Assembly: GCA_963526325.1 (NCBI GenBank)
Contig: CAURNC010000002.1
Location: forward strand, 67,149 to 131,148
DNA from: an uncultured Candidatus Saccharibacteria bacterium
Lineage (GTDB): Bacteria; Patescibacteriota; Saccharimonadia; Saccharimonadales; Saccharimonadaceae
Direction: 5' to 3'
Length of the DNA stretch: 64,000 bases
Below the pieces are notes generated by a model. That model was given only the letters and a program-made list of their open reading frames with translations, was not told where the DNA came from and made no database searches. Position numbers and translations under genes: made by a program. This document shows, in pieces, positions 1 through 64,000 of this stretch (positions are counted from its first letter, which is position 1; the number at the start of each line of letters is the position of its first letter).

Positions 1-545
1 CCAAGTCCGAGTTGCGACAAACCTTGGCAAGCAACCTTGAGGAGATCAATCGTCTGAACGAGCTTGCCACCATGCTTTTAGAATTATCCCACAGCGAACG
101 ACAGCTCTCGTCCAACATCGAAAAATTTGACCTGGTAGAGTTAACCAACAATCTGATCAGTTCCAGGCCAGGCAAGGAGCGGGTGACGCTGCACGCCCCC
201 GATGACTTGGCGGTCACCATGAACCGACCAGCAGTGCGAGAAGTGATTGCAGTGCTGTTGGACAATGCCGTCAAGCACAGCCCCGACACTTCACCCATTA
301 GCCTCACCATCAAACCTTTCAAAACGACTGTCGTCATCACTGTCACCAACCATGGCCCAGGTATCAACGCCAAAGATCTGCCGCACATATTTGAACGATT
401 TTACAGCGGCCAGCAACACGCCAATAGTTACGGGCTGGGGCTCAGCCTAGCGCATCAACTAACGCGTGCTTTGGGCGGGCATATTTCTGCACGATCCACC
501 CCTGGAAAAGTCACGACATTTACACTTTCGCTGCCAAAACGCTAA
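1..545 (+). CDS. Sensor histidine kinase, C-terminal part (5' end outside window)
   Basis: HATPase boxes LLDNAVKHS, NHGPGI, IFERFY, GLGLSL; reading frame open from the window edge. Confidence 0.9.
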   Translation, partial: KSELRQTLASNLEEINRLNELATMLLELSHSERQLSSNIEKFDLVELTNNLISSRPGKERVTLHAPDDLAVTMNRPAVREVIAVLLDNAVKHSPDTSPISLTIKPFKTTVVITVTNHGPGINAKDLPHIFERFYSGQQHANSYGLGLSLAHQLTRALGGHISARSTPGKVTTFTLSLPKR

Positions 546-619
546 ATTTCAGGTATTTTTCAGGTAGACATGGTGTACTAGATAGTGTCGGTTGGGTAAG
601 CAACCGGGAAAGGGGTACT

Positions 620-1087
620 ATGAGTAATGTACGAACGACGCATCTCAGTCAAAAAGGCTTTAAAGAATTACACAAAGAAATTTCTCAGTTAGAAGCACAA
701 GAAAAAACGCTCCAGTTCACCTTGCGTGAAATCGGTCGCGCTAAATCCCGCGACGATAAATTGCAGCGCAATGAAGTCATCATGAACCTGGAACTGGTCA
801 GTGGCAAATTGGCCAATTTACGCCACATGCTAAAGAATGCCAAACCGCTACCACGCAAACGCGACCGCTTACGCGTCGCTCTGGGCTCAATCGTTGACTT
901 AGTCGATCAGCAAGGTCGCATGCTTCACTACATACTGGTTGACAGTCTGGAAGCCAATCCGACAGACGGCCGCATATCCATAGACAGCCCGTTGGGTCGC
1001 AGCCTACTAGATAAGCGCCCCAAAGACACCGTTTCCTGGTGCGCTGGCGTCAAATTGCAGCGCGCCCAGCTAGTCGCCATCCGATAA
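620..1087 (+). CDS. GreA/GreB-family elongation factor-like protein
   Basis: N-terminal coiled coil; C-terminal EANPTDGRISIDSPLGRSLL motif; SD-like AAAGGGG upstream. Confidence 0.85.
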   Translation: MSNVRTTHLSQKGFKELHKEISQLEAQEKTLQFTLREIGRAKSRDDKLQRNEVIMNLELVSGKLANLRHMLKNAKPLPRKRDRLRVALGSIVDLVDQQGRMLHYILVDSLEANPTDGRISIDSPLGRSLLDKRPKDTVSWCAGVKLQRAQLVAIR

Positions 1088-1110
1088 CTACGAACCACCA
1101 CGCCCCCTTC

Positions 1111-1143
1111 AGCTTCCGTCATCATGGTGGAAGCTCTTTTTGT
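1111..1143 (+). terminator. Rho-independent terminator
   Basis: AGCTTCC...GGAAGCT stem followed by CTTTTTGT. Confidence 0.6.
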
Positions 1144-1147
1144 GCGA

Positions 1148-1176
1148 TTGACAATTTAGCATAAACAAAATATAAT
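1148..1176 (+). promoter_or_regulatory. Consensus sigma70 promoter of a leaderless gene
   Basis: TTGACA-17 nt-TATAAT, with ATG 7 nt downstream at 1184. Confidence 0.85.
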
Positions 1177-1183
1177 ACCGCTT

Positions 1184-2227
1184 ATGCGTAGAAGACAAAA
1201 ACAACAAATCTTTATTGGCGTTTTCATTGGCTTATTTGTCATTGCAGTCAGTATCCTAGGAATCATATTTTATAATCACTATCAAAAAGAGCAGATCAAT
1301 CAGCGTCTGGCCGCCAACACGGTCCACTTCGCCTCTGATGGCTATAACATCGCTGCTACTATGTTGTTGCCGAAAGATCAATATTCATACGAGATCAAGA
1401 GCGAAGAGCGTCCGCGCTTTCCAACCATGACCATCAAAGACAAGGGCGAAACATACACCATCACCGCCAAAATCGCGCAGGTCGGGAAAGCCAGCCGTGC
1501 CAATGACCTCGAGGCTGCCAAGAAACGAGGCAACTTCACTGAGCTCAAGGCCGACAAAGCCACTGGCGCACTGGGAGGCTACGCCTATGATGACAATTCG
1601 TATCACTACATCGTCAAAATACCACTGGTTCAGCGTGACCAAGAATGGTACGAACTCCACCTGGACATTGAAAATATCAGCAATGCTTCAGGTAGTAAAA
1701 CCTTGTTTGAATCATCCAGCATCCAATCACTGGTCAAGTCTGTCAGGTACGACAGTAATTACCAAGCGCCCGACCAAGAATACACCTCAGATGACCGAGA
1801 AATCGTGAAGGTAAACAAGTTCGCTAACGAAATCGACGGCTTTAGCATCACGCAACGGTCCAGTGCTGATGACAAAATCACCTTTGTTGGTACCAGAAAC
1901 AATGTCCAAATCAGCCTCACAGTTCGTCCTGTTTCCACCTCTAAAACACTAGAGCAGGCGACTGCAGATGATTATTATGTAAAGGCTGGCACCCACAAAT
2001 ACGACCAAATTACCAAGTATAATTCCAAAGAAGTACGACACACAGCGCCACAAAGCGACCCGACAAGCTACGTAACCTTCTTTTACTACTTTGAAAAGGA
2101 CGGCGTGATATTGCAGGGGACTGGCCGCTACAACGCCGAGGGCAAGAATGCCTTTGATCAAATGGCCAAAACCGTCTTCGAAACAGTTCAGGTCGACAAA
2201 GCTCGCGCCAAAAAATACGTGCAGTAA
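1184..2227 (+). CDS. Hypothetical membrane-anchored extracellular protein
   Basis: Basic N-terminus, one TM helix, soluble beta-rich remainder; 347 aa. Confidence 0.75.
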   Translation: MRRRQKQQIFIGVFIGLFVIAVSILGIIFYNHYQKEQINQRLAANTVHFASDGYNIAATMLLPKDQYSYEIKSEERPRFPTMTIKDKGETYTITAKIAQVGKASRANDLEAAKKRGNFTELKADKATGALGGYAYDDNSYHYIVKIPLVQRDQEWYELHLDIENISNASGSKTLFESSSIQSLVKSVRYDSNYQAPDQEYTSDDREIVKVNKFANEIDGFSITQRSSADDKITFVGTRNNVQISLTVRPVSTSKTLEQATADDYYVKAGTHKYDQITKYNSKEVRHTAPQSDPTSYVTFFYYFEKDGVILQGTGRYNAEGKNAFDQMAKTVFETVQVDKARAKKYVQ

Positions 2228-2267
2228 GAATTAGACCGCTTATGCTTTTTGCTTTATACTGTGAAGT

Positions 2268-4769
2268 ATGACATTTTACGCCACGCCCGCTCACGAAACT
2301 CTGAAAAAATTACGCACAAATGAATATGGGCTAACAGCCAGAGAAGTTAAACGCCGCCAAAAACAGTACGGCATCAACGTTATCAAAATCGAATCCGAGC
2401 CGCTCTGGAAAAAGATCATAGAACCGTTTTTGGATATTTTCATGCTGGTGCTAGGAGTGGCTGCAGCCATCAGTTTGTGGCACGGCGATCACATTGACGC
2501 GGTCATCATTTTGGTAATCATCGCCATCTCAGCAATCATTTTCTACGTCCAGCGGTTTTCGACTGACCGGGTTCTCCGCAGCCTATCCAAACGCAGCGTA
2601 CAAAAGGTTGACGTACTACGCGGCAATCACACGGCTCGCGTTGACGCCTCGCAGCTGGTACCTGGCGACATCATCACTCTGGCTGAAGGCGAGAAAATCC
2701 CCGCAGACATCAGACTCCTCCGAACAGCCAACTTGCGGGTCGACGAATCACAATTGACCGGCGAATCATTACCCATCAGCAAAAAACCGGACGTACTCGA
2801 GGCCCACAAAGAATTGTATGAGCAAACCAACATGTTGTTTCAAGGCTCATTCATCATCAGCGGCACTGGCACTGGCGTCGTGGTTACGACTGGCAACAAT
2901 ACTGAGTTCGGCAACCTTGCCACGCTGTCAAAACGGCAAAATACCCAAAGTCCCGTCCAGCAAAAAATCGATATCTTGATCACCAGAATCATCGCTGTTG
3001 TTGCCGCCGTCAGCGTCGTAGCTTTTGGGCTCAGTCTGCTGCGCGGCATGGACGTTCTGGAGAGCCTGCGCTTTGTCATGGCCCTGGCTGTCAGCGCCGT
3101 TCCCGAGAGTCTACCAATTGCTATATCTGTTGTGTTGGTTCTGGGTATGCGACGCATGGCTGCCAAAAAAGCTTTGGTACATCAGATGCGAGCCATCGAG
3201 ACCATCGGCGTCATCACCACCATCGCCACAGACAAAACTGGCACGCTGACCAAAAACAAATTGACCGTCCAAGAAACCTGGTCGCCTGGCGACACGGCCA
3301 TCATCGACATCATCGCCCGCACCATCAACCGTGGCGACGCCAAAAGCCACGACCCGCTTGATATTGCGCTGGAAGAATTTGTGCGCACACATGGCGTCCA
3401 GGTCAAAAACTCGCCATTTCGTGAACTACCATTTAACCAAGATTTCAGTATGTCCGCTGCGGTGTGGCATCATGGCAAAGATTTTCAGCTGTACCTCAAA
3501 GGCGCGCCTGAGCAGATTTTAGCGGCCTGCAAAGTAACCGCTACTGTTAAAAAACAAGCTCTAGCAGCCCTGGAAGCATTCACTGCCAAGGGGCAGCGAG
3601 TCATCGGTCTGGCGTCCTATACCTCAGCGCACCCAGTTCATGAATTTTACGAATTGAAAGGTGAGAAATTGACCTTCGAGGGCTTTGTGGCAGTCAGCGA
3701 CGTCTTGCGCCCAGAAGCGCCTCGGGCAATTCGCGCTGCCCTAAAAGCCGGCGTGTCCGTACGCATGATCACTGGTGATCATTTTGAGACAGCCTATCAA
3801 ATCGGACATCAACTAGGCATGGTCAAGGACCGTGACGAGGTATTCGACTGCCGCCAAATGAATAAGCTAACAGATGAGCAGCTCGACCCAATCGTCGAAC
3901 GCACCAAAGTCTTTTCGCGCGTCATCCCCGAGCAAAAATACCGCTTGCTGACCATTCTCAAAAAGCATCACATCACCGCCATGACAGGAGACGGCGTCAA
4001 TGATGTGCCAGCGCTCAGCAATGCTCACATTGGCGTGGCCATGGGTTCGGGCTCGCACATTGCGCGTGACGCTGGAGCTATCATTTTGCTGGATGATAAT
4101 TTCAAGACTATCATCGACGCCATGCGCGAAGGGCGAACTATCATCGCCAATGTTCGCCGTATGTTGTTCTACCTACTATCGACCAACACTGGTGAGCTCA
4201 TTACTATGGTTGGTGCACTCCTGATTGGCATCAAAACGCCGCTGGAGCCAGTGCAAATTCTGTGGGTCAACCTGGTCACCGACACCTCGATGGTCATCCC
4301 ACTTGGCTTGGAGCCAACAGAGAAGGGGGTGATGAATCGTCCGCCCGAAAAGCCAGATGCTCCAATTTTGAACCACATGATGGTCTGGCGAATGGTTATC
4401 GTCGCCGGCACTATGTCAGCCATCGCCTTGGCGGTTTACATATTCTTCGAACAACGACAAGGACATGCGTACGCCCAAACGATGGCCTTCATCACGCTGG
4501 TGGTCAGCCAGTGGGCAAATGCGTTCAACGCTCGCTCCGACGACGAGTCGCTCCTGAAGCGCCTGAAAGTCATGAACAAGAGTTTCTACGCCGGCATAAG
4601 CTTATCTATCGTCCTGCAAATTTTAGTCTTCTTTGGACCTCTTGGTGAAATCCTCCACATCGCACACGTCGCCCTCAGTGACATGATCATCATCAGCCTG
4701 ATATCATTCATCATCCCGATTGTCGTCTCTGAATGGCATAAGTATGTTACGAGACAGGGTAAGGGCTAA
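2268..4769 (+). CDS. Cation-transporting P-type ATPase (type II, Ca2+-like)
   Basis: TGES, PESLP, DKTGTLT, KGAPE, TGD, GDGVND motifs. Confidence 0.95.
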   Translation: MTFYATPAHETLKKLRTNEYGLTAREVKRRQKQYGINVIKIESEPLWKKIIEPFLDIFMLVLGVAAAISLWHGDHIDAVIILVIIAISAIIFYVQRFSTDRVLRSLSKRSVQKVDVLRGNHTARVDASQLVPGDIITLAEGEKIPADIRLLRTANLRVDESQLTGESLPISKKPDVLEAHKELYEQTNMLFQGSFIISGTGTGVVVTTGNNTEFGNLATLSKRQNTQSPVQQKIDILITRIIAVVAAVSVVAFGLSLLRGMDVLESLRFVMALAVSAVPESLPIAISVVLVLGMRRMAAKKALVHQMRAIETIGVITTIATDKTGTLTKNKLTVQETWSPGDTAIIDIIARTINRGDAKSHDPLDIALEEFVRTHGVQVKNSPFRELPFNQDFSMSAAVWHHGKDFQLYLKGAPEQILAACKVTATVKKQALAALEAFTAKGQRVIGLASYTSAHPVHEFYELKGEKLTFEGFVAVSDVLRPEAPRAIRAALKAGVSVRMITGDHFETAYQIGHQLGMVKDRDEVFDCRQMNKLTDEQLDPIVERTKVFSRVIPEQKYRLLTILKKHHITAMTGDGVNDVPALSNAHIGVAMGSGSHIARDAGAIILLDDNFKTIIDAMREGRTIIANVRRMLFYLLSTNTGELITMVGALLIGIKTPLEPVQILWVNLVTDTSMVIPLGLEPTEKGVMNRPPEKPDAPILNHMMVWRMVIVAGTMSAIALAVYIFFEQRQGHAYAQTMAFITLVVSQWANAFNARSDDESLLKRLKVMNKSFYAGISLSIVLQILVFFGPLGEILHIAHVALSDMIIISLISFIIPIVVSEWHKYVTRQGKG

Positions 4770-5034
4770 AACAACATCAACTCTATAGCGCTGCATATTC
4801 GCTAGGGCATATTTTTACCCTGAGATATAGCAGTAAGCTTGTCTATACTATGTATTCGGCGACTTGTCTCATGGCTACATCACGCGCTGCGATTAGATAA
4901 GCCCAAGTGGATGGAGTAACTTTGTTGATTTTATCTTTTTCCTTTCTTTCAAAAACTTCATTAGATCTGTAATATCTTTACTATAGACCCTGTAATCATG
5001 TCATAGAATAACAGTGTAATCACAAAAGAGAAAT

Positions 5035-5066
5035 AAAACCGCCCAGCCACTCCAGGCTAGACGGTT
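5035..5066 (-). terminator. Terminator hairpin, probably the displaced original tRNA-Gln terminator
   Basis: Minus strand AACCGTCTAGCC-loop-GGCTGGGCGGTT then TTATTT, 13 nt after a CCAGCCA copy. Confidence 0.55.
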
Positions 5067-5260
5067 AATATGTAAAGCCTGGCTGGCGTAACAATACGAC
5101 AAATGAACCCCTAGCAGTTAGCAAATCACTTTTAGCGGTTAGAGCTTGGATTGATGAACAAAGCAAAATAAATAATTTATTATCAATAAGTAGTAAAGCA
5201 AAACTAAAGCTAAAGCCAGATTGTGGCAAAATATTAAGAATAGGTTATATAATATCATGC

Positions 5261-6247
5261 ATGGGAAGAGACTTATGTTTACACGCTGAAAGTACTAATA
5301 AAAAGAGCTTATATAATCATATAAAATCCTACGGGAATATAACTCCAACATCTCATCTATGGGATTGGCCGACAGGAAGCGAACATCTGCATTGGTTTGA
5401 CAAAGAGGATTTTAAATCAATCACCGGTGTAGAAATAACAATTTTTCCAGAAATAAGAGGAAAAAGGAGATTTTGGTCACTCCATGTGAGAAATACATAC
5501 AACGCTTCATGGCATGACGTAAGTATGATGAACAAAATTTTGACAGATTCAAAGAAGAAATTTGGAGGAACGATTGATGGGGATTATGGGAAAAATAAAG
5601 TCGCTCCTTTATGGGAAGATGATACTTCTCCAATGAGTCGCGGTATTGATTATATAACTAGAAAAACACGCGATAGCATTCTAAGCTTAGGAGTAAGCCT
5701 ACCTCTACCATGGAATAATTTTCAAACAGCGAATGAATCAAAAAGTAGTGATAAAAAAATTGAAGCTTTTTTAGCCTATACAGATCCAACTAGACAGATT
5801 TATATAGGCCTAATTCCAATGCTTGTTGCGATACTTGAATTTTATTTCAAGGAAACATTTAGAGTGCTAGCGAACTATGATGAAGGCATATTGGCAAGAA
5901 TCACACAAACATTATCTGATAATAAAAATTTAGGCACATCAGAAATAATTAACTCTTTCATTAACAATGTAAATTTTCAAAATTTGAAAAATGTTAGGAA
6001 AATATACAAGAGTCGTGCATATTTGGACATCAAAAGCATAATAGAAGAATCAACTAGTATAGAAAATTATAATAAACTTAAGGAATTGATTGAGCTTAGG
6101 CATGACATAGTTCACAGATTAGAGTCTGATTGGGTATTTACCAGGGAAGATTTTTTAGAATTTCATAAAGTATTAAGAGAAAGTCTGTCAAGTATCACTT
6201 GTAATATTATAGCCAAGTACAATCTAAATACAGAAGAGGAATATTAG
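5261..6247 (+). CDS. HEPN-domain protein (putative RNase / defence effector)
   Basis: C-terminal helical domain with ILEFYFK helix, FQN and R-x4-H motif (LRHDIVH); AT-rich. Confidence 0.65.
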   Translation: MGRDLCLHAESTNKKSLYNHIKSYGNITPTSHLWDWPTGSEHLHWFDKEDFKSITGVEITIFPEIRGKRRFWSLHVRNTYNASWHDVSMMNKILTDSKKKFGGTIDGDYGKNKVAPLWEDDTSPMSRGIDYITRKTRDSILSLGVSLPLPWNNFQTANESKSSDKKIEAFLAYTDPTRQIYIGLIPMLVAILEFYFKETFRVLANYDEGILARITQTLSDNKNLGTSEIINSFINNVNFQNLKNVRKIYKSRAYLDIKSIIEESTSIENYNKLKELIELRHDIVHRLESDWVFTREDFLEFHKVLRESLSSITCNIIAKYNLNTEEEY

Positions 6248-7258
6248 CTATAAGTTTTACCAGACCATAGCCAGCACGTATACTTTTTACGAACTAGAAA
6301 CAGCATGCTAGGATTGAGTTGAAATATTCAGAAATCGAAAACAGCCTTGTTTGATTATTCATTAAATTTAATATAAAAGTAAGCCAATGAATATCATGTA
6401 ATCCAAGTTATGCCTCACTCCCATCAAAACTTAGCATTTCATTATTAATAAAGCCACCAAGTCAAATGTGGTAAATTTTAAGATAAAAGACATAATAAAT
6501 ACTAAACAATGATGTACAAAAAATGAGCGATAATCAAGATTCCAAAACAACGATATTCCAACGCAAGAGTCGGCTACCGACACCAGTAATCAAGACACTA
6601 AAATATCTTATGACCCAAACGGCGAAAGATATATCAGAACCACCAAAGAAGAGAGCCCTCTTATAGCAACAAATCATTTATCAGGAAGACCGTAAACGCA
6701 CCACTCAACTAAATAATCGCCGACATTAAAAAACGGCAATTATTTATACCCAACAAGCCAATAAAAACAGTTAGCAAAACAGAGGTAAAGCAAAATAGAA
6801 AAAATGTTAGCCCAACAAATTATTTTTAGTCTTTTTCATTACGAATTGCGGTATTTATATAGCCACACTTCGCCATTGTTTCATCAAAAGTTTTATCCAT
6901 ATATAGCAAATCGCCAATCCATCCAAATAACATTAAATTGGCACTCATGCAACGCAACAGAACACCCTCTGTCTTGCCAATATAAAAATGGTGATCGGGA
7001 AGAAAAAGCTACGCCAAGTTAATATTTTATACGTTTTGCGATCTTTCATAAAATAATTTCCTTTCTTTTATTTTAATGTCTAGAGTGTCATCAATTAAAA
7101 ACGACACCGCAAGACCAACCCACAAAGAGTTTATTGAACTCGTCAATTCTTATCTGGAAACTATACTTTCAACCACCGATATTATTGAAGGATATGATAT
7201 ACAATAAGCTAGTGTTGAACCTCCGAGCTGGCAACAATGCCGTATCTGTTATAAAGCT

Positions 7259-7288
7259 AAACCCGCCATATAATTTGATGGTGGGTTT
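7259..7288 (-). terminator. Terminator downstream of tRNA-Gln
   Basis: AAACCCGCCAT / ATGGTGGGTTT inverted repeat. Confidence 0.6.
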
Positions 7289-7303
7289 AGAGAAAATTCC
7301 ATG

Positions 7304-7378
7304 TGGCTGGGCCGGAGGGATTCGAACCCCCGAATGCCAGGACCAAAACCTGGTGCCTTACCACTTGGCGACGGCCCA
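7304..7378 (-). tRNA. tRNA-Gln(TTG)
   Basis: Cloverleaf TGGGCCG...CGGCCCAGCCA; anticodon arm CCAGG-TTTTGGT-CCTGG; TTCGAAT T loop; encoded CCA. Confidence 0.97.
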
Positions 7379-7480
7379 ATATGAGCAACGCGTGTGAGCG
7401 CAACTACGTGTAACATTGTACCACATCAGGGCAGAGATACCAAGCTTGCCAATCCGCCAACGCCGCCGTATAATCAAACT

Positions 7481-7942
7481 ATGCATAAGCACTATGGTTT
7501 TACAATCGTCGAAGTATTGGTGGTCGTCTTGGTCCTCGGCATCTTGATGACCCTCGGTGGTCTGGCGTGGCGCACCGCTCGAGAAGACGCCATTAACAAT
7601 GAGAGCAAGACTGAATTATTAACCATCCAGAATGCCGTCGAAGAATATTACAGTCAAAATGGAGAATATCCGTGGCCTGCGTCCTGTAGTAAATACAGCT
7701 CAGCAACCAACCGCACATGCGACGCTGGCGAACTCAACCCGCTGTTAGTACCAAAATATCTCAAAGAATTACCGACAGACTGGCGCGGTAAGCACTACGA
7801 ATACACCGTCAACAAAAGCCCCGACAATCGCTATGGGCTACTGATGTACCGAGCTAACGGCACCAAATGTCGCGTCGGAAAAGGCATTCTGGCAATGTGG
7901 TGGAACACGCCAGCGCCAGCGGCTGAAAATTGCGATTTCTAA
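7481..7942 (+). CDS. Type IV pilin / pseudopilin (GspG-like)
   Basis: Prepilin motif G|FTIVEVLVVVLVLGIL; YYSQNGEYP; start moved to ATG 7481 after TATAAT. Confidence 0.9.
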   Translation: MHKHYGFTIVEVLVVVLVLGILMTLGGLAWRTAREDAINNESKTELLTIQNAVEEYYSQNGEYPWPASCSKYSSATNRTCDAGELNPLLVPKYLKELPTDWRGKHYEYTVNKSPDNRYGLLMYRANGTKCRVGKGILAMWWNTPAPAAENCDF

Positions 7943-8005
7943 TCATACCTTGCCCTAGCGTTTGGTCATTTTCCAAATGCGCCTGGTTTGGGGTACAATA
8001 GGGCA

Positions 8006-9340
8006 ATGAAGAAAGCGCAAACTGCAACGTTAACCCTGGAAAACATCGTGGGCGGCGGCCAGACCATCGGCACGCTGGCAGATGGCCGTAAAGCATTTGT
8101 ATGGGGTGGATTGCCAGGCGAACAAGTGACTATCAGGGTGACCAAGAAAAAATCAAAGCTCGTCGAAGGCGTCGTAACTGAGGTCCATCACGCCAGTCCT
8201 GAGCGCATCACTCCGGTCGATCCAGACAGTTACCTCAGCACCAGTCCCTGGCAGATCATGAACTTTTCAGCAGAGCAGCAGTACAAAGCCCAGCTAATCG
8301 CCGAAGCGTTTAGGCTACATCACGTTACCTTGCCAACTGCGCCGACAGTCTATACGGACGAGCAGCAATTGGCGTATCGTAACAAAGTTGAATACAGCTG
8401 GTACAGTGACACAGACCCAGACTCAGGAATTGACATGCTTGATCTGGCGTTTTTCCGGCGCAGCTCAAAGGGTAAAATCACCGTCGACGGTACCTCACTC
8501 GCTCGTCCCGATATCAACACGTTAGCCGTAGAAATTCGCGATTTACTTCGCACTAAACCAGTCACCGCACGCAACCTCAAAACAGTGCTCATCAGATGCA
8601 ACCAGTCAGGAAAGTGCATTTGGCAATTGTACCTCAAAGACCGCCTGGAAAATATCATCACCGCCGAAGAAGCAGCCGCACTGTCAGCCCAAGGCGGCGA
8701 AATCATCTATTCTAACCCCAAAAGCCCCGCCAGCGTCATCACCGAACGGCTAGCGGCGTTTGGCGACACCGTTCTCACTGACGAGATACTAGACGTTCCG
8801 TTTCGCTATGTTGCCGAAGGATTTTTCCAGGTCAATTTGCCAGTGTATGAGCAGGCACTCACCGACATGGCAGCGTGGATTCGTACCGCGTCAGTAGAGT
8901 CAAATAACGCTCTATCAACTGTTGATATGTATTCGGGTGTTGGCACTATCGGCCTCACTATCGGCGGAGAACATGTCACTTTGGTAGAAATTAACGAACA
9001 TGCCGTCCAGGAAATGCAGCGAAATATTCACGCTTTGGGACGCGAAAATAATACCAAAGCCGTCTTGGCGGCCAGTGAGCAGGCCCTTGATTATATTCAC
9101 CCTGACAATCTCATCATCGTCGATCCGCCACGTGCTGGCTTGCATACAGACGTCATCGACCGCTTATTGGAACAATTACCGCCGCGAATCGTCTACCTGA
9201 GTTGCAACCCCGTTACCCAAGCTCGAGACGTTGCTTTGCTCAGCGAGAACTATCACATTGTGCATCATCAGGGTTACAATTTCTTCCCGCGCACACCACA
9301 CATTGAGAATCTGGTGGTTTTGGACAAGATGCCGCATTAA
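8006..9340 (+). CDS. TRAM-domain RNA m5U methyltransferase (RlmD/TrmA family)
   Basis: FFQVN, DMYSGVGTIG, DPPRAGL, YLSCNP, FPRTPHIE motifs. Confidence 0.93.
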   Translation: MKKAQTATLTLENIVGGGQTIGTLADGRKAFVWGGLPGEQVTIRVTKKKSKLVEGVVTEVHHASPERITPVDPDSYLSTSPWQIMNFSAEQQYKAQLIAEAFRLHHVTLPTAPTVYTDEQQLAYRNKVEYSWYSDTDPDSGIDMLDLAFFRRSSKGKITVDGTSLARPDINTLAVEIRDLLRTKPVTARNLKTVLIRCNQSGKCIWQLYLKDRLENIITAEEAAALSAQGGEIIYSNPKSPASVITERLAAFGDTVLTDEILDVPFRYVAEGFFQVNLPVYEQALTDMAAWIRTASVESNNALSTVDMYSGVGTIGLTIGGEHVTLVEINEHAVQEMQRNIHALGRENNTKAVLAASEQALDYIHPDNLIIVDPPRAGLHTDVIDRLLEQLPPRIVYLSCNPVTQARDVALLSENYHIVHHQGYNFFPRTPHIENLVVLDKMPH

Positions 9341-11658
9341 GACCGCGAAGATCTGACTTTTATGCCAGCGCGCAGTGCGAGCCACCACTGTAAGATTGCC
9401 GCCAGGACGATAACACCAAGCGCTGGCAACAGGACGATGATGTCTGGTTTGGTAAAGTCAAAGAATCGGCGGAGTGGACCGATACCAAAGCTACCGGCCG
9501 CCACAATACTCACTGCCAGCATGTACAACAGGCGTGCTTTTCTAGCGTTGCGCGTCAAGGTGACGCCCAACATTGGTCCGACCAAAAATACCAGATAAAC
9601 GCCATAAAACGTTGCCGTCAGCACCGTCATGGTGGCAACTTCCTCTGGACGATCAGGGAAGATAGTGGAGCCGATCCAATAGGTAAACGCCACTGTCAGT
9701 CCTGTGATCAGCGCGATGGGTATCACGTTCATCAGCGTATGACGCCAAAACAGGCGAGGATTGATGCGGTGGTTTGGCACAGGCGGGAAAAATGTCCACA
9801 TCAGGGTTGGCAGCGTCACCAGGAAAATATTCATAAAGGTGATGTGACGCGGCTGATATGGATAAAGCATGCCCAACGACAGCGTACACATTAACAGAAC
9901 CACGCCATAGATAATTTTGTGGAAGAACAGGGTAGCGATCACTTCAATCGCTTGCATAATTCGGTTGCCTAGCCGCATACCAAGTGGCAAAGAGGTGAAT
10001 GAGTTATTCAACAGGATAATATCTGAGACGCGACGCGACGCTGGTGCGCCCGCGTGCATAGCCACGCCAAGGTCAGCCTTTTTGAGCGCCAGCGCGTCAT
10101 TGACACCGTCACCGACCATACCAGTGAACAGGGCCTGATTTTTATAATGCGCAATCAACCGCTCCTTTTGCTCTGGATGCACTCGGGCAAATATGACGTG
10201 TTCGTCAGCCGCCTTGATAAAATCTTTGTCACTCAACGCAGCTAGCGCCGCACCGGTGATGGCTTTGTCAGAATTATTGATGCCAGCCGCCGAGGCGATG
10301 AACTGCACCGTCCGTGGGTTGTCGCCAGATATCACCCGGATACTGACACCTTGATCTTGCAAAAATTGAACGGTTTTCTGAACACCATCGCGCAGCGAAT
10401 TACGCAAAATCACCGCACCGATGGCACGGCCAGACCCAGCAGGCAAGTCCTTCAAAGCGCTCCGAGAATCATCAAATTCAGCCAGCAGCAGCACGCGCAG
10501 ACCCGCATCAGCCCATTCGTTAATTTGACGCTGACCCATTTCATCAACTGGCGCCAACTCTGTAACAAACTCTGGTGCGCCCATGACAACCGTGCGAGTT
10601 CTACCCTCAGACTCAAACCGCAAACCCGCCATTTTGCGCGCAGACGAGAACGCCATAACGTCAATAATCTTGGCGTCCTTGAGCGGCGTCGCTGCTTCCA
10701 AGATGGCTTGGCCAGTGATATTACCGCCACTAGTTTGCTCAGCGATCAAGGCAACAATCCCCGAAAGCGTTTCATCTGATTGATCACCACTACCCAAAGC
10801 AACGATTTTTTCCAACGTCACTTCGTCGCTGGTGAGCGTACCGGTTTTATCGACACACAACAAATTGAGCAGCGCCATGGCCTCGATAGCTGACAGTTTT
10901 TGCGGCAAAACTCTAGCTTGTGCTAACTTGATCGAACCAAACGCCAAGAGCAATGAACTTGCCAGCAGCAAACCCTCTGGCACAACCGTCACGGCCGCCG
11001 AGGTGATGGTTTTTAATATCTGCACCGAGTCCTGACCAGACGTCATATAGGCGATGAATATCAACGCTGCCAGCCCAAAGGCACCAAACGTCAAAAAGCT
11101 GATGGCTCGTTGAATTGCTCGTTGCAGGGGGGTCAATTCTGGCTTGTACTGCTTCAGCACTTGGCTGATGGCACCAGCTTTCGTGTCCGCACCAACTGCC
11201 GTCACGCGAGCTTCGCCAGAGCCAGCCAAGACAGTGGTCGCCGCCCAAGCCGTGTTGCCGACACTTTTTTCGACGGCCGCCGATTCGCCAGTCAACATAC
11301 TTTCGTTTAATTCCAAGCCTTTGACCTCCAACATCTCCACGTCTGCTGGCACTTCATCACCAGCGATCAGTTGAATTTTGTCGCCAACCTGCAAGGCATC
11401 ATATGCCACTTCCGTCACAGAACCATCAGCCGACAACAGCCGCGCTCGCGGTTGACTCATCAACTCTAGTTTCTTGAGTGCCCGTTTGGCGCGAATTTCC
11501 TGGATGATACCAATCAACGAATTTACCACAATCACCACTGAGATGAACCACGCATCGCGGTACTCCCGAGCATAAATCAGCGCGCCCGCTAGCAGGAAAA
11601 TCGCAATAACAATCGGCGAAAACAAATTACGACGAATAATTTCCCAATAGCCGTTCAT
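9337..11658 (-). CDS. Cation-transporting P-type ATPase (CtpE-like)
   Basis: TGES, PEGL, DKTGTLT, GAPE, SGD, GDGVND; start at 11658 overlaps the upstream stop (TAATG). Confidence 0.95.
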   Translation of the reverse strand: MNGYWEIIRRNLFSPIVIAIFLLAGALIYAREYRDAWFISVVIVVNSLIGIIQEIRAKRALKKLELMSQPRARLLSADGSVTEVAYDALQVGDKIQLIAGDEVPADVEMLEVKGLELNESMLTGESAAVEKSVGNTAWAATTVLAGSGEARVTAVGADTKAGAISQVLKQYKPELTPLQRAIQRAISFLTFGAFGLAALIFIAYMTSGQDSVQILKTITSAAVTVVPEGLLLASSLLLAFGSIKLAQARVLPQKLSAIEAMALLNLLCVDKTGTLTSDEVTLEKIVALGSGDQSDETLSGIVALIAEQTSGGNITGQAILEAATPLKDAKIIDVMAFSSARKMAGLRFESEGRTRTVVMGAPEFVTELAPVDEMGQRQINEWADAGLRVLLLAEFDDSRSALKDLPAGSGRAIGAVILRNSLRDGVQKTVQFLQDQGVSIRVISGDNPRTVQFIASAAGINNSDKAITGAALAALSDKDFIKAADEHVIFARVHPEQKERLIAHYKNQALFTGMVGDGVNDALALKKADLGVAMHAGAPASRRVSDIILLNNSFTSLPLGMRLGNRIMQAIEVIATLFFHKIIYGVVLLMCTLSLGMLYPYQPRHITFMNIFLVTLPTLMWTFFPPVPNHRINPRLFWRHTLMNVIPIALITGLTVAFTYWIGSTIFPDRPEEVATMTVLTATFYGVYLVFLVGPMLGVTLTRNARKARLLYMLAVSIVAAGSFGIGPLRRFFDFTKPDIIVLLPALGVIVLAAILQWWLALRAGIKVRSSRS

Positions 11659-12143
11659 TACTTGGCGCGGACCTTTCTGTAGGCAAACCGTGCGCCCACT
11701 CGCCATTCGCCGTGAACGTCAGGATCAAACTGATGGATTTCACCATTTTTGATCTCTGAAACCACTGCCAGGGCAGGGTTATATGGCGCCAAGGTTCGGT
11801 AGAAAATCAAATCCTCCTCGGACTGTACTGTCATGCCAGGGAATACTTCTTGAAATTTTTGACGACCAAGGATATCAAAATAATCCGGTTGGTATTTAGG
11901 CGGATAGAACTCGTCCAACCTGAGTCCCATGCGCACTGCTATTTTCTTGACATCCGCCAGCGTCATGTTAGACGACGCGCGCAAATAGAGTAGCAACTGA
12001 TTGTTCGATGCCATAAATACCGTCGCTTGGGCCGTACGGCCAACATCAGCCAACGGCAAGATAAATCGCTTTACTGAGACATCAACATCAAACGCTTCGC
12101 TGATTAATGCTTCCAACTCCGACGCGGTCACTGTAGGCTTCAT
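11658..12143 (-). CDS. Hypothetical protein
   Basis: 161 aa ORF, TAAAAT 6 nt before ATG, translationally coupled to the ATPase. Confidence 0.75.
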   Translation of the reverse strand: MKPTVTASELEALISEAFDVDVSVKRFILPLADVGRTAQATVFMASNNQLLLYLRASSNMTLADVKKIAVRMGLRLDEFYPPKYQPDYFDILGRQKFQEVFPGMTVQSEEDLIFYRTLAPYNPALAVVSEIKNGEIHQFDPDVHGEWRVGARFAYRKVRAK

Positions 12144-12186
12144 GGCTTTATTTTACCATTTTCAATCGCACGCGTATACTGTAAGT

Positions 12187-15100
12187 ATGGATTTTTCTAC
12201 ACGCTACGCCAGCCTCAACGCCAATCAACGTTCTGCTGTCGACAAAATTCACGGACCGTTGTTGGTTATCGCAGGTCCTGGCACTGGCAAAACTGAGCTC
12301 TTGAGCATGCGAGCTGCTCACATATTGCGCCAAACTGACACCTTGCCAAGCAATATCTTATGCTTAACGTTTACTGATTCGGGTGCGGTGAACATGCGCC
12401 AGCGCTTGCAGCAAATCATCGGCGAAGATGCCTACAAGGTCGCCATTCATACGTTTCATAGCTTTGGCTCAGAAATTATTAACACCAACCGACAATATTT
12501 CTTCCGCGGCGCAGATCGGCAGCCGACTGACGAACTGACACAGCAACAAATCCTGCAAGAAATTTTCGAAGGTATGGATTGGGATAATCCGCTCAACGCC
12601 AAAAATAATGATGAATTTATCTACCTCAAAGAAACGCTCAAAACCATTTCCGAGTTCAAAAGCAACGGCCTGGCCTCTGAAGAAATACAACATATTTTGG
12701 ACGATGTGGAGCAAACAATCACAGAAATTTCTGAGGCCATCACGCAGCTTTTCCAAACCACCATCAAAAAATCAACTATCCCGGCGTTTGCCAATGTTGC
12801 AGAAATAGCAGCAGCTATCACCCCGCAGCCTCTGCCAGCAGCCATCACACCGTACGCCAATGCACTAGCACTCAGCATGGCCAATGCCGCACAAGAAGCC
12901 TTGGAAAATGACAGCACAAAACCCATCACCGCCTGGAAAAATGCGTGGTGCAAGAAGAATGCAGCAGGGGAGTTTGTCTTAAAGGACAGCGAGTCAATCG
13001 CCAGGCTGCGTGCCGTCACTCACGTGTACGACCAGTACCGCAGTGCGCTGACACAGCGCGGATTGTTTGACTATGACGACATGATTTTAAATGTGCTAGA
13101 TGCCTGCAAACACCAGCCAGATCTGCGCGCCAACCTCCAAGAGCAATACCAGTTCATCATGGTTGACGAATTTCAGGACACCAACCTAGCACAACTACAA
13201 CTATTATTTAATCTGACTGGCGACGAGCCTGAGCCAAACATCATGGCAGTCGGCGACGACGACCAGGCCATCTTCAGCTTCCAAGGCGCCAATGTCGGCA
13301 ATATCCAGCGCTTCCGTCAGCACTATCATGACCCAGCCGTCATCGTCCTGACCGACAACTACCGTTCGGCAGAGCAAATCCTCACCACCGCCCGCAGCGT
13401 CATCACCCAAGGTAGCGACCGCCTGGAAAACACCATCTCCGACCTATCCAAACAACTCACCGCCCACGCTTCATCATCAGGCGCCACCGTGAACCTTAGT
13501 CGTTTCATGACGCCGCTGGATGAAAGGGCGGGCATCGCTAAGCAAATTGCACATCTCATCACCTCAGGCACGCCGCCCGAAGACATCGCCGTCATATCCC
13601 GCCGGCATCATGAACTGATTGAATTATTACCTCACCTCTATCAAAATAACATCAGCGTCAACTATGAGCATCATGACGATATCCTGGAACTAGACAGCAT
13701 CAAAGCGCTGGAGCTCGTAGCCCGCATCGTCATCTCACTTCACAATAACGACCTAACCAACGCCAACAGCTTACTGCCAGAGCTACTGGCGCATCCAGCA
13801 TTTGACTTCGCCGCCACTGACATCTGGAAATTAAGCCTAGCTGCCTGGCGCAACCGACAGTTCTGGCTGGAAGCCATGCTCACCCAAACAACGTTCGAAC
13901 CATTGGCTCAGTGGCTACTAGAACAAGCCAAAAATGTTCCCAACCTCACGCTCGAAGAGCACATCGACGAGCTACTAGGGCTCACTGAAACCGCCACCAA
14001 CCGCGCCCTCTATACCTACTACTTTTCACCAGGAAAATTACAGTCAGACCCGGAAGCCTACCTCACCACCCTAGAAGCGCTGCGCACCTTGCGCCAGAAA
14101 TTACGTGACCACTACACCGAAGCAACGCCAACCTTGACGCAGCTTCTCCAGTTCATCGATCTCCACCATCTGACTAAGACTCGACTCACCAGCATCAGGC
14201 CAGCCGCCGAGCACAAATCAGGCTCGATCAATCTCATGACCGCCCACAAATCAAAGGGCTTGGAATTTCCGCACGTATTCATCATCGGCGCAACTGACAA
14301 CATATGGGGCGAGAAAGTCCGTGCGCGCAGTCGGCTCATCCGCTATCCAGCTAACCTACAGCTCCAGCCGGCAGGCAACAACTACGACGAGCGCCTACGT
14401 CTATTCTTCGTCGCCATGACTCGCGCCAAGCAAACCCTACACATCAGTCACAGCCTCACAGACACTGGTGGCAAAGACAATTTGATCGCCAGTTTCCTAA
14501 GCTCTCTACAGCTAGATACGTCAACCATTGATACCTCCGAGACTGCTGACGCAACCGAGTCACTGCTCACCGACTGGCGCGCCAGACTGACTGAACCACA
14601 CGGCACAACCCTACAGGAAGTCTTGGCACCAATCTTACAGCACTACAAACTGTCCGCCACCCATCTAAACAATTTCCTCGACGTCTCACATGGCGGACCT
14701 CAAGGATTTTTGTTAAATAATTTGCTTCATTTTCCGCAAGCCAAAAGCCCATCCGCTGCCTATGGAACCGCTGTTCACACCTGCCTACAACAACTGCACG
14801 ATAGGTTCGTCGCGGACGGAAACTTGCCGCCACGCCCAGAGATTATGCGTTTGTATACTCAAACCTTAGCAGCGCAACATCTGTCACCAGATGACACCAA
14901 ACTGTTCACCGAAAAAGGCCAGTCAGTCTTGACCGCTTTTCTGGACGCCAAACAGAGCAGCTTCACCCAGCAACAGCTGGCTGAACTTAATTTTGCCAAT
15001 CAAAATTCCTTCGTCGACCAAGCGCAGCTGACAGGAAAGCTAGACCTGGTCGATATAGACAAAACCGCGAAGACTATCTACGTCACCGACTACAAGACCG

Positions 15101-15450
15101 GTAAGCCATCGCACTCCTGGAAGGAAACATCTGACTATGAAAAAATCAAGCTCCACAAATACCGCCAGCAACTGATGTTCTATCAGTTACTAGTCAAAAC
15201 ATCGCGTGATTATGGCAATTTCAGCTTCACCGGCGCCCGCCTACAGTTCGTCGAGCCGGACATGAAAACTGGCGATATCCTCAGCCTGGAAGATACGTTC
15301 TCCGAGGAGGAATTAGCTGAATTTGCGCGGCTCATCGGCGTCGTCTGGCGAAAAATCACCACTCTGGACCTGCCAGACATCTCTGGGTATTCCGCAGACT
15401 ATAAAGGTATGGTGCAGTTCGAAAAGGACTTATTAACAGAGGAAAGGTAA
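12187..15450 (+). CDS. UvrD/PcrA-family helicase with C-terminal PD-(D/E)XK nuclease
   Basis: AGPGTGKT, VDEFQD, GDDDQAIF, NYRS, TAHKSKGLEF, VAMTRAK; C-terminal GKLDLVD...DYKTG. Confidence 0.95.
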   Translation: MDFSTRYASLNANQRSAVDKIHGPLLVIAGPGTGKTELLSMRAAHILRQTDTLPSNILCLTFTDSGAVNMRQRLQQIIGEDAYKVAIHTFHSFGSEIINTNRQYFFRGADRQPTDELTQQQILQEIFEGMDWDNPLNAKNNDEFIYLKETLKTISEFKSNGLASEEIQHILDDVEQTITEISEAITQLFQTTIKKSTIPAFANVAEIAAAITPQPLPAAITPYANALALSMANAAQEALENDSTKPITAWKNAWCKKNAAGEFVLKDSESIARLRAVTHVYDQYRSALTQRGLFDYDDMILNVLDACKHQPDLRANLQEQYQFIMVDEFQDTNLAQLQLLFNLTGDEPEPNIMAVGDDDQAIFSFQGANVGNIQRFRQHYHDPAVIVLTDNYRSAEQILTTARSVITQGSDRLENTISDLSKQLTAHASSSGATVNLSRFMTPLDERAGIAKQIAHLITSGTPPEDIAVISRRHHELIELLPHLYQNNISVNYEHHDDILELDSIKALELVARIVISLHNNDLTNANSLLPELLAHPAFDFAATDIWKLSLAAWRNRQFWLEAMLTQTTFEPLAQWLLEQAKNVPNLTLEEHIDELLGLTETATNRALYTYYFSPGKLQSDPEAYLTTLEALRTLRQKLRDHYTEATPTLTQLLQFIDLHHLTKTRLTSIRPAAEHKSGSINLMTAHKSKGLEFPHVFIIGATDNIWGEKVRARSRLIRYPANLQLQPAGNNYDERLRLFFVAMTRAKQTLHISHSLTDTGGKDNLIASFLSSLQLDTSTIDTSETADATESLLTDWRARLTEPHGTTLQEVLAPILQHYKLSATHLNNFLDVSHGGPQGFLLNNLLHFPQAKSPSAAYGTAVHTCLQQLHDRFVADGNLPPRPEIMRLYTQTLAAQHLSPDDTKLFTEKGQSVLTAFLDAKQSSFTQQQLAELNFANQNSFVDQAQLTGKLDLVDIDKTAKTIYVTDYKTGKPSHSWKETSDYEKIKLHKYRQQLMFYQLLVKTSRDYGNFSFTGARLQFVEPDMKTGDILSLEDTFSEEELAEFARLIGVVWRKITTLDLPDISGYSADYKGMVQFEKDLLTEER

Positions 15451-15467
15451 TTATTTTCCATATATTG

Positions 15468-15496
15468 TTGCTATTTTTTACAGTTCGTGTTATGAT
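15468..15496 (+). promoter_or_regulatory. sigma70 promoter of the structured RNA
   Basis: TTGCTA-17 nt-TATGAT with extended -10 TG. Confidence 0.7.
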
Positions 15497-15928
15497 ATTC
15501 ATTAGCTTTTGTTCGTGGAGCTAACCCTGGTGAGATATCGCAAATGATATCAAACCCTGGTCATGCTTCGCACAAAAGCATGGGCTGAAAGGGGGTTAGC
15601 TCTTTTTCTATCGCCGCAACTCGCGGCAGAGAGGGGGTGAGACCCTTGGTGTTTTTCTCTTATCCCGTAGCATCAATGTATAGCTACGGAGATTATACCA
15701 CTGCAATGACATGCAGTGGTAGAAACCACCATGTTGCGTATAGGCGTCCTGGAGATGCCGGTACGCAGTTTAAATGCCCATACTGCGGGCATTTCATGGT
15801 GTAACACCACACAAATACGACAGTCGGGGTTTGTGCGACCCCGAAACCACTGACCTCCGCGGTCAGTAAAGGGCGTCTGTCCGCCCCTGGGGTGATTCGC
15901 CCAGCTGGTAGCCCAGAAAAGAATCACA

Positions 15929-16016
15929 GGACATATAGCTCTAATCGGCAGAGCGCCCGCGTCGACAACGGTGTCGACGCAATGGGAGGCTGCGGGTTCG
16001 AGTCCCGCTGTGTCCG
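15929..16016 (+). other. tRNA-like domain 1 (extended anticodon arm, no anticodon loop)
   Basis: Acceptor GGACATA/TGTGTCC; D arm GCTC/GAGC; T arm GCGGG-TTCGAGT-CCCGC; anticodon replaced by GCGTCGACA/TGTCGACGC hairpin. Confidence 0.75.
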
Positions 16017-16218
16017 CTTCGCGGTTGCATGCGCAATCACACGACCTCATCACCCGTGTGAAGCCGTATGTAAGCGAAAAAACTTGGGTGTTTCCACCAC
16101 TCCGCCCGAGTTTCATTGACTTCTCAGCTTTGTTTTGTGGTCCAATGGCGTACGACAAACCAAAGCGGGTGTATACCGCTACATCGAGAAGACCAATGTT
16201 TTCAACACAGAATGGTCA

Positions 16219-16288
16219 GGGTGTGCCAGGTAGGGAGACAGGACATTCGAAGTCCACCGTCTCGCGGGTTCGACTCCCGTCACATCCA
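16219..16288 (+). other. tRNA-like domain 2 (no D stem, G3:U70, discriminator A)
   Basis: Acceptor GGGTGTG/CACATCC; T arm GCGGG-TTCGACT-CCCGT; GAGAC..GTCTC and GGAC-ATTCGAA-GTCC arm. Confidence 0.7.
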
Positions 16289-16402
16289 CTGAGATGGCAC
16301 AATGGCGTGTCATCTCTCCCCCCGGGTTCGCGAGATTCACTCGTGGCAGTTTTTCTCACCGTCGAGATCAACTCCGAGCAGAACCGCTTGAGCCCACCAA
16401 CG

Positions 16403-16438
16403 CCCCTCATTCTCAAAGGCGAGAGTGAGGGGTTTTCT
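16403..16438 (+). terminator. Rho-independent terminator
   Basis: CCCCTCATTCTC / GAGAGTGAGGGG then TTTTCT. Confidence 0.8.
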
Positions 16439-16462
16439 CCTTTGTATGGTAAAATAACAGAG

Positions 16463-17539
16463 ATGACATCATTTTGGGACAATCTACCGCAGCCATTTTT
16501 CATCTTGGCACCCATGGAAGCCGTCACTGACGTGGTATTTCGCCATGTCGTGAAAAGGGCGGGCGCGCCCGACGTGTTTTTCACCGAATTTGCCAATGCG
16601 ACCGGCTGGGTACATGCTGGTGACAAAGCCATCGCTGGGCGACTCGTCAAAACCGACGATGAACATCCACTAGTCGCCCAAATCTGGGGCGGTGAGCCAG
16701 GCGACATGGAGCAATTTGCCGCTCACTGCATAAAGCTCGGCTTTGACGGCATTGATATCAACATGGGCTGTCCCGCCAAATCCGCCATCAAAAGCGGGGG
16801 AGCAGCGCTGATTCGCCGACCCGACGTAGCGGTTGCTGCCATCGCCGCTGCTAAAACTGCTGGGCTGCCAGTTAGTGTGAAGACTCGGCTGGGCTATTCA
16901 CGCGTTGACGAGTGGAAAGAATGGCTGAGCACGCTACTGGCGCAGGACCTCACCAACCTGACCATCCACCTCCGCACCAAAAAGGAGATGAGCAAAGTTC
17001 CAGCGCACTACGAGCTTATCGACGACATCGTCAAACTACGCGATGAAATCGCTCCGCAAACTCTCTTGACTATCAACGGCGATATCCGCGACCGCGCCCA
17101 TGGTGAAGAATTAGCTAGAGCTCACCCAGGCCTCAACGGCATCATGATCGGGCGGGGCATTTTCAGCGATCCGTTTTGCTTTAGGAGGGCAGTTAAACTA
17201 TCCTCAGTCGAGGAAGCTGTGACGGGCGCGTCAAGCCCCGTCAGCCGAACGCCACGGGCTGGCGAAGCCACCCGTAAAGAGTCCTCCGAGACAGAGGACA
17301 GTTCAACTATTCATCACAAGTCTGAACTAATTGCCTTACTATACTACCACCTTGACCTCTTTGACCACTACCAATCAACCCTCGGCCGCCCCTACGAAAC
17401 CCTCAAACGCTTCTTCAAAATCTACATCCGCGACTTCGACGGCGCCAAGGAACTGCGCGACCAGCTGATGCACACTAAGACGACCGACGAGGTGCGATCA
17501 ATACTTGCACACAACGATCGTCCACATTATACTTATTGA
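16463..17539 (+). CDS. dus: tRNA-dihydrouridine synthase (Dus)
   Basis: LAPMEAVTD, DINMGCP, SVKTRLG, NGDI, GIMIGRG; true start 16463; carries a ~40 aa insertion. Confidence 0.95.
   Translation: MTSFWDNLPQPFFILAPMEAVTDVVFRHVVKRAGAPDVFFTEFANATGWVHAGDKAIAGRLVKTDDEHPLVAQIWGGEPGDMEQFAAHCIKLGFDGIDINMGCPAKSAIKSGGAALIRRPDVAVAAIAAAKTAGLPVSVKTRLGYSRVDEWKEWLSTLLAQDLTNLTIHLRTKKEMSKVPAHYELIDDIVKLRDEIAPQTLLTINGDIRDRAHGEELARAHPGLNGIMIGRGIFSDPFCFRRAVKLSSVEEAVTGASSPVSRTPRAGEATRKESSETEDSSTIHHKSELIALLYYHLDLFDHYQSTLGRPYETLKRFFKIYIRDFDGAKELRDQLMHTKTTDEVRSILAHNDRPHYTY
17191..17308. repeat. Palindromic in-frame insertion element, copy 1
   Basis: Terminal IR AGTTAAACTATCCTCAGTC / GACAGAGGACAGTTCAACT; two inner hairpins; core TCAGCCGAACGC shared with 28966-28977. 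Confidence 0.75.
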
Positions 17540-17540
17540 C

Positions 17541-18020
17541 ATGACAACAAAAAAACAAAAACTACAAAAACAACAGACTATAGACAGATGGATCGTCATA
17601 GCATTATGGGCAAGTGCTATCTGGTTCTCGCTCGCACGTGGATTCATTACTGGCGTCGGCGGTTGGGTACTAGCACTACTTGGCCCGTGGGCGCTTATCG
17701 TTAGCTGTATCTGTCTTGCAATCATCTCCCGACAAGTGAAAAAACGCCATGCATCAAAAGACCATCTCACCACAATAGTACGTGTTTCCTTTATCGTCAT
17801 GTCAATCTCATTATTTATCTGCGGCCTTGCAATGCCTGATTTTAGCGACATAGAGACCTTTTCAACATTATCCGTGTATACAAATAACGCTATTTCATTT
17901 GAAACATCAAAAGCTATCGCCATTATCTCAGGGTTTGTAGTAGTTCTGTCTCTATTCGTGGCTGTTACTTTTGGTATCGCTGAAGACAGAGAAGAGACGA
18001 CGGAAGACGTCGCTATTTAG
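17541..18020 (+). CDS. Hypothetical integral membrane protein (~4 TM)
   Basis: Hydrophobic segments; TATACT 7 nt before ATG 17541. Confidence 0.75.
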   Translation: MTTKKQKLQKQQTIDRWIVIALWASAIWFSLARGFITGVGGWVLALLGPWALIVSCICLAIISRQVKKRHASKDHLTTIVRVSFIVMSISLFICGLAMPDFSDIETFSTLSVYTNNAISFETSKAIAIISGFVVVLSLFVAVTFGIAEDREETTEDVAI

Positions 18021-18096
18021 ATCAGTGTTAATTAGAGTCTTAGTGCTATACGCAAATTGCTTGAAAAAATATAGATTATATGATATAATACAAAAG

Positions 18097-18975
18097 ATGC
18101 GCCAGTTCGAAGGATATTCACTCACAACACCAATCGCCGTTGGTGATATGCGTGACCTATCAAATCAGGTGGCTCGACTACCTCGAGGAAACATCGCTCT
18201 ATTCGGCACTGACCGACTCGGCATACCGTTAGAGCAGCTCGACATAGAACTAACGCCTCGTGATGATTACGCAGAAGGTCGTCGTAACAGCATCAATAAG
18301 GTTGGGTTTCATGACGCAACATTGTATTGCTCAGACATACCCCTCGTAACTCAGCCTTGGGCAATCAAGCCATATCTTACCTCTCGTACAGCCGTGAAAG
18401 ACATTACCACAATGCAAGCCATTAATAGCCTACAACATCCTCAAGCAATCCGCACCTTTGAACCAAGAGGCATTGCTCATCTCGAAAATGGTAAGGTGGC
18501 GGTTATTAGTGATTTCATACAGGGCGTGCGTAGTTGCGACAGTCTAGTTGATGCATACCGCGAAACGACACTACCTGAGGAAAAAGCGCGACTTATCGCC
18601 CGTACCGCACTCGCTACTATGCACTATTTTCACAGCCTCCCAGAGCCATATACAATGAACGACGCACAGATAAAGAACTTTGCGTTTACTATCAATACCG
18701 AACCGTGGTGTATTGACACTGAAAAATTTCTATCGACAGACAAAGACGACCCAACATCAATCGGTCAATTCGGACGAGATATTGAGTGCTGTGTTTATTC
18801 AATGAGCGGTCAATCTAATAATGACGGTCAGCAAATGTTAATTCCCGAACTTATTATTGAGCATTTTATTAAGCCATACGAAGAGGATATCTCTAATCTA
18901 TTTCCCCGCGATACCGCTAGTATTATGCAAACATCGATCGAAAATCTCAAACAAGACATAGCCCAAGGAGTCTGA
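18097..18975 (+). CDS. Hypothetical protein, possible protein-kinase-like fold
   Basis: WAIKPY, NDAQIKNF and WCIDTE resemble the VAIK, DxxxxN and DFE motifs. Confidence 0.5.
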   Translation: MRQFEGYSLTTPIAVGDMRDLSNQVARLPRGNIALFGTDRLGIPLEQLDIELTPRDDYAEGRRNSINKVGFHDATLYCSDIPLVTQPWAIKPYLTSRTAVKDITTMQAINSLQHPQAIRTFEPRGIAHLENGKVAVISDFIQGVRSCDSLVDAYRETTLPEEKARLIARTALATMHYFHSLPEPYTMNDAQIKNFAFTINTEPWCIDTEKFLSTDKDDPTSIGQFGRDIECCVYSMSGQSNNDGQQMLIPELIIEHFIKPYEEDISNLFPRDTASIMQTSIENLKQDIAQGV

Positions 18976-19001
18976 TGTTAGGCTCCTTAGTGGCGATGTA
19001 A

Positions 19002-19421
19002 TTAGCGTCGTCGCTTATGCCGCTGCAAATCAGCCACCTTTAGCCGCACTAAGTGTCGGTCGATGAGCTGTTTGGCTTTCTCGCGCTCTATTTGGTCGTC
19101 GGCGTTGTTGCGGGCTGCAATGGCTCGCTCTAGTGCCGCCTGGGTTTCTGCCTCGATGATGTCGTCACCATGGTCAGCCTCGTCAACCAAAATCCGCACG
19201 CCCGTTTGATCAATCTCTACCACACCGCCAGAGATAGCGAAGAATTCTTCTTCCTGCGTCTCCTTGGTGCGGCGGACAGTGATGACGCCATCCCTCGCCA
19301 CCGTCACTAGCGGCTCGTGGCTCGGCAGCACCGAAATTTCGCCGTCAATCGTCGGGATAGTCACCGAGTAGACCATCTCATCCAGCTTGACACCACCGAG
19401 CGTTACCAGCTTCAAATTCAT
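19002..19421 (-). CDS. atpC: ATP synthase F1 epsilon
   Basis: GEISVLPSHEPL, AISGGVVE; last gene of the atp operon. Confidence 0.95.
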   Translation of the reverse strand: MNLKLVTLGGVKLDEMVYSVTIPTIDGEISVLPSHEPLVTVARDGVITVRRTKETQEEEFFAISGGVVEIDQTGVRILVDEADHGDDIIEAETQAALERAIAARNNADDQIEREKAKQLIDRHLVRLKVADLQRHKRRR

Positions 19422-19425
19422 CAGG

Positions 19426-21740
<2,315 letters not shown>

Positions 21741-21743
21741 GGA

Positions 21744-23270
<1,527 letters not shown>

Positions 23271-23278
23271 TTTTCCTC

Positions 23279-23662
23279 CTAGATTTTCTTCGCCCGCAAG
23301 TCGTTTAATTTCTTGGCAATCGTCGCGTCCAGCGTTGCGGTTGGCGTCCGTAGCTTGAAGCCGCCGATGAGTTCTGGGCGAACAACTTCGCTCAATTGAA
23401 CAACCGTCTGAGGTTTCTTGAGTAGCGTCATGATAGCCGAACGCGCCTCATCCGTCAATGCTCGCGCTGATTCAACCGTCGCCACCGTTAAGCCACGCTC
23501 CGCCAGTTCTGTCTGAATATCACGCACCAACAAGTCGACTTCACGCTGACGATTTTCATGGCTGAGTAGCGCCGCTACTTCGTCAATAACTTTCGTATCG
23601 TTGTCTAACAATCGTTCAGCCACATACCGAGCCAATTTACGACGCGACGTTCGTGCAGGCAT
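23279..23662 (-). CDS. atpH: ATP synthase delta (short form)
   Basis: Operon position; VESARAL...PELIGGFKL...DATI C-terminal OSCP motif. Confidence 0.88.
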
Positions 23663-24210
23663 TAGCGCGCCTCCTTCAAAGCTTTCTCGATCAATTTGCC
23701 GTCCTTTTTAGCGTCCAATTTCTCGTTCACTAAGGTGCCAGTTGCTTCAGCCACTAGTTGCAATGTTTCGTTATGCAACGCTTGGCGCGCAGCCGCAACT
23801 TCGCCAGCGATCTCCGTCCGAGCCGCCTCGATGATGCCCTCGGCTCGCGCTTCGGCTTTCTTAGCCGCAGCTTCAACGATTTCCGCTGCCTCGTTCCTCG
23901 CCGACGCAACGATGTCGCGTGCTTCCGCTCGCGCTTTGCGCATCGAGGCGTTGATCATTTTCTCAGTCTTATCAGCATTTTCACGCGCTGATTTGGCAGC
24001 TTTTTCGGCCGTTCGAAGATCTTTTTCACGCTTGTCCAGCATCGCTGCCAGTGGCGGATACACCCATTTGCTCAACACAAACAGTAGTATCAAAAATGCT
24101 ACTGACTGCAGGATCAACAGCTTCCAGTCGATTCCCAAAGAGCCAAACAAGTCAGCCTTATCAGCTGCGTGAGCCTCAGCACTCGCAAATTGTGTTACCA
24201 ATCTTTCCAC
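23662..24210 (-). CDS. atpF: ATP synthase F0 subunit b
   Basis: TM helix, YPPL..MLDKRE, Ala/Glu coiled coil. Confidence 0.93.
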   Translation of the reverse strand: MERLVTQFASAEAHAADKADLFGSLGIDWKLLILQSVAFLILLFVLSKWVYPPLAAMLDKREKDLRTAEKAAKSARENADKTEKMINASMRKARAEARDIVASARNEAAEIVEAAAKKAEARAEGIIEAARTEIAGEVAAARQALHNETLQLVAEATGTLVNEKLDAKKDGKLIEKALKEAR

Positions 24211-24224
24211 AATTTACCTCTAAA

Positions 24225-24437
24225 TTACATAACCTTACCGACGATGGCAGCCACGAAACCGATAATTGCCAAGGCGTCGATAAATGAAATACCAAGAATC
24301 ATCATGGTACGCAAGTCGTTAATTTTCTCTGGGTTGCGACCTGCGGCGTTCATCGCTGCGGCACCGATCATTGCGGCACCGATTGCTGCAAAGGCTGCTG
24401 GGATTGCGTAAGTTAAGGCAAAAGCTAATGCTTCCAT
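24225..24437 (-). CDS. atpE: ATP synthase F0 subunit c
   Basis: Helical hairpin with RNPE loop and ion-binding Asp (FIDAL). Confidence 0.95.
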   Translation of the reverse strand: MEALAFALTYAIPAAFAAIGAAMIGAAAMNAAGRNPEKINDLRTMMILGISFIDALAIIGFVAAIVGKVM

Positions 24438-24468
24438 GGTTGATATTCTCCTTATAATTATTACTTAA

Positions 24469-25311
24469 CTACTTATTTTCATTCTCTGTCATTTTCTTTG
24501 AAATATCAACAGGGGAATGAACATGCGCATGGCTGGACTCGTTGTGGTCACCGTGAGGAGTGAGTCCTAGGGAGATAAATACCGTTGACAACATAAAGAA
24601 AATATATGCTTGAATACCGCCGATAAATAACTCGAACAGATAGAACGGCTGTAGCATCGCCGGTGAAGCGTACTTTGTTAGATAGGCGATCATGATCAGC
24701 AGTACTTCGCCCGCCAGCACATTACCAAACAAACGGAAACTCAGTCCCAGCAAGCGCGAGAACTCTGCTACCAACTCCAAAATACCAACAAATGACATGA
24801 TTGGATCTTTCAGTGGATTGACGAAATATCGCCCCATGTTGCCGCGGAATCCCAAGTAGCGGAACGCATAAATTTGCGCCGCAATGATGGTGATGATAGC
24901 CAGCCCAAACGTCATGTTTAAATCAGCCACGCCGCCACGAAACAGGGGAGTGCCGTGCTCTCCAACTGTCACAGGACCAACGAAAGGCAACAGCCCCAGC
25001 CAGTACTGCGCTATTACAAAGAAAAATATCGTGATAGTCAATGGCGCCACTCGCGCCGCCCAAACGTCATCTTGAATGACCTGTTTGACCGTGCCGTACA
25101 AGCCATCAAACGTCCAGTTAACCAACCGCGTCACAAAATTAGGCTTCTTTTTGCCCAGCGCTGCCGCACGCGTTCGCAGCATAATCCATACCAAAACTAA
25201 CAAGCCTAAAGCACCCAACAGGTGAGAATTGGTGACTGAAATGCCGCCAACCTGTACTATCTCGTCTGCTTTGACTGAAATATGCAGACTGCTTGCAAAC
25301 TGGTGTATCAT
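24469..25311 (-). CDS. atpB: ATP synthase F0 subunit a
   Basis: LSFRLFGNVLAGE, IQAYIF. Confidence 0.97.
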   Translation of the reverse strand: MIHQFASSLHISVKADEIVQVGGISVTNSHLLGALGLLVLVWIMLRTRAAALGKKKPNFVTRLVNWTFDGLYGTVKQVIQDDVWAARVAPLTITIFFFVIAQYWLGLLPFVGPVTVGEHGTPLFRGGVADLNMTFGLAIITIIAAQIYAFRYLGFRGNMGRYFVNPLKDPIMSFVGILELVAEFSRLLGLSFRLFGNVLAGEVLLIMIAYLTKYASPAMLQPFYLFELFIGGIQAYIFFMLSTVFISLGLTPHGDHNESSHAHVHSPVDISKKMTENENK

Positions 25312-25568
25312 TGACTAGCCTCTCTCTGTTTTATAAAACGTATTTGCTGATAAATCAATCCTGCTGACGCCGCCAGACCCACGATAATCCCTGCAATCAT
25401 CAGCCAGGGTTTGGTGTGCAGAATCAGATCGGCCCACAGCCCCACCAACATCAGACCGATACTCGGCACAAACATGCGCCACGTCGTCCCGATGATGGTT
25501 TTCATCATAACCGCAGTGGCATCTACGTCTGTTTTTTGGTCGCTCTGAACCTTAGGTTTTTCAGCCAT
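25308..25568 (-). CDS. AtpZ/AtpI-like small membrane protein
   Basis: GLWAD..LHTKPW..IAGIIVG motif; first gene of the atp operon. Confidence 0.75.
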   Translation of the reverse strand: MAEKPKVQSDQKTDVDATAVMMKTIIGTTWRMFVPSIGLMLVGLWADLILHTKPWLMIAGIIVGLAASAGLIYQQIRFIKQREASQ

Positions 25569-25606
25569 TACCTATACTATATCAATCTGCTATACTATTT
25601 GACAAT

Positions 25607-25825
25607 ATGCCGAGGAAAAATTATCCAAGATCTCAACCAGTCCAGAAACATCGACAGCCGCTAACTACTGTACATGAGCTCAACAATTGCCATCAAAAAC
25701 GCCGCTTTTCAACCCAACAACAAGCCGAAAGGGAAATAGCTAGCCGTCAGCTAACTGATCCGCAGCTGCTCCTGGCGACCTACAAATGCCATTGGTGCGG
25801 CGGCTGGCACCTCACGTCACGTTAA
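25607..25825 (+). CDS. Small putative zinc-binding protein
   Basis: C..KRRF....A and YKCHWCGGWHLTS motif. Confidence 0.65.
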   Translation: MPRKNYPRSQPVQKHRQPLTTVHELNNCHQKRRFSTQQQAEREIASRQLTDPQLLLATYKCHWCGGWHLTSR

Positions 25826-25830
25826 GGCTA

Positions 25831-28050
25831 TTAGAAGACGAGATGTTCTTGGATCGGTACATTCGTGTAACGACCCAAAATTGGCACTGTTGAATCAGTC
25901 GTCGTACCATCACCGAGCTGTCCTCGATTGTTATTGCCGACAGTATAGACGCGGTTATCAGTCGTAAAGATCACGGTCGTACCGCCACCACTTTCCACGT
26001 GCTTGGCACGAGGAGCAGTTGGACTACTGCCAAACAACTGCATTGGCGTTGGTGCATTACGGCTGACTTTATCACCAGTACCCAGCTGACCATTTTCATT
26101 AGAGCCAGCACCATACACCTTACCGTCATCACCCACTACAAACAAGTTACTGACACGCCCTGCATAGGCTGTTGACCAGATATCAACTGCTTTCACGCCG
26201 GCTGGCAGCATGAATTTTACTGGGGTTGGGTTCCTCCAGTTAGTAGCCCCATTTGCGTGGTTAGCGCTATTACCAAACACACCATGGTAATTGCTACCAG
26301 TACTGTACACATTTCCATCAGATGTACGATATGATGCGAATAACTCGTCAGTGGAAATTTGTTGTACAAATCCTGGAACACCAAGATCTCGAATTTTTGG
26401 CGTCTGGAGCCTGAAGAATATATGCTTATTACTCGGCGGACAGCCAGCAGCTATCGCCATTCCTGTACCAGAAGCGTTAGCTGCCAAACAGTGATTACTG
26501 GCACCTCGACGGAAAATACGATCCGAGCCATATGATACCATGCGCCAGCGCTGAATGGCGGCTGAAGGATTACAATTTGCCAAACGAATGTTCACCAAGT
26601 CACCGGCAGTATTTTCCACACATTTACCGTTTATTTTGATCTGCTCCTGCGGTGTATATTCAAATTGCTGCTGAGAACTATCGTTACAACTACGAGGAGC
26701 TACCGTAGTAGGACCGACTGCCTCCATGCAACGGCCCTCTAAGAACCGCCAGCGGAACACTAGATTGTCCTTACCAACCTCCAAGTGGTTTGAGCCACCC
26801 ACGCCATAAACCTTACCATCATTCGCCAAGATATATAGGGTACCTCCGTCAAAGGCCAGCTGCATGGCGCGTGGTTTACCGGGATTACCAAAGTCACCAA
26901 TTCTTACTGGCGTTGATGAACTTGATATATTAGCGCGACCTAACTGATAATAATCATTTGCACCCCAACCGTACACAGCACCATTCTGCATGATGACATA
27001 AGCGTTATATCGGTCCTGCACCAAGTGAGCAGTCGGAATCGTTCCTGGATTACCAGGGTTCGGGAAAGGCAAGGCAACACGCTTTGGAGTAGACCTGTTA
27101 CTACAGGCGGTCGCATACGCCGGAGTGACGGTATAATCACCAGTACCCAATAGGCCATACGTACATTCACCAGCAGCATAGATATTTTTATCATTCCCCA
27201 GTACAAAGTTTGCCCAACCTGAGTTGACAGTAACTGCTTTGACCCCAACCGGCAAGCCAAACCTCACTGGCGTTGAGACGGTCGGACTCATATAGCCAGC
27301 GCCCAATTGACCGCGATCATTTTTACCAGCGCCATACACCGCACCGTTCTCATCTCGAATCATCAAGTTTCCACCGACAGAGACAAAGTTGGTGTGCACT
27401 GAAACTGCGCGCTGGGATATATTAAATCTCACTGGCGTTGGCTGAGCTGTCGAAACCAATCCAGCGCCCAATTGACCGCGGTCATTCGCCCCAACTGACC
27501 GGACGCGTCCAGCAGAGTCAATTGTCGCAAAGAATACTTTGTGCTGTATGCCGTGCATATCACCCTCATATCCAAACGCCAAGGTGTCGACACGTGTTTG
27601 CGCTCCAGTGGCCAATGACAACACTCGGGTATACGTTTTCCACACGCCACCGCTTGGTCGTAGTAGCTCAACATAGCCGGTAGCATAGGCCTGCTGGACC
27701 TCACCACCGGTTGAGCCAAGAGGAGGGACAGTAAACCGCGTTCGAATATTGCCCTCATGCATCACAGTATTTGACTGACCAGGCTCTGGATCACCCGCAC
27801 AGTTTGTTTCTGGAGCTAGATTTTTTGATCCCCATGGCGAAATCATACCGTTGCTGCGCAAACAAGACACAGCATATGCAAGACCACTTTCAGCAGCTTC
27901 GCGCGCCAATTGGTTATAATACCGGTCCCGTAACGCCGCTGCATATGAAGCAGCCAGCTGCATGGCCACCAAAAGTAAGGTCAGCATAATTACTGAGGTG
28001 ATGAGAACTGTTGGCAAGGTAAATCCTGTTTTTTTGCTGTCCGCACCCAT
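25831..28050 (-). CDS. PilX-like minor pilin/adhesin with RCC1-type repeats and a ricin-B-like lectin domain
   Basis: G|FTLPTVL hydrophobic N-terminus, AREAAESGL, repeated GxNxxGQLG, Cys-rich QQF/QRW segments. Confidence 0.8.
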   Translation of the reverse strand: MGADSKKTGFTLPTVLITSVIMLTLLLVAMQLAASYAAALRDRYYNQLAREAAESGLAYAVSCLRSNGMISPWGSKNLAPETNCAGDPEPGQSNTVMHEGNIRTRFTVPPLGSTGGEVQQAYATGYVELLRPSGGVWKTYTRVLSLATGAQTRVDTLAFGYEGDMHGIQHKVFFATIDSAGRVRSVGANDRGQLGAGLVSTAQPTPVRFNISQRAVSVHTNFVSVGGNLMIRDENGAVYGAGKNDRGQLGAGYMSPTVSTPVRFGLPVGVKAVTVNSGWANFVLGNDKNIYAAGECTYGLLGTGDYTVTPAYATACSNRSTPKRVALPFPNPGNPGTIPTAHLVQDRYNAYVIMQNGAVYGWGANDYYQLGRANISSSSTPVRIGDFGNPGKPRAMQLAFDGGTLYILANDGKVYGVGGSNHLEVGKDNLVFRWRFLEGRCMEAVGPTTVAPRSCNDSSQQQFEYTPQEQIKINGKCVENTAGDLVNIRLANCNPSAAIQRWRMVSYGSDRIFRRGASNHCLAANASGTGMAIAAGCPPSNKHIFFRLQTPKIRDLGVPGFVQQISTDELFASYRTSDGNVYSTGSNYHGVFGNSANHANGATNWRNPTPVKFMLPAGVKAVDIWSTAYAGRVSNLFVVGDDGKVYGAGSNENGQLGTGDKVSRNAPTPMQLFGSSPTAPRAKHVESGGGTTVIFTTDNRVYTVGNNNRGQLGDGTTTDSTVPILGRYTNVPIQEHLVF

Positions 28051-28132
28051 GATTACTCATCATTATACACTTGTCGATAAGCATGTACAATATGCTATAA
28101 TGGACTTACGTAAAGAAAGTTGAGGGGAATAT

Positions 28133-28417
28133 ATGAGCGAAGATACAGCAACCAACCACAGCGCCAAAGTAACCGTCTATAGCACCAGTTGGTGCGCATT
28201 TTGCCACACTGAAATGGAATGGTTGGAAAAACTGGGAATCGATTTCATCAAAAAAGACATCGAAGCAGAACCTGCCGCTAAAGAAGAACTGTTGGCAAAA
28301 AACGGCGGCAATTTCCAAGGCGTGCCAGTCACCGACATTAACGGGGAGCTAGTACTTGGTTTTGACCGACCAAAGCTGCAAGACTTGCTGCGCAAGAATG
28401 GCCTGTTGGCTGATTAG
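28133..28417 (+). CDS. Glutaredoxin-like (NrdH/YruB) protein
   Basis: YSTSWCAFC, GVPVT, GFDRPKL. Confidence 0.9.
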   Translation: MSEDTATNHSAKVTVYSTSWCAFCHTEMEWLEKLGIDFIKKDIEAEPAAKEELLAKNGGNFQGVPVTDINGELVLGFDRPKLQDLLRKNGLLAD

Positions 28418-28439
28418 AAGATACATTTGAACGAGTGAT

Positions 28440-28468
28440 TGTCCCGCCTAAGCAGTGGCGGGATTTTT
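28440..28468. terminator. Terminator between convergent genes
   Basis: TCCCGCC / GGCGGGA stem followed by TTTT. Confidence 0.6.
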
Positions 28469-30251
28469 ATGCTGCGCCGATTTGTACCACTTCGCCGCCG
28501 ATTTCTTGGCGGAAATAATTGTCGTGGCTAACGTACAGGATGGCGCCAGAATATTTCGCCAGCGCCGTCTCCAGCTCCTCGATGCTTGGCAGATCAAGGT
28601 GGTTGGTCGGCTCGTCTAAAATCAGCAGCTGCGGGTCATTCGCCAGCATGGCAATGATCTGAAAGCGAGCTTTTTGTCCGCCCGACAAGCGCGCCAGTGG
28701 CGTCATCCGGTCGGCTTCGGTGAACAGATAATCGGCTAGCAATTGGCGAATCTTTGTCTCGGAAATCGGCAGGTCGCGACTGAGGTATAATTTCTCAATC
28801 GCCGCCTCCAACGGATCCGCCAAATACCGCTCATCGATCTCTTGCTCATACACACCCACCCGTACCTGCGGGTCGAGGAAGAGATTACCGGAGTAGAGGA
28901 TAGGAGCGGCAGGTGCGACACCTTCTACGCCAGAGACTGTGGAACGTTCGCGAGTAGCGGACGTTTCAGCCGAACGCTTGCGAAAAATCTCCGGTGGAGA
29001 TTTGAGCGAAGAGTGTGCTCTGGCGGAGGACGGTGGAGTGACTGCCGCCCTACTGTTTAACAACATCCGAATCAACGTCGTCTTACCAGCGCCATTGCGC
29101 CCGCGCAGCTCCACCGCTTCACCCTCACGCAAATCAATATTCACCCCCTCAAATAATATCCTTTCACCAACGCCAACTGCCGCATCCTCAACCCGCACCA
29201 GCACGTGCTGACTACGACTAGCCGCGTCCTTCATCGACAGCCGAATATTGCGCGCCTTGAACTTGCCGTAGCGCTCAGCCGATTTATAATCAAGCTGCCC
29301 AGCCGACTCCTTATCAATCCAAAAGGTCGGCTTGTCCATCTCTGACAATTCCGCCAGCTCGGCCCGCGCCTCATTTTCCAGCCGCTTGAACTTTTGGATA
29401 GTGCCAGGGTTTCGCGACTTTTCCTTCAGCCGCTGATAATCCAGCGCCTTTTGTTTGAGGTTAGTCATCCGCTTCTCGACCTGCTCAAAATTATTCATGC
29501 CCGCCGCCGTCGCCTGAGCATTTTGCTTGAGGTAAGCATCATAATTACCGCGGTAGCTGACCGCTCGGCCGTCTTTAAGTTCAACGATTCGATCCACCCG
29601 ACCCAGCACATCGCGGTCGTGGGTGATGATCAGCATGGCCTGGCGCGGCTGCGAACTCATCCAGTCGATGAATTGCTGCTTGGCCACATAATCCATGTGG
29701 TTGGTCGGCTCGTCAATCAGCGCCAAATGCGCCCCCGAGTGCATAATCTTCACAATCTCTACCAGCCGTTTCTGACCACCCGACAGGGAACCAAGTGGAC
29801 GGCCGCCGCACCCGCTCAGCTGAAAATTATCGAGCTCCCGCCCAATCTTCTCCTCAATCTGATAAAAGCCTTTTTGGTCAAATCGCTCCAGCGCCTGGGT
29901 GTATTCCTCAATCTTACGCATGTTATCACCCATGGTTTCAGGATATTCATCGATAATTTTCTTCAAGCTCGCATATTCCGGCAGCCCCGACAAAATGTAG
30001 CTCAGCACCGTCTGATTGCCCAAACCATGATGCTCCTGCGCCGTACTAGCCACCGTGATGCCGCGGCGAAAAATCACCTCGCCGATATAATCGGTGTCCG
30101 TGCCCGCCAGAACCCCAAACAGTGTCGATTTGCCGACGCCATTGCGGCCGACCACGCCGACCTTTTCGCCATCATCCACGCTAAACTTGACGTCACGCAT
30201 CAACGTCTTGTCGCCAAAACTCTTCTCGGTGATGTGAATGTCGGCTATCAT
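28467..30251 (-). CDS. ABC-F family ATPase
   Basis: Two NBDs (GRNGVGKS / GRNGAGKT, LSGGQ, DEPTNH), no TM; carries a ~50 aa insertion in NBD2. Confidence 0.95.
   Translation of the reverse strand: MIADIHITEKSFGDKTLMRDVKFSVDDGEKVGVVGRNGVGKSTLFGVLAGTDTDYIGEVIFRRGITVASTAQEHHGLGNQTVLSYILSGLPEYASLKKIIDEYPETMGDNMRKIEEYTQALERFDQKGFYQIEEKIGRELDNFQLSGCGGRPLGSLSGGQKRLVEIVKIMHSGAHLALIDEPTNHMDYVAKQQFIDWMSSQPRQAMLIITHDRDVLGRVDRIVELKDGRAVSYRGNYDAYLKQNAQATAAGMNNFEQVEKRMTNLKQKALDYQRLKEKSRNPGTIQKFKRLENEARAELAELSEMDKPTFWIDKESAGQLDYKSAERYGKFKARNIRLSMKDAASRSQHVLVRVEDAAVGVGERILFEGVNIDLREGEAVELRGRNGAGKTTLIRMLLNSRAAVTPPSSARAHSSLKSPPEIFRKRSAETSATRERSTVSGVEGVAPAAPILYSGNLFLDPQVRVGVYEQEIDERYLADPLEAAIEKLYLSRDLPISETKIRQLLADYLFTEADRMTPLARLSGGQKARFQIIAMLANDPQLLILDEPTNHLDLPSIEELETALAKYSGAILYVSHDNYFRQEIGGEVVQIGAA
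28901..29052. repeat. Palindromic in-frame insertion element, copy 2
   Basis: Terminal IR TAGGAGCGGCAG / CTGCCGCCCTA and CGCCAGAG / CTCTGGCG; two inner hairpins; core TCAGCCGAACGC. Confidence 0.75.
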
Positions 30252-30322
30252 TGGGCTATTATACCACACGCCATACCGTAAGGGTATTGAAATATATGAT
30301 TTTTTGTGGTATAATACAAGTT

Positions 30323-30703
30323 ATGGAAAACGATTCTCATGCTAGCAAAGAAGCTAAAATTATTCCTCTCGCTCCGTATCTCAACAGGAGTAAAATGCGA
30401 GAAGCTGGTCGTATTGTGTTTAGACGACTCGGTACGGATGCCGGGGAGTCACAGCCAGAACCGCTAGCCCGGGTCTATGACATCTCCAGTCGTCTCCCAA
30501 AAACCACCGCTCCAGAGGCTGCCGTTAAAGAAGACATCGTTACTGGGGAGCAAGATACCGAAAGGGAAGTCATTGCAGAAATGGTGGAAGATATCACAGC
30601 AAACTTTGAAGCTTTGCCAAAATATGATGGTGACCTAGGAGAATTCTTAGACACCATTAATGATCAACTGGAGGATTGCTACGAAGAGCTTAGCCCTGAC
30701 TAA
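30323..30703 (+). CDS. Hypothetical acidic protein
   Basis: TGGTATAAT 7 nt before ATG; 126 aa. Confidence 0.6.
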   Translation: MENDSHASKEAKIIPLAPYLNRSKMREAGRIVFRRLGTDAGESQPEPLARVYDISSRLPKTTAPEAAVKEDIVTGEQDTEREVIAEMVEDITANFEALPKYDGDLGEFLDTINDQLEDCYEELSPD

Positions 30704-31006
30704 AAGAAAAAGTTAGCCATCACGCTCACCAGTGTCTTGAGTGATGAATGCCACAAAAACATCTCTCGAGCAGTAGTCCACCATCCAAACCTTGTAAAGG
30801 TCCTGGGCGTTGCCTTTTGTATGCAATATGACTCTCTCTTTCAGGCAATGAAGCGGCATCCAAGTTATAAACCGACCGATGAGACGAAAACAATTGAGGA
30901 AACAAGTAGAAAAGCCGCTGCTATATTAAGCCTCACTCCAGGTACATACAACCCTTACACTGGTGACCATACACCACCTGAACACTAAACCTGCTATAAT
31001 GGGACC

Positions 31007-31483
31007 ATGCCAAAGTCCAAAACAAAAAAGCCAACTACCCACGCCGTCGTTAACCGTCGAGCACGGTTTGACTATGAGTTGGGTGAGGAAATCGTAGCTG
31101 GGCTGGTGCTAACAGGGCCAGAGGTACGAGCTGCACGAGACGGACATGTCCAGCTCAAAGGCGCCTTTGTCAGCTTGAGAAATGACGAATTGTGGCTCAA
31201 TAACGCAAGTTTTTCATTGCGGCTGAACGTTCGTGGCCAGGCAAACACAAAAAGCGTCGATACCTCAGCGCGAAAGCTACTAGCCAGCCGTAAACAAATT
31301 GACCGATTTGCTGCTGCTAAACAACAGGGATTGACCATCGTCCCGACCAAATTATTGACCAATGGTCGCTTCATCAAAATCGTCATCGCACTGGGGCGGG
31401 GTAAAAAGCGTTACGACAAACGCGAGACCATCAAGCGTCGCGATCAGGATCGCGAGACGCGTCGGCAGCTTTCTGGTCGATAA
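31007..31483 (+). CDS. smpB: SsrA-binding protein
   Basis: NRRARFDY, AGLVLTGPEV, RKLL, GKKRYDKRETIK. Confidence 0.97.
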   Translation: MPKSKTKKPTTHAVVNRRARFDYELGEEIVAGLVLTGPEVRAARDGHVQLKGAFVSLRNDELWLNNASFSLRLNVRGQANTKSVDTSARKLLASRKQIDRFAAAKQQGLTIVPTKLLTNGRFIKIVIALGRGKKRYDKRETIKRRDQDRETRRQLSGR

Positions 31484-32756
31484 GCTCTTGATATAATTTT
31501 TCCAGCTTCTTCACTTGGCGGTTTTCAGTAAATTTGGCCGCCATTTTTTTACTGATAGCCCCAAATTCCTGACGCTTATCAGCATCCTCCAGCAGGGTAA
31601 TAATCGCTCGGCCAAAACTGGTTGGATTATCATTTGCAATGAAGCCATTCACGCCGTCTTGGACCACTTCTGACAGCTCTTTGTCCACCAGCACGATCGG
31701 CAGCCCTGCGTGAGCCGCTTCATGCAGCACCCAACCCTGCGTGTCTTTCAGTGACGGAAAGGCAAACACGTCCAGCACTGAGTACGCCAGGCCGAGCTTT
31801 TCACGCGGCATGGCGCCAGTGAAAATAATTCTGTCAGCATATTTGGTCGCGGCAGCCATTTCCTCCAGCGTCTTTCGGTATTCAAAATCACCAACAAACA
31901 ATAATTTTGCCTTGGGCCGCTTCTTGGCGATGTGCCGTTCAAACGATTTGATGAGAAGTGGCAAATTCTTTTCTTCACCCAACCGACCAACAAATCCAAA
32001 GATTTCATCATCTTCCGCCAAGTTCCACTGCTCACGAAATGCCTTCACCTCTGTTTTCGTTGGGCGAGGCAGCGCATTTACGCCATTTGGCATTAGCACC
32101 AGCTCATAGTGATAATCATCGTACTGCCAAGACTTCAGTTGCTTACAACTCTTTCGACACAGAGCGATAACCGCGTCTGCTTTGCTATACAAAATGGTGA
32201 TGACGCTTTCGATGATATCTTTGTTCCACTTGGTAACACCAGCTCGCGGCTTGTACAATTTAGCGATTTCCAGCAAGTCATGACCGCGCAGTTTCACGGA
32301 CATTGGGAAGACGATTCCTGCCAGCGCCAAAGCACCAGGCAGCACCGCCGGGTAGTGATCGACGAATTCATAGATGTCCGTACAGTGCTGAATCACTAGC
32401 GGAATGTCGTTCTTTTTGGCAGCTTTCACGCCAACTAATCCAATTTGTGATGGCGTAAACACATGTACCATGTCCAGCTCCAATTCTTTGATGCGACGCT
32501 GTACTGCCGGCGGAAAGAACACCGATGTATCATAATCATCAAAAAACGCTCCCTTGATCGACGGAAAACGAATGATCCGCGAGTCAGCATCTTCGTTGAG
32601 CAACTCGGCTTGCTTAGATGGGTTCATCGACTTGGCAGGGCAAAATACGTAGACCTCATGTCCTAGGTTTTCCAGCTCTCGCTTGAGCGATTCAACCACA
32701 AAAACGATGCCATTGATTGATGGTCGATAGGTATCAGTAAACAGTCCAATCCTCAT
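31431..32756 (-). CDS. GT4 glycosyltransferase (monoglycosyl-diacylglycerol synthase-like)
   Basis: MRIGLFTDTYRPSINGI, VGRLGEEKN, DTQGWVLHEA. Confidence 0.85.
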   Translation of the reverse strand: MRIGLFTDTYRPSINGIVFVVESLKRELENLGHEVYVFCPAKSMNPSKQAELLNEDADSRIIRFPSIKGAFFDDYDTSVFFPPAVQRRIKELELDMVHVFTPSQIGLVGVKAAKKNDIPLVIQHCTDIYEFVDHYPAVLPGALALAGIVFPMSVKLRGHDLLEIAKLYKPRAGVTKWNKDIIESVITILYSKADAVIALCRKSCKQLKSWQYDDYHYELVLMPNGVNALPRPTKTEVKAFREQWNLAEDDEIFGFVGRLGEEKNLPLLIKSFERHIAKKRPKAKLLFVGDFEYRKTLEEMAAATKYADRIIFTGAMPREKLGLAYSVLDVFAFPSLKDTQGWVLHEAAHAGLPIVLVDKELSEVVQDGVNGFIANDNPTSFGRAIITLLEDADKRQEFGAISKKMAAKFTENRQVKKLEKLYQELIDQKAADASRDPDRDA

Positions 32757-33781
32757 GATTCTACTACGCTCCTGTAAAATTTCACTAATCGCTCACCACC
32801 CGCTCGACTGTCAAACCGTTTGGCGATTCGCCCAGCTGCAGTAACTTGTTGTTTATACCATTTGGCGTCATTTCGCAGTTTGTCTATCACCCGGGCAGCA
32901 TCCTGAGCTGAGGAGATGAACTGTGCATCTGGGCGGAATGTATCGTCGTATTCATGGATATCTCTCAAGATGATTGGCAGTCCAGCGCCCGCAGCTTCCA
33001 GGACACACATTGGATGATTTTCCTGCTCAGCAGGCAAAAAGAACGCATCGGCTGCATGTAAATAGGTCATGACGTCTGCATGATCAACCACACCCGTGAT
33101 GATCACGTTTTTGGGAGCCGATGCTATCAGGTCTTGCATTTTGCCATATTCTGCGCCCAAATGTTTGAAGGGAATACCACCCACCCAGATAAATGTCACC
33201 TCAGGCAAAGCTCGTGCCGTTTCAAAAAACGTGTCCAGACGCTTACGCGGCTGAACCTGTCCATTACCAACCACCACAAAGTCTGACGGCTTCAGTTTCA
33301 GCTTTTTACGAGCAGTTTGTTTGGTTTTTAGAGTAGACGCATAGCGACTCATGTCGACCGTATTGTACAGCACCTCCACACGTGTTTTCAGCTTCATCGG
33401 ACCAGTCATGGTTTCTTTGACCATGTTAGAGCAGGCCAACACCAAATCAGCCTGGTTATATACCCAGCGCATATACGCTCGCACCAACCACTGCATTCTG
33501 CCCATGCCTTTGATGCTACCAACCAAGGAAGCAGGGATAACATGACCAGAGATAATCTTTTTGCCACGTGAACGTTTGAGCATCCACATTGAATACAAAC
33601 CAATGGTCTGAGCATGGACGATGTCTGCATCAGAGCGAGCTTGATTAACCACGACGGACGTGTCTTTTCTCGCCTTAAGCGCATTTGTCATCTCTACAAA
33701 AGCAGTGTGAACACCATGGCCTTGGACAGTAAACTCACTCTCGGAAATCATATCGACATTCAGTCGAGTCTTGCGTGTCAT
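32753..33781 (-). CDS. GT4 glycosyltransferase (CpoA / diglycosyl-diacylglycerol synthase-like)
   Basis: VQGHGVHTA, HVIPASLVGS, GQVQPRK, ENHPMCVLEA. Confidence 0.85.
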   Translation of the reverse strand: MTRKTRLNVDMISESEFTVQGHGVHTAFVEMTNALKARKDTSVVVNQARSDADIVHAQTIGLYSMWMLKRSRGKKIISGHVIPASLVGSIKGMGRMQWLVRAYMRWVYNQADLVLACSNMVKETMTGPMKLKTRVEVLYNTVDMSRYASTLKTKQTARKKLKLKPSDFVVVGNGQVQPRKRLDTFFETARALPEVTFIWVGGIPFKHLGAEYGKMQDLIASAPKNVIITGVVDHADVMTYLHAADAFFLPAEQENHPMCVLEAAGAGLPIILRDIHEYDDTFRPDAQFISSAQDAARVIDKLRNDAKWYKQQVTAAGRIAKRFDSRAGGERLVKFYRSVVES

Positions 33782-33789
33782 GGTATCTA

Positions 33790-34497
33790 TTATACCACAA
33801 GTCGCGTGCCAACCGCTTCGCCTCTGGCAGCACGCACGATATTGCCATCACTCAGCAAGTCGCAAATAATCATTGGCTTTTTCTCTTCAGCAGCCAAGCC
33901 GATAGCCGCTTTATCCATCACGCCAATGTCCGGGTTTGCCAAAACCTCGTCATAGGTCAATTGGTCAAATTTGACAGCATCAGCAAACTGGACTGGGTCC
34001 TTGTCGTATACGCCATCAACCTTGGTGGCTTTAATCACTACGTCGCATTTCATCTCTAGTGCCAAATTGACGGCTGCCGTGTCGGTGGTCAAAAACGGCC
34101 TACCAGTGCCACAACCAACCACCACTACACGACCTTTTTCCAGGTGACTGACCGCTCGTCGGTAGGTGTACTGATCGACAAATTGGTTCACTTCCACTGT
34201 CGACAAGGCGCGCGTTGCTAAGCCATCATCGTTGAAGACATCAGCCAAAGTGATGGCATTGATCAGCGTCGCCAGCATACCTGCATTGTGTGCCGTCACG
34301 TCACCAATACCGCCGCCGGCAATTTGCGCCCCGCGCACATAATTACCACCGCCAACCATGATGACGACTTGTGTTCCGCTCGCCACCACTGGCTTGATTT
34401 GTGCGGCGATCCACCGCGCCCTCGCGTGATCAAATCCACCAGCGTATTGTCCTTGTAATTGTTCGCCCGAAAGCTTGAGAAGAATTCTGCTATACAT
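33790..34497 (-). CDS. pyrH: UMP kinase
   Basis: RILLKLSGE, GGGN, GMLATLIN, PFLTTDTAA, KVDGVYDKDP. Confidence 0.95.
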   Translation of the reverse strand: MYSRILLKLSGEQLQGQYAGGFDHARARWIAAQIKPVVASGTQVVIMVGGGNYVRGAQIAGGGIGDVTAHNAGMLATLINAITLADVFNDDGLATRALSTVEVNQFVDQYTYRRAVSHLEKGRVVVVGCGTGRPFLTTDTAAVNLALEMKCDVVIKATKVDGVYDKDPVQFADAVKFDQLTYDEVLANPDIGVMDKAAIGLAAEEKKPMIICDLLSDGNIVRAARGEAVGTRLVV

Positions 34498-34589
34498 AGG
34501 TTCATTGTAACAAGTTATGTCACTTCTTGCACACAAGCTCCGTCATATCAAGCCTATACGCAGCCCGCAAAACCCGCTACAATAGCCAC

Positions 34590-35399
34590 ATGAAGTTATT
34601 TTCCTGGAACGTCAACGGCATCCGCGCAGTCCTAAACAAAGGCGAGTTTACCACATTCATCGAAACCTACGACCCGGATATTGTTTGTTTGCAAGAGACT
34701 AAAGCCCAGCGCGGGCAAGTCGAGTTAGACCTGCCGCAATTTTACGAGCATTTCTATTCGGCAGCCAAAAAGGGCTATTCTGGCACCGCCATATTTTCAA
34801 AACAACCAGCCCTGAACTATCTTGATGGTTTTCCAGCAGACATCGCCAACAAATACCAGCTATCCGCTGACGAATACGGCGATCCTAACGACGAAGGACG
34901 TATCATCGCTGCTGAATTTGATGGGTTTTGGCTGGTTACGTGCTATACACCAAATTCCAAAGGCGATCTCAGCCGACTCAGTCTGCGCCACAACCAATGG
35001 GATCCAGCTTGCCTGGAATACCTCAAAGGGTTGGAGCAGGGACATTACGGCGCCGCCAAGCCAGTGCTGTACTGTGGCGACATGAACGTAGCTCACCAAG
35101 ATATCGACCTCGCTCGGCCGAAAGATAACGTCGGCAAGCACGGCTTTACCGACGAAGAGCGAGCAGGTTTTCAAGCGTATCTGGACGCTGGTTTTGTCGA
35201 TGTGTTTCGCGCACACCATCCAACCGCAACAGATGCTTACACTTGGTGGACTCACTGGGCAAATGCCAGAGCCCGAAACGTTGGTTGGCGTATCGACTAC
35301 TGGCTAGCTAGCCAAGAACTAGCACCGTCCATCAAACAAGCACACATCCACCCTGAACAACTGGGTTCCGATCACTGTCCAGTCAGTATAGAACTCTAG
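34590..35399 (+). CDS. xth: Exodeoxyribonuclease III / AP endonuclease
   Basis: SWNVNGIRA, LQETK, GDMNVAH, GWRIDY, SDHCP. Confidence 0.96.
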   Translation: MKLFSWNVNGIRAVLNKGEFTTFIETYDPDIVCLQETKAQRGQVELDLPQFYEHFYSAAKKGYSGTAIFSKQPALNYLDGFPADIANKYQLSADEYGDPNDEGRIIAAEFDGFWLVTCYTPNSKGDLSRLSLRHNQWDPACLEYLKGLEQGHYGAAKPVLYCGDMNVAHQDIDLARPKDNVGKHGFTDEERAGFQAYLDAGFVDVFRAHHPTATDAYTWWTHWANARARNVGWRIDYWLASQELAPSIKQAHIHPEQLGSDHCPVSIEL

Positions 35400-35404
35400 C
35401 CCAC

Positions 35405-35435
35405 AAAAAAGCACCCGAGTTGTCCGGGTGCTTTT
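35405..35435. terminator. Bidirectional terminator
   Basis: AAAAAAGCACCCG / CGGGTGCTTTT between convergent genes. Confidence 0.8.
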
Positions 35436-35455
35436 AGTGTTAGTAAGCGCTCAAA

Positions 35456-36721
35456 TTATTGGCGGCGGCTTACGATGTAGGCAACGGCAGAAGCAGCAAG
35501 TGAGCCGAGACCAAAGATTGAAAGGAGCGCGTCAGTCGTACCAGTTCGTGGCAACTCAGTTGTCGTTGGAGCTGGTGGGGTAGGTTGTTTAGGAGCAGGA
35601 GGGGTAGTCGGAGGAGTGCTTGGCTTACATGCGTCGCTGTCCACTGATGCGTATCCCTCGTTCTTTTGGTCCTTAGTCCAGACGCTGATGATCTGCTTGG
35701 TCTTGATGTCACAGACTTTAACCTTACAGTCTTCTTCGTTCTTTGAGTAACCTTCCTTGTTTTCTTCACTCTTGCGTACGGTTATGATCTCACCGGTTTT
35801 GGTGTCACAAACCTTGACTTTTTCACAGTCAGCAAAGTTCTTTGAGTGTTTGCTTGTGTCGTATTCACTTTCTTTGATAGTGACAATTGTGTCAGTCTTC
35901 AAGTCACAAACTTGAATTTTTGGCTCTTCAGTCACCGTGATGGTAACTTTACAGTTTTGGCTGGTTACACCATCGTTGATGGTAACAGTTGCAGTGTAAG
36001 TACCAGCCTTTGTGTAGGTGTGCTCAGCCTTGTTGCTACTACCAGTTGTCTTTTGGCCATCGCCAAAGTCGAAAGTATAGCTACTGATGCTTGCACCATT
36101 CTTTGCAGTTGCAGTTGCAGCAAAGGCAAACTTGTTGCGGGTACCAGCGACTTTTTGAGCGCTCAATGCGTCACACGTCAATACTGGCTTTGGAGCTGGT
36201 GTTGGTGGAGGTGTTGGTTCACCCCAAAGTGGGTTACCACAGTCTTTAATAACTGCTTGAATGAACTTGCCATTACCGTCCAACCATACGAACACTGGCT
36301 TCTTGCTTGCCACTGGCATAAAGCTGTGACGAATCAAGTAGCTTGGGTATGACTTGCTACCAATCTGCTGGTAGTTAATTGGGTTAGTGTAGTTAACGTG
36401 ACGACGCTGAATGGTTTTTGCATTCGTTGCTACGACACGACCGTTCACTGTAACGGTGTTGTTTGAAGCGTCTGCCACACCTTCGTGCATACCAGCGCCC
36501 TCAACCATTGATTGTGTAATGCCGAAGTAGTTGTAAATACCACGGACTTCGCTGTCGCTGTGATAAGCCGACTTCATGGCACTGTGGGTCATAGTACCAC
36601 AACGAACGATCTTGATATCTGAGCAGCCGACGGCGTCTGAAGGCGTAGCATACCAAATACCACCGATAATTGCGGCAGTAATAGAGCCAGCCAAAAGTAC
36701 TCTCTTTACTATTTTATTCAT
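35456..36721 (-). CDS. Sortase-anchored surface protein with PKD domain and Cys repeats
   Basis: Signal peptide, YTFDFGDG...HTYTKAGTY, three VCDxKT repeats, Pro/Thr linker, LPRTG + TM + RR. Confidence 0.88.
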   Translation of the reverse strand: MNKIVKRVLLAGSITAAIIGGIWYATPSDAVGCSDIKIVRCGTMTHSAMKSAYHSDSEVRGIYNYFGITQSMVEGAGMHEGVADASNNTVTVNGRVVATNAKTIQRRHVNYTNPINYQQIGSKSYPSYLIRHSFMPVASKKPVFVWLDGNGKFIQAVIKDCGNPLWGEPTPPPTPAPKPVLTCDALSAQKVAGTRNKFAFAATATAKNGASISSYTFDFGDGQKTTGSSNKAEHTYTKAGTYTATVTINDGVTSQNCKVTITVTEEPKIQVCDLKTDTIVTIKESEYDTSKHSKNFADCEKVKVCDTKTGEIITVRKSEENKEGYSKNEEDCKVKVCDIKTKQIISVWTKDQKNEGYASVDSDACKPSTPPTTPPAPKQPTPPAPTTTELPRTGTTDALLSIFGLGSLAASAVAYIVSRRQ

Positions 36722-36866
36722 TGTTTCCTCCTCAACCTTACTATTTCTCACCGGTTGTTACGGTCCATATTAGCACAAACTTTTGTATTTGTCAATAAAA
36801 ATGTATAAATATATTGCTTATGGTTTCCGTAAGTCTGCTATAATAGAAAATATCTAGAGGTAATGC

Positions 36867-37727
36867 ATGAAAATTCAAAGACAATTTCCTTGGAAAGAAC
36901 TGATCAAATGGGGAAGCGCCGTTTTGGCGTGTCTTGGTGTTGCTTATTTGCTGTATCTCAATAACCAATACGAAAGGAAGCCAGTAGACAACACACCAGG
37001 CCAAATTCAAGAAAAGCCCGCCACCGAACCAGCACCAGTGCCGACACCAAAAGAGGTCCACGTCACATTGCCTGGAGCTTCACCAATTCCAGCTAGACAA
37101 GAGGACTACCAAGCCGACGGCAGTATCTGGCAAATCGTCAACCAAACGCGTGGCTTCAAACAACCAACCTATGTGCCAAGCGACCTACAAACTGCAGACG
37201 TACCGACCCTGCCAGGTAGGGGACCAGAGGAGCGATCTCTACGAGCAGCAATTATGCCGGATCTGAAAGCGTTGATGGCAGCAGCCGAAAGTGCTGGCTC
37301 GCCAGTACGCTTAGGTAGTGGATATCGCAGCTATCAGACGCAAGTCGGGTTATTTAACCGATACGCCCGTCAAGTTGGCGAGACACAGGCAGCACGATTT
37401 AGTGCCCGACCTGGCTATAGCGAGCACCAATCCGGCCTCGCCCTAGACTTTGGCTCGCCCGACGGCAGATGCTGGGTGGACGATTGTTTCAAAAACACCA
37501 AAGCAGGGAAATGGTTGGCGGCCCATGCTCACGAATACGGCTTCATCCTGCGCTATCCAGAAGGCAAACAATCAATCGTCGGCTATCAATACGAAGCCTG
37601 GCATTTCCGTTACGTCGGCCGTGAACTCGCTGGCGCGCTGCACCAGTCCGGCTTAACCCTGGAAGAAGCATTACCATATCTAGAAAAAGCACAAAATGAA
37701 CTGAAGCAAAAGGAGACGTCGTCATGA
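36867..37727 (+). CDS. M15B D,D-carboxypeptidase (VanY-like)
   Basis: SGYRS, SEHQSGLALD, GFILRYP, YEAWHFRYVG; N-terminal TM. Confidence 0.92.
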   Translation: MKIQRQFPWKELIKWGSAVLACLGVAYLLYLNNQYERKPVDNTPGQIQEKPATEPAPVPTPKEVHVTLPGASPIPARQEDYQADGSIWQIVNQTRGFKQPTYVPSDLQTADVPTLPGRGPEERSLRAAIMPDLKALMAAAESAGSPVRLGSGYRSYQTQVGLFNRYARQVGETQAARFSARPGYSEHQSGLALDFGSPDGRCWVDDCFKNTKAGKWLAAHAHEYGFILRYPEGKQSIVGYQYEAWHFRYVGRELAGALHQSGLTLEEALPYLEKAQNELKQKETSS

Positions 37728-38530
37728 AACTATCAGCTGGGCGGGCAGGGCTGGCATTCGTATTATCCGCATGGGTAACGTTTAGCGGGCTGCTGATATG
37801 GGGCGGTTTGCAGACCAGTCAACAGAGCCAAGAAGCCAATCAACTAGCAGCGACCTCGGTCTGGCAACCTGACGCTGTCGTGGAGTTCACTCAGAACAAT
37901 ACGACCGAAAAACTGACCATACCAAGCTGGCGACGGCTCGATGACAATAACATTTGGGCACACGTCTGGAAACAACACGGCCTCGACCCAAACTACCAGC
38001 CAGAGTTGGCCAACCTTGAGGATGTGAAGGTTGGTAAATGGGTAGAAGACAAGCGTCTGCGCCCACAAGCACTAGACAATCTCAAGCCATTTGCAAAAGC
38101 CGCAGAAGCAGCCGGCCATCCCATATTGGTCACCAGTGCCTATCGCTCCTACGCCGACCAGGAAAAAACCCGCAAAGAGCTAGCTCGCACCAATGGGCAA
38201 TTGTACGCCGATGAATTTGTAGCAGAACCAGGCAAAAGTGAGCACCAGCTGGGACTGGCGGTGGACTTTTCATCATACACCGAACCGTGCATGGAAAAAT
38301 TTACCGCCTGCCGCCTCGACAAGGCTTCCGCCGAGTGGCTAGCCGCTCATGCCCACGAATACGGCTTCATTTTGCGCTACCCAGAAGGTAAGCAGGCCAT
38401 CACTGGCGTCGCACCAGAATCCTGGCACTTCCGCTATGTCGGCAAGGACCTAGCGAGCTTTATGCACCGCAACAAGCTTACGCTCGAAGAAGTGATGACA
38501 CAGCTAAAGAAAGCTCGTGAAACCTCATGA
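37724..38530 (+). CDS. M15B D,D-carboxypeptidase (VanY-like), paralog
   Basis: SAYRS, SEHQLGLAVD, GFILRYP, ESWHFRYVG. Confidence 0.92.
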   Translation: MKLSAGRAGLAFVLSAWVTFSGLLIWGGLQTSQQSQEANQLAATSVWQPDAVVEFTQNNTTEKLTIPSWRRLDDNNIWAHVWKQHGLDPNYQPELANLEDVKVGKWVEDKRLRPQALDNLKPFAKAAEAAGHPILVTSAYRSYADQEKTRKELARTNGQLYADEFVAEPGKSEHQLGLAVDFSSYTEPCMEKFTACRLDKASAEWLAAHAHEYGFILRYPEGKQAITGVAPESWHFRYVGKDLASFMHRNKLTLEEVMTQLKKARETS

Positions 38531-39318
38531 ATTCGTCATACTGGCAGCGTCAAGAGCTAGGCAAACCTCTGTTTCCTGATGTTGAATGGAATCGCCCCGA
38601 ACGGCTTGACCAGTCTGGACGCCTAGCCATCATTGGCGGCAACAAACTAGGCTTTTCGTCTGTCGCTGAGGCCTACGCAACCGCTCAAACAACTGGTGTT
38701 GGTCAAGTCCGCGTATTATTGCCTGATGTTCTCAAAAAAAGTGTGCCGTCCAGTATGACTGATGTCTTATTTGGGGCGACTAACCCATCCGGCAGCCTAG
38801 CGCAAGCAGCACTCACGGAAGCCGTATCGCTCTGTGACTGGTCTGATGTGCTCTTATTGATCGGCGACGCTGGCAGAAACAGTCAAACCGCGATCGTCCA
38901 CGAAGAACTGGTCAAGCGCTCACAACAACCAGTCGTCATCACCCGTGACGCCATCGATCTACTACAAAACAGTTTTGCGGAGATTTTGGACAATCAGCAT
39001 GTGGTATTTGTGGCTTCTTTTGCTCAAGTACAAAAAATATTTCGTTCAGTGTACTACCCAAAAATGCTGACGTTCAGCATCCAACTAGCACAGTTCGTCG
39101 ACATACTCCATAAGTTCACCATCACCTATCCGGTTACCATCTGCACCTTCCACGCCGAACACGTGGTCATCGCCCACGGCGGCACCGTCGTCACCCAAGC
39201 CTGGCATGAGCCGATGGCCATCTGGCGTGGAGTTGTTGGCGCAAAAATTGCCAGCTACTTGGTATGGTCACCCGGTGCGCCACTGGCTGCTGCCAGCACC
39301 GCCGTCTGCGCGGGGTAA
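38527..39318 (+). CDS. YjeF/NnrD carbohydrate-kinase-like protein (divergent)
   Basis: GRLAIIGG, GVGQVRV, PVVITRDAI resemble the NnrD N-terminal motifs. Confidence 0.6.
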   Translation: MNSSYWQRQELGKPLFPDVEWNRPERLDQSGRLAIIGGNKLGFSSVAEAYATAQTTGVGQVRVLLPDVLKKSVPSSMTDVLFGATNPSGSLAQAALTEAVSLCDWSDVLLLIGDAGRNSQTAIVHEELVKRSQQPVVITRDAIDLLQNSFAEILDNQHVVFVASFAQVQKIFRSVYYPKMLTFSIQLAQFVDILHKFTITYPVTICTFHAEHVVIAHGGTVVTQAWHEPMAIWRGVVGAKIASYLVWSPGAPLAAASTAVCAG

Positions 39319-39334
39319 TTGCTTACGCTAACCA

Positions 39335-39363
39335 TTGACATTTTATACTTTTAGTGATATGAT
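39335..39363 (+). promoter_or_regulatory. sigma70 promoter
   Basis: TTGACA-17 nt-TATGAT with extended -10 TG. Confidence 0.8.
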
Positions 39364-39448
39364 GTAATTTAGCTTTCGCTCGAAGCTTCGTCAAAGGGCG
39401 GAAGTCGCCCTTTAGCTTTGAGTGATACACCTTGAGAGGAGGTGTATC

Positions 39449-39619
39449 ATGGTGCCTAAGGTTTTACGGGCGCTGGCCATTATAGTTATGGCGAGCGCCC
39501 TGGCAGCCCTCCTATCAAAGGGAGATTTCGCCATGGCTGTCGCAGACATAGCGACAGCGTTAGCCTTATTGAACTCCGCTCGTATTCACGAGCTGGAGGA
39601 CAAACTCAGGGAGGGCTAG
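39449..39619 (+). CDS. Small hydrophobic protein (56 aa) in a highly structured transcript
   Basis: Strong SD AGGAGGTG; two hydrophobic helices and a charged tail. Confidence 0.55.
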   Translation: MVPKVLRALAIIVMASALAALLSKGDFAMAVADIATALALLNSARIHELEDKLREG

Positions 39620-39620
39620 C

Positions 39621-39690
39621 GCCCACCGAGAAAATAGCTCGCCTTGAGACTTCAAAGTCTCGGCTGGAGCCTCTCGGTGGGCTATTTTCT
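39621..39690 (+). terminator. Long terminator-like stem
   Basis: GCCCACCGAGA / TCTCGGTGGGC then TATTTTCT. Confidence 0.65.
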
Positions 39691-39746
39691 TTGCTCATAT
39701 ATAAACATCGCCCAGTCAGTGGGCGATGGTTGCTTGGAGCGACCTC

Positions 39747-39833
39747 TGGTACCGCGGGCCGGACTTGAACCGGCACGAGCTATTGCTCACCAGATTTTGA
39801 GTCTAGCGCGTCTACCAATTCCGCCACCGCGGC
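39747..39833 (-). tRNA. tRNA-Leu(CAA)
   Basis: GCCGCGG...CCGCGGTACCA; anticodon arm CTAGA-CTCAAAA-TCTGG; long variable arm. Confidence 0.97.
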
Positions 39834-39941
39834 ACGAGAGAGCGCTCCAAAACTACTGGTTATTATATCACGTTATCCTCGCCCTCGACAAGGGGATATT
39901 TTTGTTTTTTTGGTGATTTTCCTGTATCATTAAACATAAGT

Positions 39942-41231
39942 ATGAACCCCGGAAGTCCACGACCATTCCAACCGCCAGCGCGTGACCAATCATCAACGCG
40001 CAATGCTGCTGCTGATGTTATCCGCGGGCAAATAAACTCGATTTACACTGGTAATTCGTCTGAAGCTGCACCACACACCACACCCGCACCAGTCAACACA
40101 ACCCCACAAGAGCCAACACCTCAACCTCAACCTCAACCTCAACCTCAACCTCAACCTCAACCACAAGCCACTACGCCAGTAGTCAAACCAGTTTCACAGA
40201 CCGAACCACAGAGCCACCGCCTCAACACTGCACCGCCTACTGGCACGACCGCCGCAACCACCAGCCAGCCCACTCAACTAGCCAACAGCACACCGCGAGC
40301 CACGCCCGATCAGTGGCAGCAATACCACAGTGCCTGGCAAAAATATTATCAGATGTACTACGAACGGTATTATGCCAATCACCTGAACGCCCAACAGTCT
40401 CCAGCTCAGCAGCCGCAAACCAGCACTCCAGAGACAGCAGACACCCTGTCGCCACAACAGCAGGCCATCCGTGATCTGCGCTCTAAAATCCGCAATACCG
40501 TCAACGACTCCGCCAAAAAAGTGCGCAATTCTCGACATTTCATCCCAGCCCTAGCCGGAACCATGGTCATGTTAGCCTTTGTCTTCCTGCAATACAACCG
40601 GGTCATCTTGGGCACCGTTGCAGCCTATACCAGCCCCGGCAATATTGAGCCGCAAAACATCATCGTCGACCCAAGCATTGACACCAAAGTCAGCGCTGAA
40701 CCAAAGATTATCATCCCGAAGATTAATGTTGATGCGCCCGTGGTGTACGGCGCCGCACCAGATGTACAATCACAGCGCAAAGCCATGGAAAAAGGCGTAG
40801 CGCACTTTGCCGTTTCTGGAGCAAGCGCGCTACCAGGACAGGCGGGAAATGTTGTATTGGCTGGGCACTCCAGCAATGACGCCTTTGCTGCCGGAGGATA
40901 TAAATTCATCTTCGCCCAAAACGAAAAACTTCAAAAAGACGACGTCATATATCTTAACTACGAAGGCAAACGATACACCTATAAAATCACTGGTTCAGAA
41001 GTCGTCAAACCAAACGAGGTCACCAAAATCCAAACTGGTACCCAAAAACCAATGCTCACGTTGGTCAGCTGTGTTCCTGTTGGCACTGCCGACAAGCGTC
41101 TGTTGGTCTATGCTGATCAAATCAGCCCAGACCCCAACACCGCTTCTGCTGCTGCTGAAAACACCGCAACAGGGCAAATACCAGGCAATCCATCGCCAAC
41201 TGTCTTGGAGCGTATCTTTGGTGCTCGATAA
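39942..41231 (+). CDS. Sortase with long disordered N-terminus
   Basis: IPKINVDAPV, GNVVLAGHS, LTLVSC, R catalytic residues; TM before the catalytic domain. Confidence 0.92.
   Translation: MNPGSPRPFQPPARDQSSTRNAAADVIRGQINSIYTGNSSEAAPHTTPAPVNTTPQEPTPQPQPQPQPQPQPQPQATTPVVKPVSQTEPQSHRLNTAPPTGTTAATTSQPTQLANSTPRATPDQWQQYHSAWQKYYQMYYERYYANHLNAQQSPAQQPQTSTPETADTLSPQQQAIRDLRSKIRNTVNDSAKKVRNSRHFIPALAGTMVMLAFVFLQYNRVILGTVAAYTSPGNIEPQNIIVDPSIDTKVSAEPKIIIPKINVDAPVVYGAAPDVQSQRKAMEKGVAHFAVSGASALPGQAGNVVLAGHSSNDAFAAGGYKFIFAQNEKLQKDDVIYLNYEGKRYTYKITGSEVVKPNEVTKIQTGTQKPMLTLVSCVPVGTADKRLLVYADQISPDPNTASAAAENTATGQIPGNPSPTVLERIFGAR
40119..40160 (+). repeat. (CCTCAA)7 microsatellite encoding a Pro-Gln run
   Basis: Seven perfect hexamer copies. 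Confidence 0.95.
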
Positions 41232-41253
41232 CCGGAAAATTACCTCCTTGAGT

Positions 41254-42744
41254 TTATGATTCGGTCGTCATCTTCAAACGACTGAGGATCAATTTGTCGC
41301 CATCACCGACAAATGAGTAAAGATACTTACCATCAGGGGACAGTGCCGCATCATAACCAGCAGCCACGGGAGTCAGTGTGTGCGCATTGGTGCCATCAAA
41401 CTCTTGGATAATCAATTTACCACTAGCATCGCGTCGCCAGACATAGAACTCATCCAGCCATTTGAGCTCGCTTGGTGCATCAAGTGTGATAACTGGCGAA
41501 ATAGTCTCTCGCTCAATGTCATAATTGACAAAACCAGTCTCATCTTTGAGAATCACCATTCGACCATCACTGTTTAGCGTCAGATCTTTGATGGTCCGTC
41601 CAAACGCCACCTTTTTCACGGAATTCAAAAACTTTTTCACCGCTTCTGAGTCCTCGGTTGGCGGACGCAAATCACCGCGATAGATCTGTGCTGTATCATT
41701 GACCGTCACAACCACCGTGTCCTTATTGAAATATTTTGAAGCCTTGATCTTGACTGTATCATCAGTCTGCGCTGACGCAGCCCGATACATGATGCGCGAC
41801 TGCTCCCAACCTTTTTTCCACACACCAGCCACTTTGACATTTGCTTCAGTGCCAACATAAGCGATCGTCTCACTGCCGTACAACACAAACGATTGAACAC
41901 CAGACAACACTGGACGCGACAGGGAAGCGCCGCTCACATTCATCTGGCGTACATGACCACCGTTTTGCAAGACGTATAGTTCATTGCCATTGGTACCGAT
42001 GAAATGTGCGTCCAAAATATCCACGCTAGCGATATTCGTCACATCAATCATTTCTTTTGGATTATCCCGGTCAAAGCGCAGCCACTGAATCTTGCTATCA
42101 GAGCCCTCTGGGGTGTAAGTATGCTTGAATAGTACGTAACGACCCGCAAAGTCCCACTCGGCGATGGCAAATTGATGCTTGGTCGTCGCTACATCATACT
42201 GCGCCAAATGTTGCGTGCTAATGTCGGTTTCCGTAAATTTAGGATTGTTGTACGACCGAACATCGCCCCAAAACAGCTTTGGCGTTCCGTTCACGACGCC
42301 AGTGCCAGCCATGAACCGCCCGCCAGGCGCAAACTTAGCCGACTCTAACACTGGATATTCTTTCAGGTTGGTGCTTTCCTTCTTTTCGGGGATCATCCGA
42401 GCATACACCAAATGCGTCACCGTACCAGCCTTGATATCCAAAGTTTTTTGCCACGGCTCGTAGCCGTTCAGTTTCATGGTGAATTGGTGTTGCCCAGGCA
42501 CGATGAGGCCCTTGGTTTGAGTCAGATTAAATGCGTTGCCATCGATTGATACCTGCGCGCCACGCGGGAATGAATCGTATTGCACCAAGCTGTTTTGCTC
42601 GATTTTCAGATCTTTTGAATTGAATTGATAGCCAAAGTTGTGCCACAAAAGAACGATGATTAGACCAATCACCATCAGCGTCATGGTAGTGTACACCAAA
42701 GTACGACGCACGATTTCTTTTGCGGAGGTATTGTTGTGGTACAT
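41254..42744 (-). CDS. PEGA-domain membrane protein with probable beta-propeller
   Basis: TM then SFPRGAQVSIDG...PGQHQFTMKLNGYEPWQK; C-terminal LSPDGKYLY; start 42744. Confidence 0.8.
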   Translation of the reverse strand: MYHNNTSAKEIVRRTLVYTTMTLMVIGLIIVLLWHNFGYQFNSKDLKIEQNSLVQYDSFPRGAQVSIDGNAFNLTQTKGLIVPGQHQFTMKLNGYEPWQKTLDIKAGTVTHLVYARMIPEKKESTNLKEYPVLESAKFAPGGRFMAGTGVVNGTPKLFWGDVRSYNNPKFTETDISTQHLAQYDVATTKHQFAIAEWDFAGRYVLFKHTYTPEGSDSKIQWLRFDRDNPKEMIDVTNIASVDILDAHFIGTNGNELYVLQNGGHVRQMNVSGASLSRPVLSGVQSFVLYGSETIAYVGTEANVKVAGVWKKGWEQSRIMYRAASAQTDDTVKIKASKYFNKDTVVVTVNDTAQIYRGDLRPPTEDSEAVKKFLNSVKKVAFGRTIKDLTLNSDGRMVILKDETGFVNYDIERETISPVITLDAPSELKWLDEFYVWRRDASGKLIIQEFDGTNAHTLTPVAAGYDAALSPDGKYLYSFVGDGDKLILSRLKMTTES

Positions 42745-42844
42745 AAAACGAATTATACCACATTTTCGCCCTTGCAAAAACCGCTGGCACTTTGTACTAT
42801 AATATATAGAAGTTCGCGAGGGAACATCGTAACAAGGGGAAGAA

Positions 42845-43843
42845 ATGAAACAAGAATTTATCAATGTCAATGGTAAAGCATACGACCCAGTCACAGGGCT
42901 ACCGCTACCAATCTCAGTTGAAAAATCACCAACCGTAGCGCCAACGCAGCCCAAACGCGTAGTCAAGGTATCAGCCGCACGCGGTACAACCACCGCGACT
43001 ATTCACCGTGTTCCAGTGCAGAAATCAGCCACCCTCAGCCGACGCCACATCAAACGACCCCCTCAAAAATCCCTTGCTACTCGTCCAGTTAGGACCCCTA
43101 ACGCAACCGTACAGCAACACGTTGCCGTGAAAAAATTCTCCCCTCAGGTAGCTCAAAAACCAGTGGCAGAAGCGCCCAAAAAGCCTATCCAGATAGATCG
43201 TCCGGCAGAAGTGCACCCAGTCGTACAACGCGCCAAACAGCGACAAATCGCCAAAGCGCCTGTCGCGCCAATCCAAAAGACCGAGCCAAAACCAGCGTCA
43301 ATTCTCAAAAATGAGGCCATCAGTGAAGCCTTGGCTAAAGCTCAAGAACCAAAACCAGAGAAACGTCACCGCGCCAAGCGCAAGCAAAGCAAACTAAAGC
43401 GCTGGACCAGCCTGGCATCTGCGGGACTGGCCATCATGCTGCTCGGCGGATATTTCACCTATCTCAGCATGCCAAACATTTCCATTCGTGTCGCCGCCTT
43501 GCAGTCTGGTATCAACGCCACTTATCCTGGTTACAAACCAAATGGCTACGCGCTCAATGGCCCAATTTCCTTCAAGCAAGGAGAGGTCAGCATGAAATTT
43601 GCATACGCTGACGGCACCGCCAACTACACAATTTCTCAAAGCAAGAGCAATTGGGACTCAGCTGCTGTCAAAGAATACATTTCAGGAAAATCAGGCGCAC
43701 CAGCTACAACCATCGTCGATGGCCTGACTATTTTCGCAGCGGGAGAAAATGTCGCTTGGGTGAACGGCGGTATCTTGTATCAAATCAACAGTCATGCTCC
43801 ACTCTCCAGCGAACAGATTCGCAAAATAGCTACCAGCATGTAG
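42845..43843 (+). CDS. Membrane protein with basic disordered N-terminus and DUF4367-like C-terminus
   Basis: TM helix; PGYKPNGY and WVNGGILYQI...LSSEQIRKIATSM. Confidence 0.7.
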   Translation: MKQEFINVNGKAYDPVTGLPLPISVEKSPTVAPTQPKRVVKVSAARGTTTATIHRVPVQKSATLSRRHIKRPPQKSLATRPVRTPNATVQQHVAVKKFSPQVAQKPVAEAPKKPIQIDRPAEVHPVVQRAKQRQIAKAPVAPIQKTEPKPASILKNEAISEALAKAQEPKPEKRHRAKRKQSKLKRWTSLASAGLAIMLLGGYFTYLSMPNISIRVAALQSGINATYPGYKPNGYALNGPISFKQGEVSMKFAYADGTANYTISQSKSNWDSAAVKEYISGKSGAPATTIVDGLTIFAAGENVAWVNGGILYQINSHAPLSSEQIRKIATSM

Positions 43844-43855
43844 TATAATGTCATC

Positions 43856-45277
43856 ATGACTATTCGTACTCGTTTTGCGCCATCACCAACCGGCTATATT
43901 CATGTTGGAAATGTTCGAGCGGCTTTGTTCCCGTGGCTACTGACACGCCAGCAGGGAGGCTCATTCATCTTACGCATCGAGGACACTGACCGGTCGCGGT
44001 TTGTGCCTGGCGCTGAAGACTTGATATTGGACACGCTGGAGTGGCTCGGCATCGACTGGGACGAAGGGCCACGCAAAGGTGGATCACATGGGCCATACCA
44101 CCAGTCAGAACGGCTGGAGATCTACCACACCTGGGCAAAAAAGCTGGTAGGGAAGGGGCTCGCCTATGCCGATCCGTACACACCTGAAGAAGTACAAGGT
44201 TTTCGAGAAGAAGCACGCGCCTTGAAAAAAGCTTTCCTATACCGTGACTATCGGCCAGAAAATCCCCCAGAGTGGGACGGCACTCAGCCACTCCGGTTCA
44301 AAGCGACCTCTCTCAAACGATACACATGGAACGACCCTGTCATGGGCGAATTGTCAGCTGGTCCTGAGGCTCTAGACGATTTCATCCTCATCAAAGCCGA
44401 TGGCTATCCAACCTATAATTTTGCGCATATCGTCGACGACTTTGAGATGGGTGTCACGCACGTCATCCGCGGGCTGGAGTACATCTCTAGCACGCCTAAA
44501 TATTTAAGCCTCTACGAAGCTTTGGAGATTACGCCGCCAACCTTGGTTTGCTTGCCGCACATCATGGCTCCAGATGGCAGGAAAAAGCTCGGTAAACGAG
44601 ACGGTGCCAAAAGTGTGACTGATTATCGAACTGACGGGATTCTGCCAGAAGCCATGTTGAACTTCTTGGCATCAATGGGTTGGAATGATGGCACCGAACA
44701 GGAAATTTTCAGCAAGCAAGAGTTGATCGATACATTCAGCCTCGACCGAGTCCAGCGTTCGGGCGCGCGTTTTGATGAAAAGCGTTTGCTATGGATGAAC
44801 GGGCAATGGATTCGCCGGATCAGCTTGGACGAGCTCTACCAACGAGTAGAAGACTATTGGCCACAATCAGCCGCCCAGTTTGATGCGTCATACAAACATC
44901 AAGTCCTAGCTCTGGTACAAGATCGGCTCAAGACACTGGCTGAGCTGCCTATGATGAGCCGCTTTTTCTTTGAAGAACCAGAGGTCAACATGGAACTAAT
45001 CACCAGTAACAAGCAGCTGAAAAAACTGTCTGATGGTGAAATTCGCGAGCTCCTCAAGACCGCACATGACAAGCTAGCAGAACTGACTGACTGGACTCCT
45101 GAAGCCATCCAAGGAACCCTCAATCAGCTGCTAGAAATCACCGGTCAAAAACCTGGTGTCTTGTTCAGCCTCATTCGCATCGTTACGACTTGGGCGCCGT
45201 TCAGCCCACAGCTCAACGACACTCTGGCATTGTTCGGTAAAGACAAAACGCTCAGTCGCATCGCTAGTCAATTGTAG
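43856..45277 (+). CDS. gltX: Glutamate-tRNA ligase
   Basis: RFAPSPTGYIHVGN, LRIEDTD, THVIRG, KLGKRDG. Confidence 0.97.
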   Translation: MTIRTRFAPSPTGYIHVGNVRAALFPWLLTRQQGGSFILRIEDTDRSRFVPGAEDLILDTLEWLGIDWDEGPRKGGSHGPYHQSERLEIYHTWAKKLVGKGLAYADPYTPEEVQGFREEARALKKAFLYRDYRPENPPEWDGTQPLRFKATSLKRYTWNDPVMGELSAGPEALDDFILIKADGYPTYNFAHIVDDFEMGVTHVIRGLEYISSTPKYLSLYEALEITPPTLVCLPHIMAPDGRKKLGKRDGAKSVTDYRTDGILPEAMLNFLASMGWNDGTEQEIFSKQELIDTFSLDRVQRSGARFDEKRLLWMNGQWIRRISLDELYQRVEDYWPQSAAQFDASYKHQVLALVQDRLKTLAELPMMSRFFFEEPEVNMELITSNKQLKKLSDGEIRELLKTAHDKLAELTDWTPEAIQGTLNQLLEITGQKPGVLFSLIRIVTTWAPFSPQLNDTLALFGKDKTLSRIASQL

Positions 45278-45297
45278 CAACAACTGGTCAGAGCTGG

Positions 45298-46020
45298 TTA
45301 TGATTCCCGAGCAAGTCCGTGCATTATTTTACGGACTTTCTCTACCATTTCCTGCTGATCAGCAGGAGGGAAGCCGCCTCTCGTGCCTGAAGTTCTAATG
45401 TCTCTATGCCTAAGATCATAACCCTCCAGTATTGCCGTCCTCAAACAGTCATACTGTACTGGACATACTTTACATATCCCACTATTAACCGTGTTAATAT
45501 CCATACCGGCGCAACGTCCGCCCGCAGCCCAGCCCGGGTCTATTGGACTATCAGTCTTAGCAGCCTTAGCCTTAGCGGCTTTAGCAGCCTTATTAGTAGC
45601 ATCCTCAGCAGCCGTATTAATAGCAGCTTTAGCAACCTTATCAATAACATCCTGAAGCTTAGGTATAGACCTCTCTGGATTCACCAGTGCCATCACAGTT
45701 GGTTGATATCCTTCAGATGCACCACTGAGCCGATAAAATGTAACAGTCGTATTAGTATTCTGAACGACCGTTTCTTTCAACTCGCCAAATGGCCCGTCCT
45801 CCTCGGCTTTGATCGCCCCTAATGCCTGTCGAGTTGTTTCATTAAATAGGTCGGCTGTAATACGGGACTTAATTCCGTGAGCTTCGCACCACTGCTGAGA
45901 TAGCTGCGGCACCGTCATTGATTGCCCGTCTGCCAAGCAGTCAATGATGAAATCTTGCACCGCTTTCAAGTCTTCTGGAGACGCTGTTGTTTCCATCGAG
46001 GTTTTTCCTAATTCATTCAT
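45298..46020 (-). CDS. Hypothetical protein with C-terminal WhiB-like 4-Cys domain
   Basis: WAAGGRC...ICKVCPVQYDCL...GTRGG. Confidence 0.6.
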   Translation of the reverse strand: MNELGKTSMETTASPEDLKAVQDFIIDCLADGQSMTVPQLSQQWCEAHGIKSRITADLFNETTRQALGAIKAEEDGPFGELKETVVQNTNTTVTFYRLSGASEGYQPTVMALVNPERSIPKLQDVIDKVAKAAINTAAEDATNKAAKAAKAKAAKTDSPIDPGWAAGGRCAGMDINTVNSGICKVCPVQYDCLRTAILEGYDLRHRDIRTSGTRGGFPPADQQEMVEKVRKIMHGLARES

Positions 46021-46264
46021 AATGATAACTATATAATATAGCTCATATTTTACAAAGCATAGCCACAATCACTAGTGCTATACCATATAAACCGCTTACT
46101 GTATATACATCAAACAACCCATTGCAAAAATCGTAAAGAACGTGCTATAATTTGTAAAAGCAGCACAAATATTTGACTTGAGTTACATATTGTTGTATAA
46201 TCAAGCACATAGAAATGATAAAAATATATGCAGGGTGTGGCAGAGAGGATACTTGGAATATACC

Positions 46265-47320
46265 ATGAGCAAACCAGAAATAGCTGACGCGGCAGAGAGT
46301 TTGAATACAGCGGTTGCGGATATTCTTGGTAGCATTTCTCAGGAACGTGAGCGTGAAATCATTTCACGTCGCTTTGGACTGGAAGACCGGAAAGAAACCC
46401 TGGAGCAAATCGGTGAAATGCTAGGCATCACTCGTGAGCGCGTTCGTCAATTGGAAAAAGCCATCCTCACTAAACTGCGTGCGTCGGTAGCAGATAACAA
46501 ATTGCCCTCCGTTAATTCCGCTGAGAAGCTTATTGTGTCACACCTGTCAGAGATGGGTCGCGGCGCTCGCATGCAAAACTTGACATCGCACATTTTGGGT
46601 CGTGATGCGACACTTTTGGAACGCTCAGCAGTCGCTTTCTTGGCAGAATTAGCACCAGGCTTGACCGTTATCAATGAAAATGATGATTTCTATCAGTCTG
46701 CCGTTATCTCATCAGTCGGTGACGAAAAGTCAGTGAAAAAGCAAGTTGAGGAAATTGTTAAATTCATTAAAAAACACGGCCAGCCAATCACCGCTGAAGC
46801 AATTCACGAGTCCATGGACTATGAGCATCCACAGAATATCGCGGCTCTAGCATCCATCAGCAAGAAGCTGGCTGAGCTGAAAGGGAACTGGGGGCTCATC
46901 AAGTGGCCAACCGTCAATCCGAAAAATATTCGCGACAAAATTTTTGTCATCCTGGACGACAACGGCAAACCAATGCACTTTTCAGAGATCGCCAAGGCCA
47001 TCAAAGACAGCGATTTTAAGCGCAAAAACGTCACCACGCAAGCGATTCACAATGAACTCATCAAAGACAGCCGCTTCGTCCTGATCGGTCGCGGTATCTA
47101 TGCGCTGGACTCATGGGGCTACAGCCGCGGCACCGTTGCTGATATCATCACCGACATCCTCAAAGAAGCTGACGAACCGCTGCACCGCGACGAGATCATC
47201 AAACGAGTTTTAGACAAACGCCAAGTCAAAGAAACGACTATTTTATTGAACCTACAGTCAAAGTCACAGTTCAAGCGTGTCGCCAAAGCCACTTACGTGT
47301 TTGAACAGCAACAAGCCTGA
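46265..47320 (+). CDS. Sigma70 region-4 HTH plus HARE-HTH domain protein
   Basis: RRFGL..ETLEQIG..LGITRERVRQLE; PMHFSEI, IHNELIKDSRFVLIGRGIYAL. Confidence 0.85.
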   Translation: MSKPEIADAAESLNTAVADILGSISQEREREIISRRFGLEDRKETLEQIGEMLGITRERVRQLEKAILTKLRASVADNKLPSVNSAEKLIVSHLSEMGRGARMQNLTSHILGRDATLLERSAVAFLAELAPGLTVINENDDFYQSAVISSVGDEKSVKKQVEEIVKFIKKHGQPITAEAIHESMDYEHPQNIAALASISKKLAELKGNWGLIKWPTVNPKNIRDKIFVILDDNGKPMHFSEIAKAIKDSDFKRKNVTTQAIHNELIKDSRFVLIGRGIYALDSWGYSRGTVADIITDILKEADEPLHRDEIIKRVLDKRQVKETTILLNLQSKSQFKRVAKATYVFEQQQA

Positions 47321-47357
47321 TTGTATTGTTACATCAAATATGGGATAATTTAATAGC

Positions 47358-49994
47358 ATGGAAATATTTTCCTGGACTATAACATTATTGATGCAGTGGT
47401 ATGTGTGGTTGCCGCTGGTTATTTTGTTATCTTTTTTGACGTGGCGCAATTATCAACAGCTCAATGAATTCATCTCAAGCGACAATGTGTTGCTCATCTT
47501 GGAGATCCCAAAAACCAATGACAAGAAAGAGCTTGCCGCCGAGCAATTATTCGCCAGCCTGCACGGAATCTTGCGCGATAAACATGAGCTCAAACTGAGC
47601 AGGGGAGCGCAAGAACATTTGAGCTTTGAAGTAGCTTCGGTCAATGGACAAATTCGGTTCTATGTCTGGACGCCGCGGTCCCTGCAAAGCTTCGTGGAAG
47701 GGCAGATCTACGCCCAATACCCAACCGTCCAAATTCACCAGGCTAGTGAAGATTATACCGAGCACGAACGTGATCATTCAGTAACGTACACTACTGAGAT
47801 GACTTTGACGGCGTCTGAATTTTTACCAATCAAAACCTTTCAAACCTTTGAAGTTGACCCATTGGCTGGTATCACAGGGACGTTGGCAAAACTAGAATCA
47901 ACCGGTGAGGAACTATGGATTCAGGTGCTAGCCAAACCAGTTGAAGATTCATGGCAAATTGAAGCTGACCACTGGATATCACGCCTGCGTGAAGGCTCTG
48001 CCAGCATCCTACCAAGTGTTGGTGGTAGCATGCGGTGGCTCGGTGGTTTGTTTGCCGCTTTGTGGCGACCACCAGAGGAAGGATTGGCTGGCGGTAAAGG
48101 TCCAGAAATATCTGAGCGCAATAAAACTCGTATCGCTGAAGCTGAAAAAAAAGCCACTAAACTGGGCTACGAAGTAAAAATCCGCTTAGCATACCTGGGA
48201 GAGAACCAAACCAACGCCAAACTGCGCATGCAAGCCCTAGTGGGAACCTTCAAACAGTTTAATTCTACAAACCTAAACGGCTTTAAGCCCATCAAAGCCG
48301 CCTACGGCAAAGAATTTTTAGAAAAATATCGTCGTCGTGCATTTTTTGGCGAAGGCTTCATCCTCAATATCGAAGAGCTGGCCTCTGTCTTCCACTTGCC
48401 ACACACTAACGTCGAGACGCCAAACATCGTCTGGGCCAGTGCTAAAACCGCCGAACCGCCATCCAAGCTGCCTGTTCTGACCGGCAGCGACACTAATGAC
48501 GACCAAATTTCCGCCTTTGGTGTGACCAATTTCCGCGGCATCAACCACCAATTCGGCATGCTGCGCTACGACCGCTCGCGCCACGTTTACATCATCGGTC
48601 AGACTGGAGCAGGTAAGTCTGGGTTGCTCGAATTATTCGCGCTCAGTGATATCTTTCACAACCAAGGCTACGCCATCATCGACCCGCACGGCGACTTCGC
48701 CATCAACAACATGAAATTTATCCCCGGCTCACGGCTGAACGACGTCGTCTATTTCAACCCGGCCGACACCGCCTATCCACTCGGCTTCAACCCGCTGGAA
48801 GTCACCAACCCGAACCAAAAAACTAACATTTCATCAGAGGTCATCGGCGTCCTCAAGCGTATGTTTGGCGAGAGTTGGGGACCGCGGCTGGAGTACATTT
48901 TGCGTTACACTATCCTGGCACTGCTCGACCGGCCAGAGACGACCATGCTCGACATCACCCGCATGCTAACTGATAAAAATTTCCGCAAAGAAACGCTGGG
49001 CTATTGCCGCGACACCGTGGTCTTGCAGTTCTGGAATGTTGAATTCGCCAGCTGGAACGACAAGTTCGTCGCCGAGGCCGTCGCGCCAGTCCTCAACAAG
49101 GTCGGCGCCTTTACCGCCAACCCCATCATCCGCAACATCATCGGCCAGCCCAAATCCACCTTCAACATCCGCCAAATCATGGACGAGGGCAAGATTCTCA
49201 TCGTCAATTTGTCCAAAGGGCTCATCGGCGAGGACAACGCCGCCATCCTCGGTTCCTTCCTAGTCACCAAGATCCAGCTGGCCGCCATGAGCCGCTCTGA
49301 CATCCCCGATATCCGCGACCGCCGCCCATTCTATCTCTACGTTGACGAGTTCCAGAACTTTGCCACTGACTCGTTTGCCACCATCCTGTCCGAAGCCCGC
49401 AAATACGGCCTCAACCTGACCGTCGCCAACCAGTACATCTCACAGATGAATGAAACCGTGCGTGACGCAGTCTTTGGCAACGTCGGCACCATGATATCGT
49501 TCCGTGTGTCTGCTGATGACGCACCAATTCTCGCCAAACAATTTGAGCCGAATTTTGAAGCCGTCGACCTCTTGCAAATGCACAATCGTAACTTTGTCAT
49601 CAACATGGTCATCGGGGGAGAGAAGACACCAGCCTTTTCCGCACGCACTCTCGAGCTACCACCGAGCCAGGCCGATAACACCTTGCACATCATTGAACAT
49701 TCACGACGCATGTACTCACGAAGCAGGGAGGACGTCGAAAAAGAAATCAACGCTGCCATCATGCCGCAGCCCCAGCCACAGAAGCAGTCACCCCGACCCG
49801 CCGCCCAGCCAATCACCAGACAGCCAACTCAGCAGCCTGTTACTGCTGCCAACGCCCGTCCAACCCAGCCGCAACCAGCCCCAAACAGCAATGAAGTCGT
49901 TTTGCAGATCCGTGGCAATAGCGCAAACACCACAGCTGACTCAACCGCTGCCGCACCGAAAAAGCGGCGGCGAAGGCGGAAGAAGAACACATAG
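47358..49994 (+). CDS. VirB4/VirD4/HerA-like ATPase (DUF87 / coupling-protein type)
   Basis: N-terminal TM; GQTGAGKS, IDPHGD, LYVDEFQN, SEARKY. Confidence 0.85.
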   Translation: MEIFSWTITLLMQWYVWLPLVILLSFLTWRNYQQLNEFISSDNVLLILEIPKTNDKKELAAEQLFASLHGILRDKHELKLSRGAQEHLSFEVASVNGQIRFYVWTPRSLQSFVEGQIYAQYPTVQIHQASEDYTEHERDHSVTYTTEMTLTASEFLPIKTFQTFEVDPLAGITGTLAKLESTGEELWIQVLAKPVEDSWQIEADHWISRLREGSASILPSVGGSMRWLGGLFAALWRPPEEGLAGGKGPEISERNKTRIAEAEKKATKLGYEVKIRLAYLGENQTNAKLRMQALVGTFKQFNSTNLNGFKPIKAAYGKEFLEKYRRRAFFGEGFILNIEELASVFHLPHTNVETPNIVWASAKTAEPPSKLPVLTGSDTNDDQISAFGVTNFRGINHQFGMLRYDRSRHVYIIGQTGAGKSGLLELFALSDIFHNQGYAIIDPHGDFAINNMKFIPGSRLNDVVYFNPADTAYPLGFNPLEVTNPNQKTNISSEVIGVLKRMFGESWGPRLEYILRYTILALLDRPETTMLDITRMLTDKNFRKETLGYCRDTVVLQFWNVEFASWNDKFVAEAVAPVLNKVGAFTANPIIRNIIGQPKSTFNIRQIMDEGKILIVNLSKGLIGEDNAAILGSFLVTKIQLAAMSRSDIPDIRDRRPFYLYVDEFQNFATDSFATILSEARKYGLNLTVANQYISQMNETVRDAVFGNVGTMISFRVSADDAPILAKQFEPNFEAVDLLQMHNRNFVINMVIGGEKTPAFSARTLELPPSQADNTLHIIEHSRRMYSRSREDVEKEINAAIMPQPQPQKQSPRPAAQPITRQPTQQPVTAANARPTQPQPAPNSNEVVLQIRGNSANTTADSTAAAPKKRRRRRKKNT

Positions 49995-50012
49995 TAACTA
50001 TATGAGCCCAAC

Positions 50013-50107
50013 AAAAAACGGGCCTACCGCCCGAATCGTTGTAGAAACATTTTAGCTAATGCTTTATTTTAACCTGTAGTGTTATATTGAGGTACCGAAA
50101 CGGTACA
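50013..50107 (-). ncRNA. tracrRNA
   Basis: Anti-repeat 50067-50101 matches the CRISPR repeat; minus-strand promoter TTTACA-17-TATAAT (50142-50114); terminator CGGGC/GCCCG + T6. Confidence 0.9.
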
Positions 50108-50185
50108 ATAAAAATTATAGCCAATTAAAACAACGTTGTAAACCCTAAAAATAAGCGATATACTTAAAATAATTAAAGGGGATTT

Positions 50186-53100
50186 ATGATGAAACAACCG
50201 TATTCTATTGGATTAGATATTGGCACAAACAGCGTTGGCTGGGCAGTTATAAATGAAGGTTTTGATCTGCGCAAATACAAGCACCAAAACATGTGGGGCG
50301 CCCATTTGTTTGATGAGGCGCAAAAAGCAGCCACTCGGCGGTCATTTCGCTCATCGCGCCGGCGGCTTGCCAGACGAAAGCGCCGCGTCACACTGCTCCA
50401 GCAGATATTTAACGATGAAATTCAGAAAGTCGACCCGCATTTCTACCTCCGTTTATCCGAATCAATGCTCCATGTTGGCGACAAAAGTTCTACACTAGAA
50501 TTAGACGCCAACATTTTATTCGCCGACCGCTCTTTCACCGACAAATCATATAGAGAGAAATATCCAACAATTTATCATTTGCGCAGCGATCTATTTCACA
50601 ACTCTGCAAAACAAGATATTCGATTAGTCTACCTAGCGCTTCATCACCTTATAAAGTACCGCGGCAATTTCCTAATTGAAGGCGGAGTCGATAATGTAAT
50701 CTCTTCGTTTGATAGTCAAAGCTTGCAGACTTTCATGGAATTTATCGGCGCTGACGATTCGACAGCTCAAAAGATTAAGGCGACTTTGCTTGACCGTTCT
50801 CTATCGCGTAGTGCCAGAAAATCAGACATCATCAATCTACTACAGCCATCTCCTGACAACAAGAGGGCTGTCAGCGAAGCCGTCGGTGCAGCTATCGGCC
50901 TAAAATGGAACGCCAATAAACTATTCGAGGACGACTCTCTCGAAGTAAAAGGGGAGTTCTCGAATAAAAATTACGAAGAGCAACGAGATGAAATTGCGGC
51001 TGCAATCGGCGACGATCGCTATGAACTCGTAGAAACTTTAGAATCAGTCTACCAATGGACAATTTTCAGTCAATTCATCAGGAAAGATAGTTGTCTGTCC
51101 GACATTATGATTGAAAAATACGATGCCTATCGTCAAGATTTATCCGACCTTAAAGCGCTATTTCACGAATCTCTACCTAAAAAATACAAGACGTTTTTTC
51201 ATGGCGACGCCGCCGAATTTGAGCTATACAACAACCACAAACGAAACCTTGATGATTTATATAAATCTATCAAAAAACAACTCGGCGAAATTGCCAAGGA
51301 CAACCCGCGCTACCAGCGATTTGAGAAGCGGGCTGAGCTAGAGGAATTTCTTTCTAGGCAACGCATTCGTGATAACGGTACCATCCCGCATCAGATTCAC
51401 CAGTACGAACTCGAGAAAATTATCGACAATCAAGCACAATACTATCCGTTCCTAGCTCAAAATCGCAACAAAATCATCAGCATTTTTACATTCAAGCTAC
51501 CGTATTACATCGGGCCGCTCAAAACTGGCGGTAATTTTGCGTGGTCAGTCAAAAAGAAAGATGGCGTGATTTATCCGTGGAATTTCGACGAGATGATAGA
51601 CGATGAAGCTTCCGCTGAGAAATTCATTGACCGAATGCGCAACAACTGCACCTACCTACCAGACGAAGAAGTTCTTCCTAAAAACTCGCTGCTTTATCAA
51701 GAGTACGAAGTTCGCAACGAATTAAAGAACGTAACCATCAACGGCGAAAGACTGAGTTCTGACGTCCAGAACCGCATCGTTGACGAGTTATTCACCAAAG
51801 AGCCTTCAGTCACTTACAAAAAGTTAATTAAATATCTCTATGACAACCAGATATATAACACTGACTCTCTCATTATTTCTGGAACAGCCAAAGAGAAATC
51901 GTTTGCTTCATCGCGTAAGTCTTACCTTGATTTTACAAACAAAATCGGTATTGAGATTACGCCAAAAACTCAAAAAGCAATCGAAGAGGTCATCAAGTGG
52001 ATTACCTTGTTTGAAGATAAAAAGATTCTAGCCAAAAAATTACAGAAGTACAGTGATATCTTTGACAATAATCAGCTTCGCGCTATTTTGAAGCTAAATT
52101 ATAGCGGCTGGGGACGACTATCTCACAAGCTGCTTGACGGCATCACTGCGCACACGCCTTACGGAGAGCTGACCGTCATAAAGACGATGCGTAGCTCTAA
52201 AGATAACTTTATGCAGATCATCCAAAGCGATCGATACGAGTTCAAAAAGATTATTGACAATATCTTGTCGGCAGACCAGCGCACAGACATAGCCTACGAC
52301 GACATTAAAAAACTCGCCGGATCGCCGGGCATCAAACGCGCTCTGTGGCGCAGCGTTAGAATTGTTGACGAGATTGTCGACACAATCGGCTACGAACCAA
52401 AGCTAATCAGCATTGAGATGGCCCGCAATGAAGACGAGAAAGTTAGAACCAAAAGCCGATACGGCCAACTGGAAAAAATGTATAAGGATCTTTATGGCAA
52501 AGAATATACTAAATCTGATATAAAATCGCAATTGGCTAAATACAAAGACAAACTCGATAAGAAAAAGTATTATCTGTATTTCCTACAGAACGGCAAATGC
52601 GCTTATACGGGCGACCCGCTCGACATCGAAAACGATCTTAAAGACTGCGAAATTGACCATATTTTACCGCGCTCGTTAACAAAAGATGACTCACTAGACA
52701 ACACTGTCCTAGTGCTGCGCAAAGAAAACCAGCGAAAACTTGATGATTATCCTATTGCACCCGACATCCAAAATCACATGAGACCGATCTGGACGTCTCT
52801 GAAGAATGCTAAACTTATGTCGCAGCTTAAATTTCAACGCCTAACAAGTCAAAAGCAACTGTCTGAAGACCGCGTGGCTGGATTCGTCAATCGCCAACTC
52901 GTTGAGACACGACAGATCACCAAACATCTCGCCAGAATGCTGACCGAAAAATATCATGATTCATCGACAGAAGTGTTTACTATCCGCGCCGGTATGAGCT
53001 CTGAATATCGCCGCATTCATGACTTGCCGAAATGCCGCGAAGTCAATGACCTACACCATGCCAAAGATGCTTATTTGGCTGCAGTTCTAGCTCAATACGT

Positions 53101-54193
53101 AAAAATTCGCTATCCAAAACTAGATAACGCATTTATCTACGGTGAATACATGAAGTTCAAATCTAAAGAACAGACCGACACGGATCGTAGCAGCTTTATC
53201 CTCGCGTCAATGAACTATGACTTTACTAATACAAATACAGGTGAAATTATCTGGCAGAGTAAAACCGCACACGATGTCATCGACCGAACGATGAAATACA
53301 ATGACTGCCTGATTACAAAGAAAACTGAGATTGGCGACAATCAATTCTACGACCAGACTATTTACGGTAAAAATTCTGGCGCCACCATGATCACCAGAAA
53401 AGCGAACCTACCGGTCGATAAATACGGTGGCTATTCAGGGAGAAAAGCAGCCTATTTTATGGCTATAAGATATCTTAAACAGGTGCGTAACAAGGATGTT
53501 TTTGTAAACGAGATTATCAGCGTGCCAACTCAAATTTATACACTAGAAAAGACCAAGCCAGGCTCAATCAATGAGCATCTCCACAACAACTATAAGCAAG
53601 CTACAGTTCTTCTGTCCAAAATACCAATTAATCAAAAAATTGAATATGACGGCAATGAGCAATTCATCGTTGGCAGTAAAGAAGTTACTAATGCCAAACA
53701 GCTGAAATTACCTTACGACGTTGAATACGCCGTGGCAGTCGCTCTCAAGCAGGGAATTCCGCAAATCACGATCACAGAAGAACAGGCTGCCGACGACAAT
53801 AAACTACAACGCAAGCGCAATAGACAAATAGAAAGAAGAGATAGAGTTATTAGCGGAATAGAGAGGTTCTGGGAGATTTATACTGATAAGCTCACTAATC
53901 AGTACCAGCAATTTGGGAGCGTCGTCGAAAAAGCGAAGGTCACCAATAATGAATACCGGGCAATGCCTGTAGAAGATAAGATTAAGGCTATAGGACTAGT
54001 CTTGACTGCTACACATGCTGGCTCAGGGCGTGTAGATATGAAAAAGAGCTTTCCAAAACTAGGACTACCAGATGATTTTGGGAGAATGAAAGGTAAAAAG
54101 CTAGATCCGGCTAAACTAACCTTCGTTTACGAATCTATCACCGGACTGCACCGCCGAAAATTAGACGGAAAAACATTAGAGCAGGGCCGTTAG
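50186..54193 (+). CDS. cas9: Type II-A CRISPR nuclease Cas9
   Basis: RuvC-I GLDIGTNSVGWA, Arg-rich bridge helix, RuvC-II IEMAR, HNH DHILPRS..DDSLDN, RuvC-III HHAKDAY. Confidence 0.98.
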   Translation: MMKQPYSIGLDIGTNSVGWAVINEGFDLRKYKHQNMWGAHLFDEAQKAATRRSFRSSRRRLARRKRRVTLLQQIFNDEIQKVDPHFYLRLSESMLHVGDKSSTLELDANILFADRSFTDKSYREKYPTIYHLRSDLFHNSAKQDIRLVYLALHHLIKYRGNFLIEGGVDNVISSFDSQSLQTFMEFIGADDSTAQKIKATLLDRSLSRSARKSDIINLLQPSPDNKRAVSEAVGAAIGLKWNANKLFEDDSLEVKGEFSNKNYEEQRDEIAAAIGDDRYELVETLESVYQWTIFSQFIRKDSCLSDIMIEKYDAYRQDLSDLKALFHESLPKKYKTFFHGDAAEFELYNNHKRNLDDLYKSIKKQLGEIAKDNPRYQRFEKRAELEEFLSRQRIRDNGTIPHQIHQYELEKIIDNQAQYYPFLAQNRNKIISIFTFKLPYYIGPLKTGGNFAWSVKKKDGVIYPWNFDEMIDDEASAEKFIDRMRNNCTYLPDEEVLPKNSLLYQEYEVRNELKNVTINGERLSSDVQNRIVDELFTKEPSVTYKKLIKYLYDNQIYNTDSLIISGTAKEKSFASSRKSYLDFTNKIGIEITPKTQKAIEEVIKWITLFEDKKILAKKLQKYSDIFDNNQLRAILKLNYSGWGRLSHKLLDGITAHTPYGELTVIKTMRSSKDNFMQIIQSDRYEFKKIIDNILSADQRTDIAYDDIKKLAGSPGIKRALWRSVRIVDEIVDTIGYEPKLISIEMARNEDEKVRTKSRYGQLEKMYKDLYGKEYTKSDIKSQLAKYKDKLDKKKYYLYFLQNGKCAYTGDPLDIENDLKDCEIDHILPRSLTKDDSLDNTVLVLRKENQRKLDDYPIAPDIQNHMRPIWTSLKNAKLMSQLKFQRLTSQKQLSEDRVAGFVNRQLVETRQITKHLARMLTEKYHDSSTEVFTIRAGMSSEYRRIHDLPKCREVNDLHHAKDAYLAAVLAQYVKIRYPKLDNAFIYGEYMKFKSKEQTDTDRSSFILASMNYDFTNTNTGEIIWQSKTAHDVIDRTMKYNDCLITKKTEIGDNQFYDQTIYGKNSGATMITRKANLPVDKYGGYSGRKAAYFMAIRYLKQVRNKDVFVNEIISVPTQIYTLEKTKPGSINEHLHNNYKQATVLLSKIPINQKIEYDGNEQFIVGSKEVTNAKQLKLPYDVEYAVAVALKQGIPQITITEEQAADDNKLQRKRNRQIERRDRVISGIERFWEIYTDKLTNQYQQFGSVVEKAKVTNNEYRAMPVEDKIKAIGLVLTATHAGSGRVDMKKSFPKLGLPDDFGRMKGKKLDPAKLTFVYESITGLHRRKLDGKTLEQGR

Positions 54194-54194
54194 C

Positions 54195-55073
54195 ATGTCT
54201 TGGCGAACTGTCATCGTCAAGAATCGTTGCAAGCTAAGCTACAAAAACGACTACATGCTCATCATTAGCGATGGCAACGAAAAAGCGCTCCACATCAGCG
54301 AAATCGGCACTTTAATCATTGAAAATACTGCTGTCAATATCACCGCATATCTACTTTGTGAGCTGGCTCGCTACAAGGTAAAAATAATATTTTGCGACCA
54401 CCAACGCAATCCATACAGCGAGATAATACCGTATTACGGCGCGCATAATGCCAGCAAGCAAATGCGCCGCCAAAGCCAATGGCCTCAGATTACCAAAGAT
54501 AAAATCTGGCAGAGAATCGTTGCTCAAAAAATTATCAAGCAAGCTCAGGTAGTCTATAGAGAGACCGCCAATCAAACCTCCTGCGAAATACTTATGAATT
54601 TTGCCGCATCAGTATTACCCGGAGACACTACCAATCGTGAAGCGCATGCTGCGAAACTATACTTCAAAGAGTTGTTTGGTCCGCAATTTTCACGCGACAG
54701 CTCCAGCGACATAAACGCAGCGCTTAACTATGGTTATGCAATTCTCCTTTCAGCTTTCAACAGGGAAATTACTTCAGCTGGCTATTCAACAACTATGGGT
54801 GTTAACCACTGCAATGAATACAACCCTTTTAATCTCACCTGCGACCTAATGGAGTCATGCCGTCCTATCGTTGACCGTGAAGTGTATAAGTGTCGAAGTT
54901 TCGCATTTGACGACTTCTTCAAGAGTCGCCTCATTGATATTCTCAACCACAAAGTCATTATTCTTGGTAAAGAACAGTTCCTATCAAACGCGATCAACAT
55001 CTACGTAAAGTTATTTTTTAGAGCAATGGAAGAGGGCAGCGACAAAAATCTGCCCGAATACGAACTAATATAA
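54195..55073 (+). CDS. cas1: Cas1 (type II)
   Basis: MSWRTV, GDTTNREAHAA, NAALNYGYAIL, FNLTCDLME. Confidence 0.97.
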   Translation: MSWRTVIVKNRCKLSYKNDYMLIISDGNEKALHISEIGTLIIENTAVNITAYLLCELARYKVKIIFCDHQRNPYSEIIPYYGAHNASKQMRRQSQWPQITKDKIWQRIVAQKIIKQAQVVYRETANQTSCEILMNFAASVLPGDTTNREAHAAKLYFKELFGPQFSRDSSSDINAALNYGYAILLSAFNREITSAGYSTTMGVNHCNEYNPFNLTCDLMESCRPIVDREVYKCRSFAFDDFFKSRLIDILNHKVIILGKEQFLSNAINIYVKLFFRAMEEGSDKNLPEYELI

Positions 55074-55075
55074 GT

Positions 55076-55396
55076 ATGAAGGTAAGGTATATGAGAATGA
55101 TATTATTTTTTGACTTACCAATGGTAAGTGCTCGCGAACGCAAAATATATGCCACATTCCGCAAGCAACTCACCCAAGAAGGGTTTGTCATGATGCAACA
55201 ATCAGTCTATAGTAAACTAGTCCTTAATTCCACGAACGAAAAATTAACCCACGACAGACTCAAAAAAATTATACCCGACAATGGTATCATCCAACTATTA
55301 ACGATAACTGAGCGGCAATTCGCCTCAATGGAATACTTAGCAGGGGAGTATGAGGAATTATCAATTCAAACTACCGATAGGACAGTTGTTTTATGA
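55076..55396 (+). CDS. cas2: Cas2
   Basis: MRMILFFDLP, GFVMMQQSVY, ITERQF. Confidence 0.97.
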   Translation: MKVRYMRMILFFDLPMVSARERKIYATFRKQLTQEGFVMMQQSVYSKLVLNSTNEKLTHDRLKKIIPDNGIIQLLTITERQFASMEYLAGEYEELSIQTTDRTVVL

Positions 55397-56082
55397 AAAT
55401 CAACATTTCAGGATTCGATAATACGCTATCAATATCAGATGACGGTGGCATCGCGACCTTGGCTGTTCGTAATGACTTATTTTTCAGAAGCATTGTTGAA
55501 GATATACTTGATACATACACTAAAAGGGAAGAGAATAACCGCACTGTTGTTTACGACAGTGATCACACTCCACTGAATTTCACAAAAGACACTCTGGTTA
55601 TCACGGATATATATTCCTACGATCTAGCCAATCGAACTATCACAGCAGCCCTGTATAAAAACATCCATGACAATAGCGACATCGACATGGCCAAACTAGC
55701 ACAAATAGAAGCAGACATTTTGGATGTTCTTAGCACTATAAATACCAATTCCTCACAAAGTATAAACTATCAAACAGAGATATCTATCAATGACATTATG
55801 AAGATGACGCATGTAGAGCTGGAGGCGAATACAGGAAATAACTACATTGACAAGCTTTATGGTATTATAGATTCAGCTCAGCAATTATTATCAAAACGTT
55901 TAGTGATTTTGATAAACCAGCGCCAATTATTGTCGCATTGCGAGCTGCAGGCTCTTTTACAATATGTACAAAACAATCATTTTTCAGTACTTTTTATTGA
56001 GAAAAACTGTAAAGATAAGTTGAACGAGGAGAATATTCTCGTTATTGATGACGATTTGTATGATTTTAGTACCAATTCATAA
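55393..56082 (+). CDS. csn2: Csn2
   Basis: Position after cas2, 229 aa, LVILIN, VLFIE, VIDDDL C-terminus. Confidence 0.88.
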   Translation: MKINISGFDNTLSISDDGGIATLAVRNDLFFRSIVEDILDTYTKREENNRTVVYDSDHTPLNFTKDTLVITDIYSYDLANRTITAALYKNIHDNSDIDMAKLAQIEADILDVLSTINTNSSQSINYQTEISINDIMKMTHVELEANTGNNYIDKLYGIIDSAQQLLSKRLVILINQRQLLSHCELQALLQYVQNNHFSVLFIEKNCKDKLNEENILVIDDDLYDFSTNS

Positions 56083-56135
56083 TAACAACAGGGTAAGCGC
56101 TATCACGTTCACCCCTGTAAAACTTCACACTTGAG

Positions 56136-57411
56136 GTTTTACAGTAGTGTTATATTGAATGGTACTGAAACGCACCTATGGCTATTCAGTTTCGTTGTTG
56201 CGTTTTACAGTAGTGTTATATTGAATGGTACTGAAACTGGCGTACGCTATCGCCTGATGAGGTCAAAGTTTTACAGTAGTGTTATATTGAATGGTACTGA
56301 AACAAGAACGCAGAGCGACCGTTCAGCCACAACGTTTTACAGTAGTGTTATATTGAATGGTACTGAAACTTACGAACAGCAAGGAACGCAACTGGCTCAG
56401 TTTTACAGTAGTGTTATATTGAATGGTACTGAAACAAGGATATTACTCTTTGATTGTAGCATGCCGTTTTACAGTAGTGTTATATTGAATGGTACTGAAA
56501 CTGGAGCAGCAGCCGCAGCAGTAGCAATTGGGTTTTACAGTAGTGTTATATTGAATGGTACTGAAACGCTACTTTTTCGTCCAGCTCGCGGCAGGTCGTT
56601 TTACAGTAGTGTTATATTGAATGGTACTGAAACCCACCACAGCAAGCGTCAAGTATGGTTGTTGTTTTACAGTAGTGTTATATTGAATGGTACTGAAACC
56701 AGAAAGAAACGTAACGTCTTGAGTGGCTCGTTTTACAGTAGTGTTATATTGAATGGTACTGAAACGCGCCAGCTGAGCGAACCGTGACGGTTCAAGTTTT
56801 ACAGTAGTGTTATATTGAATGGTACTGAAACTCAGCAAGAGCATGCTGCCGGCGGTGAGCGGTTTTACAGTAGTGTTATATTGAATGGTACTGAAACATT
56901 GCTTAAAGATTTGCCGACGTTCAAAGCGTTTTACAGTAGTGTTATATTGAATGGTACTGAAACCAAGATCATGAAAGCAGTTACCGATGACAAGTTTTAC
57001 AGTAGTGTTATATTGAATGGTACTGAAACTTAATAACGTTGTAGCTTTCTTGCAGCAGTGTTTTACAGTAGTGTTATATTGAATGGTACTGAAACGTTGA
57101 GATATGCCTTGACAACGCGATACTTGTTTTACAGTAGTGTTATATTGAATGGTACTGAAACTGACAGTCTATCTACTACACCGAATAATAAGTTTTACAG
57201 TAGTGTTATATTGAATGGTACTGAAACCAAACCAAGCAAGAGGTCACCAAATGCAGCGTTTTACAGTAGTGTTATATTGAATGGTACTGAAACAGTCGAG
57301 GCGTAGCCATGAACGAGAACAGTGTTTTACAGTAGTGTTATATTGAATGGTACTGAAACTCAAAACTGCTAACGGCGAAAAGCACCGGCGTTTTACAGTA
57401 GTGTTATATTG
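56136..57411 (+). CRISPR. CRISPR array: 19 full 36-nt repeats, one truncated terminal repeat, 19 spacers of 30 nt
   Basis: Repeat GTTTTACAGTAGTGTTATATTGAATGGTACTGAAAC with exact 66-nt period from 56136 to 57390; leader ends TTGAG. Confidence 0.99.
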
Positions 57412-57675
57412 CTAAAGCCATTTAAAGTAGGCAACACACTGAACGTGGTTACCTACTTTAACGATTCGTCATCTGGCCGCACCAATCCTGCATATAATAT
57501 GTCGAGGCTTGATGATACGTCCGAGACGGGGCAATTACAGTCCACGAATCCTAATGATAGTATAGCAAACAACAGACGACCAAGGATATATATCAAGCTG
57601 TCAACGCTCAAATTATCGAAACTGACCTAGAAATCTTAACAGAGAGCAGAGTGCCTTAAATATACTACCTCCAGC

Positions 57676-58131
57676 TCAGGCTCTAAGCGCACGTACAGCC
57701 ACTGCCACCACATCAGCAAGCTCACTATATATTGGAAAATCAGGGTCATAACAGCGCACCTGTGTAATGATATCAAATCGTCTCGAATACTCTGGATGTA
57801 CGCCAATCACCACACGCGATCTGCTCTCAAGTTCCTTACCCAACTCAAACAGCGCGATAGGGCAGAGGGACTCCTTTGGAAACCAAAACAACACCACTCG
57901 CGCCCGCCTGAGGTATTCATACTCCCACTCTATCTGGTGCGTCGCCCCTTTGCCTTGAAAAGCCAGCGCTCTCTTACGACGTGGATTGGCCACTGCTATA
58001 TCTTGATTACCCAATAGGGCTAGCGCCTCCGCCTGCCAGTCTGGACAATTGGTAATACCTCCCGCCAAAAACAAATCTACCGACGGTACTACCTCGTGCA
58101 AACCCCTATTGTCAGGTGAAATAACTCTCAT
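57676..58131 (-). CDS. Nucleoside 2-deoxyribosyltransferase-like protein
   Basis: FLAGGITNCPDWQ, ANPRR, QIEWE, FWFP...PIALFELG. Confidence 0.8.
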   Translation of the reverse strand: MRVISPDNRGLHEVVPSVDLFLAGGITNCPDWQAEALALLGNQDIAVANPRRKRALAFQGKGATHQIEWEYEYLRRARVVLFWFPKESLCPIALFELGKELESRSRVVIGVHPEYSRRFDIITQVRCYDPDFPIYSELADVVAVAVRALRA

Positions 58132-58503
58132 ATCCCTATGATAATATCATCCAGCAAAAACAGCAACCGTATCTAAGGCGGCAGAGAAGTGATCCCTGCC
58201 CAGCTGACACGGCACCAACCTCGCCTTCCGTCAAACCCCACATGCGTTGGTCACTAAAGAATTATAGAACAAAAAGGGAACTTAAAATATTAGCATATAC
58301 CATACGCCAGCACATAGCCATAACATCCTGACATATTGCTATGGTTCGGTAAACAAGGAGCCTCAAGGCTCAAGATCCAGAAGCTAGAAATTCACGATAT
58401 AGACAAAATGATCGACAGACATACAGCAAAGGGCAAGCTAAGTAATTTTTAACCGACCAAACAGCACAGGCAACTAAAATCCAATTGTAACATATCAAAA
58501 TCA

Positions 58504-58556
58504 ATGAGTGTGTATTCATAAAAGAGAAATATTCTTAATGTCGCACAATGTATGTT
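58504..58556 (+). repeat. Left direct repeat with dif-like core
   Basis: 47/53 identical to 63537-63589; perfect TAATGTCGCACAATGTATGTT. Confidence 0.85.
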
Positions 58557-58667
58557 ACTAAAAAGCAAATTTATGTGATACGACAAGAGGTGAACTATTA
58601 GAAAAATCAAATTGTAAAATTTACATCTACTGTTATAATATAAGCAGTTATTAATAAAAGGGGACAT

Positions 58668-58859
58668 ATGAACAACATCGAAAACTTATGGGAAATAGTG
58701 CCATTCGCAATAATATCAATAGCGGTTTTCACTTTTATAATGATGATCGCATTGATATCAAACACAACTAATACAGAAAAAACTATTAAAGAATTACGCG
58801 ACATGATAGAAGATGAAATAGATAAAAGAACTAATCAAACTTTGGAATCTGATAGATAA
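58668..58859 (+). CDS. Small phage membrane protein on the opposite strand
   Basis: SD AAAGGGG, TGTTATAAT promoter, one TM plus coiled coil. Confidence 0.6.
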   Translation: MNNIENLWEIVPFAIISIAVFTFIMMIALISNTTNTEKTIKELRDMIEDEIDKRTNQTLESDR

Positions 58860-59568
58860 CAGAATATTGATTTTCAAACGTTTGATTTTTAATAATCATT
58901 TTATCAACCAAGTTCAAATCTGAAAGAGCATTATGATAAATAATAGGTTTTTCTAAATTACGAGATGACCAATAACGTTTTCTATTTGATACTAAAGGCA
59001 TATCTTTTGTTACATACTTTGTTAAATAACCATAAATATCTTTACCATCATCAATCTTCTGAGCATTCGTAAAACCATACCTGAAACTAGGCAAATTATA
59101 AACTCGCTTACTATTCATAATCACATTTGTAGGTTTAATTGGCTTTGGATAACCAGAAATAAGAGCATGAAAATGTATAGCACCATCTTTGTGAAACTCA
59201 GGAACTACAATGTACTTAAATGGATCATCAGCTTGCTGAGAAGCTAAACGAACACGAGAAAGCCAAGATTGCATTTTTGCAGCACAATGACTAAAACTAT
59301 AACGATCAACTTTTTTAGGATTAAATGTAAAGGTAACAAATAACTGAAAATCATTATTTAAAGTATAGTCACGAATAACTGACTTTGTACGACGAACAGA
59401 ACGCTGAATAGAATCTTCATCCTCTTTAAGTTTTCGTTTTAAATTTGATACGGATACTTTATCTACACCAGAAATTATATGAAGAGGGGAACGATAATTA
59501 ATAACTTTAAACATGTCTTTATACTCCTTTGTAATATCATGTATGTACTTATGCTCTGTAGTTTTCAT
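58831..59568 (-). CDS. Rolling-circle replication initiator (HUH endonuclease)
   Basis: Motif I FVTFTF, motif II AIHFHAL, motif III GYLTKYVTK; SD AGAGGGG before ATG 59568. Confidence 0.9.
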   Translation of the reverse strand: MKTTEHKYIHDITKEYKDMFKVINYRSPLHIISGVDKVSVSNLKRKLKEDEDSIQRSVRRTKSVIRDYTLNNDFQLFVTFTFNPKKVDRYSFSHCAAKMQSWLSRVRLASQQADDPFKYIVVPEFHKDGAIHFHALISGYPKPIKPTNVIMNSKRVYNLPSFRYGFTNAQKIDDGKDIYGYLTKYVTKDMPLVSNRKRYWSSRNLEKPIIYHNALSDLNLVDKMIIKNQTFENQYSVIYQIPKFD

Positions 59569-59597
59569 ATACCCCTCTATCTGTAAAAGATATGTTA

Positions 59598-59680
59598 AGT
59601 GTCCTTGTATCAAGTAGGCCCTTCGGGCCCCGCAAGGCCACAAACAGCACTACCGCCGAATTTGCCGACAGGCAAATTCG
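59598..59680 (-). other. Putative double-strand origin and neighbouring hairpins
   Basis: Minus-strand TACTTGATAC next to GGCCC-GAA-GGGCC; perfect 10-bp hairpin CGAATTTGCC/GGCAAATTCG. Confidence 0.6.
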
Positions 59681-59691
59681 CGATCTGAGTG

Positions 59692-60546
59692 TTAATTATG
59701 CTTTAAGCGAAATACTCCTTTCCTTTTATGGGATACTTTGACTTTTTTAATCGAAACAGTTGGTTGCGATGAGCGATAAACACCATCGGCCTGATCACCA
59801 GTAAACACAACCTGAAATGTATCGAACGAATCTCGAAGCTTTTTAGTATGAAAGAAAAAACCCATCTTCAACGGATTAGCACCCATCTGACGGCCATTGT
59901 CTGCAAAGTCAAGCTTTTTGGAATTATAAGCCCAGTAAACAGTAAAAATAGGTCCTGAACTAAAAGGTAAAGCAAACGTACGACATTTAAAGGCAAGATC
60001 TGAACGACGACGAATCGGCTTGGCAATCTGATCATAATCTTGAGAAGTAACAAGGTGTACGCGTCGCTGCTTGCGATTCTGCGCAGCTTGCTCGATTACC
60101 CACGGTGGAACATTACGGCTATCTTGATTAGAGAAATAATTTTGATATTCATCAGTTATTAAAATAACACCAAATTTACCATTACGAATATGTTTATTTA
60201 CCATAGCATATTCTTCTTTAGAACTATAGTATATATACTCATTTATAGTATCTATTTCTGACGCTAAAATCTGTAAAAACCTCTGGGAATCACCATCAAA
60301 ACGAAGTTGAACACGATCTTTAAGAATAATATTAGATACAACAATAGCTTTTGGATACCTCCTAGCAATCTTATGAAACATATGCATTAAAGTAATAGTT
60401 TTACCTGAACCTTGCTCACCATAAAACACTTGAACACCATTCGGGCGAAAATAATCAGGATCTCTAAGCTGAGCTCTATTCTCTTTAACAGCCTTTGGAT
60501 CAAAATTAAAATTTTTAGTAACAAATGAAATCATATTAGGCATCAA
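59692..60546 (-). CDS. Zot/pI-like assembly ATPase
   Basis: Walker A GEQGSGKT, Walker B ILITDEYQ, QNRK...TSQ...IAKPIR; context. Confidence 0.88.
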   Translation of the reverse strand: MMPNMISFVTKNFNFDPKAVKENRAQLRDPDYFRPNGVQVFYGEQGSGKTITLMHMFHKIARRYPKAIVVSNIILKDRVQLRFDGDSQRFLQILASEIDTINEYIYYSSKEEYAMVNKHIRNGKFGVILITDEYQNYFSNQDSRNVPPWVIEQAAQNRKQRRVHLVTSQDYDQIAKPIRRRSDLAFKCRTFALPFSSGPIFTVYWAYNSKKLDFADNGRQMGANPLKMGFFFHTKKLRDSFDTFQVVFTGDQADGVYRSSQPTVSIKKVKVSHKRKGVFRLKHN

Positions 60547-60818
60547 TTACCTCCTCCTGATCCTCTAATTTTATTGTAAAGCCACATACCTGGACGTAAT
60601 AACACAAAAAGTGAAAAGGCAGTAGCAACCATAGTAATCATTGCAGAAAAGAACTGTTCACCAACATAAATACGAACAATGGCAACTGGAGTAGCAAGAA
60701 AAGGAATAGCTTTAGACATAGCATCAACAAATACAACTGGTGCAGCAGGTATAGAAAATAGACCTAAAAGAAAATTAAGAATACCAAAAAATAGGCTTAA
60801 AATAAACTCAATAATCAT
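60543..60818 (-). CDS. pVI-like minor coat protein
   Basis: 91 aa hydrophobic protein between pIII-like and pI-like genes; overlapping stops and starts. Confidence 0.75.
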   Translation of the reverse strand: MIIEFILSLFFGILNFLLGLFSIPAAPVVFVDAMSKAIPFLATPVAIVRIYVGEQFFSAMITMVATAFSLFVLLRPGMWLYNKIRGSGGGN

Positions 60819-62515
60819 TACTTACGCCTCCTTTCCCAATCTCCAGTTTCACCAGTACGATCATCACGCCATCGAACATCATCAACATCATCATCAGCAA
60901 CATCATCAGCATCATCAAACTGAACACCTAGAAAACGCATCAAAAGACGATAGCAAACCCACAAGAAAGCAATAGATATACCAGCCCTAATAATAAGTTG
61001 CATGAAAGACCAAGTGCCTGGTAATTGATAGCGCCATCTACATAGCTCAATAGTCGCAGTAGAACCATAAATAGAAATAGGGGGAAGAGCACAGGTATCA
61101 TTGACAGCAGAAAACTGCAAAATAGACTTAAAAACATCAGATATAAATGTAACAGGGAAGAACAAAAATCCAAAAGAACGCTGCAAATTACTTAAAGTTT
61201 GATTAAACATAGCACCAACCCTATCAGAATCAGGGAAGAACAACCAAGAAATAGTACCAAAAAACCACTTAGTAATAGCATTAAAAAACCTAGACATATG
61301 GCAAGCTAAATCCATTGTTTTACATGGCACTAATTTATCAAAATCATAACCTAACTTGAATTCAGAATCTGGCGACTTATCCCACGGATTATCAAAACAA
61401 CGTTCAGGGGTAGATCCTGGACTAATCCAAGAGCCAGTATTAGGGTCAGTAGAAAAATGATTTATATCTTGAGTAGATGCACCTTGCCTAAAAACACATG
61501 TCTGATCTTTATTGGCATCATAGTTTAACCAAAAACCTTTGTCATCTACCTTAAAGTCAATAACTGCTGGCTGTACTCGATAAATTTTAGCATTCTCTCC
61601 ATGGTAAAAACCCATAGCAATAAGCCTATAATTGCCATATTCTACGTCAGACCACCATTCAGACAAAAGACCTTTACGCGAAAATTGACCAAATACCTCT
61701 TTATTTTGATCACCATCTTTATATAACCTCATATCTAAAAAGCTTAATTCTGGAACATCTGAATTTAATTTTTTAAAAGCTTCTACATTTAAACTAGCGC
61801 TTAAATCCATAACATTTGGTTTTTGTGATTTAGGATCAGTAGAGCTAATAAAAATAGGTAACTTTACTTTAGAGGCTTGGTTAATGTCACGTGGCAAATC
61901 CTGTTTAATATATGGTTCAGCATTTTTGGTTAATGTATAATCACCAGTATAGAAAAATAAAGCAGCCTTAGAATCAGGGTTTTCAAAAGAAATTTGAACA
62001 TTTAAATCTGTATAGCTTTTGGAATTTCCATAATAATTCGATACCGTGCCGCCATCAAATTTTGCAGAACGAAAACGACATTCATCTTTATCAGAATAAG
62101 TATCCAAATAAAAGATATCGCCACGATAATCTAAACGAACATCACAATTCTTTGAATAGTTAAAATAAAGTGAATAATAAGCATATGGCTTACCTTTAAA
62201 AGAACCAAAATGCTGGACATAAAGCCAAGTACCATTTTCAATGGCACGATTCATATCTTGTTTTAATCTATTAGCATTACGATCAATATCATCTTTATAA
62301 GCAGGATTCAAATTATCAACAATAGACGTAAATAAAGACTTAGTAAGATCTTTCTTTTCGCCACCATTTACCTGTAAATATAATTTATCTGTGGTATGAA
62401 ATTGCACTTTTTTGTCCTGTGCATATGCACTAGTAGAGAAAAAGAAAAAAGAGCCGATTACAAAGGTGAACACAAATAATTTAAATAAAGGTAATAATTT
62501 ATATAATCGACTCAT
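60818..62515 (-). CDS. pIII-like adsorption protein
   Basis: Signal peptide ending AYA, large soluble domain, Cys pairs, hydrophobic C-terminus. Confidence 0.75.
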   Translation of the reverse strand: MSRLYKLLPLFKLFVFTFVIGSFFFFSTSAYAQDKKVQFHTTDKLYLQVNGGEKKDLTKSLFTSIVDNLNPAYKDDIDRNANRLKQDMNRAIENGTWLYVQHFGSFKGKPYAYYSLYFNYSKNCDVRLDYRGDIFYLDTYSDKDECRFRSAKFDGGTVSNYYGNSKSYTDLNVQISFENPDSKAALFFYTGDYTLTKNAEPYIKQDLPRDINQASKVKLPIFISSTDPKSQKPNVMDLSASLNVEAFKKLNSDVPELSFLDMRLYKDGDQNKEVFGQFSRKGLLSEWWSDVEYGNYRLIAMGFYHGENAKIYRVQPAVIDFKVDDKGFWLNYDANKDQTCVFRQGASTQDINHFSTDPNTGSWISPGSTPERCFDNPWDKSPDSEFKLGYDFDKLVPCKTMDLACHMSRFFNAITKWFFGTISWLFFPDSDRVGAMFNQTLSNLQRSFGFLFFPVTFISDVFKSILQFSAVNDTCALPPISIYGSTATIELCRWRYQLPGTWSFMQLIIRAGISIAFLWVCYRLLMRFLGVQFDDADDVADDDVDDVRWRDDRTGETGDWERRRK

Positions 62516-62649
62516 TTTTTGTCTCCTCTATTTCTTAGAAAGATTGGAGAAAGCAATCGCTCAGTTAATGACTTTTTGGTGAAATGATCAAAAAACATAT
62601 CAGTTAGAGAATAAAGAGCAAAACCCAAAAGAATATCAAAAACAATCAC
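62512..62649 (-). CDS. 45-aa small phage protein (not in ORF track)
   Basis: GTG start after SD GGAGGTGA; MIVFDILLGFALYSLTDMFF...; stop overlaps the pIII ATG (ATGA). Confidence 0.65.
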   Translation of the reverse strand: MIVFDILLGFALYSLTDMFFDHFTKKSLTERLLSPIFLRNRGDKK

Positions 62650-62774
62650 TATTTATCACCTCCTGAGTAACTAATTCTTTTAATAAAATACCAACAGAAA
62701 CAGGCAGAGAATAGAATAACGAAAAATTTCACTAAAAACTTATCTAAAATCAATTGTAATTCTTGTGCTGACAT
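62649..62774 (-). CDS. 41-aa TM protein, pVII/pIX-like (not in ORF track)
   Basis: MSAQELQLILDKFLVKFFVILFSACFCWYFIKRISYSGGDK. Confidence 0.7.
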   Translation of the reverse strand: MSAQELQLILDKFLVKFFVILFSACFCWYFIKRISYSGGDK

Positions 62775-62781
62775 AAAATAC

Positions 62782-62931
62782 CTATTTAGAACTGGTTACT
62801 GAATATAAAGACTTGAATACAATATCTAAAACAATCTTTACACCGGCACCAACTGCAATAATAGCTAACAGGGAAGAGAAGTTATTAGATATCGTAGTAG
62901 TAATTAATTGAACAATCTCTATAGTTTTCAT
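62782..62931 (-). CDS. 49-aa coat-like protein (not in ORF track)
   Basis: MKTIEIVQLITTTISNNFSSLLAIIAVGAGVKIVLDIVFKSLYSVTSSK; resembles the major coat. Confidence 0.7.
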   Translation of the reverse strand: MKTIEIVQLITTTISNNFSSLLAIIAVGAGVKIVLDIVFKSLYSVTSSK

Positions 62932-62950
62932 AAATTATATTGAACATGAT

Positions 62951-62970
62951 GAGGGGGACTGAGCCCCCTC
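62951..62970 (-). terminator. Hairpin right after the major coat gene
   Basis: GAGGGGG / CCCCCTC stem; weak U tract. Confidence 0.6.
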
Positions 62971-62977
62971 GTGGTGG

Positions 62978-63136
62978 CTAGAACTTACCTTTAAGTCCTC
63001 GGTTACCAAAGCTACGGAAAAGCTTCAAACCGACGCCAAAGCCAATCAAGATCGCCAATGCCGGCCAGTTTTGAGTAAAATAGCTAATGACGGTAGTAAT
63101 GATTGATGTTGCGTCTGTTGCTTCAATCAGCTTCAT
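62978..63136 (-). CDS. Major coat protein, pVIII-like, 52 aa (not in ORF track)
   Basis: MKLIEATDATSIITTVISYFTQNWPALAILIGFGVGLKLFRSFGNRGLKGKF: acidic N-terminus, TM, basic C-terminus; SD AAGAAAGGA. Confidence 0.85.
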   Translation of the reverse strand: MKLIEATDATSIITTVISYFTQNWPALAILIGFGVGLKLFRSFGNRGLKGKF

Positions 63137-63283
63137 GCTCTGATTCCTTTCTTGTAGCTTTGTTAATTATATTATGGGGAAATCGCCACGCCCGCTACAA
63201 ATGGCGAATGGTGGCGTGTGAGGTCTTACGTCGCTTAGTCAATATCGCATTGATACCACCTAGAACAAAAAGAGAACTAACTA

Positions 63284-63490
63284 TTACAGAATAGGCTGAA
63301 TAGGCTTTGCAACTGTAATATCAAGAATTGCTAATTGCTCAGATGAGAGAAAAATACGCTGAGTATAGGTTTTATTATCTGGCATAATCCATTCCAAAAT
63401 CAAAACAGAGTATTTTTTACCAGCTTTTGAAGTTTGATCACGCAAGATATATGCACGTGATAGGTGAGAAATAATATTGTCAGAGTTCAT
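63284..63490 (-). CDS. Putative ssDNA-binding protein (pV-like)
   Basis: 68 aa beta-rich, TSKAGKKYSV hairpin; SD AGAAAGGA; follows Rep on the circular map. Confidence 0.6.
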   Translation of the reverse strand: MNSDNIISHLSRAYILRDQTSKAGKKYSVLILEWIMPDNKTYTQRIFLSSEQLAILDITVAKPIQPIL

Positions 63491-63536
63491 TACTTAAGAA
63501 ATCCTTTCTATGATGAACATTTAAATTATTGATAGC

Positions 63537-63589
63537 ATGAGTATACATTCATAAAAGAGAAATATCTATAATGTCGCACAATGTATGTT
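63537..63589 (+). repeat. Right direct repeat with dif-like core
   Basis: Copy of 58504-58556; continues ATGTCGCACAA-TGTATG-TTTTACGAAAT. Confidence 0.85.
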
Positions 63590-64000
63590 TTACGAAATAT
63601 ATAGGAGATAACCATGTATGATAATGAAGTGCGGCACATATAGCCATATAAGGATATATCCAGCTAACTAAGCAGGGGCTTTGGAGTCTACCATCTTCTA
63701 CTGCGCGAACAAATTGTAACTTTTGCTCTTATCATTACTCATCATACACTGTGTCTTGAAATATAAGTATATACCCACACGCTTGTATGGCTCCTGAAAG
63801 ACCCATGCAGTAAAACTACAAGCGCCCAACGTAGTATTTACTACATTATGCCGTGATAAGTTTTCCACATTGCAACATCTTGGATGATCGACCTGTATTT
63901 GACTTTTTTCTTTTTTATTCCCCCGCTCTGTTTTTTGCGGACCGCCTATATTTGACTTTTCGGTTTTTGCATATTGTAATATATATTTTTTGCTATTCTC

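Follow-up and report, generated by a model that had tools for sequence, protein, structure and literature searches.

A putative attenuated small-protein gene joined to structured RNA modules with non-decoding tRNA-like domains upstream of dus in oral Saccharibacteria

We lean, with modest confidence, towards the view that the ~1-kb spacer separating dus from the gene for an AddA-like helicase-nuclease constitutes one accessory transcription unit of oral Saccharibacteria, in which an attenuated mRNA for a small protein is followed by a structured 3' part whose tRNA mimics would recruit tRNA-processing enzymes. The anatomy of this unit is well supported, and from it we infer the mechanism. Comparison of homologues revealed a conserved, covariation-supported structured RNA outside the known classes, so that this part of the new large RNA class proposed by the initial annotation stands; the single ~930-nt RNA of the GOLLD kind does not, as the stretch comprises a small open reading frame (sORF), an attenuator-like leader and exchangeable modules.

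The window, that is the whole stretch of DNA analysed, comprises 64,000 nucleotides of a reduced, 717-kb genome, and dus lies directly downstream of the spacer, both as noted before. The upstream neighbour contains UvrD and PD-(D/E)XK and the downstream neighbour Dus (Pfam, E 3.7e-46). Two sets were used for comparison: 20 same-genus loci, whose orthologous spacers were aligned with MAFFT and among which the window's own locus is L001, and 80 further Saccharibacteria/Nanosynbacter loci. Helicase gene and dus lie on either side of the spacer in 20/20 and 76/80 loci, respectively. The features assigned are as follows, in window coordinates:

15468..15496, + strand: promoter, TTGCTA, 17 nt and TG-extended TATGAT (sigma-70-like consensus scan, one site)
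15497..15608, + strand: leader of ~110 nt with two mutually exclusive folds (fold conservation in relatives)
15518-15527/15593-15602 (P1), 15534-15551 (P2), 15562-15582 (P3) and U-run 15603-15607, + strand: terminator form of the leader
15505-15521 with 15565-15579, + strand: alternative helix of the leader
15612..15640, + strand: small hairpin (15613-15627) and Shine-Dalgarno GGGGGTGA (15633-15640) (sequence reading)
15646..15804, + strand: sORF of 52 aa, TTG start, putative Cys/His zinc-binding protein (C-x5-H ... CPYC-x-H) (translation)
within 15819..15928, + strand: hairpins H1 (15824-15844), H2 (15849-15867) and H3 (15871-15886) (covariation)
15887-15891/15900-15904 (S1), 15905-15916 (inner hairpin) and 15892-15898/15921-15927 (S2), + strand: H-type pseudoknot
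15929..16017, + strand: tRNA-like domain 1 with acceptor, D arm with GG and T arm (Rfam tRNA)
16018..16218, + strand: clade-specific hairpins (16022-16076; 16083-16110; 16131-16163, loop CAATGGCG; 16165-16179)
16219..16291, + strand: tRNA-like domain 2, acceptor GGGTGTG/CACATCC with G3:U70, A73 and T arm (ARAGORN)
16292..16316, + strand: hairpin with loop CAATGGCG (covariation)
16324..16395, + strand: tail element of ~72 nt, irregular helix 16324-16343/16375-16395 around hairpin 16355-16367
16402..16443, + strand: intrinsic terminator, 13-bp stem (hairpin 16402-16433) and T-run (scan)
16447..16462, + strand: dus promoter, TG-extended -10 TAAAAT at 16450-16455, outside the unit (sequence reading)

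The promoter and terminator placed at either end of the stretch by the initial annotation were both recovered by scanning, the former as a TG-extended sigma-70-like site and the latter as a 13-bp hairpin with T-run. The -35/-10 block is kept in 18/20 loci, and the other two, L009 and L010, have another promoter-like block in its place (alignment read by eye). In the terminator form of the leader, P1 pairs GAGCTAACCC with GGGTTAGCTC (15518/15593), arms already listed as complementary and found again as an inverted repeat, as were TACCACTGCA/TGCAGTGGTA further downstream. This form has 96.0% of cells paired as compared to 30–41% when slid, with eight pairs changed on both sides, and P2 is absent from 8/20 loci. 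The alternative helix is 92.5% paired and the whole tested structure 93.5% (32–51% when slid). The full-length minimum-energy fold takes the alternative helix, and the leader folded alone takes the terminator form (z -4.45). Thus, the element has the features of an attenuator- or riboswitch-type leader: two exclusive conserved folds, one of them a terminator, with a Shine-Dalgarno sequence and an ORF downstream. No Rfam riboswitch or T-box matched it at E<=10 (15300-16600). The leader terminator could also simply end a separate RNA of ~105 nt.

The segment 15646-15804 clearly bears the sequence marks of a protein-coding small ORF, that is Shine-Dalgarno, start codon, length and third-position bias. 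A Shine-Dalgarno sequence followed by a start codon occurs at the same place in 17/20 loci (regex), and the remaining three have AAGGGTGA followed by ATG (by eye). Among four distinct orthologues, variable columns number 12/11/38 for the three codon positions and indels are absent; differing codons are 101 synonymous and 64 non-synonymous in frame, as compared to 9/154 and 13/146 out of frame. The bias recurs in three cassette families (12/11/38, 18/16/42 and 3/5/16). An sORF precedes the RNA modules in 20/20 loci read, with a length of 50–58 codons, and relatives carry unrelated small proteins instead, many of them Cys-rich; candidate sORF clusters form sets in 18, 17, 16, 13, 13, 7, 6 and 5 loci. 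CxxCxGxG motifs are present in the relatives' cassettes D and E, and some other cassettes are without cysteines. In a DNA contig of a related strain, 15649-15821 is replaced by 181 other letters. The sORF of this genome has two homologues among 5.8 billion clusters and matches no Pfam family at cut-off.

Three arms formerly read as RNA stems, CCGTAGC/GCTACGG, TACCACTGCA/TGCAGTGGTA and the CACCATG/CATGGTG 'multibranch', all lie inside this sORF. L003-L005 share the sORF, and there the arms of the first two do not pair (alignment by eye). The sORF has the strongest fold score of all modules in this genome (z -5.8); its L003 orthologue reaches only -2.5. Hence the 'almost uninterrupted' stems of one RNA include ~160 nt of coding sequence and, ~100 nt in, a terminator-like stem with U-run (15593-15607). 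A giant RNA suggested by stem-counting may, as a caution, conceal a coding gene.

Alignments read by eye revealed no conserved promoter or terminator in the interval from the sORF stop codon to the first hairpin. The hairpin array and pseudoknot that follow comprise 35 pairs, 88.1% paired as compared to 25–49% when slid, with 16 two-sided changes versus 2–6. In the independent set 42/80 loci match, with 95.0% paired and 23/28 pairs changed on both sides (model-fitted alignment). Stem S1 is 95.3% paired with 3/5 pairs changed on both sides (96.4% paired in the second set). Support for S2 is weaker, 77–85% of cells being paired, partly through misalignment; it shows five invariant or wobble pairs plus a G:C to U:A change. 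The G029-type version is shorter by one pair on each side (by eye). As judged by comparative sequence analysis, the element has the make-up of an H-type pseudoknot, both of whose stems are covariation-supported.

Both tRNA-like domains of the initial annotation were found, at 15929-16017 and 16219-16291. Domain 1 (15929-16016) scores 43.6 bits with the Rfam tRNA model RF00005 (gathering score 29), and tRNA is the only Rfam family at threshold in the stretch. It possesses the acceptor stem, the T arm with GTTCGA-type loop and the D-loop GG of a tRNA, the GG being present in the D region of every aligned orthologue (by eye). Among 49 distinct sequences the acceptor is 99.7% and the T stem 98.8% paired, with 5/7 and 3/5 pairs changed on both sides, respectively. 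A 3+9-bp hairpin capped by a 4-nt loop takes the position of the anticodon arm, and 11 nt of the tRNA model correspond to 25 nt here. Domain 1 has neither the 5-bp anticodon stem and 7-nt loop of a tRNA nor an anticodon that stays the same from one orthologue to the next. ARAGORN calls the orthologues Ser (five), Val (three), Arg (three), Trp (one) or undetermined (two) and makes no call in 9/20 loci; canonical tRNA-Ser(CGA) and tRNA-Arg(TCG) genes are encoded elsewhere in the genome. After the discriminator, several relatives have CCA or CCG (by eye) and G291 has CCA, which fits a tRNA-type 3' end. A single nucleotide separates the 3' strand of the pseudoknot from the acceptor stem, a poor leader for RNase P, so that the 5' side of domain 1 may remain uncut. 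Two RNA libraries from separate studies, in which DNA carry-over is possible, contain contigs that cover 15982-16116 and 16055-16206; the former insert spans the 3' end of domain 1, and hence that molecule was uncut there. The RNA runs were assembled contigs in which no transcript ends were seen, each run holding <=4% of the stretch's words, and since no run held half of the words, uncovered parts of the stretch carry no meaning.

The clade-specific block (z -4.7) is complete solely in L001-L008; fragments aligning to about 16068-16160 occur in L009, L013, L015, L016 and L018, and indels among orthologues are not multiples of three. Domain 2, spanning 73 nt, is called 'tRNA-Arg(tcg)' of 71 nt by ARAGORN. 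Its D stem is absent and a nested 5-bp plus 4-bp hairpin is present. Among Rfam models tmRNA scores highest, its 31 bits falling short of the gathering score (47) and 303 model positions being deleted. Relatives of the G029/G312 type have a single tRNA-like domain, which carries the same acceptor as domain 2, and the combination of G3:U70 and A73, an alanine identity, is found in the window's domain 2 and in the G029-type domain. In L002, L006 and L008 (3/8 domain-2 loci) one 5' acceptor base is missing and pair 3:70 is lost (by eye).

Further downstream, the hairpin 16292..16316 has 6/6 pairs changed on both sides somewhere among 70 distinct sequences. Its loop motif CAAYGGYG occurs in 13 copies in the 64-kb window, counting both strands, and the three copies in the spacer are all on the + strand and within hairpin loops; between species this type of loop differs (CAAUGGCG, CAACGAUG, CAAAGGCG). 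A T-box-like UGGN pairing of the CAAUGGCG loops with a tRNA 3' end was rejected, because from locus to locus neither U nor N follows the discriminator (by eye). The tail element is 80–100% identical among relatives, and fourfold sites of the adjacent dus are at 41–50%, near saturation. The tail interior is invariant and the outer five pairs covary, e.g. GC 42/AU 23/GU 4 and UA 47/CG 23, with the helix also compensated in another genus, G291. The stem of the terminator covaries as well (CG 38/UA 31). A single tail copy is present in 100/131 genomes of the genus; outside it, a family scan found the tail in one genus alone, and the sister-genus loci L065 and L066 are without it (by eye). A G190 match of model R3 was not counted as a homologue, as the terminator part alone aligned.

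An invariant interior is what a sequence-specific protein site would look like, and it belongs to an alternative that we consider unlikely overall, namely that the RNA part acts in trans as a ribonucleoprotein RNA. Its L-shaped mimic and repeated CAAYGGYG loops would bind a tRNA-binding protein, for example a modification enzyme, EF-Tu, SmpB or a tRNA-targeting toxin, and either titrate it or act as its scaffold; the sORF would have no more than the promoter in common with this RNA. Selection on a tRNA shape devoid of decoding capacity, the threefold loop motif, the G3:U70, A73 and tmRNA resemblance of domain 2, and a pseudoknot that may keep the domain embedded would suit such an RNA. However, G:U at 3:70 occurs in just 4/49 distinct domain-1-type sequences, the loop motif is species-variable, the neighbourhood holds no co-occurring candidate partner gene, and the sORF is kept in front at all 20 loci read.

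The 949-nt stretch folds at -409 kcal/mol as compared to -317 +/- 10 for 20 shuffles (z -8.9), far better than the shuffles. The minus strand reaches -390 kcal/mol (z -8.8), so that folding energy alone cannot choose the strand; the G:U pairs of covarying helices favour the + strand, in agreement with the G:U pairs pointed out earlier. The stems TCGGGGT/ACCCCGA, ACTGACC/GGTCAGT, GTGATTC/GAATCAC, AAACTTGGGTG/CGCCCGAGTTT and GAGATGGCAC/GTGTCATCTC of the initial annotation are present both in the sequence and in the minimum-energy fold. This strong folding between a promoter and a terminator, together with the failure of any known family to explain the stretch, is what would be expected of a single ornate non-coding RNA of ~930 nt that extends over the whole interval between the two signals and represents a new class akin to GOLLD or ROOL. 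We nevertheless hold that reading to be very improbable: a coding sORF that is swapped between species lies inside, a terminator lies within the leader, the spacer measures anything between 609 and 1961 nt as modules come and go, and a search, which was not systematic, found no covarying long-range helix closing the whole RNA. As anticipated, Rfam yielded no RNase P match in the region; GOLLD, ROOL, OLE, HEARO and raiA were absent at gathering score from the 64-kb window and at E<=10 from 15300-16600.

The spacer's content is mosaic, modules being present, absent, duplicated or exchanged depending on the species, and in one member of the genus, G016, dus directly follows the helicase gene without a spacer; the unit is therefore dispensable. 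Among loci and genomes scanned, the RNA modules are confined to Nanosynbacter and one neighbouring genus. Model R1, which includes the tRNA-like part, matched 151/151 genomes across the order, among them the unpublished G069, on which no claim depends, at tRNA-level scores and was discarded as uninformative, and 47 word matches to viral contigs are about the number expected by chance (rough estimate), the tail element occurring in 0/47. Such variable content, with an accessory gene inserted in some relatives and one genus member without the locus, could come from decaying remnants, that is functionless pseudo-tRNAs, scars of mobile elements integrated at a tRNA gene and hitch-hiking small ORFs. 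The genus is naturally competent and takes up and recombines DNA, according to the accessible part of PMC10633639, which would favour exchange. Compensatory changes preserve every helix tested, however, and covariation backs the leader, the module of hairpins, pseudoknot and tRNA-like domain 1, and the module of hairpin and tail. The tail is conserved where synonymous sites are near saturation, the flanks examined hold no integrase, and the unit is kept in 100/131 genomes of a lineage that the available portion of PMC10768705 reports as about 94% coding with short spacers. Decay thus appears extremely improbable to us.

dus itself is served by a TG-extended -10 that is 81–100% identical to that of L001 in 19 other loci, and its ATG at 16463 follows 7 nt after the -10, giving a leaderless-type mRNA. 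This conserved promoter counts against the improbable proposal that the spacer is a cis-regulatory 5' region of dus, in which the mimic and/or the tail and terminator would let Dus or a metabolite control dus transcription. Dus binds tRNA D-loops, whose GG the mimics retain, and tail and terminator lie 66–75 nt before dus in 41/80 loci, as the proposal would have it. However, in 35/80 loci a second unit of 473–618 nt (~0.5 kb) intervenes between the last RNA module and dus, in 2/80 more than 1 kb separates tail and dus (with an HTH-Fic-like ORF in the L081 gap), L065 and L066 represent two sister genera without the tail, which occurs in one outside genus alone, and G016 does without the spacer. 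Nothing observed ties the unit functionally to dus. Two further candidates were rejected. A Dus N-terminal extension (frame open 189 codons upstream) would have to accommodate an open stretch that ranges from 11 to 189 codons over 20 loci. For an antisense pairing of 16308-16317 with 16459-16468 at the dus start, GAGATG-type hairpins alone have the match, and ~0.6 10-nt antisense matches of that kind are expected by chance (rough estimate).

To return to the accessory unit with an attenuated sORF mRNA, the conserved promoter drives a leader for which two structures compete, a three-way junction that bears the terminator and the alternative helix; we propose that the leader thereby sets the output of the whole unit. 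Read-through reaches the strong Shine-Dalgarno sequence and the 50–58-codon gene, and the same strand runs on, no terminator intervening, into hairpins, pseudoknot and tRNA-like domain; in this clade the second hairpin block and second tRNA-like domain come next, with loop hairpin, tail and terminator last. The tRNA mimics may serve as handles for RNase P, RNase Z or 3' trimming, CCA addition and T-loop/D-loop modifiers. Processing would then give rise to a structure-capped sORF mRNA and to at least one stable small RNA; the most constrained such product may be tail element plus terminator. A more specific version, which we regard as quite unlikely, envisages a messenger that ends in pseudoknot and tRNA-like domain, by analogy with plant-virus RNAs and, in another topology, tmRNA: the trimmed mimic would gain CCA and, in the G3:U70/A73 type, perhaps alanine, so that fate or translation of the swappable sORF mRNA and release of the tail would be coupled to the state of tRNA maturation and charging.

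Searches of the literature on Saccharibacteria, noncoding RNA covariation in Patescibacteria and Nanosynbacter yielded no description of this RNA, and in the accessible text of a 2017 survey of 224 motifs, lysM-TM7 is the only one mentioned for TM7. The locus would add three unclassified RNA elements, an attenuator-like leader, a pseudoknot-fused non-decoding tRNA mimic and a conserved 72-nt helix, as well as a slot in which species exchange unrelated small proteins, many of them Cys-rich. Because these genomes are ~94% coding with short spacers, as far as the available part of PMC10768705 goes, a structured spacer of 0.6–2 kb kept in most species is unusual. Nanosynbacter and relatives are cultured, genetically tractable Patescibacteria models, and since these bacteria take up and recombine DNA (PMC10633639, accessible part), the purpose of a tRNA mimic on a small-protein mRNA is directly testable.

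How does the unit compare with known RNA systems? Like GOLLD and ROOL, as portrayed in the available sections of PMC5737381 and bioRxiv 10.1101/2024.12.08.627333, it is large, highly structured, located near tRNA-type sequences and without assigned function. Unlike them, it is modular, holds a coding gene and has no phage context, the tail being absent from all 47 viral matches. With tmRNA (RF00023) it shares an acceptor and T arm without anticodon loop, embedded in a larger RNA with pseudoknots and a short ORF, and the window's domain 2 adds G3:U70, A73 and tmRNA as its best-scoring Rfam model (31 bits). However, the acceptor strands do not enclose a tag ORF, the sORF being upstream with its own Shine-Dalgarno and start, and G3:U70 is not general. 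An odd tmRNA was rejected, because 5/5 complete relatives keep a standard tmRNA of ~400 nt elsewhere (82–92 bits); in this genome (G000) SmpB is present and tmRNA was not found. CAGAACCGCTTGAGCC, which we take to resemble conserved regions of RNase P, raised the possibility of an RNase P RNA, rejected since RF00010 matched neither the region nor G000. RNase P RNA scores 257–267 bits in 5/5 complete relatives, about 3 kb from tmRNA, so that in G000, which is 92% complete, an assembly gap most likely accounts for the missing copy.

Bacterial Y RNA (YrlA), which acts with Ro60/Rsr, is a non-coding RNA with a tRNA-like module, and the Ro60 gene is usually adjacent. The module is the point of likeness; here, unlike in YrlA, it is the ends of the domain itself, and not those of the whole RNA, that close the acceptor stem, no Rfam match exists, and TROVE/Ro60 (PF05731) was found in 0/5 genomes searched, with a positive control in Deinococcus. 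Anti-TRAP (rtpA) of Bacillus subtilis offers a parallel to the 5' part: a terminator/antiterminator leader precedes a zinc protein of ~53 aa with DnaJ-type CxxCxGxG motifs, which the relatives' cassettes D and E also possess. A relative's cassette matches the anti-TRAP family PF15777 with E 0.006, below cut-off. In contrast to anti-TRAP, the leader of ~110 nt has no T-box match and this genome's cassette is a different Cys/His protein.

For the 3' part, mascRNA-type tRNA-like processing signals of MALAT1 and MEN-beta and the tRNA punctuation of polycistronic transcripts come to mind. As there, a non-decoding cloverleaf sits within a longer transcript, where its cleavage by RNase P and RNase Z could define the ends of neighbouring RNAs; those systems are, however, eukaryotic or organellar, and the mascRNA model scores 16.6 bits here as compared to a gathering score of 42.5. 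Plant RNA viruses such as TYMV and TMV carry 3' tRNA-like structures with an upstream pseudoknot domain, and the order is the same, with coding RNA first, pseudoknot(s) next and, at the 3' end or close to it, a tRNA mimic. Unlike the viral structures, the one described here resides at a chromosomal bacterial locus, where the mimic is followed by more RNA modules and a terminator.

The spacer between an AddA-like helicase-nuclease gene and the tRNA-modifying gene dus had initially been annotated as one ornate non-coding RNA of ~930 nt (15468..16438) with its own promoter and terminator. The locus has the following features:

12001-15450, + strand: UvrD/PD-(D/E)XK (AddA-like) helicase-nuclease gene, 1149 aa
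15451-16462, + strand: spacer between the helicase-nuclease gene and dus
15646-15804, + strand: putative small ORF (sORF) of 52 codons with a TTG start and a strong Shine-Dalgarno site (GGGGGTGA) upstream
16463-17539, + strand: dus

Located 6 kb upstream is a gene for a TRAM-domain tRNA/rRNA (uracil-5)-methyltransferase (7988-9340), and a 334-aa ORF 3' of dus (17971-18975) has no Pfam match.

A consensus scan recovered the promoter with its TG-extended -10 at 15468-15496 and the terminator, followed by a T-run, at 16402-16433. Folding of the 949-nt stretch yielded -409 kcal/mol as compared to -317 ± 10 kcal/mol for shuffled sequences (z -8.9), and its opposite strand yielded -390 kcal/mol (z -8.8). 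Each module folded better than its own shuffles (z -4.45, -5.8, -3.1, -3.6, -4.7, -1.8 and -4.9) and all stems listed in the initial annotation are present; the raw observation is therefore real and no chance effect. Three of these stems (CCGTAGC/GCTACGG, TACCACTGCA/TGCAGTGGTA and CACCATG/CATGGTG) fall inside the sORF, and the first two are absent from the relatives' loci L003-L005 (alignment read by eye). At Rfam gathering scores the sole match is tRNA at 15929-16016 (43.6 bits), with 25 nt in place of the model's 11-nt anticodon stem-loop. At E≤10 within 15300-16600, the only other notable match is tmRNA at 16219-16291 (31 bits vs a gathering score of 47); GOLLD, ROOL, OLE, RNase P and SRP are not matched, and neither are 6S, T-box or any riboswitch. 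ARAGORN named the two elements tRNA-Ser(cga) and a 71-nt tRNA-Arg(tcg); canonical tRNA genes for both anticodons are present elsewhere in the source assembly (G000).

Of 36 other same-genus genomes, 26 gave BLAST matches to pieces of the spacer, as compared to none of 24 genomes representing 24 other families in the order. Helicase and dus genes border the spacer (668-1035 nt) in all 20 fetched loci. A pattern scan of a species-representative collection provided at least 80 further loci; the 80 listed are all titled Candidatus Saccharibacteria, Candidatus Nanosynbacter or TM7 oral taxa, and 76 of them show both flanking genes, separated by 609-1961 nt. In two sister genera the spacer is likewise long and contains different small Cys-rich ORFs and, in one case, an odd tRNA-like element. 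In a more divergent genus member (L083, G016), the helicase stop and dus start essentially abut and the whole 1-kb unit is missing, an arrangement that could be ancestral or could result from a clean loss. Alignment revealed blocks that are kept, lost, duplicated or swapped, each independently of the others. The spacer of L002 (G025) is 95-100% identical to that of the window in its RNA and sORF modules and 90% in the short dus-promoter block, with just 72% identity at fourfold sites of dus; the spacer of L006 (G024) equals that of the window apart from the sORF cassette. This pattern fits recent recombination, and natural competence of the lineage is described in PMC10633639.

In the leader (15468-15608), 18 of 20 loci retain the -35/-10 block (alignment read by eye). 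A terminator fold, consisting of P1 (GAGCTAACCC/GGGTTAGCTC) around hairpins P2 and P3 and followed by a U-run, is paired in 96.0% of cells vs 30-41% when slid, and eight pairs changed on both sides. An alternative helix (15505-15521 with 15565-15579), which excludes P1 and P3, is 92.5% paired and maintained mainly by G:U/G:C/A:U exchanges; the entire tested structure reaches 93.5% vs 32-51% slid. P2, which resembles a tandem copy of P3, is missing in 8 of 20 loci. Because two mutually exclusive folds are conserved and one of them is a terminator, the leader is built like an attenuator or riboswitch; it matched none of the known aptamer classes (Rfam, E≤10).

The sORF evolves like a coding sequence in its frame: its four distinct orthologues have no indels, 12/11/38 variable columns at codon positions 1/2/3, and 101 synonymous vs 64 non-synonymous codon differences, as compared to 9/154 and 13/146 when read out of frame. 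For two further cassette families, the variable columns at codon positions 1/2/3 are 18/16/42 and 3/5/16. The product retains C-x5-H ... CPYC-x-H, has no Pfam family above cut-off, and a search of 5.8 billion clusters yielded two homologues. An ORF of 50-58 codons occupies this position in every locus; the encoded proteins are unrelated, and DnaJ-type CxxCxGxG motifs occur in several cassette families. Over 100 loci, a crude SD-plus-ORF rule, by which some candidates are surely false, sorted them into clusters present in 18, 17, 16, 13, 13, 7, 6 and 5 loci plus smaller sets, the 7-locus set being perhaps an out-of-frame shadow. A DNA contig from a public run documents a cassette swap, with 181 other letters replacing 15649-15821. 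The sORF region also folds unusually well (z -5.8 vs -2.5 in L003), and a hairpin within it (15733-15768; 13 of 14 bp by hand pairing) is partly retained in L003 via synonymous changes.

Downstream, in a module spanning 15819-16017, three hairpins precede an H-type pseudoknot (CTGGG/CCCAG, loop GTGATTC with GAATCAC, optional inner hairpin), whose final base lies 1 nt 5' of the acceptor stem of tRNA-like domain 1 (15929-16017). In 19 sequences, the 35 pairs of the hairpins and pseudoknot (15819-15928) are 88.1% paired vs 25-49% slid, and 16 pairs changed on both sides vs 2-6 slid; another pair count was similar. A model without the tRNA part matched 42 of the 80 independent loci listed, with 95.0% of cells paired and 23 of 28 pairs changed on both sides, in a model-fitted alignment; pair counts from alignments fitted to models (A6-A8) lean towards structure. 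Among 49 distinct sequences of domain 1, the acceptor stem is 99.7% paired (double changes in 5 of 7 pairs) and the T stem 98.8%. GG is kept in the D region. The "anticodon arm" is a long, closed, lineage-dependent hairpin, and ARAGORN assigned orthologues Ser, Val, Trp or no anticodon. Since the tRNA fold is kept while the anticodon arm is variable and closed and the calls are inconsistent, domain 1 is an L-shaped mimic unable to decode.

The second block (16018-16291), with further hairpins and tRNA-like domain 2 (16219-16291), is complete only in the L001-L008 clade, which includes the window's own locus; five other loci have pieces. Domain 2 lacks a D stem and has a nested mini-hairpin, G3:U70 and A73. 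Its acceptor sequence also closes the sole tRNA-like domain of G029/G312-type relatives, so the window's long form looks like two allelic units in tandem. All three spacer copies of the motif CAAYGGYG are in hairpin loops; the 64-kb window has 13 matches in total on both strands.

The source assembly (717 kb, 6 contigs, 92% complete) encodes SmpB and the RNase P protein RnpA, yet neither tmRNA nor RNase P RNA was found in it, and the region was therefore tested as either RNA. Both identities are ruled out: in all five complete same-genus genomes, a standard tmRNA scoring 82-92 bits and a class-A RNase P RNA scoring 257-267 bits are encoded elsewhere. The T arm of the genuine tmRNA differs from that of domain 2. 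As the two genes lie ~3 kb apart in the five complete relatives (L029-L033, L070-L074), a single assembly gap most likely hides both. Genes for tRNA-Ala and tRNA-Ile are also absent from the ARAGORN list for G000; our guess is that they lie within the rRNA operon. The genuine tmRNA (L029, L032; 3' ends by eye) has an odd T-arm sequence, CCGGGGGCAGTACCCGG, where a GGTTCGA-type loop is usual.

The tail (16292-16443) consists of a loop-conserved hairpin, a C-rich linker, a 72-nt irregular helix (16324-16343 with 16375-16395) and the terminator. The helix interior is invariant in the first 18 aligned sequences; among 70 distinct sequences, where interior invariance is partly imposed by the search pattern, outer pairs covary (GC 42/AU 23/GU 4, CG 25/AU 23/UG 20, UA 47/CG 23). 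A competing local hairpin (CGCGAG/CTCGTG) is disrupted in L017, L019 and L020, which preserve the long-range pairing through compensatory changes. Identity of the 72-nt element to relatives is 80-100%, as compared to 41-50% at the fourfold sites of their dus genes. A single copy is present in 100 of 131 same-genus genomes, including 71 of the 79 of high quality; in a sample of 150 further family genomes, covering 95 genera, the only convincing case is G291, with a fully compensated outer helix. Among the 80 loci listed, the tail lies 66-75 nt from dus in 41, a second unit of 473-618 nt intervenes in 35, and the gap exceeds 1 kb in two. The sole second-unit locus read (L087, G291) has its own promoter-like site and a further tRNA mimic. 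Within 1690-1910 of L087 are a TTGACA/TACAAT promoter-like site, a small terminator-like hairpin and the mimic, with a CAAUGGAG loop at the tip of its long arm; CCA is encoded in the first mimic of this locus. In L081 (G029), a 306-aa ORF (2586-3506) with an N-terminal HTH-like region lies between tail and dus and contains HPFSDGNGRTGR, which we take to be a Fic motif. Within 16447-16465, the dus gene has its own conserved TG-extended -10 (TAAAAT), ending 7 nt 5' of the ATG; no Shine-Dalgarno site precedes dus, which appears leaderless.

Expression was surveyed in assembled contigs, in which transcript ends are invisible. No run contains half of the stretch; two RNA libraries from two studies have one contig each, 16055-16206 and 15982-16116 (adapter sequence at its bounds), a slight indication that the block between the two domains is an abundant RNA.

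Taken together, an anatomy of attenuated leader, sORF, pseudoknot-tRNA mimic(s), tail RNA and terminator is well supported by comparative sequence data. The whole stretch would form a single transcription unit, since by eye no conserved promoter or terminator lies between sORF and hairpins. The mimics may recruit RNase P, RNase Z or CCA-adding enzymes, because the acceptor/T arm stack and D/T loop contact, which these enzymes read, are kept while decoding features vary freely, and because several lineages have CC(A/G) after the discriminator. Simple 5' cleavage is counted against by the pseudoknot abutting the acceptor stem and by the one RNA-library insert (15982-16116) that spans the 3' end of domain 1 uncut; according to the main rival explanation, the RNA stays intact and works as a tRNA-mimicking ribonucleoprotein or decoy.

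Our literature search found no description of the locus, and no Rfam family matched any of its three RNA elements. The locus combines a structured RNA containing a tRNA mimic with an attenuated small-protein gene, an arrangement that, in the genomes sampled, appears confined to oral Saccharibacteria of a single genus and a neighbouring one.

Follow-up and report, generated by a model that had tools for sequence, protein, structure and literature searches.

The window, a stretch of 64,000 nucleotides, belongs to the genome of an uncultured Candidatus Saccharibacteria bacterium (G000; 717 kb, 92% complete). On its forward strand, between the genes for an AddA-like helicase-nuclease and for Dus, lie in this order a promoter, a leader, a swappable ORF, a block of five hairpins, a slot for tRNA-like folds, a further hairpin, a 3′ block and a terminator, and then dus. 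The promoter-like site (15468-15496) combines TTGCTA, a distance of 17 nt and TATGAT, with TG before the −10, and is conserved in relatives. Between the upstream gene and dus the + strand has no second such site, and none was found between the small ORF and the tRNA-like element. At the other end, the intrinsic terminator (16402-16433, + strand) consists of a 13-bp stem, an AAAGGC loop and a U-tail, and the ATG of dus, whose Dus domain was found, is at 16463. One promoter-like site and one strong terminator bound the unit, and structured RNAs flank the slot on both sides. We infer from this arrangement a single transcription unit, restricted to Candidatus Nanosynbacter and oral TM7 taxa close to it, whose modules would be co-transcribed.

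The structured leader (15518-15603, + strand) is built on a 10-bp outer stem, GAGCTAACCC/GGGTTAGCTC, with two hairpins inside the stem and a U-run downstream; a terminator-like site lies within the leader at 15582-15602. In relatives the leader takes this long form or a shorter one with a hairpin. From its modelled structure, it might act as an attenuator or riboswitch-like element, or represent a small RNA. The small ORF (15646-15804, + strand, 52 amino acids) has the SD sequence GAGGGGGTGA upstream and a Zn-ribbon-like C..CPYC motif. Its site behaves as a swappable cassette: in relatives it holds at least four unrelated families of 50-58 amino acids, its content can change even where the RNA part of two genomes is 99% identical, and in a contig from another sample (X2) positions 15649-15821 are exactly exchanged for 181 other letters. 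Neither the small ORF of the locus nor those of its relatives match a Pfam family above threshold, and the protein database holds only two relatives of the window's ORF, both unnamed.

The five-hairpin block (15812-15928, + strand) lies directly 5′ of the slot and ends in the invariant sequence GAAAAGAATCA. Compensatory changes affect 17 of its 32 pairs, a number that none of 500 shuffles reaches, and the block is detected in 81 of 131 genomes of the genus, being undetectable in the other 50. Its covariance model, run in Infernal with stricter filters, matched none of 150 genomes that represent 120 other genera in the order, and no Rfam family matched positions 15812-15928. The loop GATTC of hairpin 4 can pair with GAATC of the invariant tail (93.7% paired, no double changes), a possible pseudoknot as far as the aligned sequences indicate.

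Downstream of the first tRNA-like element, a spacer (16017-16218, + strand), present only in the clade that shares the architecture of G000 (21 loci), leads to a second one. Next comes a hairpin of 10 bp with an AATGGC loop (16291-16316, + strand), a module that in some relatives directly follows the slot element, and then the conserved 3′ block (16324-16395, + strand). The latter is composed of a closing stem GGGTTC...GAGCCC, an inner CGAG/CTCG hairpin, a variable hairpin and the conserved GAGCAGAACCGCTTGAG, and 4 of its 23 pairs show compensatory changes. In relatives the closing stem reads GGGCTC/GAGCCC or GGACTC/GAGTCC and the inner hairpin is rebuilt, while GAGCAGAACCGCTTGAG is invariant. 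No Rfam family matched the 3′ block, and a search for its pattern among 185,579 species genomes gave 47 record matches, all 47 in Saccharibacteria. A loop-loop pairing between the rod tip of the first element and the 3′ block hairpin, noticed by eye, was dropped because it is not kept in relatives.

The three hairpins of the genome with an AANGRY hexaloop and the longest stems (8, 10 and 13 bp) all fall within 480 nt of this locus, at 15959-15980, 16291-16316 and 16402-16433, the last of them being the terminator. As a genome-wide signal the loop was discarded, with 44 occurrences observed and 34-58 in shuffles; only the local clustering stands out.

Fold, decoding and charging of the tRNA-like elements

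The element at 15929-16016 (+ strand), here called type 1, is defined by a cloverleaf fold, a match to the Rfam tRNA model and its homologs. The acceptor stem has 7 bp (GGACATA, 15929-15935, with TGTGTCC, 16009-16015) and is followed by the D arm, GCTC-TAATCGGCA-GAGC (15938-15954). Where an anticodon arm is expected, a basal stem (CCC, 15956-15958, with GGG, 15984-15986) carries a rod, a perfect 9-bp hairpin of GCGTCGACA (15959-15967) and TGTCGACGC (15972-15980) around the loop ACGG (15968-15971), and the bulge AAT (15981-15983) completes the 3′ side. An equally valid description of the rod tip is 8 bp capped by an AACGGU hexaloop. The variable region AGGCT, the T arm GCGGG-TTCGAGT-CCCGC (15992-16008) and the discriminator G16016 complete the element; the next letters are CTT, and CCA is not encoded. 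The arms claimed by the original prediction, with a CCC/GGG stem and a hairpin as anticodon arm, no 7-nt loop and no CCA, are thus borne out letter by letter.

The Rfam tRNA model (RF00005) matches 15929-16016 over its full length with 43.6 bits (gathering score 29), placing 25 nt within the CCC/GGG stem in lieu of 11 model positions; a long type-1 variant reaches 47.6 bits. The minimum free energy fold retains acceptor and rod (z = −3.63) and none of 200 shuffles is as stable. ARAGORN, one of the checks suggested at the outset, does call a tRNA here, but the label that it gives, tRNA-Ser(CGA), is forced: three of five anticodon-stem pairs form, two of six positions in the variable arm are mismatched, and the corresponding cloverleaf has a folding energy of −28.0 kcal/mol versus −40.7 for the rod cloverleaf. 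The intron mode of the program returns the same call, and among close orthologs the anticodon alternates between Ser(cga) and Val(gac). Applied to 74 slots in related loci, ARAGORN gave no call in 52, the forced Ser(cga) in 14, impossible anticodons of 2 or 4 nt in seven and a Phe(aaa) with C33 in one, a canonical anticodon loop being found in none of the 74. As modelled, the element cannot read a codon, since its anticodon arm is a closed rod of 12-15 bp.

An intron-containing tRNA was also considered and rejected: excision of the 22-nt hairpin gives a loop of 2-3 nt and no normal anticodon stem-loop. The related proposal of an excisable mini-insert fails in the same way, as removal of the hairpin does not leave a 7-nt loop and the hairpin is present in all 20 distinct type-1 sequences; none of the contigs from other samples (four runs) skips it. 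Nor could a parent tRNA be assigned, no tRNA of G000 being close to the element outside the anticodon arm.

Charging appears equally precluded. All 37 genuine tRNAs of G000 encode CCA, and among the 39 ARAGORN tRNA calls of this genome only the two tRNA-like elements are without it. The domain of the CCA-adding enzyme (PF01743) was not found in G000 (717 kb, 92% complete), nor in 39 of the 41 genus genomes searched with a completeness floor of 95%; the remaining two gave marginal matches of 17-23 bits in ORFs of about 845 amino acids. The same search was positive in 10 of 10 bacterial control genomes. Because CCA is not encoded and the lineage has no detectable CCA-adding enzyme, the element is very probably not aminoacylatable, in so far as gene content can tell.

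Element 2 (16219-16288, + strand) starts about 200 nt downstream of the type-1 element. It has the acceptor GGGTGTG/CACATCC with G3.U70 and A73, which we take to be the alanine identity set, and a T arm, and is devoid of D stem and CCA; its middle is a helix GAGAC/GTCTC around GGAC-ATTCGAA-GTCC. ARAGORN reports it as a 71-nt 'tRNA-Arg(tcg)'. On the tmRNA model it scores 31 bits (gathering score 47), the best match to that model in the genome. Neither element 2 nor the genus-specific locus of which both elements are modules figured in the original prediction. Both ARAGORN labels, tRNA-Ser(CGA) and tRNA-Arg(TCG), are wrong and would distort the tRNA inventories of these genomes.

The slot in related loci

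The slot could be anchored in 74 related loci, and in 70 of them it contains an acceptor stem (at least 6 of 7 pairs) with a T arm. Its content is diverse: among 45 distinct elements the acceptor occurs in 16 variants and the T stem in many, with both sides of the stem changing, and across designs the acceptor and T stems covary. Damaged elements occur in four loci (L015, L078, L093, L098); therefore, the constraint is not absolute. The middle of the slot elements follows at least five designs, mostly closed rods. Type 1 occupies 31 of the 74 loci with 20 distinct sequences. In other designs the D stem is absent or reduced to a short D hairpin, with rods of 9-13 bp, and one design, to which element 2 belongs, is characterized by G3.U70, A73 and a small 7-nt loop; in other relatives it is the sole occupant of the slot. 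The Rfam tRNA model is passed by type 1 and the G070 element alone. Designs 2 and 5 match the tmRNA model weakly, at 19-22 bits (element 2 and design 5 together span 19-37 bits), and no Rfam model matched designs 3 and 4.

Within type 1, pairing is kept in 98.5% of cells, falling to 19-49% when the partners are slid. The rod is paired at 97.8% (4 of 180 cells unpaired), with changes that are mostly wobble-compatible. The search for covariation in homologs, another of the suggested checks, showed the rod conserved and a double change in only one of the 26 type-1 pairs, no better than in shuffles. The support for the rod is therefore conservation and wobble-tolerant changes, there being no covariation within type 1. 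In the 21 loci with the architecture of G000, divergence amounts to 0.035 at paired positions, 0.108 at unpaired positions and 0.122 (mean pairwise value) in the adjoining spacer; hence the helices change at a rate about 3.5 times lower than that of the spacer. Since paired positions diverge less than both unpaired positions and spacer, this sequence comparison speaks for purifying selection on the helices of the type-1 element. The same figures uphold the original prediction in its view that the element is not a product of random decay. Likewise, G19, G20 and the T loop vary little or not at all across the 20 distinct type-1 sequences, in keeping with its proposal of an elbow preserved while decoding is lost. 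Its caveat, that homologs might carry a normal anticodon loop and leave this copy a lone degenerate allele, does not apply, as 31 of 74 loci share the rod and a canonical anticodon loop is absent from every slot element.

Beyond the helices, 44 of the 45 distinct elements continue after the acceptor stem with the three bases R-C-Y, a trailer that persists across six of about seven unrelated downstream modules. The base at N−1 is A in 58 of 70 elements. A scan of G000 for minihelices returned 41 matches, of which 36 are ARAGORN calls and the other five look like chance; the only non-canonical minihelices of the genome are the two elements of this locus.

Elements may be arrayed, two of them in the clade of G000 and three in G070. 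In the latter (L094, reverse strand 499-899), three tRNA-type folds stand in tandem in the slot. The first is a cloverleaf that scores 65 bits on the tRNA model, has a Pro-like acceptor (C1-G72) and the loop CCAAAAG, and encodes CCA; a G3.U70 element comes next, and the last fold reaches 43 bits on the tRNA-Sec model, below 47. Outside the genus, the addA-dus gap of a sister genus (G194; L162, 843-920) shows a CCA-less tRNA-like element adjoining small ORFs, with an 8-nt 'anticodon' loop, an ARAGORN anticodon of 4 nt (tacg) and 49 bits on the Rfam tRNA model. The corresponding gap of G276 has a Cys-rich small ORF and gave no tRNA-like call.

Proposed RNase P punctuation and its alternatives

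Taking into account that: (i) the parts of a tRNA read by RNase P are the ones conserved; (ii) RNase Z was not found, and (iii) substrates of RNase P other than tRNA are known, we tentatively propose that the element is a functional, non-decoding tRNA-like module serving as recognition and cleavage signal for RNase P, a reading that we favour while giving it somewhat less than an even chance. In the model, RNase P would cut between 15928 and 15929 and so part the mRNA of the small protein, together with the hairpin domain at its 3′ end, from a further RNA downstream that starts with the tRNA-like fold. A second cut, at 16218/16219, would come from element 2. Co-transcription, cleavage and the roles of the products are what we infer from the layout of the locus. 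Among sequencing runs recorded as RNA, none containing the locus was found, and the contigs of the four other runs show no RNA ends. The substrate features present, at the level of sequence only, are a 7-bp acceptor on a T arm, a single-stranded 5′ leader and an RCC-type trailer. The parts apparently kept by selection, namely acceptor, T arm, elbow and R-C-Y trailer, are by sequence those that RNase P reads in a tRNA. The RCC of a substrate trailer contacts RNase P RNA, and the R-C-Y bases found here would fit such a contact. According to PMC11143913 (section 11), the non-tRNA substrates of bacterial RNase P include pre-tmRNA, viral tRNA-like structures, intergenic RNAs and mRNAs.

The composition of the genome agrees with one half of the original prediction, which had spoken of an RNase P/Z processing signal. 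The RNase P half has become the best-supported reading, whereas the RNase Z half is not supported, no RNase Z having been found in G000 (92% complete), the one genome searched. RnpA, the RNase P protein, and SmpB are present. Of 31 genus genomes, 25 have an RNase P RNA (254-272 bits) and 24 a tmRNA (67-100 bits), the two lying about 3 kb from each other and away from this locus. The G000 assembly contains no tRNA-Ala, tRNA-Ile(GAU), RNase P RNA or tmRNA; since relatives have RNase P RNA and tmRNA, the absent RNAs most likely sit in unassembled stretches. The idea that the 1-kb non-coding stretch is itself a divergent RNase P RNA or tmRNA arose because neither was detected in G000 despite the presence of SmpB and RnpA, and was abandoned when relatives were seen to carry normal ones at another locus.

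Several points weigh against RNase P. Covariation is lacking within type 1, four of 74 loci hold a damaged element, and 50 of 131 genus genomes gave no sign of the five-hairpin block. E. coli RNase P favours U at N−1, and the predominance of A at that position in the slot elements would count against the proposal. Moreover, a minihelix suffices for RNase P, so the conservation of the D arm and of the closed rod in type 1 exceeds what the model needs. Finally, diversifying selection could be the reason for so many designs.

These last observations would favour a fold that is not cut and acts as a tRNA mimic: it would scaffold, soak up or divert a protein that recognizes the acceptor, T arm or elbow, such as a T-loop modification enzyme or a toxin attacking tRNA acceptor ends, the designs then reflecting an arms race. 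We consider this possible but rather unlikely. It would explain why the whole elbow and the D arm are conserved in type 1 beyond the needs of a minihelix substrate, and why at least five interchangeable designs exist, sometimes arrayed; the free assortment of ORF cassettes and tRNA-like designs resembles that of fast-evolving conflict loci, and the clustered long-stemmed AANGRY hairpins hint at a shared ligand. Nevertheless, the analysis yielded no candidate for the binding protein, the small ORFs belong to no known family, and no defence or toxin gene adjoins the locus, its neighbours being the AddA-like helicase-nuclease and Dus. One version of the mimic, the decoy for anticodon nucleases put forward in the original prediction, is made unlikely by the same feature that abolishes decoding, there being no anticodon loop available for cutting. 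A role in cassette exchange was considered by analogy, given that integrating elements use tRNA genes as attachment sites: the tRNA-like element would be a landmark at the border of exchanged cassettes. Module borders do lie exactly at the acceptor 3′ end, the discriminator changes with the downstream module, the ORF cassette differs between genomes 99% identical in the RNA part and is replaced in the other-sample contig (15649-15821), and sister genera also have small ORFs in the addA-dus gap. However, the locus has no integrase or transposase, the conserved flanking blocks are enough for homologous exchange, and the purifying selection extends to all helices, including the 5′ half and the D arm, for which an attachment site has no need. 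The sole match in a phage collection was a chance one. Such a landmark seems to us improbable.

Two further explanations were weighed. A decaying pseudo-tRNA, functionless and carried along by conserved neighbours, would account for the damaged copies in four of 74 loci, for the lack of compensatory covariation inside type 1 and for a parent tRNA that is not identifiable; we regard it as very doubtful in view of helices whose rate of change is about 3.5-fold below that of the adjoining spacer, acceptor and T stems that covary across designs, a slot filled in 70 of 74 loci, and a rod that keeps 97.8% of its pairing with mostly wobble-compatible changes. Least credible of all is a true tRNA-Ser(CGA) whose variable arm is long, or a tRNA that an excisable mini-insert interrupts, although the Ser(cga) call, a length of 88 nt that fits class II, and an Rfam tRNA score exceeding the gathering score would be expected of it. 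In folding energy the Ser(CGA) form falls 12.7 kcal/mol short of the rod form, with two of five anticodon-stem pairs broken, and the called anticodon is not conserved. The D arm is of class I, unlike those of the four tRNA-Ser of G000, and contig C1 already carries a normal tRNA-Ser(CGA). To this are added the lack of CCA, against 37 of 37 genuine tRNAs that have it, and the hairpin, whose removal restores no 7-nt loop and which every copy and contig retains.

Known systems and significance

Non-decoding tRNA-like folds are known in tmRNA, in plant viruses and in a few eukaryotic long non-coding RNAs. Among the last, in MALAT1 (mascRNA) and MEN-beta, the acceptor/T-arm part is read by RNase P, which cuts the transcript. 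The type-1 element shares with these RNAs (RF01684) the position of a non-decoding tRNA-like fold inside a longer transcript, here a putative one, and, by analogy, plausibly works like such processing signals. The mascRNA is eukaryotic, however, with RNase Z and a CCA-adding enzyme also acting on it, and the RF01684 model covers only the 3′ half of the type-1 element with 16.6 bits (gathering score 42.5). The tRNA-like domain of tmRNA (RF00023) is similar in having acceptor and T arm with a long helix that replaces the anticodon arm. Element 2 and design 5 also share G3.U70 and A73 with tmRNA, whereas type 1 has A3-U70 and a real D stem, and the tmRNA model recovers within it only a 17-nt T-arm fragment of 14.5 bits. 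In addition, and unlike tmRNA, the elements of the locus are without tag reading frame, pseudoknots or CCA.

The order of modules, an mRNA followed by a hairpin/pseudoknot domain and then by a tRNA-like fold, recalls the 3′ tRNA-like structures of plant RNA viruses. Viral tRNA-like structures end in CCA and are aminoacylated, while the element described here is internal, CCA-less and located on a bacterial chromosome. PMC11143913 lists viral tRNA-like structures among RNase P substrates; it also describes the processing of bacterial polycistronic and intergenic RNAs by RNase P, an endonuclease acting on non-tRNA transcripts as would be the case for the cleavage proposed here. The difference from the E. 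coli RNase P sites, which are not conserved full cloverleaf modules, is that here a dedicated tRNA-like fold is maintained in several designs.

A conserved bacterial chromosomal family of such folds with several interchangeable designs is not in Rfam, and no description of one was found, among the matches listed, in the literature on Saccharibacteria tRNA-like RNA, TM7x non-coding RNA or Nanosynbacter tRNA. Saccharibacteria are ultrasmall epibionts with very few RNA-processing enzymes. Because the true tRNAs of this genus encode CCA and neither a CCA-adding enzyme nor, in G000, RNase Z was found, the locus offers a clean natural case of what the tRNA shape does once translation is excluded. 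If RNase P cutting proves true, tRNA punctuation would be a processing device for an mRNA and a non-coding RNA in a minimal bacterium. A wider conjecture, which we think unlikely, is that of a genus-specific modular RNA system in which interchangeable tRNA-like modules go together with swappable small zinc-ribbon-type proteins and two conserved structured RNA domains. The tRNA-like modules would then do the work of a conflict or regulatory device, for example as sponges for factors that target acceptor ends or by heading small RNAs of a new class that RNase P sets free. Such a device, if true, would operate in an organism that gave up CCA addition altogether.

A phage origin of the region was also considered. 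Positions 14000-18000 gave no megablast match to phage records, and the single pattern match in IMG/VR was a chance one with unrelated flanks. In the window at large, the G+C content drops to 0.34-0.42 at 4001-8000 and 50001-64000, against about 0.50 in the rest; these two stretches may be foreign or differently constrained DNA.

What the first reader, a model, noticed from the sequence alone, without database searches (positions are those of the whole stretch)
28901..29052. Second member of the same palindromic family inside the ABC-F gene, with conserved junctions and fully diverged stems
Seen: the same architecture as the dus insert (outer stem, CTGTG, hairpin, TCAGCCGAACGC at 28966-28977, hairpin, AAGAGT at 29009, outer stem), but all stems differ in sequence. 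It is in the opposite orientation relative to its host gene and is read in a different frame, after Walker A of NBD2. Inference: conserved single-stranded junctions with freely varying stems are the signature of a functional structured RNA/ssDNA motif, such as a recognition site for an HUH transposase or a ribozyme-like fold. It does not match the hammerhead core. Possibly an undescribed intragenic mobile element.
Basis: partly seen in the sequence, partly recalled or inferred. Interest (0 to 1): 0.78.

Follow-up and report, generated by a model that had tools for sequence, protein, structure and literature searches.

The report
In-frame palindromic repeat family of Saccharibacteria
A 152-base self-pairing DNA repeat sitting in frame inside an ABC-F ATPase gene belongs to an apparently undescribed family of small mobile palindromic elements of Saccharibacteria, which resemble the palindromic elements of Rickettsia but have a conserved three-way-junction core.

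Summary
Window 28901-29052 folds into a three-way junction (z = -6.8). It shares exact junction motifs (CTGTG, CAGCCGAACGC, AAGAGT) with the dus insert at 17191-17308, while all three stems differ.

It is one of 4 copies in this 717-kb genome. The family occurs in 18 of 201 genomes of the same taxonomic family and in three further families of the order. Among public records it was confirmed only in those labelled Saccharibacteria or uncultured bacterium.

- **Structure:** covariation is overwhelming (94% of cells paired against 73% shuffled; 29 of 35 pairs with double changes).
- **Mobility:** congeners have empty sites. One clean pair shows a 129-nt insertion carrying both outer arms.
- **Translation:** genic copies stay open in the host frame in either orientation. 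In ABC-F the insert is a disordered 49-residue loop after Walker A of NBD2.
- **Strand:** one strand folds better in 42 of 47 copies whatever the host gene's direction. That strand lies on the C-rich strand in 24 of 29 copies.
- **Mobilising enzyme:** no HUH, TnpB or reverse-transcriptase gene was found.
- **RNA family:** there is no Rfam match.

Best reading: a non-autonomous, MITE-like mobile element comparable to Rickettsia palindromic elements (RPEs), whose core is recognised as a folded single strand, probably DNA. The ribozyme and HUH readings are not supported. The mobilising enzyme is unknown.

The parts
28901..28935 (+). P1 5' arm, the outer stem (35 nt). It ends in the family-wide GAG that closes the junction.
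   Evidence: Arm alignment, fold, inverted repeats I2 and I5.
28936..28941 (+). Junction J1/2, ACTGTG. CTGTG is conserved in at least 95% of 83 distinct family rows.
28942..28966 (+). P2 hairpin (25 nt, long-type subfamily).
   Evidence: Five of its 7 modelled pairs show changes on both sides.
28967..28977 (+). Junction J2/3, CAGCCGAACGC, the most conserved part of the family.
   Evidence: Variants CAGCCCAACGC and CAGCCGAACAC occur in other genera.
28978..29008 (+). P3 hairpin (31 nt). The tip TCC-GGT-GGA is conserved in the long type; the lower stem varies freely but stays paired.
   Evidence: Helices 4 and 5 have 12 of 12 pairs with changes on both sides.
29009..29017 (+). Junction J3/1, AAGAGT plus GTG. 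The GT pairs with the RC just before CTGTG in the consensus fold.
29018..29052 (+). P1 3' arm (35 nt), beginning with CTC.
28467..30269 (-). Host gene: an ABC-F-type ATPase with two ABC_tran domains and no membrane domain. The element encodes residues about 408-456, a loop between the Walker A helix and the next strand of NBD2.
   Evidence: The AlphaFold2 model has pLDDT below 50 for residues 408-456 only, apart from 1-4 and 338-342. Congeners lack these 49 residues.
17191..17308 (+). Sister copy of the short-type subfamily, in frame and sense in the dihydrouridine synthase gene.
   Evidence: Covariance-model hit at E = 1.3e-8. Congeners with an empty site are 35 residues shorter.

Best explanation
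The stretch is one copy of a Saccharibacteria-specific family of small (about 117-157 nt) non-autonomous mobile palindromic elements. Each copy has a long outer stem (P1) and two hairpins (P2, P3), joined by three conserved junction strands: CUGUG, CAGCCGAACGC and AAGAGU.

Shown:
- The whole unit, outer arms included, is gained and lost at specific sites within one genus.
- Copies lie between genes or, in this genus, inside genes. Genic copies survive only where they add a multiple of three bases without stops to a tolerant loop or linker. They are therefore carried as a disordered peptide insert, as with Rickettsia palindromic elements.
- The stems are kept paired while their sequence turns over.
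- The constraint acts on one strand only, the strand carrying CAGCCGAACGC, whatever the direction of the host gene.

Inferred:
- The conserved junction is the recognition site of whatever machinery moves or processes the element. It is read on a folded single strand, more likely DNA than RNA.
- Stems stay perfect partly through template-switch ('quasipalindrome') correction during replication.
- The surviving copies mostly carry the foldable strand on the leading-strand template, where it is rarely single-stranded and so is stable. Chromosomal integron attC sites behave in this way.
- The mobilising enzyme is not one of the known small-element transposases and remains unknown.
For: Family and structure:
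- There are 4 copies in the genome by motif and by covariance model.
- There are 47 motif matches in 18 of 201 genomes of the taxonomic family, against 1 match for the reversed control pattern.
- The model hits 5 of 151 genomes sampled across the order, in 4 families, and 26 of 41 genomes of the genus, with 0-6 copies each.
- On 83 distinct rows, 94.2% of cells are paired against 73.4% shuffled and about 40% slid. 29 of 35 pairs change on both sides, and 0 of 500 shuffles reach any measure.

Mobility:
- ABC-F orthologues at 88% identity lack the insert.
- The dus site is empty in 10 of 30 loci read.
- The rnhB-yraN linker is empty in many loci.
- In topA, G215 differs from G243 and G217 by exactly 129 nt that carry both arms, with GCG at both junctions.
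- Three different genes of one genome share the same outer stem.
- A relative's contig holds a second copy identical over 125 nt, 23 kb away.

Translation:
- 22 of 47 copies (one borderline) are open in a long host frame: 11 sense and 11 antisense.
- Net insert sizes are 147, 105, 90 and 129 nt.
- The insert is a loop with pLDDT below 50.

Strand:
- The + strand folds better in 42 of 47 copies with RNA parameters: 10 of 11 sense, 11 of 11 antisense, 21 of 25 intergenic. With DNA parameters it is 44 of 47.
- G.U cells number 141 against 51 A.C cells.
- The + strand lies on the C-rich strand in 4 of 4 copies and 20 of 25 copies. Long ORFs lie mainly on the G-rich strand.

Concerted arm changes and hairpin deletions are seen among orthologous dus copies.

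Precedents read:
- RPE in-frame insertions (PMC10969869, passages).
- Template switching that creates and maintains hairpins (PMC8794818, listing and abstract only).
Against: - No mobilising gene was identified: Y1_Tnp, TnpB and RVT_1 in 0 of 5 genomes, IS110 in 1 of 5, rve in 1 of 5. Complete element-bearing genomes G241 and G250 have a single tyrosine recombinase, which the element-free G203 also has. G241 has no serine recombinase. Active transposition is therefore inferred, not shown.
- Presence or absence at a shared site could also spread by homologous allele exchange between species.
- The same four sites carry 3-5 different inserts, which simple random insertion does not explain.
- No target-site duplication was established. 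The only hint is one GCG repeat.
- The foldable strand lies on the leading-strand template. This is the reverse of what I recall for IS200/IS605 elements, so the single-stranded-DNA reading needs the 'survivorship' argument.
- Copies are not independent, because orthologues were counted separately in the 42/47 and 24/29 figures.
- The alignment used for covariation was fitted to the model's structure.
- Translation of the insert is inferred from the open frames. No peptide evidence was available.
Confidence: 0.65

Rival explanations
1. It is a functional structured RNA: a self-cleaving ribozyme, a small self-excising intron-like element, or a cis-regulatory or processing signal. The three-way junction would be the active core, acting in the transcript.
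For: - Conserved junction nucleotides with freely covarying stems are the classic pattern of ribozymes and riboswitches.
- There is a G.U excess on one strand.
- The 25-37 bp outer stem would bring the two edges of the insert together.
Against: - None of 4227 Rfam families matches at E <= 10.
- The better-folding strand is antisense to the host gene in 11 of 22 genic copies. It has no consistent direction relative to the flanking ORFs of intergenic copies, and no conserved flank could serve as a promoter.
- Sense copies in ABC-F, dus and topA-type genes are as frequent as antisense ones, which an efficient self-cleaver would not allow.
- All genic copies keep the host frame open with lengths that are multiples of three. 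An excised RNA would not need this.
- Contigs from two RNA-seq-labelled libraries run through the element. This is weak evidence, because DNA carry-over is possible.
Confidence: 0.1
2. It is a recombination site read as folded single-stranded DNA by a host tyrosine recombinase (Xer-like), in the manner of integron attC sites. It would not be a transposon in the usual sense.
For: - Structure rather than stem sequence is conserved, and one strand matters.
- The orientation bias places that strand on the leading-strand template, as reported for attC bottom strands in sedentary integrons (PMC5371416, passages read).
- The only recombinase found in some element-bearing genomes is one tyrosine recombinase.
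Against: - The conserved part is the central junction. attC conserves the boxes at the base of the stem (recalled, not tested).
- There are no cassettes or arrays. Copies are single and scattered, many inside genes.
- The same recombinase is present in the element-free genome G203.
- The integron integrase itself was not searched for.
Confidence: 0.1
3. It is a passive palindromic remnant with no sequence-specific machinery. An old insertion family would be kept palindromic only by template-switch correction, with junction identity reflecting shared ancestry, and spread between species by homologous exchange of whole alleles.
For: - Concerted multi-base changes of both arms and hairpin-sized deletions occur among orthologous dus copies.
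- No transposase was found.
- Many copies are orthologous across species.
Against: - The 11-nt junction is at least 95% conserved over 83 distinct rows from several taxonomic families, while P1 and the lower P3 are completely turned over.
- Strand-specific G.U tolerance runs against the local compositional skew.
- New sites do arise. There are four or more host genes, intergenic sites in other genera, and near-identical cores (94-98%) at unrelated loci.
Confidence: 0.1
4. The insert is kept because the encoded peptide is useful, as a selected flexible linker or loop module in the host proteins.
For: Inserts sit in loops and linkers and stay open.
Against: - The same DNA is read in different frames and in both orientations, which gives unrelated peptides.
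- Many congeners do without it.
- 25 of 47 copies are not in an open frame.
- The conserved features are base pairs, not codons.
Confidence: 0.03

Closest known systems
Rickettsia palindromic elements (RPEs)
   Same: Both are roughly 100-150 bp palindromic repeats of a reduced-genome, host-dependent lineage. Both occur between genes and, unusually often, in frame inside unrelated housekeeping genes as translated inserts, with no transposase of their own (PMC10969869, passages read).
   Different: - RPE families are described there by sequence and by a conserved peptide. Here only about 25 junction bases are conserved and the stems covary.
- The same element is read in several frames and in both orientations.
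- This family has a three-way junction, a strand-specific folding constraint and a replication-related orientation bias. I did not see these reported for RPEs in the passages read.
- The phylum is different, and no sequence similarity was tested.
REP/REPIN elements with RAYT, and IS200/IS605-derived palindromic MITEs
   Same: Both are short palindromes thought to act as folded single-stranded DNA, with orientation tied to replication, and are multi-copy and non-autonomous (family properties recalled).
   Different: - The defining Y1/HUH transposase is missing in 5 of 5 genomes, and TnpB likewise.
- REPs are extragenic and conserved in sequence within a genome.
- Here the conserved part is a central junction, not a hairpin foot or a GTAG-type motif.
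- The foldable strand lies on the leading-strand template rather than the lagging-strand template (IS608 behaviour recalled).
Integron attC sites
   Same: Both are imperfect palindromes of similar size in which structure is conserved rather than stem sequence. One strand is the active one, and chromosomal copies are oriented with that strand on the leading-strand template (PMC5371416, passages).
   Different: There is no integron, no cassette ORFs and no arrays. The conserved bases are at the centre, not at the base of the stem. Copies lie inside genes.
ERIC, Correia, BOX and similar bacterial MITEs
   Same: Both are 100-150 bp imperfect palindromes. They are sometimes intragenic or co-transcribed, and are scattered and lineage-specific (PMC10969869, passages; otherwise recalled).
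   Different: Classical MITEs keep terminal inverted repeats and target-site duplications that match a parent IS. Here the termini are the variable part. No parent IS was found, and no clear duplication either (one GCG repeat).
Hammerhead and other three-way-junction self-cleaving ribozymes
   Same: Three helices meet at a junction whose strands are conserved while the helices covary.
   Different: The junction sequences do not match. No Rfam ribozyme family hits at E <= 10. The orientation and open-frame data argue against RNA catalysis.

Membership tests
Rickettsia palindromic element-like in-frame MITE (as a kind, not as a homologue) | Short palindromic repeat present in several copies per genome | tested here: met
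   4 copies in G000. 0-8 copies per genome in relatives.
Rickettsia palindromic element-like in-frame MITE (as a kind, not as a homologue) | Insertion inside unrelated protein genes that preserves the reading frame | tested here: met
   Hosts are ABC-F, Dus, RNase HII-UPF0102 and, in relatives, topoisomerase I. 22 of 47 copies are open in the host frame.
Rickettsia palindromic element-like in-frame MITE (as a kind, not as a homologue) | Presence/absence polymorphism at orthologous sites | tested here: met
   Empty sites in congeners at all four loci examined.
Rickettsia palindromic element-like in-frame MITE (as a kind, not as a homologue) | Sequence homology to a described RPE family | not tested
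   No RPE sequence was available from a tool. Homology is not claimed.
Classical MITE | Conserved terminal inverted repeats matching a parent IS, plus a target-site duplication | tested here: not met
   The outer arms differ completely between subfamilies. The only hint of a duplication is one GCG repeat at a single clean junction. No parent IS was seen.
REP/REPIN-RAYT or IS200/IS605-derived element | A Y1 (HUH) transposase gene in the genome | tested here: not met
   PF01797 in 0 of 5 element-bearing genomes, while the control rings in 6 of 14 reference genomes. PF07282 (TnpB) in 0 of 5.
Integron attC site | Association with gene cassettes or arrays and an integron integrase | tested here: inconclusive
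   Copies are single, genic or between ordinary genes. Tyrosine recombinase counts do not track the element. The IntI-specific model was not searched.
Known self-cleaving ribozymes and any other Rfam family | Match to the family covariance model | tested here: not met
   0 matches at E <= 10 over 28800-29150 on both strands. Only 3 tRNAs reach gathering score in the whole window.
Known self-cleaving ribozymes and any other Rfam family | Self-cleavage activity | not testable with these tools
   Needs in vitro transcription of both strands.
Structured single-stranded nucleic-acid motif (generic) | Compensatory base-pair changes beyond controls | tested here: met
   covariation score 0.56 against 0.18 shuffled and about 0.1 slid, with 554 cells changed on both sides against 138. 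Caveats: the alignment was fitted to the model, and the rows are related.

The most novel reading that the evidence does not exclude
This is a new class of structure-specific mobile DNA. Its cis-acting signal would be a three-way junction formed by one folded DNA strand, not terminal repeats. It would be moved by an enzyme that is none of the known small-element transposases (HUH/Y1, TnpB-associated, IS110, DDE, reverse transcriptase), or by the replication and repair machinery of these minimal cells. It would repeatedly remodel essential proteins (ABC-F, Dus, RNase HII-YraN, topoisomerase I) of Saccharibacteria by in-frame insertion at a few hot spots.
Probability: 0.3. Interest if true: 0.75.

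Novelty: new variant of a known kind. Interest (0 to 1): 0.62.

Why it matters
Saccharibacteria have very small genomes (about 0.6-1.3 Mb among those searched here). From recall, they are regarded as poor in mobile DNA. This family shows that a small selfish element has nevertheless colonised them, and in one genus it sits inside housekeeping-type genes as translated loops.

- **A second natural case.** It gives an independent example of the 'Rickettsia palindromic element' phenomenon in an unrelated reduced-genome lineage. The idea that such elements are a route to new protein loops can now be tested by comparison.
- **Annotation.** Inserts of 30-100 residues in ABC-F, Dus, TopA and RNase HII-YraN alignments of Saccharibacteria are element-derived, not domain innovations.
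- **Strain typing.** Presence or absence at the hot spots is a ready strain marker for oral and environmental Saccharibacteria.
- **Mechanism.** The conserved junction, the strand-specific constraint and the absence of any known transposase point to a recognition mechanism that is not yet described. A pull-down with the folded strand could find it.

Tried and rejected
- **Outer stem copied from the target.** I considered that P1 might be built at each insertion as an inverted copy of target DNA, or that the core inserts into pre-existing hairpins. Rejected:
  - The clean topA pair shows both arms arriving together.
  - Three genes in one genome share an outer stem.
  - The same element with its arm-specific mismatches occurs in both orientations in the rnhB-yraN linker.
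  - The 'arms without core' alleles of G246 and G251 are best read as a hairpin-mediated deletion between short repeats.
- **AAGAGT as a target motif.** It occurs in the empty ABC-F site but not in the empty dus or topA sites. Dropped.
- **G.U excess as a by-product.** It is not explained by replication skew, because the element's strand lies on the C-rich side. It is not explained by selection for weaker mRNA structure, because sense copies show the same bias.
- **Viral carriage.** One exact-pattern hit in viral contigs fails the covariance model.
- **Hits outside Saccharibacteria.** 11 of 80 loci from the species-genome scan have other labels, and all 11 fail the model.
- **Public sequencing runs.** No run holds more than 0.24 of the sampled words. 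The laid runs are contigs of relatives and give no ends, strand or expression level. No spliced form was seen, and lack of cover in X1 over the element means nothing.
- **Literature.** I found nothing on such elements:
  - 'Saccharibacteria' + 'palindromic' + 'in-frame': 0 papers.
  - 'Saccharibacteria' + 'miniature inverted-repeat': 0 papers.
  - 'Saccharibacteria' + 'palindromic': 32 papers, and none of the 15 listed is about such repeats judging by title and abstract.
  - 'Candidate Phyla Radiation' + 'MITEs': 4 unrelated papers.
  - Subscription journals are not covered.
- **Module X.** The second palindromic module was not found in G000 by a 12-mer search.
Full report
**1. The observation**

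CTGTG lies at 28937-28941, TCAGCCGAACGC at 28966-28977 and AAGAGT at 29009-29014. These are flanked by 35-nt arms at 28901-28935 and 29018-29052 that pair with each other.

As a single strand, the + strand folds into an outer stem enclosing two hairpins at -84.5 kcal/mol. Shuffles average -54.4, z = -6.77, and 0 of 200 fold as well. The - strand gives -64.4 kcal/mol.

The exact 12-mer occurs twice in the window, at 17241 and 28966. The copy at 17191-17308 has the same order of parts with different stems.

The host ORF 28467-30269 (- strand) has two ABC_tran domains and no membrane domain. The element is antisense to it, in frame, and directly follows the second Walker A motif. The other copy is sense and in frame in a Dus-family gene.

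**2. It is a family**

The window's genome is 717 kb in 6 contigs. The motif pair occurs four times:
- in dus;
- in ABC-F;
- in a fused RNase HII-UPF0102 (YraN) ORF;
- at one site with no open frame.

A covariance model built from 30 relatives finds exactly these four at E <= 1. The four form two subfamilies. Dus and C6 share short P2 and P3 hairpins. ABC-F and C3 share long ones.

The pattern CAGCCGAACGC-N15-45-AAGAGT gives 47 matches in 18 of 201 genomes of the same taxonomic family (12 of 95 genera). The reversed control pattern gives 1 match.

The model also finds the element in these samples:
- 5 of 151 genomes sampled over the order, in four families, with junction variants CAGCCCAACGC and CAGCCGAACAC;
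- 26 of 41 genomes of the genus, with 0-6 copies each.

Of the 80 loci returned, 69 pass the model. All 69 are labelled Saccharibacteria, Saccharimonadales, Nanosynbacter, Minimicrobia, Nanosyncoccaceae, Saccharimonas or 'uncultured bacterium'. The 11 with other labels all fail and are chance matches. One viral-contig match also fails.

**3. Anatomy and covariation**

The consensus layout, written 5' to 3', is:

P1 ... GAG-R-C / UG / P2 / (CA)GCCGAACGC / P3 / A-R-A-G-W / GU-(R)-CUC ... P1'

P1 is 25-37 bp and the whole element is 117-157 nt.

On 83 distinct rows aligned to the model:

| Measure | Observed | Shuffled | Slid |
|---|---|---|---|
| Cells paired | 94.2% | 73.4% | about 40% |
| Covariation score | 0.56 | 0.18 | about 0.1 |

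- 29 of 35 pairs show changes on both sides.
- No shuffle of 500 reaches any measure.

Two caveats apply. The alignment was fitted to the model, and the rows are related.

Bases conserved at 95% or more are essentially the three junction strands and the closing GAG/CUC. P1 and the lower part of P3 are constrained in pairing only. P2 and the tip of P3 are conserved within subfamilies. No Rfam family matches.

**4. It comes and goes**

All four host sites examined are polymorphic within the genus.

| Host site | Empty state | Filled state |
|---|---|---|
| ABC-F | 568-residue frames at 88% identity read TLIRMILASGKSFDGGPVLYSG | G000 has 49 more residues |
| Dus | 10 of 30 loci are empty | G000-type copies add 35 residues |
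| RNase HII-YraN linker | 171 nt | 261 nt in G000 |
| Topoisomerase I (empty in G000) | G243 and G217 | G215 has exactly 129 nt more, with both arms |

- At the dus site, two loci (G246, G251) keep the arms but have lost the core, and one has lost just the P3 hairpin.
- In the topA pair, GCG stands at both junctions. This could be a 3-bp duplication or microhomology.

The outer stem therefore travels with the core. Further evidence:
- Three different genes of G165 share one outer stem.
- A contig of a relative holds a second copy identical over 125 nt, 23 kb from its ABC-F copy.
- The dus-type core recurs at 94-98% identity at unrelated loci of other species.

Each of the four sites carries several different inserts in different species: other subfamilies, either orientation, and a second palindromic module. 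These sites are hot spots.

**5. Fate in genes**

Of the 47 copies, 22 (one borderline) lie in a long host frame that stays open through them: 11 sense and 11 antisense rows. The other 25 lie between ORFs, and 9 of those are closed in all six frames.

Net insert sizes are multiples of three: 147, 105, 90 and 129 nt.

An AlphaFold2 model of the ABC-F protein was built from 15 orthologues (mean pLDDT 73.6). Residues 408-456 form an unstructured loop with pLDDT below 50, between the Walker A helix (396-405) and the next strand (458-465) of NBD2.

This is the behaviour described for Rickettsia palindromic elements (PMC10969869, passages read). Translation itself is inferred, not shown.

**6. One strand matters**

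The strand carrying CAGCCGAACGC folds better than its complement in 42 of 47 copies with RNA parameters and in 44 of 47 with DNA parameters. This holds for sense copies (10 of 11), antisense copies (11 of 11) and intergenic copies (21 of 25).

Paired cells hold 141 G.U against 51 A.C.

That strand lies on the locally C-rich strand in 4 of 4 copies of this genome and in 20 of 25 copies in five relatives. Long ORFs lie mainly on the G-rich strand, as expected for the leading strand. The G.U excess therefore runs against the compositional skew and is not a mutational by-product.

Orthologous copies were counted separately, so these figures overstate independence.

**7. How it most likely works**

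- **RNA or DNA.** The favoured strand has no fixed relation to transcription, and no flank is conserved that could carry a promoter. Genic copies also stay translatable. I therefore read the junction as a signal on folded single-stranded DNA rather than RNA (inference).
- **Orientation.** The bias puts the foldable strand on the leading-strand template. The closest precedent is the attC bottom strand of sedentary integrons, where that orientation limits folding and excision (25 of 30 arrays, PMC5371416, passages read). Copies in the other orientation would be lost faster. The hairpin-sized deletions show that such loss happens.
- **Perfect stems.** Perfect but fast-changing stems fit template-switch correction of quasipalindromes (PMC8794818 and PMC7202029, listing and abstracts only). 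The concerted arm changes between the dus copies of G249 and G000 are an example.
- **What moves the element is unknown.**
  - PF01797, PF07282 and PF00078 are absent from 5 of 5 element-bearing genomes.
  - PF01548 and PF00665 occur in 1 of 5 each.
  - Recombinase counts do not track the element.

**8. RNA rivals**

A ribozyme or intron-like role is not excluded, but it has no positive support. In two RNA-seq-labelled libraries of a relative, assembled contigs run through the element with no skipped form. These are contigs and DNA carry-over is possible, so the evidence is weak.

**9. Novelty**

Four searches of the held library found nothing on such repeats in Saccharibacteria or the Candidate Phyla Radiation. 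Subscription journals are not covered.

The kind is known: a palindromic, non-autonomous element inserted in frame. The architecture appears new: a conserved central three-way junction, variable termini, strand-specific constraint and no known transposase. The lineage also appears new.

Noticed in passing
L272-L275, L277-L280 (topA); L062-L065 (ABC-F); L104, L107 (dus); L313, L314, L316, L318, L320, L321 (rnhB-yraN linker): A second, different palindromic module lies beside the three-way-junction element, or alone, at the same hot spots in other species of the genus. It has a stem GGCRTCTCA/TGAGAYGCC around an inner hairpin and is translated as ..SHKIIRDP..QIFSE.PLAPD... It occurs in both orientations. 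It was not found in G000 with a 12-mer at up to 2 mismatches.
   Followed up: partly
L100, L101, L105, L106, L108, L109 (dus site); L287 (topA site): Further in-frame inserts of other, unidentified kinds occupy the same sites: about 144 nt at the dus site (translated ..SSEIEDKRVIVGGAAP..) and 174 nt in topA of G206.
   Followed up: no
G000 C3:19253-20350 (L003:827-1924) and 29 genus loci: RNase HII and UPF0102 (YraN) form one fused ORF throughout the genus. The inter-domain linker is the insertion hot spot.
   Followed up: partly
window 15929-16016 and 15971-17539: The mechanical 'dus' ORF starts inside a tRNA gene. The Dus domain begins near 16500, so the real start codon lies well downstream of 15971.
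   Followed up: no
G000 contig C1, near 250 kb: GC skew flips sign from about -0.1 to +0.15, which marks a replication origin or terminus. All contigs show strong skew, which allowed element orientation to be tested.
   Followed up: partly
L129:1409-1607 (G009): A weak second model hit (E = 1e-4) on the opposite strand abuts a strong hit. This may be two elements tail to tail.
   Followed up: no
window 28906-29030 against run X14: A 35-kb contig from an RNA-seq-labelled library of a relative holds the ABC-F region with an extra 106 letters at 29048/29059. It also holds a second copy of the element, identical over 125 nt, 23 kb away.
   Followed up: partly

Follow-up and report, generated by a model that had tools for sequence, protein, structure and literature searches.

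The window, i.e., the whole analyzed stretch of 64,000 nucleotides, contains a Saccharibacteria prophage unit of 5,033 bp bounded by a 53-nt direct repeat. The two copies of the repeat (attL and attR) are 47/53 identical and lie 5033 nt apart, start to start; the GC content is 0.337 within the unit vs. 0.484 in the remainder of the 64-kb window. The features of the unit and its flanks, in the order of coordinates, are as follows.

58265..58281, plus strand: 17-nt motif, host-flank copy, GGGAAC variant
58504..58556, no strand: attL, left copy of the 53-nt repeat, host-type over its whole length
58538..58565, minus strand: hybrid core at attL, consisting of the shared arm TTGTGCGACAT, the spacer CATACA, and a degenerate phage-side arm
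58668..58859, plus strand: 63-aa single-pass membrane protein with a charged tail, the sole opposite-strand gene
58831..59568, minus strand: Rep, HUH rolling-circle initiator, 245 aa (ATG at 59568; the ORF extends to TTG at 59643)
59569..59691, minus strand: candidate origin, intergenic between pI and Rep, two GC-rich hairpins, with ACTTGATA at 59608-59615 in a hairpin loop
59692..60546, minus strand: pI/Zot-type assembly ATPase, 284 aa, without a membrane segment
60543..60818, minus strand: p91, 91 aa, two membrane segments, pVI position, translationally coupled to pI
60818..62515, minus strand: p565, 565-aa pIII-like putative adsorption protein with signal peptide (AYA/QD), C-terminal anchor (503-531), and acidic tail
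62512..62649, minus strand: p45, 45-aa single-pass membrane protein
62649..62774, minus strand: p41, 41-aa single-pass membrane protein (65% identical in L114)
62782..62931, minus strand: 49-aa coat-like protein with one membrane segment, the best conserved of the unit's proteins
62978..63136, minus strand: major coat protein, 52 aa, without a leader, basic C-terminus
63261..63277, plus strand: 17-nt motif TAGAACAAAAAGAGAAC, phage copy, directly 3' of the p68 stop codon
63284..63490, minus strand: p68, 68 aa, putative ssDNA-binding protein encoded by the first gene of the operon, at the gV position
63537..63589, no strand: attR, right copy of the repeat; six phage-type differences in the first 32 nt, last 21 nt identical to attB
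63571..63598, minus strand: intact dif-shaped host site, a 28-mer of the form ATTTCGTAAAA-CATACA-TTGTGCGACAT

The unit is of foreign origin, and its insertion is precise: in sister genomes, the corresponding site is still unoccupied. By coordinates, the flanks are 53 nt apart in eight sisters of the same genus, whose host flanks are 87–97% identical. Here, the gap is a single copy of the repeat in 7/7 sisters read, and this attB copy equals attL exactly in six of them and differs by one mismatch in the seventh. The spacing of the repeat confirms the 5033-bp length given in an earlier note on this DNA. Since the unit is absent from eight genomes with flanks this similar, the insertion is recent.

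Genes and candidate origin of the unit

All nine minus-strand genes are intact. Starts and stops overlap by 1 or 4 nt at p41/p45, p45/p565, p565/p91, and p91/pI, and a Shine–Dalgarno-like purine run precedes seven of the nine genes; the gene order, intact frames, and coupled starts and stops of the earlier note are reproduced, all nine genes being on the minus strand. The coding strand encodes five small membrane proteins and one large secreted protein with a C-terminal anchor. The scan against Pfam and PHROGs covered ten ORFs of the unit, i.e., these nine genes and the plus-strand 63-aa ORF, and yields family assignments for three of the nine same-strand genes: Rep, pI, and the coat. No recombinase, HTH, or secretin families are found among the ten ORFs, and the secretin family PF00263 is not found in the host genome (717-kb assembly, 92% complete), in agreement with the reported lack of integrase, repressor, and secretin.

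Rep matches PF23343 (63.3 bits, cut-off 27.8; Pfam) and phrog_3419, a replication family (PHROG); its motifs FxTxT, HFH, and YxxKYxxK are invariant in 14/14 aligned sequences. pI matches PF05707 (24.3 bits, cut-off 20.3; Pfam) and the Zot-like phrog_197 (PHROG), and its Walker A motif and the hydrophobic-DE stretch of Walker B are invariant across 13 sequences. The maximum hydropathy of pI is 0.78; at a threshold of 1.6, 41/45 members of the pI clade likewise have no membrane segment. The major coat protein matches PF19199 (Gp8; 28.6 bits, cut-off 24.6; Pfam) and the major-coat phrog_1646 (PHROG). Thus, pI and the coat, on whose matches to inovirus profiles the earlier note had made its reading depend, both exceed the Pfam cut-offs and match PHROGs. 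The 49-aa coat-like protein is 80% identical in L114, the closest cousin, and in L193.

The functional names of three other proteins are less secure. The N-terminal part of p565 is variable and the C-terminal part is conserved: matches to cousins are limited to the last ~100–325 residues, mostly 130–170. Its AF2 model (pLDDT 47.5) is unusable. Neither for p565 nor for p91 do Pfam and PHROGs reveal homology to pIII or pVI; what stands of the earlier labels is the topology and position of the pIII-like p565, and the position, size, and two hydrophobic segments of the pVI-like p91. p68, which the earlier note called SSB-like, has the gV position and size, but its AF2 model (pLDDT 86) is strand-strand-strand-helix and not an OB fold, with weak structure matches (COMM, Z 5.2; Pur-alpha, Z 3.9; PC4, Z 3.6; Foldseek E 0.07 or worse vs. 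PDB). In its N-terminal stretch DNIIS..R, Ser is invariant, and Asp, Asn, and Arg are present in at least 90% of 14 homologues.

The strongly folding region before rep with its ACTTGATA loop is likely the origin, as placed between pI and Rep in the earlier note. The predicted ssDNA fold has −27.5 kcal/mol (z −5.46; 0/200 shuffles match), and the ACTTGATA octamer is in a hairpin upstream of rep in 6/14 elements.

The 63-aa ORF has no family match in Pfam or PHROGs and is preceded by a promoter-like TTGTAA-16-TATAAT at 58612-58639. In L114, an 89-aa opposite-strand ORF in the equivalent place has a similar hydrophobic N-terminus and charged tail.

Relatives, host, and known filamentous phages

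Relatives of pI are encoded in 20/300 other genomes of the family. The gene order is the same in 12/12 family loci examined and in L114, and tandem copies occur among the cousins. Five contigs of ~5 kb (L195, L202, L204, L127, L241) belong to the same pI clade and have terminal overlaps as in circles; L204 and the prophage in L033 are 84–90% identical over the whole length and permuted at the att core. These five circular contigs are more distant relatives of the window's prophage. In IMG/VR, 48 loci encode relatives, none of them close at the DNA level; in two, L193 and L194, pI is 59% and 58% identical, the genes have the same arrangement, and the att core is represented by its host-type arm.

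A Saccharibacteria host, as proposed earlier, is supported by the pI sequences, because the closest relatives are records titled Candidatus Saccharibacteria, Saccharimonadales, Nanogingivalis, Nanosyncoccaceae, or Saccharimonas, and all Saccharimonadota rows of the pI tree fall together. In this tree, which does not include the GenBank “Inovirus sp.” and “bajarodino virus” records, 17/17 Saccharimonadota-labelled rows share one clade with the window, separate from Bacillota, Mycoplasmatota, and Bacteroidota rows. One public run contains pieces of the prophage, with 20 differences in 1,262 nt, and flank pieces that differ by ~11%.

Very little is known about phages that infect Saccharibacteria and other CPR bacteria. 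Those described in the literature searched are tailed, with no filamentous one among them. The element is a member of a phage group that is found in catalogues but has not been studied, and that is specific to the Saccharibacteria lineage. Its novelty is below the earlier estimate, given the 48 IMG/VR relatives and the nine inovirus species listed for CPR in supplementary file 5 of Roux 2019 (PMC6813254), a paper that names a Magasanikbacteria genome as the CPR inovirus example. Abundant unidentified filaments in dental wastewater are reported in an oral-virome paper (PMC13532340).

The Ff phages (M13, fd, f1; Inoviridae sensu stricto) have the order replication, ssDNA-binding, coat and small membrane proteins, adsorption, small membrane protein, and pI. 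The element resembles them in that its modules follow this order, transcription runs in one direction, starts overlap with stops, and the candidate origin is intergenic and structured. In contrast to Ff, it has no secretin gene, its 284-aa pI has no membrane segment of the canonical type, the product of its first gene is not an OB fold in the model, the coat has no leader, and the genome integrates; PF23343 of Rep presumably differs from the Ff gene II family. pI matches 19 phage records (tblastn, E ≤1e-3), none of them an Ff-type phage. Of the combination characteristic of Inoviridae of diderm hosts (Ff/Pf), a membrane segment in pI and a secretin (pIV or host) working with it, the former is missing from the element's pI, and PF00263 is found neither in the element nor in the genome.

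The nearest deposited phage genomes by pI are the uncultivated “Inovirus sp.” (porcine) and “bajarodino virus” (rodent faeces), of 4–9 kb. They are similar to the element in size and in the short ATPase, but pI is only 25–34% identical over 60–85% of its length. Circular Inovirus sp. genomes of 4.2–4.5 kb are among the nearest matches, hence “minimal”, as the unit had been called, applies in a relative sense. Propionibacterium phage B5 and Clostridium phage CAK1 are small inoviruses of Gram-positive hosts, 5–7 kb long, without a secretin. They share with the element a monoderm host, a small genome, and the absence of a secretin; they are not detected by pI in tblastn at E 1e-3 or better.

Identity, life cycle, and activity

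In all likelihood, the unit is the genome, in its integrated state, of a small ssDNA phage of the filamentous, inovirus-like kind (Tubulavirales-type), as the earlier note had it, because three hallmark families, the gene order, the size, the empty site, and syntenic cousins, some of them circles, agree in this. Features of Tubulavirales present here are the pI ATPase, the short coat, and the HUH initiator with a structured origin; the genome (5,033 bp, nine same-strand genes in Ff-like order) agrees with their 5–15 kb and unidirectional modules. Rep would nick ACTTGATA in the hairpin upstream of rep and start rolling-circle synthesis of the coding-sense strand, to be coated by p68. The soluble pI ATPase and the small membrane proteins would then thread the DNA across the single membrane, coat proteins displacing p68, and p565 would cap the filament and bind the receptor. 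The host genome encodes two PilB-type ATPases; the earlier note had suggested entry via type IV pili. Taken as a whole, prophage identity, this predicted life cycle, and integration of the Xer type form the best explanation, which we consider very probable.

The prophage is probably still able to replicate and form virions: its nine genes are open with coupled starts, the catalytic motifs are intact, the insertion is recent, with near-identical pieces in another run, and more distant clade members exist as circles. This makes it rather unlikely that the prophage is cryptic or domesticated, i.e., truly inserted but no longer capable of excision, replication, or particle formation, a state consistent with the absence of an excision factor or regulator gene from the unit (Pfam, PHROGs), the six positions at which attR differs from attL, and the absence of a junction from the low-depth contigs of the public run with prophage pieces. 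Some Xer-exploiting phages use one strand-exchange pathway, and in such a case excision may be impossible; filamentous prophages of the CTX type need not excise to yield progeny, which can arise by rolling-circle replication from the resident copy. It is highly improbable that the integrated state itself is an artefact of assembly, with a free circle threaded into the chromosome via the shared 21-nt identity. While a false path through the shared core gives exactly the observed pattern of attL and attR, the integrated layout is found at a like site in five other genomes, including the one-contig L026, and in tandem in another, and an exact repeat of 21 nt is shorter than the k-mers of the final stages of most assemblers. 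There is also very little chance that a rolling-circle plasmid or an integrative element has borrowed a Zot-like ATPase here and forms no virion. Matches of the Rep family do include plasmid and ssDNA-virus initiators, and a family is assigned to no more than the above three of the nine same-strand genes; however, the Gp8 coat exceeds its cut-off, and a second coat-like protein, a protein with signal and anchor in the pIII position, and the Ff-like order are conserved across the clade.

As a fully delimited 5-kb replicon with known attP and attB, a candidate origin, and a conserved single-copy target in many congeners, the element offers the components required for a small vector, whether integrating or replicating. 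Such a vector would serve a lineage where genetics is only beginning.

Integration site and mechanism

The dif-shaped host core consists of two 11-nt arms, inverted at 8/11 positions (manual count), and a 6-nt spacer. The 28-mer is single-copy in 24/41 genomes of the genus (≤3 mismatches), and the reversed control yields none; the arms of the congener sites are conserved and the spacers vary. No second site with the host-core arms is found above control. attP retains one arm and the spacer of the host core; in the hybrid core at attL, agreement between the phage-side arm and the inverted shared arm is limited to 4/11 positions (manual count). Cores of 25–31 nt with ATTGTGCGAC flank five integrase-less cousins (L023–L027), and the core of L033 is 21 nt long; the single integrase-bearing cousin is inserted in tRNA-Ala instead.

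We somewhat favor integration by the single Xer-type tyrosine recombinase of the host, which would act on a dif-shaped attP sharing one arm and the spacer with the unique host site, with the crossover within the shared 21 nt. One conserved recombinase is encoded in 36/40 congeners (XerA model, 236 bits, cut-off 220). No tyrosine recombinase is found in the window's own assembly; we attribute this to a gap, because the assembly lacks the entire 3.5-kb stretch around Xer that two sisters have.

Integration without Xer, by RecA across the 53-nt similarity, by strand transfer by Rep, or by another host recombinase, e.g., a large serine one, is a lesser possibility. RecA and one 546-aa large serine recombinase are encoded in the host genome, where the Xer gene is not found; the 53-nt repeat exceeds the length of an Xer core, and the att site is away from the skew-defined terminus. 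However, the repeat is only 21–31 nt in six cousins and is always centred on the same arm; attB has two arms and a 6-nt spacer, the arms being conserved and the spacers variable across genomes; and the integrase-bearing cousin uses another site. Further points against this reading are the location of the candidate nick site, ~1 kb away from attP and dissimilar to it, and the nature of serine-recombinase att sites, which generally share little more than a dinucleotide.

The favored Xer-type integration has a parallel in IMEX prophages (CTX-phi, VGJ-phi, TLC-phi, Cf1c-type), which have no recombinase of their own and carry an Xer-core attP with one arm degenerate. Similar to these, the element lacks its own recombinase, its attP has one good and one degenerate arm, the prophage is between one intact and one hybrid site, and cousins have tandem copies. 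Unlike in IMEX, one Xer-type recombinase and not a XerC/XerD pair is encoded in the host lineage, the target is about one third of the circle from dnaA, and a private 17-nt motif is present both with the host site and in the phage. The target of IMEX is the terminus dif; no skew switch is seen at the att site. The GC skew in the window's contig does not change its sign for 125 kb to one side of att and 22 kb to the other; the site is ~115 kb from the skew switch in a complete congener and ~230–250 kb from dnaA in three complete congeners. The question raised for Xer is that of a single-Xer lineage with a unique dif-shaped site off the skew-defined terminus.

The 17-nt motif TAGAACAAAAAGAGAAC has three copies in the 717-kb genome, the third being 5 nt beyond the window end, and is found only beside the dif-shaped site and inside phages. 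It is conceivable, but doubtful, that the dif-shaped site is a dedicated conserved landing pad not serving dimer resolution, and that the motif is accessory to Xer integration and excision; it might bind a host factor or p68 and thereby control both reactions. If true, a lineage with one Xer would have an Xer-exploiting system whose accessory sequences are common to phage and host. The dif-shaped site adjoins an FtsQ/DivIB-like gene and, in two genomes examined, also a CRISPR-Cas locus.

Boundaries and gene content of the prophage

The source genome (717,111 bp in six contigs, 92.1% complete; the window is 67149–131148 on its contig 2) contains a single copy of a 5,033-bp unit, bounded by a 53-nt direct repeat (58504–58556 and 63537–63589, the attL and attR copies; 47/53 identical, spacing 5033). 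GC content is 0.337 in the unit and 0.484 in the remaining window. Eight same-genus genomes match the flanks (left, 91–97% identity; right, 92–97%), and the flank-to-flank gap is exactly 53 nt in all eight. The gap sequence, read in seven of them, is one repeat copy, identical to attL in six and with a single mismatch in one; the empty site of the eighth, sister genome G324, follows from coordinates alone. The prophage claimed by the earlier note at 58504..63589 is thereby confirmed, and the insertion is real, precisely bounded, and well delimited as a finding. The first 32 nt of attR carry six phage-type differences, and its last 21 nt are identical to attB, the single-copy host site; hence, the crossover lies within TAATGTCGCACAATGTATGTT.

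A pI search found relatives in none of the 11 sampled congeners (other same-genus genomes), and a DNA search returned a weak Rep-like match alone, in 1 of 21. The element looks recently acquired and is probably active. A left flank formed by a decayed older prophage is not supported: the stretch from the repeat to the adjacent 17-nt motif (see below) aligned to the phage no better than 31 of 300 shuffles, and tblastn returned nothing.

The repeats enclose nine minus-strand open frames, which overlap by 1 or 4 nt at four junctions; a Shine–Dalgarno-like run precedes seven of the nine. The plus strand of the unit has one 63-aa frame. Three of the nine products match known families:

Minus-strand proteins of the prophage with family matches
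Rep (rolling-circle initiator), 245 aa, ATG at 59568: PF23343, 63.3 bits (cut-off 27.8); phrog_3419
pI (Zot-type ATPase), 284 aa: PF05707 Zot, 24.3 bits (cut-off 20.3); phrog_197
Coat, 52 aa: PF19199 Gp8, 28.6 bits (cut-off 24.6); phrog_1646

For the remaining six minus-strand products, no family was matched at useful E-values in Pfam or PHROG, nor in NCBIfam, which covered five of the phage proteins. FxTxT, HFH, and YxxKYxxK are invariant in the Rep alignment of 14 sequences; Walker A and a hydrophobic-DE Walker B stretch are invariant in the pI alignment of 13. The hydropathy maximum of pI is 0.78, that is, it has no membrane segment. Hydropathy gives one membrane segment each for the 45-, 41-, and 49-aa proteins and the plus-strand 63-aa protein, two for the 91-aa protein, and for the 565-aa pIII-like protein a leader ending AYA/QD (cleavage at the slash), a membrane anchor at 503–531, and an acidic tail. 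Cousin matches to the 565-aa protein are confined to roughly its last 100–325 residues (mostly 130–170), the N-terminal part being unmatched; a variable N-terminal and a conserved C-terminal part are the pattern expected of an adsorption protein. Its predicted fold has pLDDT 47.5, and the sole lead of an Atlas search (0.85) is a viral cluster with Hofneiviricota as the commonest phylum.

The 68-aa protein in the gV position had been called SSB-like. Its model (pLDDT 86) has three strands and a C-terminal helix, hence not the OB fold of the Ff type, and the PDB contains only weak matches to it, the best being COMM domains (Z 5.2), Pur-alpha (Z 3.9), and PC4 (Z 3.6), with Foldseek E 0.07 or worse. 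Pur-alpha and PC4 bind single strands, a hint that the 68-aa protein might do the same.

The candidate replication origin is the 123-nt intergenic stretch from pI to rep, which, as single-stranded DNA, has a folding energy of −27.5 kcal/mol (shuffles −13.6 ± 2.55; z −5.46; 0/200 shuffles as good); the p68–coat spacer, the att regions, and the sequence following attL fold no better than shuffles. Between the hairpin arms lies ACTTGATA (59608–59615), which is similar to the nick-site sequence of the phiX174/pC194 class. Initiators of this class also carry a two-tyrosine motif. Six of 14 elements (the window's own, its closest cousin L114, L022, L023, L025, and L027) have the octamer in a hairpin loop immediately before rep, and the remaining eight lack it; by analogy, it is a lead for a phiX174/pC194-like nick site. 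A promoter and terminator scan gave nothing above shuffles.

A dif-shaped integration site and its companion motif

In minus-strand reading, the host site is ATTTCGTAAAA-CATACA-TTGTGCGACAT, i.e., two 11-nt arms, inverted at 8/11 positions, around a 6-nt spacer. The phage-side site, attP, retains the spacer and the TTGTGCGACAT arm, its other arm being degenerate; the same pairing of a host arm and a degenerate arm is seen in L114. Five integrase-less cousins are flanked by 25–31-nt repeats containing ATTGTGCGAC, and a sixth has a 21-nt repeat. With up to three mismatches allowed, the 28-mer occurs in exactly one copy in 24 of 41 same-genus genomes, including the window's own, and not at all in the reversed control; its variants among congeners differ in the spacer, which reads GGTACA, the arms being conserved. 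A looser two-arm pattern yielded no second site above the control level. No tRNA was found near att, and location of att inside a known RNA gene is ruled out, since an Rfam scan of 56000–64000 gave a sub-threshold snoRNA-like match alone.

One conserved recombinase, with an open frame of ~295–339 aa, is present in 36 of 40 congeners; in a sister genome it scores 236 bits with the XerA model (cut-off 220) and ~245 bits with XerC and XerD, below their cut-offs. No such Xer-type gene was found in the window's assembly. We read this as an assembly gap, since the whole 3.5-kb recombinase neighborhood of two sisters is missing there. A 546-aa serine recombinase is encoded on contig 5 of this assembly, at 36465.

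Integration by the host Xer is favored, given the shape and uniqueness of the site and the contrast with a cousin from another genus, L028, whose syntenic filamentous prophage encodes its own 286-aa tyrosine integrase (5198–6173; PF00589, 98.6 bits) and lies between copies of a 47-nt repeat that overlaps tRNA-Ala, whereas the cousins lacking an integrase occupy the dif-shaped site. Rep-mediated integration is unlikely, as the candidate nick site lies ~1 kb from attP and is unlike it. However, GC skew and the distance from dnaA count against reading the site as a plain dif. On the window's contig, the negative skew extends 125 kb from the site in one direction and 22 kb in the other. A complete congener of 771,907 bp has positive skew from ~150 to 490 kb; its copy of the site is at 375,103, and near it the skew only weakens, from ~0.23 to ~0.05. 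In three complete congeners the site is ~230–250 kb from dnaA, about one third of the circle. Thus, the element appears to work like Xer-exploiting prophages but lacks one defining feature of the class, its site being off-terminus.

The site is accompanied by a 17-nt motif, TAGAACAAAAAG(A/G)GAAC, present in three copies in the 717-kb genome, in one orientation throughout:

Copies of the 17-nt motif
58265–58281, 239 nt left of attL
63261–63277, within the phage, directly after the p68 stop
Contig 2, 131153–131169, 5 nt beyond the window end, 416 nt right of attR

The right copy follows, at ~50 nt, the stop codon of an ORF with weak likeness to FtsQ/DivIB (16.4 bits, below cut-off). The motif has one or two copies in 37 of 41 congeners and none in the reversed control; where both positions are listed, it lies at most ~0.3–0.4 kb from the dif-shaped site. 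The same three-copy layout is seen in L024, a cousin from another genus. The dif-shaped, unique, off-terminus integration site and the private 17-nt motif merit follow-up.

Relatives and circular forms

Within the family, pI relatives were found in 20 of 300 other genomes and, with the window's own genus counted, in 15 of 95 genera. Single-protein pI scans of genome contigs and viral contigs gave no match, whereas alignment-based scans of them did, and a DNA search of 400 family genomes found no close relative. Twelve cousin loci, one of them incomplete at a contig end, share the gene order p68-like, coat, p49-like, small membrane ORFs, large ORF (337–605 aa), ~90-aa ORF, pI, Rep; eight have an extra ORF of 88–118 aa between pI and Rep.

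Protein identity between the closest cousin, L114, and the window's element
p49, 80%
Coat, 79%
pI, 70%
Rep, 59%
p68, 59%

Conservation within the element is highest for the 49-aa coat-like protein (62782–62931), at 80% to both L114 and another cousin, L193, the Pfam-recognized coat being less conserved (79% and 55%, respectively); the 49-aa protein may be a second major structural subunit.

In L030 (5002–16054) the prophage is duplicated exactly and in tandem (period 5,517 nt), and in L114 (8248–8532) a second att core is followed by a recognizable diverged p68 remnant, which suggests repeated integrations at the same site. One cousin subgroup has a cargo gene of 167–175 aa between Rep and att, absent from the window's element; in L030 (5112–5621) it matches DUF2726 (83 bits) and, more weakly, restriction-endonuclease-like families, and L032 and L033 have apparent counterparts (N-termini read by eye).

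The alignment-based scan of named genomes yielded 164 relatives, of which 78 loci were kept. Among the nearest are those from Candidatus Saccharibacteria, Saccharimonadales, Nanogingivalis gingivitcus (TM7 G6), Nanosyncoccaceae, and Saccharimonas; those from Bacilli, Clostridia, and Tenericutes show 28–31% identity. A quick, unrooted pI tree covered the window and 124 of 127 loci (those dropped, three in number, had no full ORF; long-branch joins were flagged). All 17 rows labeled Saccharimonadota fall within a 45-row set that includes the window (branch SH-aLRT 99), and the 80 rows outside it are either labeled Bacillota (41), Mycoplasmatota (3), or Bacteroidota (3) or carry no label. The lineage proposed earlier, Saccharibacteria, agrees with this placement and with the nearest pI relatives. 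The short pI-type ATPase (~250–280 aa) has no membrane segment in 41 of the 45 clade rows and 67 of the 80 others; a subclade of 12 rows differs in having a strong N-terminal membrane segment (among the 124 loci and the window).

Comparison of pI with catalogues, proposed in the earlier note, identified 48 related loci in IMG/VR and reduces the novelty: the window's element falls in a clade of small inovirus-like phages without a secretin, specific to Saccharibacteria and already cataloged, although uncharacterized. Six of the 48 contigs have exact terminal overlaps of 74–127 nt, as in circular assemblies, three of them in the window's pI clade (L195, 4,928 nt; L202, 4,902 nt; L204, 5,454 nt). 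Two more clade members have terminal overlaps, L127 from a genome collection (5,084 nt) and L241 from a metagenome (4,982 nt). The metagenome scan for pI gave one circle, 36% identical. L204 is 84–90% identical to the L033 prophage over its whole length and circularly permuted exactly at the att core, which, at the family level, ties a free circle to an integrated copy through the core.

For the window's own element, outside evidence is weaker and comes from one public DNA run, X1, alone. Compared with 57500–64000, five phage pieces of this run show 20 differences in 1,262 nt (~98% identical), and two flank pieces differ at ~11% (~89% identical); at this low depth, the run hints at the same phage with a different host strain, or at a free form. 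Among the sequencing runs, this DNA run has a small share and two more of the same study next to nothing; no RNA run is listed as a holder, and the low-depth DNA runs contain no informative junction.

The literature searched yielded no description of a filamentous phage of Saccharibacteria. Roux et al. (2019; PMC6813254) add CPR to the inovirus hosts, counting nine species there and giving one from Magasanikbacteria as an example. Shaiber et al. (2020; PMC7739484) ran an inovirus detector on oral TM7 and report nine prophage groups, whose type is not named; the 11 supplements searched do not contain “Zot,” “zonular,” or “filamentous.” The covered part of PMC13532340 reports abundant unidentified filaments in dental wastewater and predicts only tailed phages for Saccharibacteria, and that of PMC13059738 assigns its filamentous phage to Methylophilaceae.

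Host genome context

The genome encodes two PilB-type ATPases, and no secretin was found in its 92.1%-complete assembly. Directly left of the prophage site is a type II-A CRISPR-Cas system (50186–57411) with Cas9 (1335 aa), Cas1, Cas2, and Csn2, and an array of 20 repeats of 36 nt and 19 spacers of 30 nt. None of the 19 spacers matches the prophage or the cousin loci compared, including the 12 cousin loci, and searching the DNA of 400 family genomes yielded no convincing spacer match (best short matches 25–28 nt, 93–96%). A CRISPR array and cas2 also adjoin the prophage in L114; the neighborhood may be a hot spot for insertions. The interval from the CRISPR array to att contains a nucleoside 2-deoxyribosyltransferase-like gene (57676–58131; PF15891, 66 bits), in a locally GC-rich stretch (0.51).
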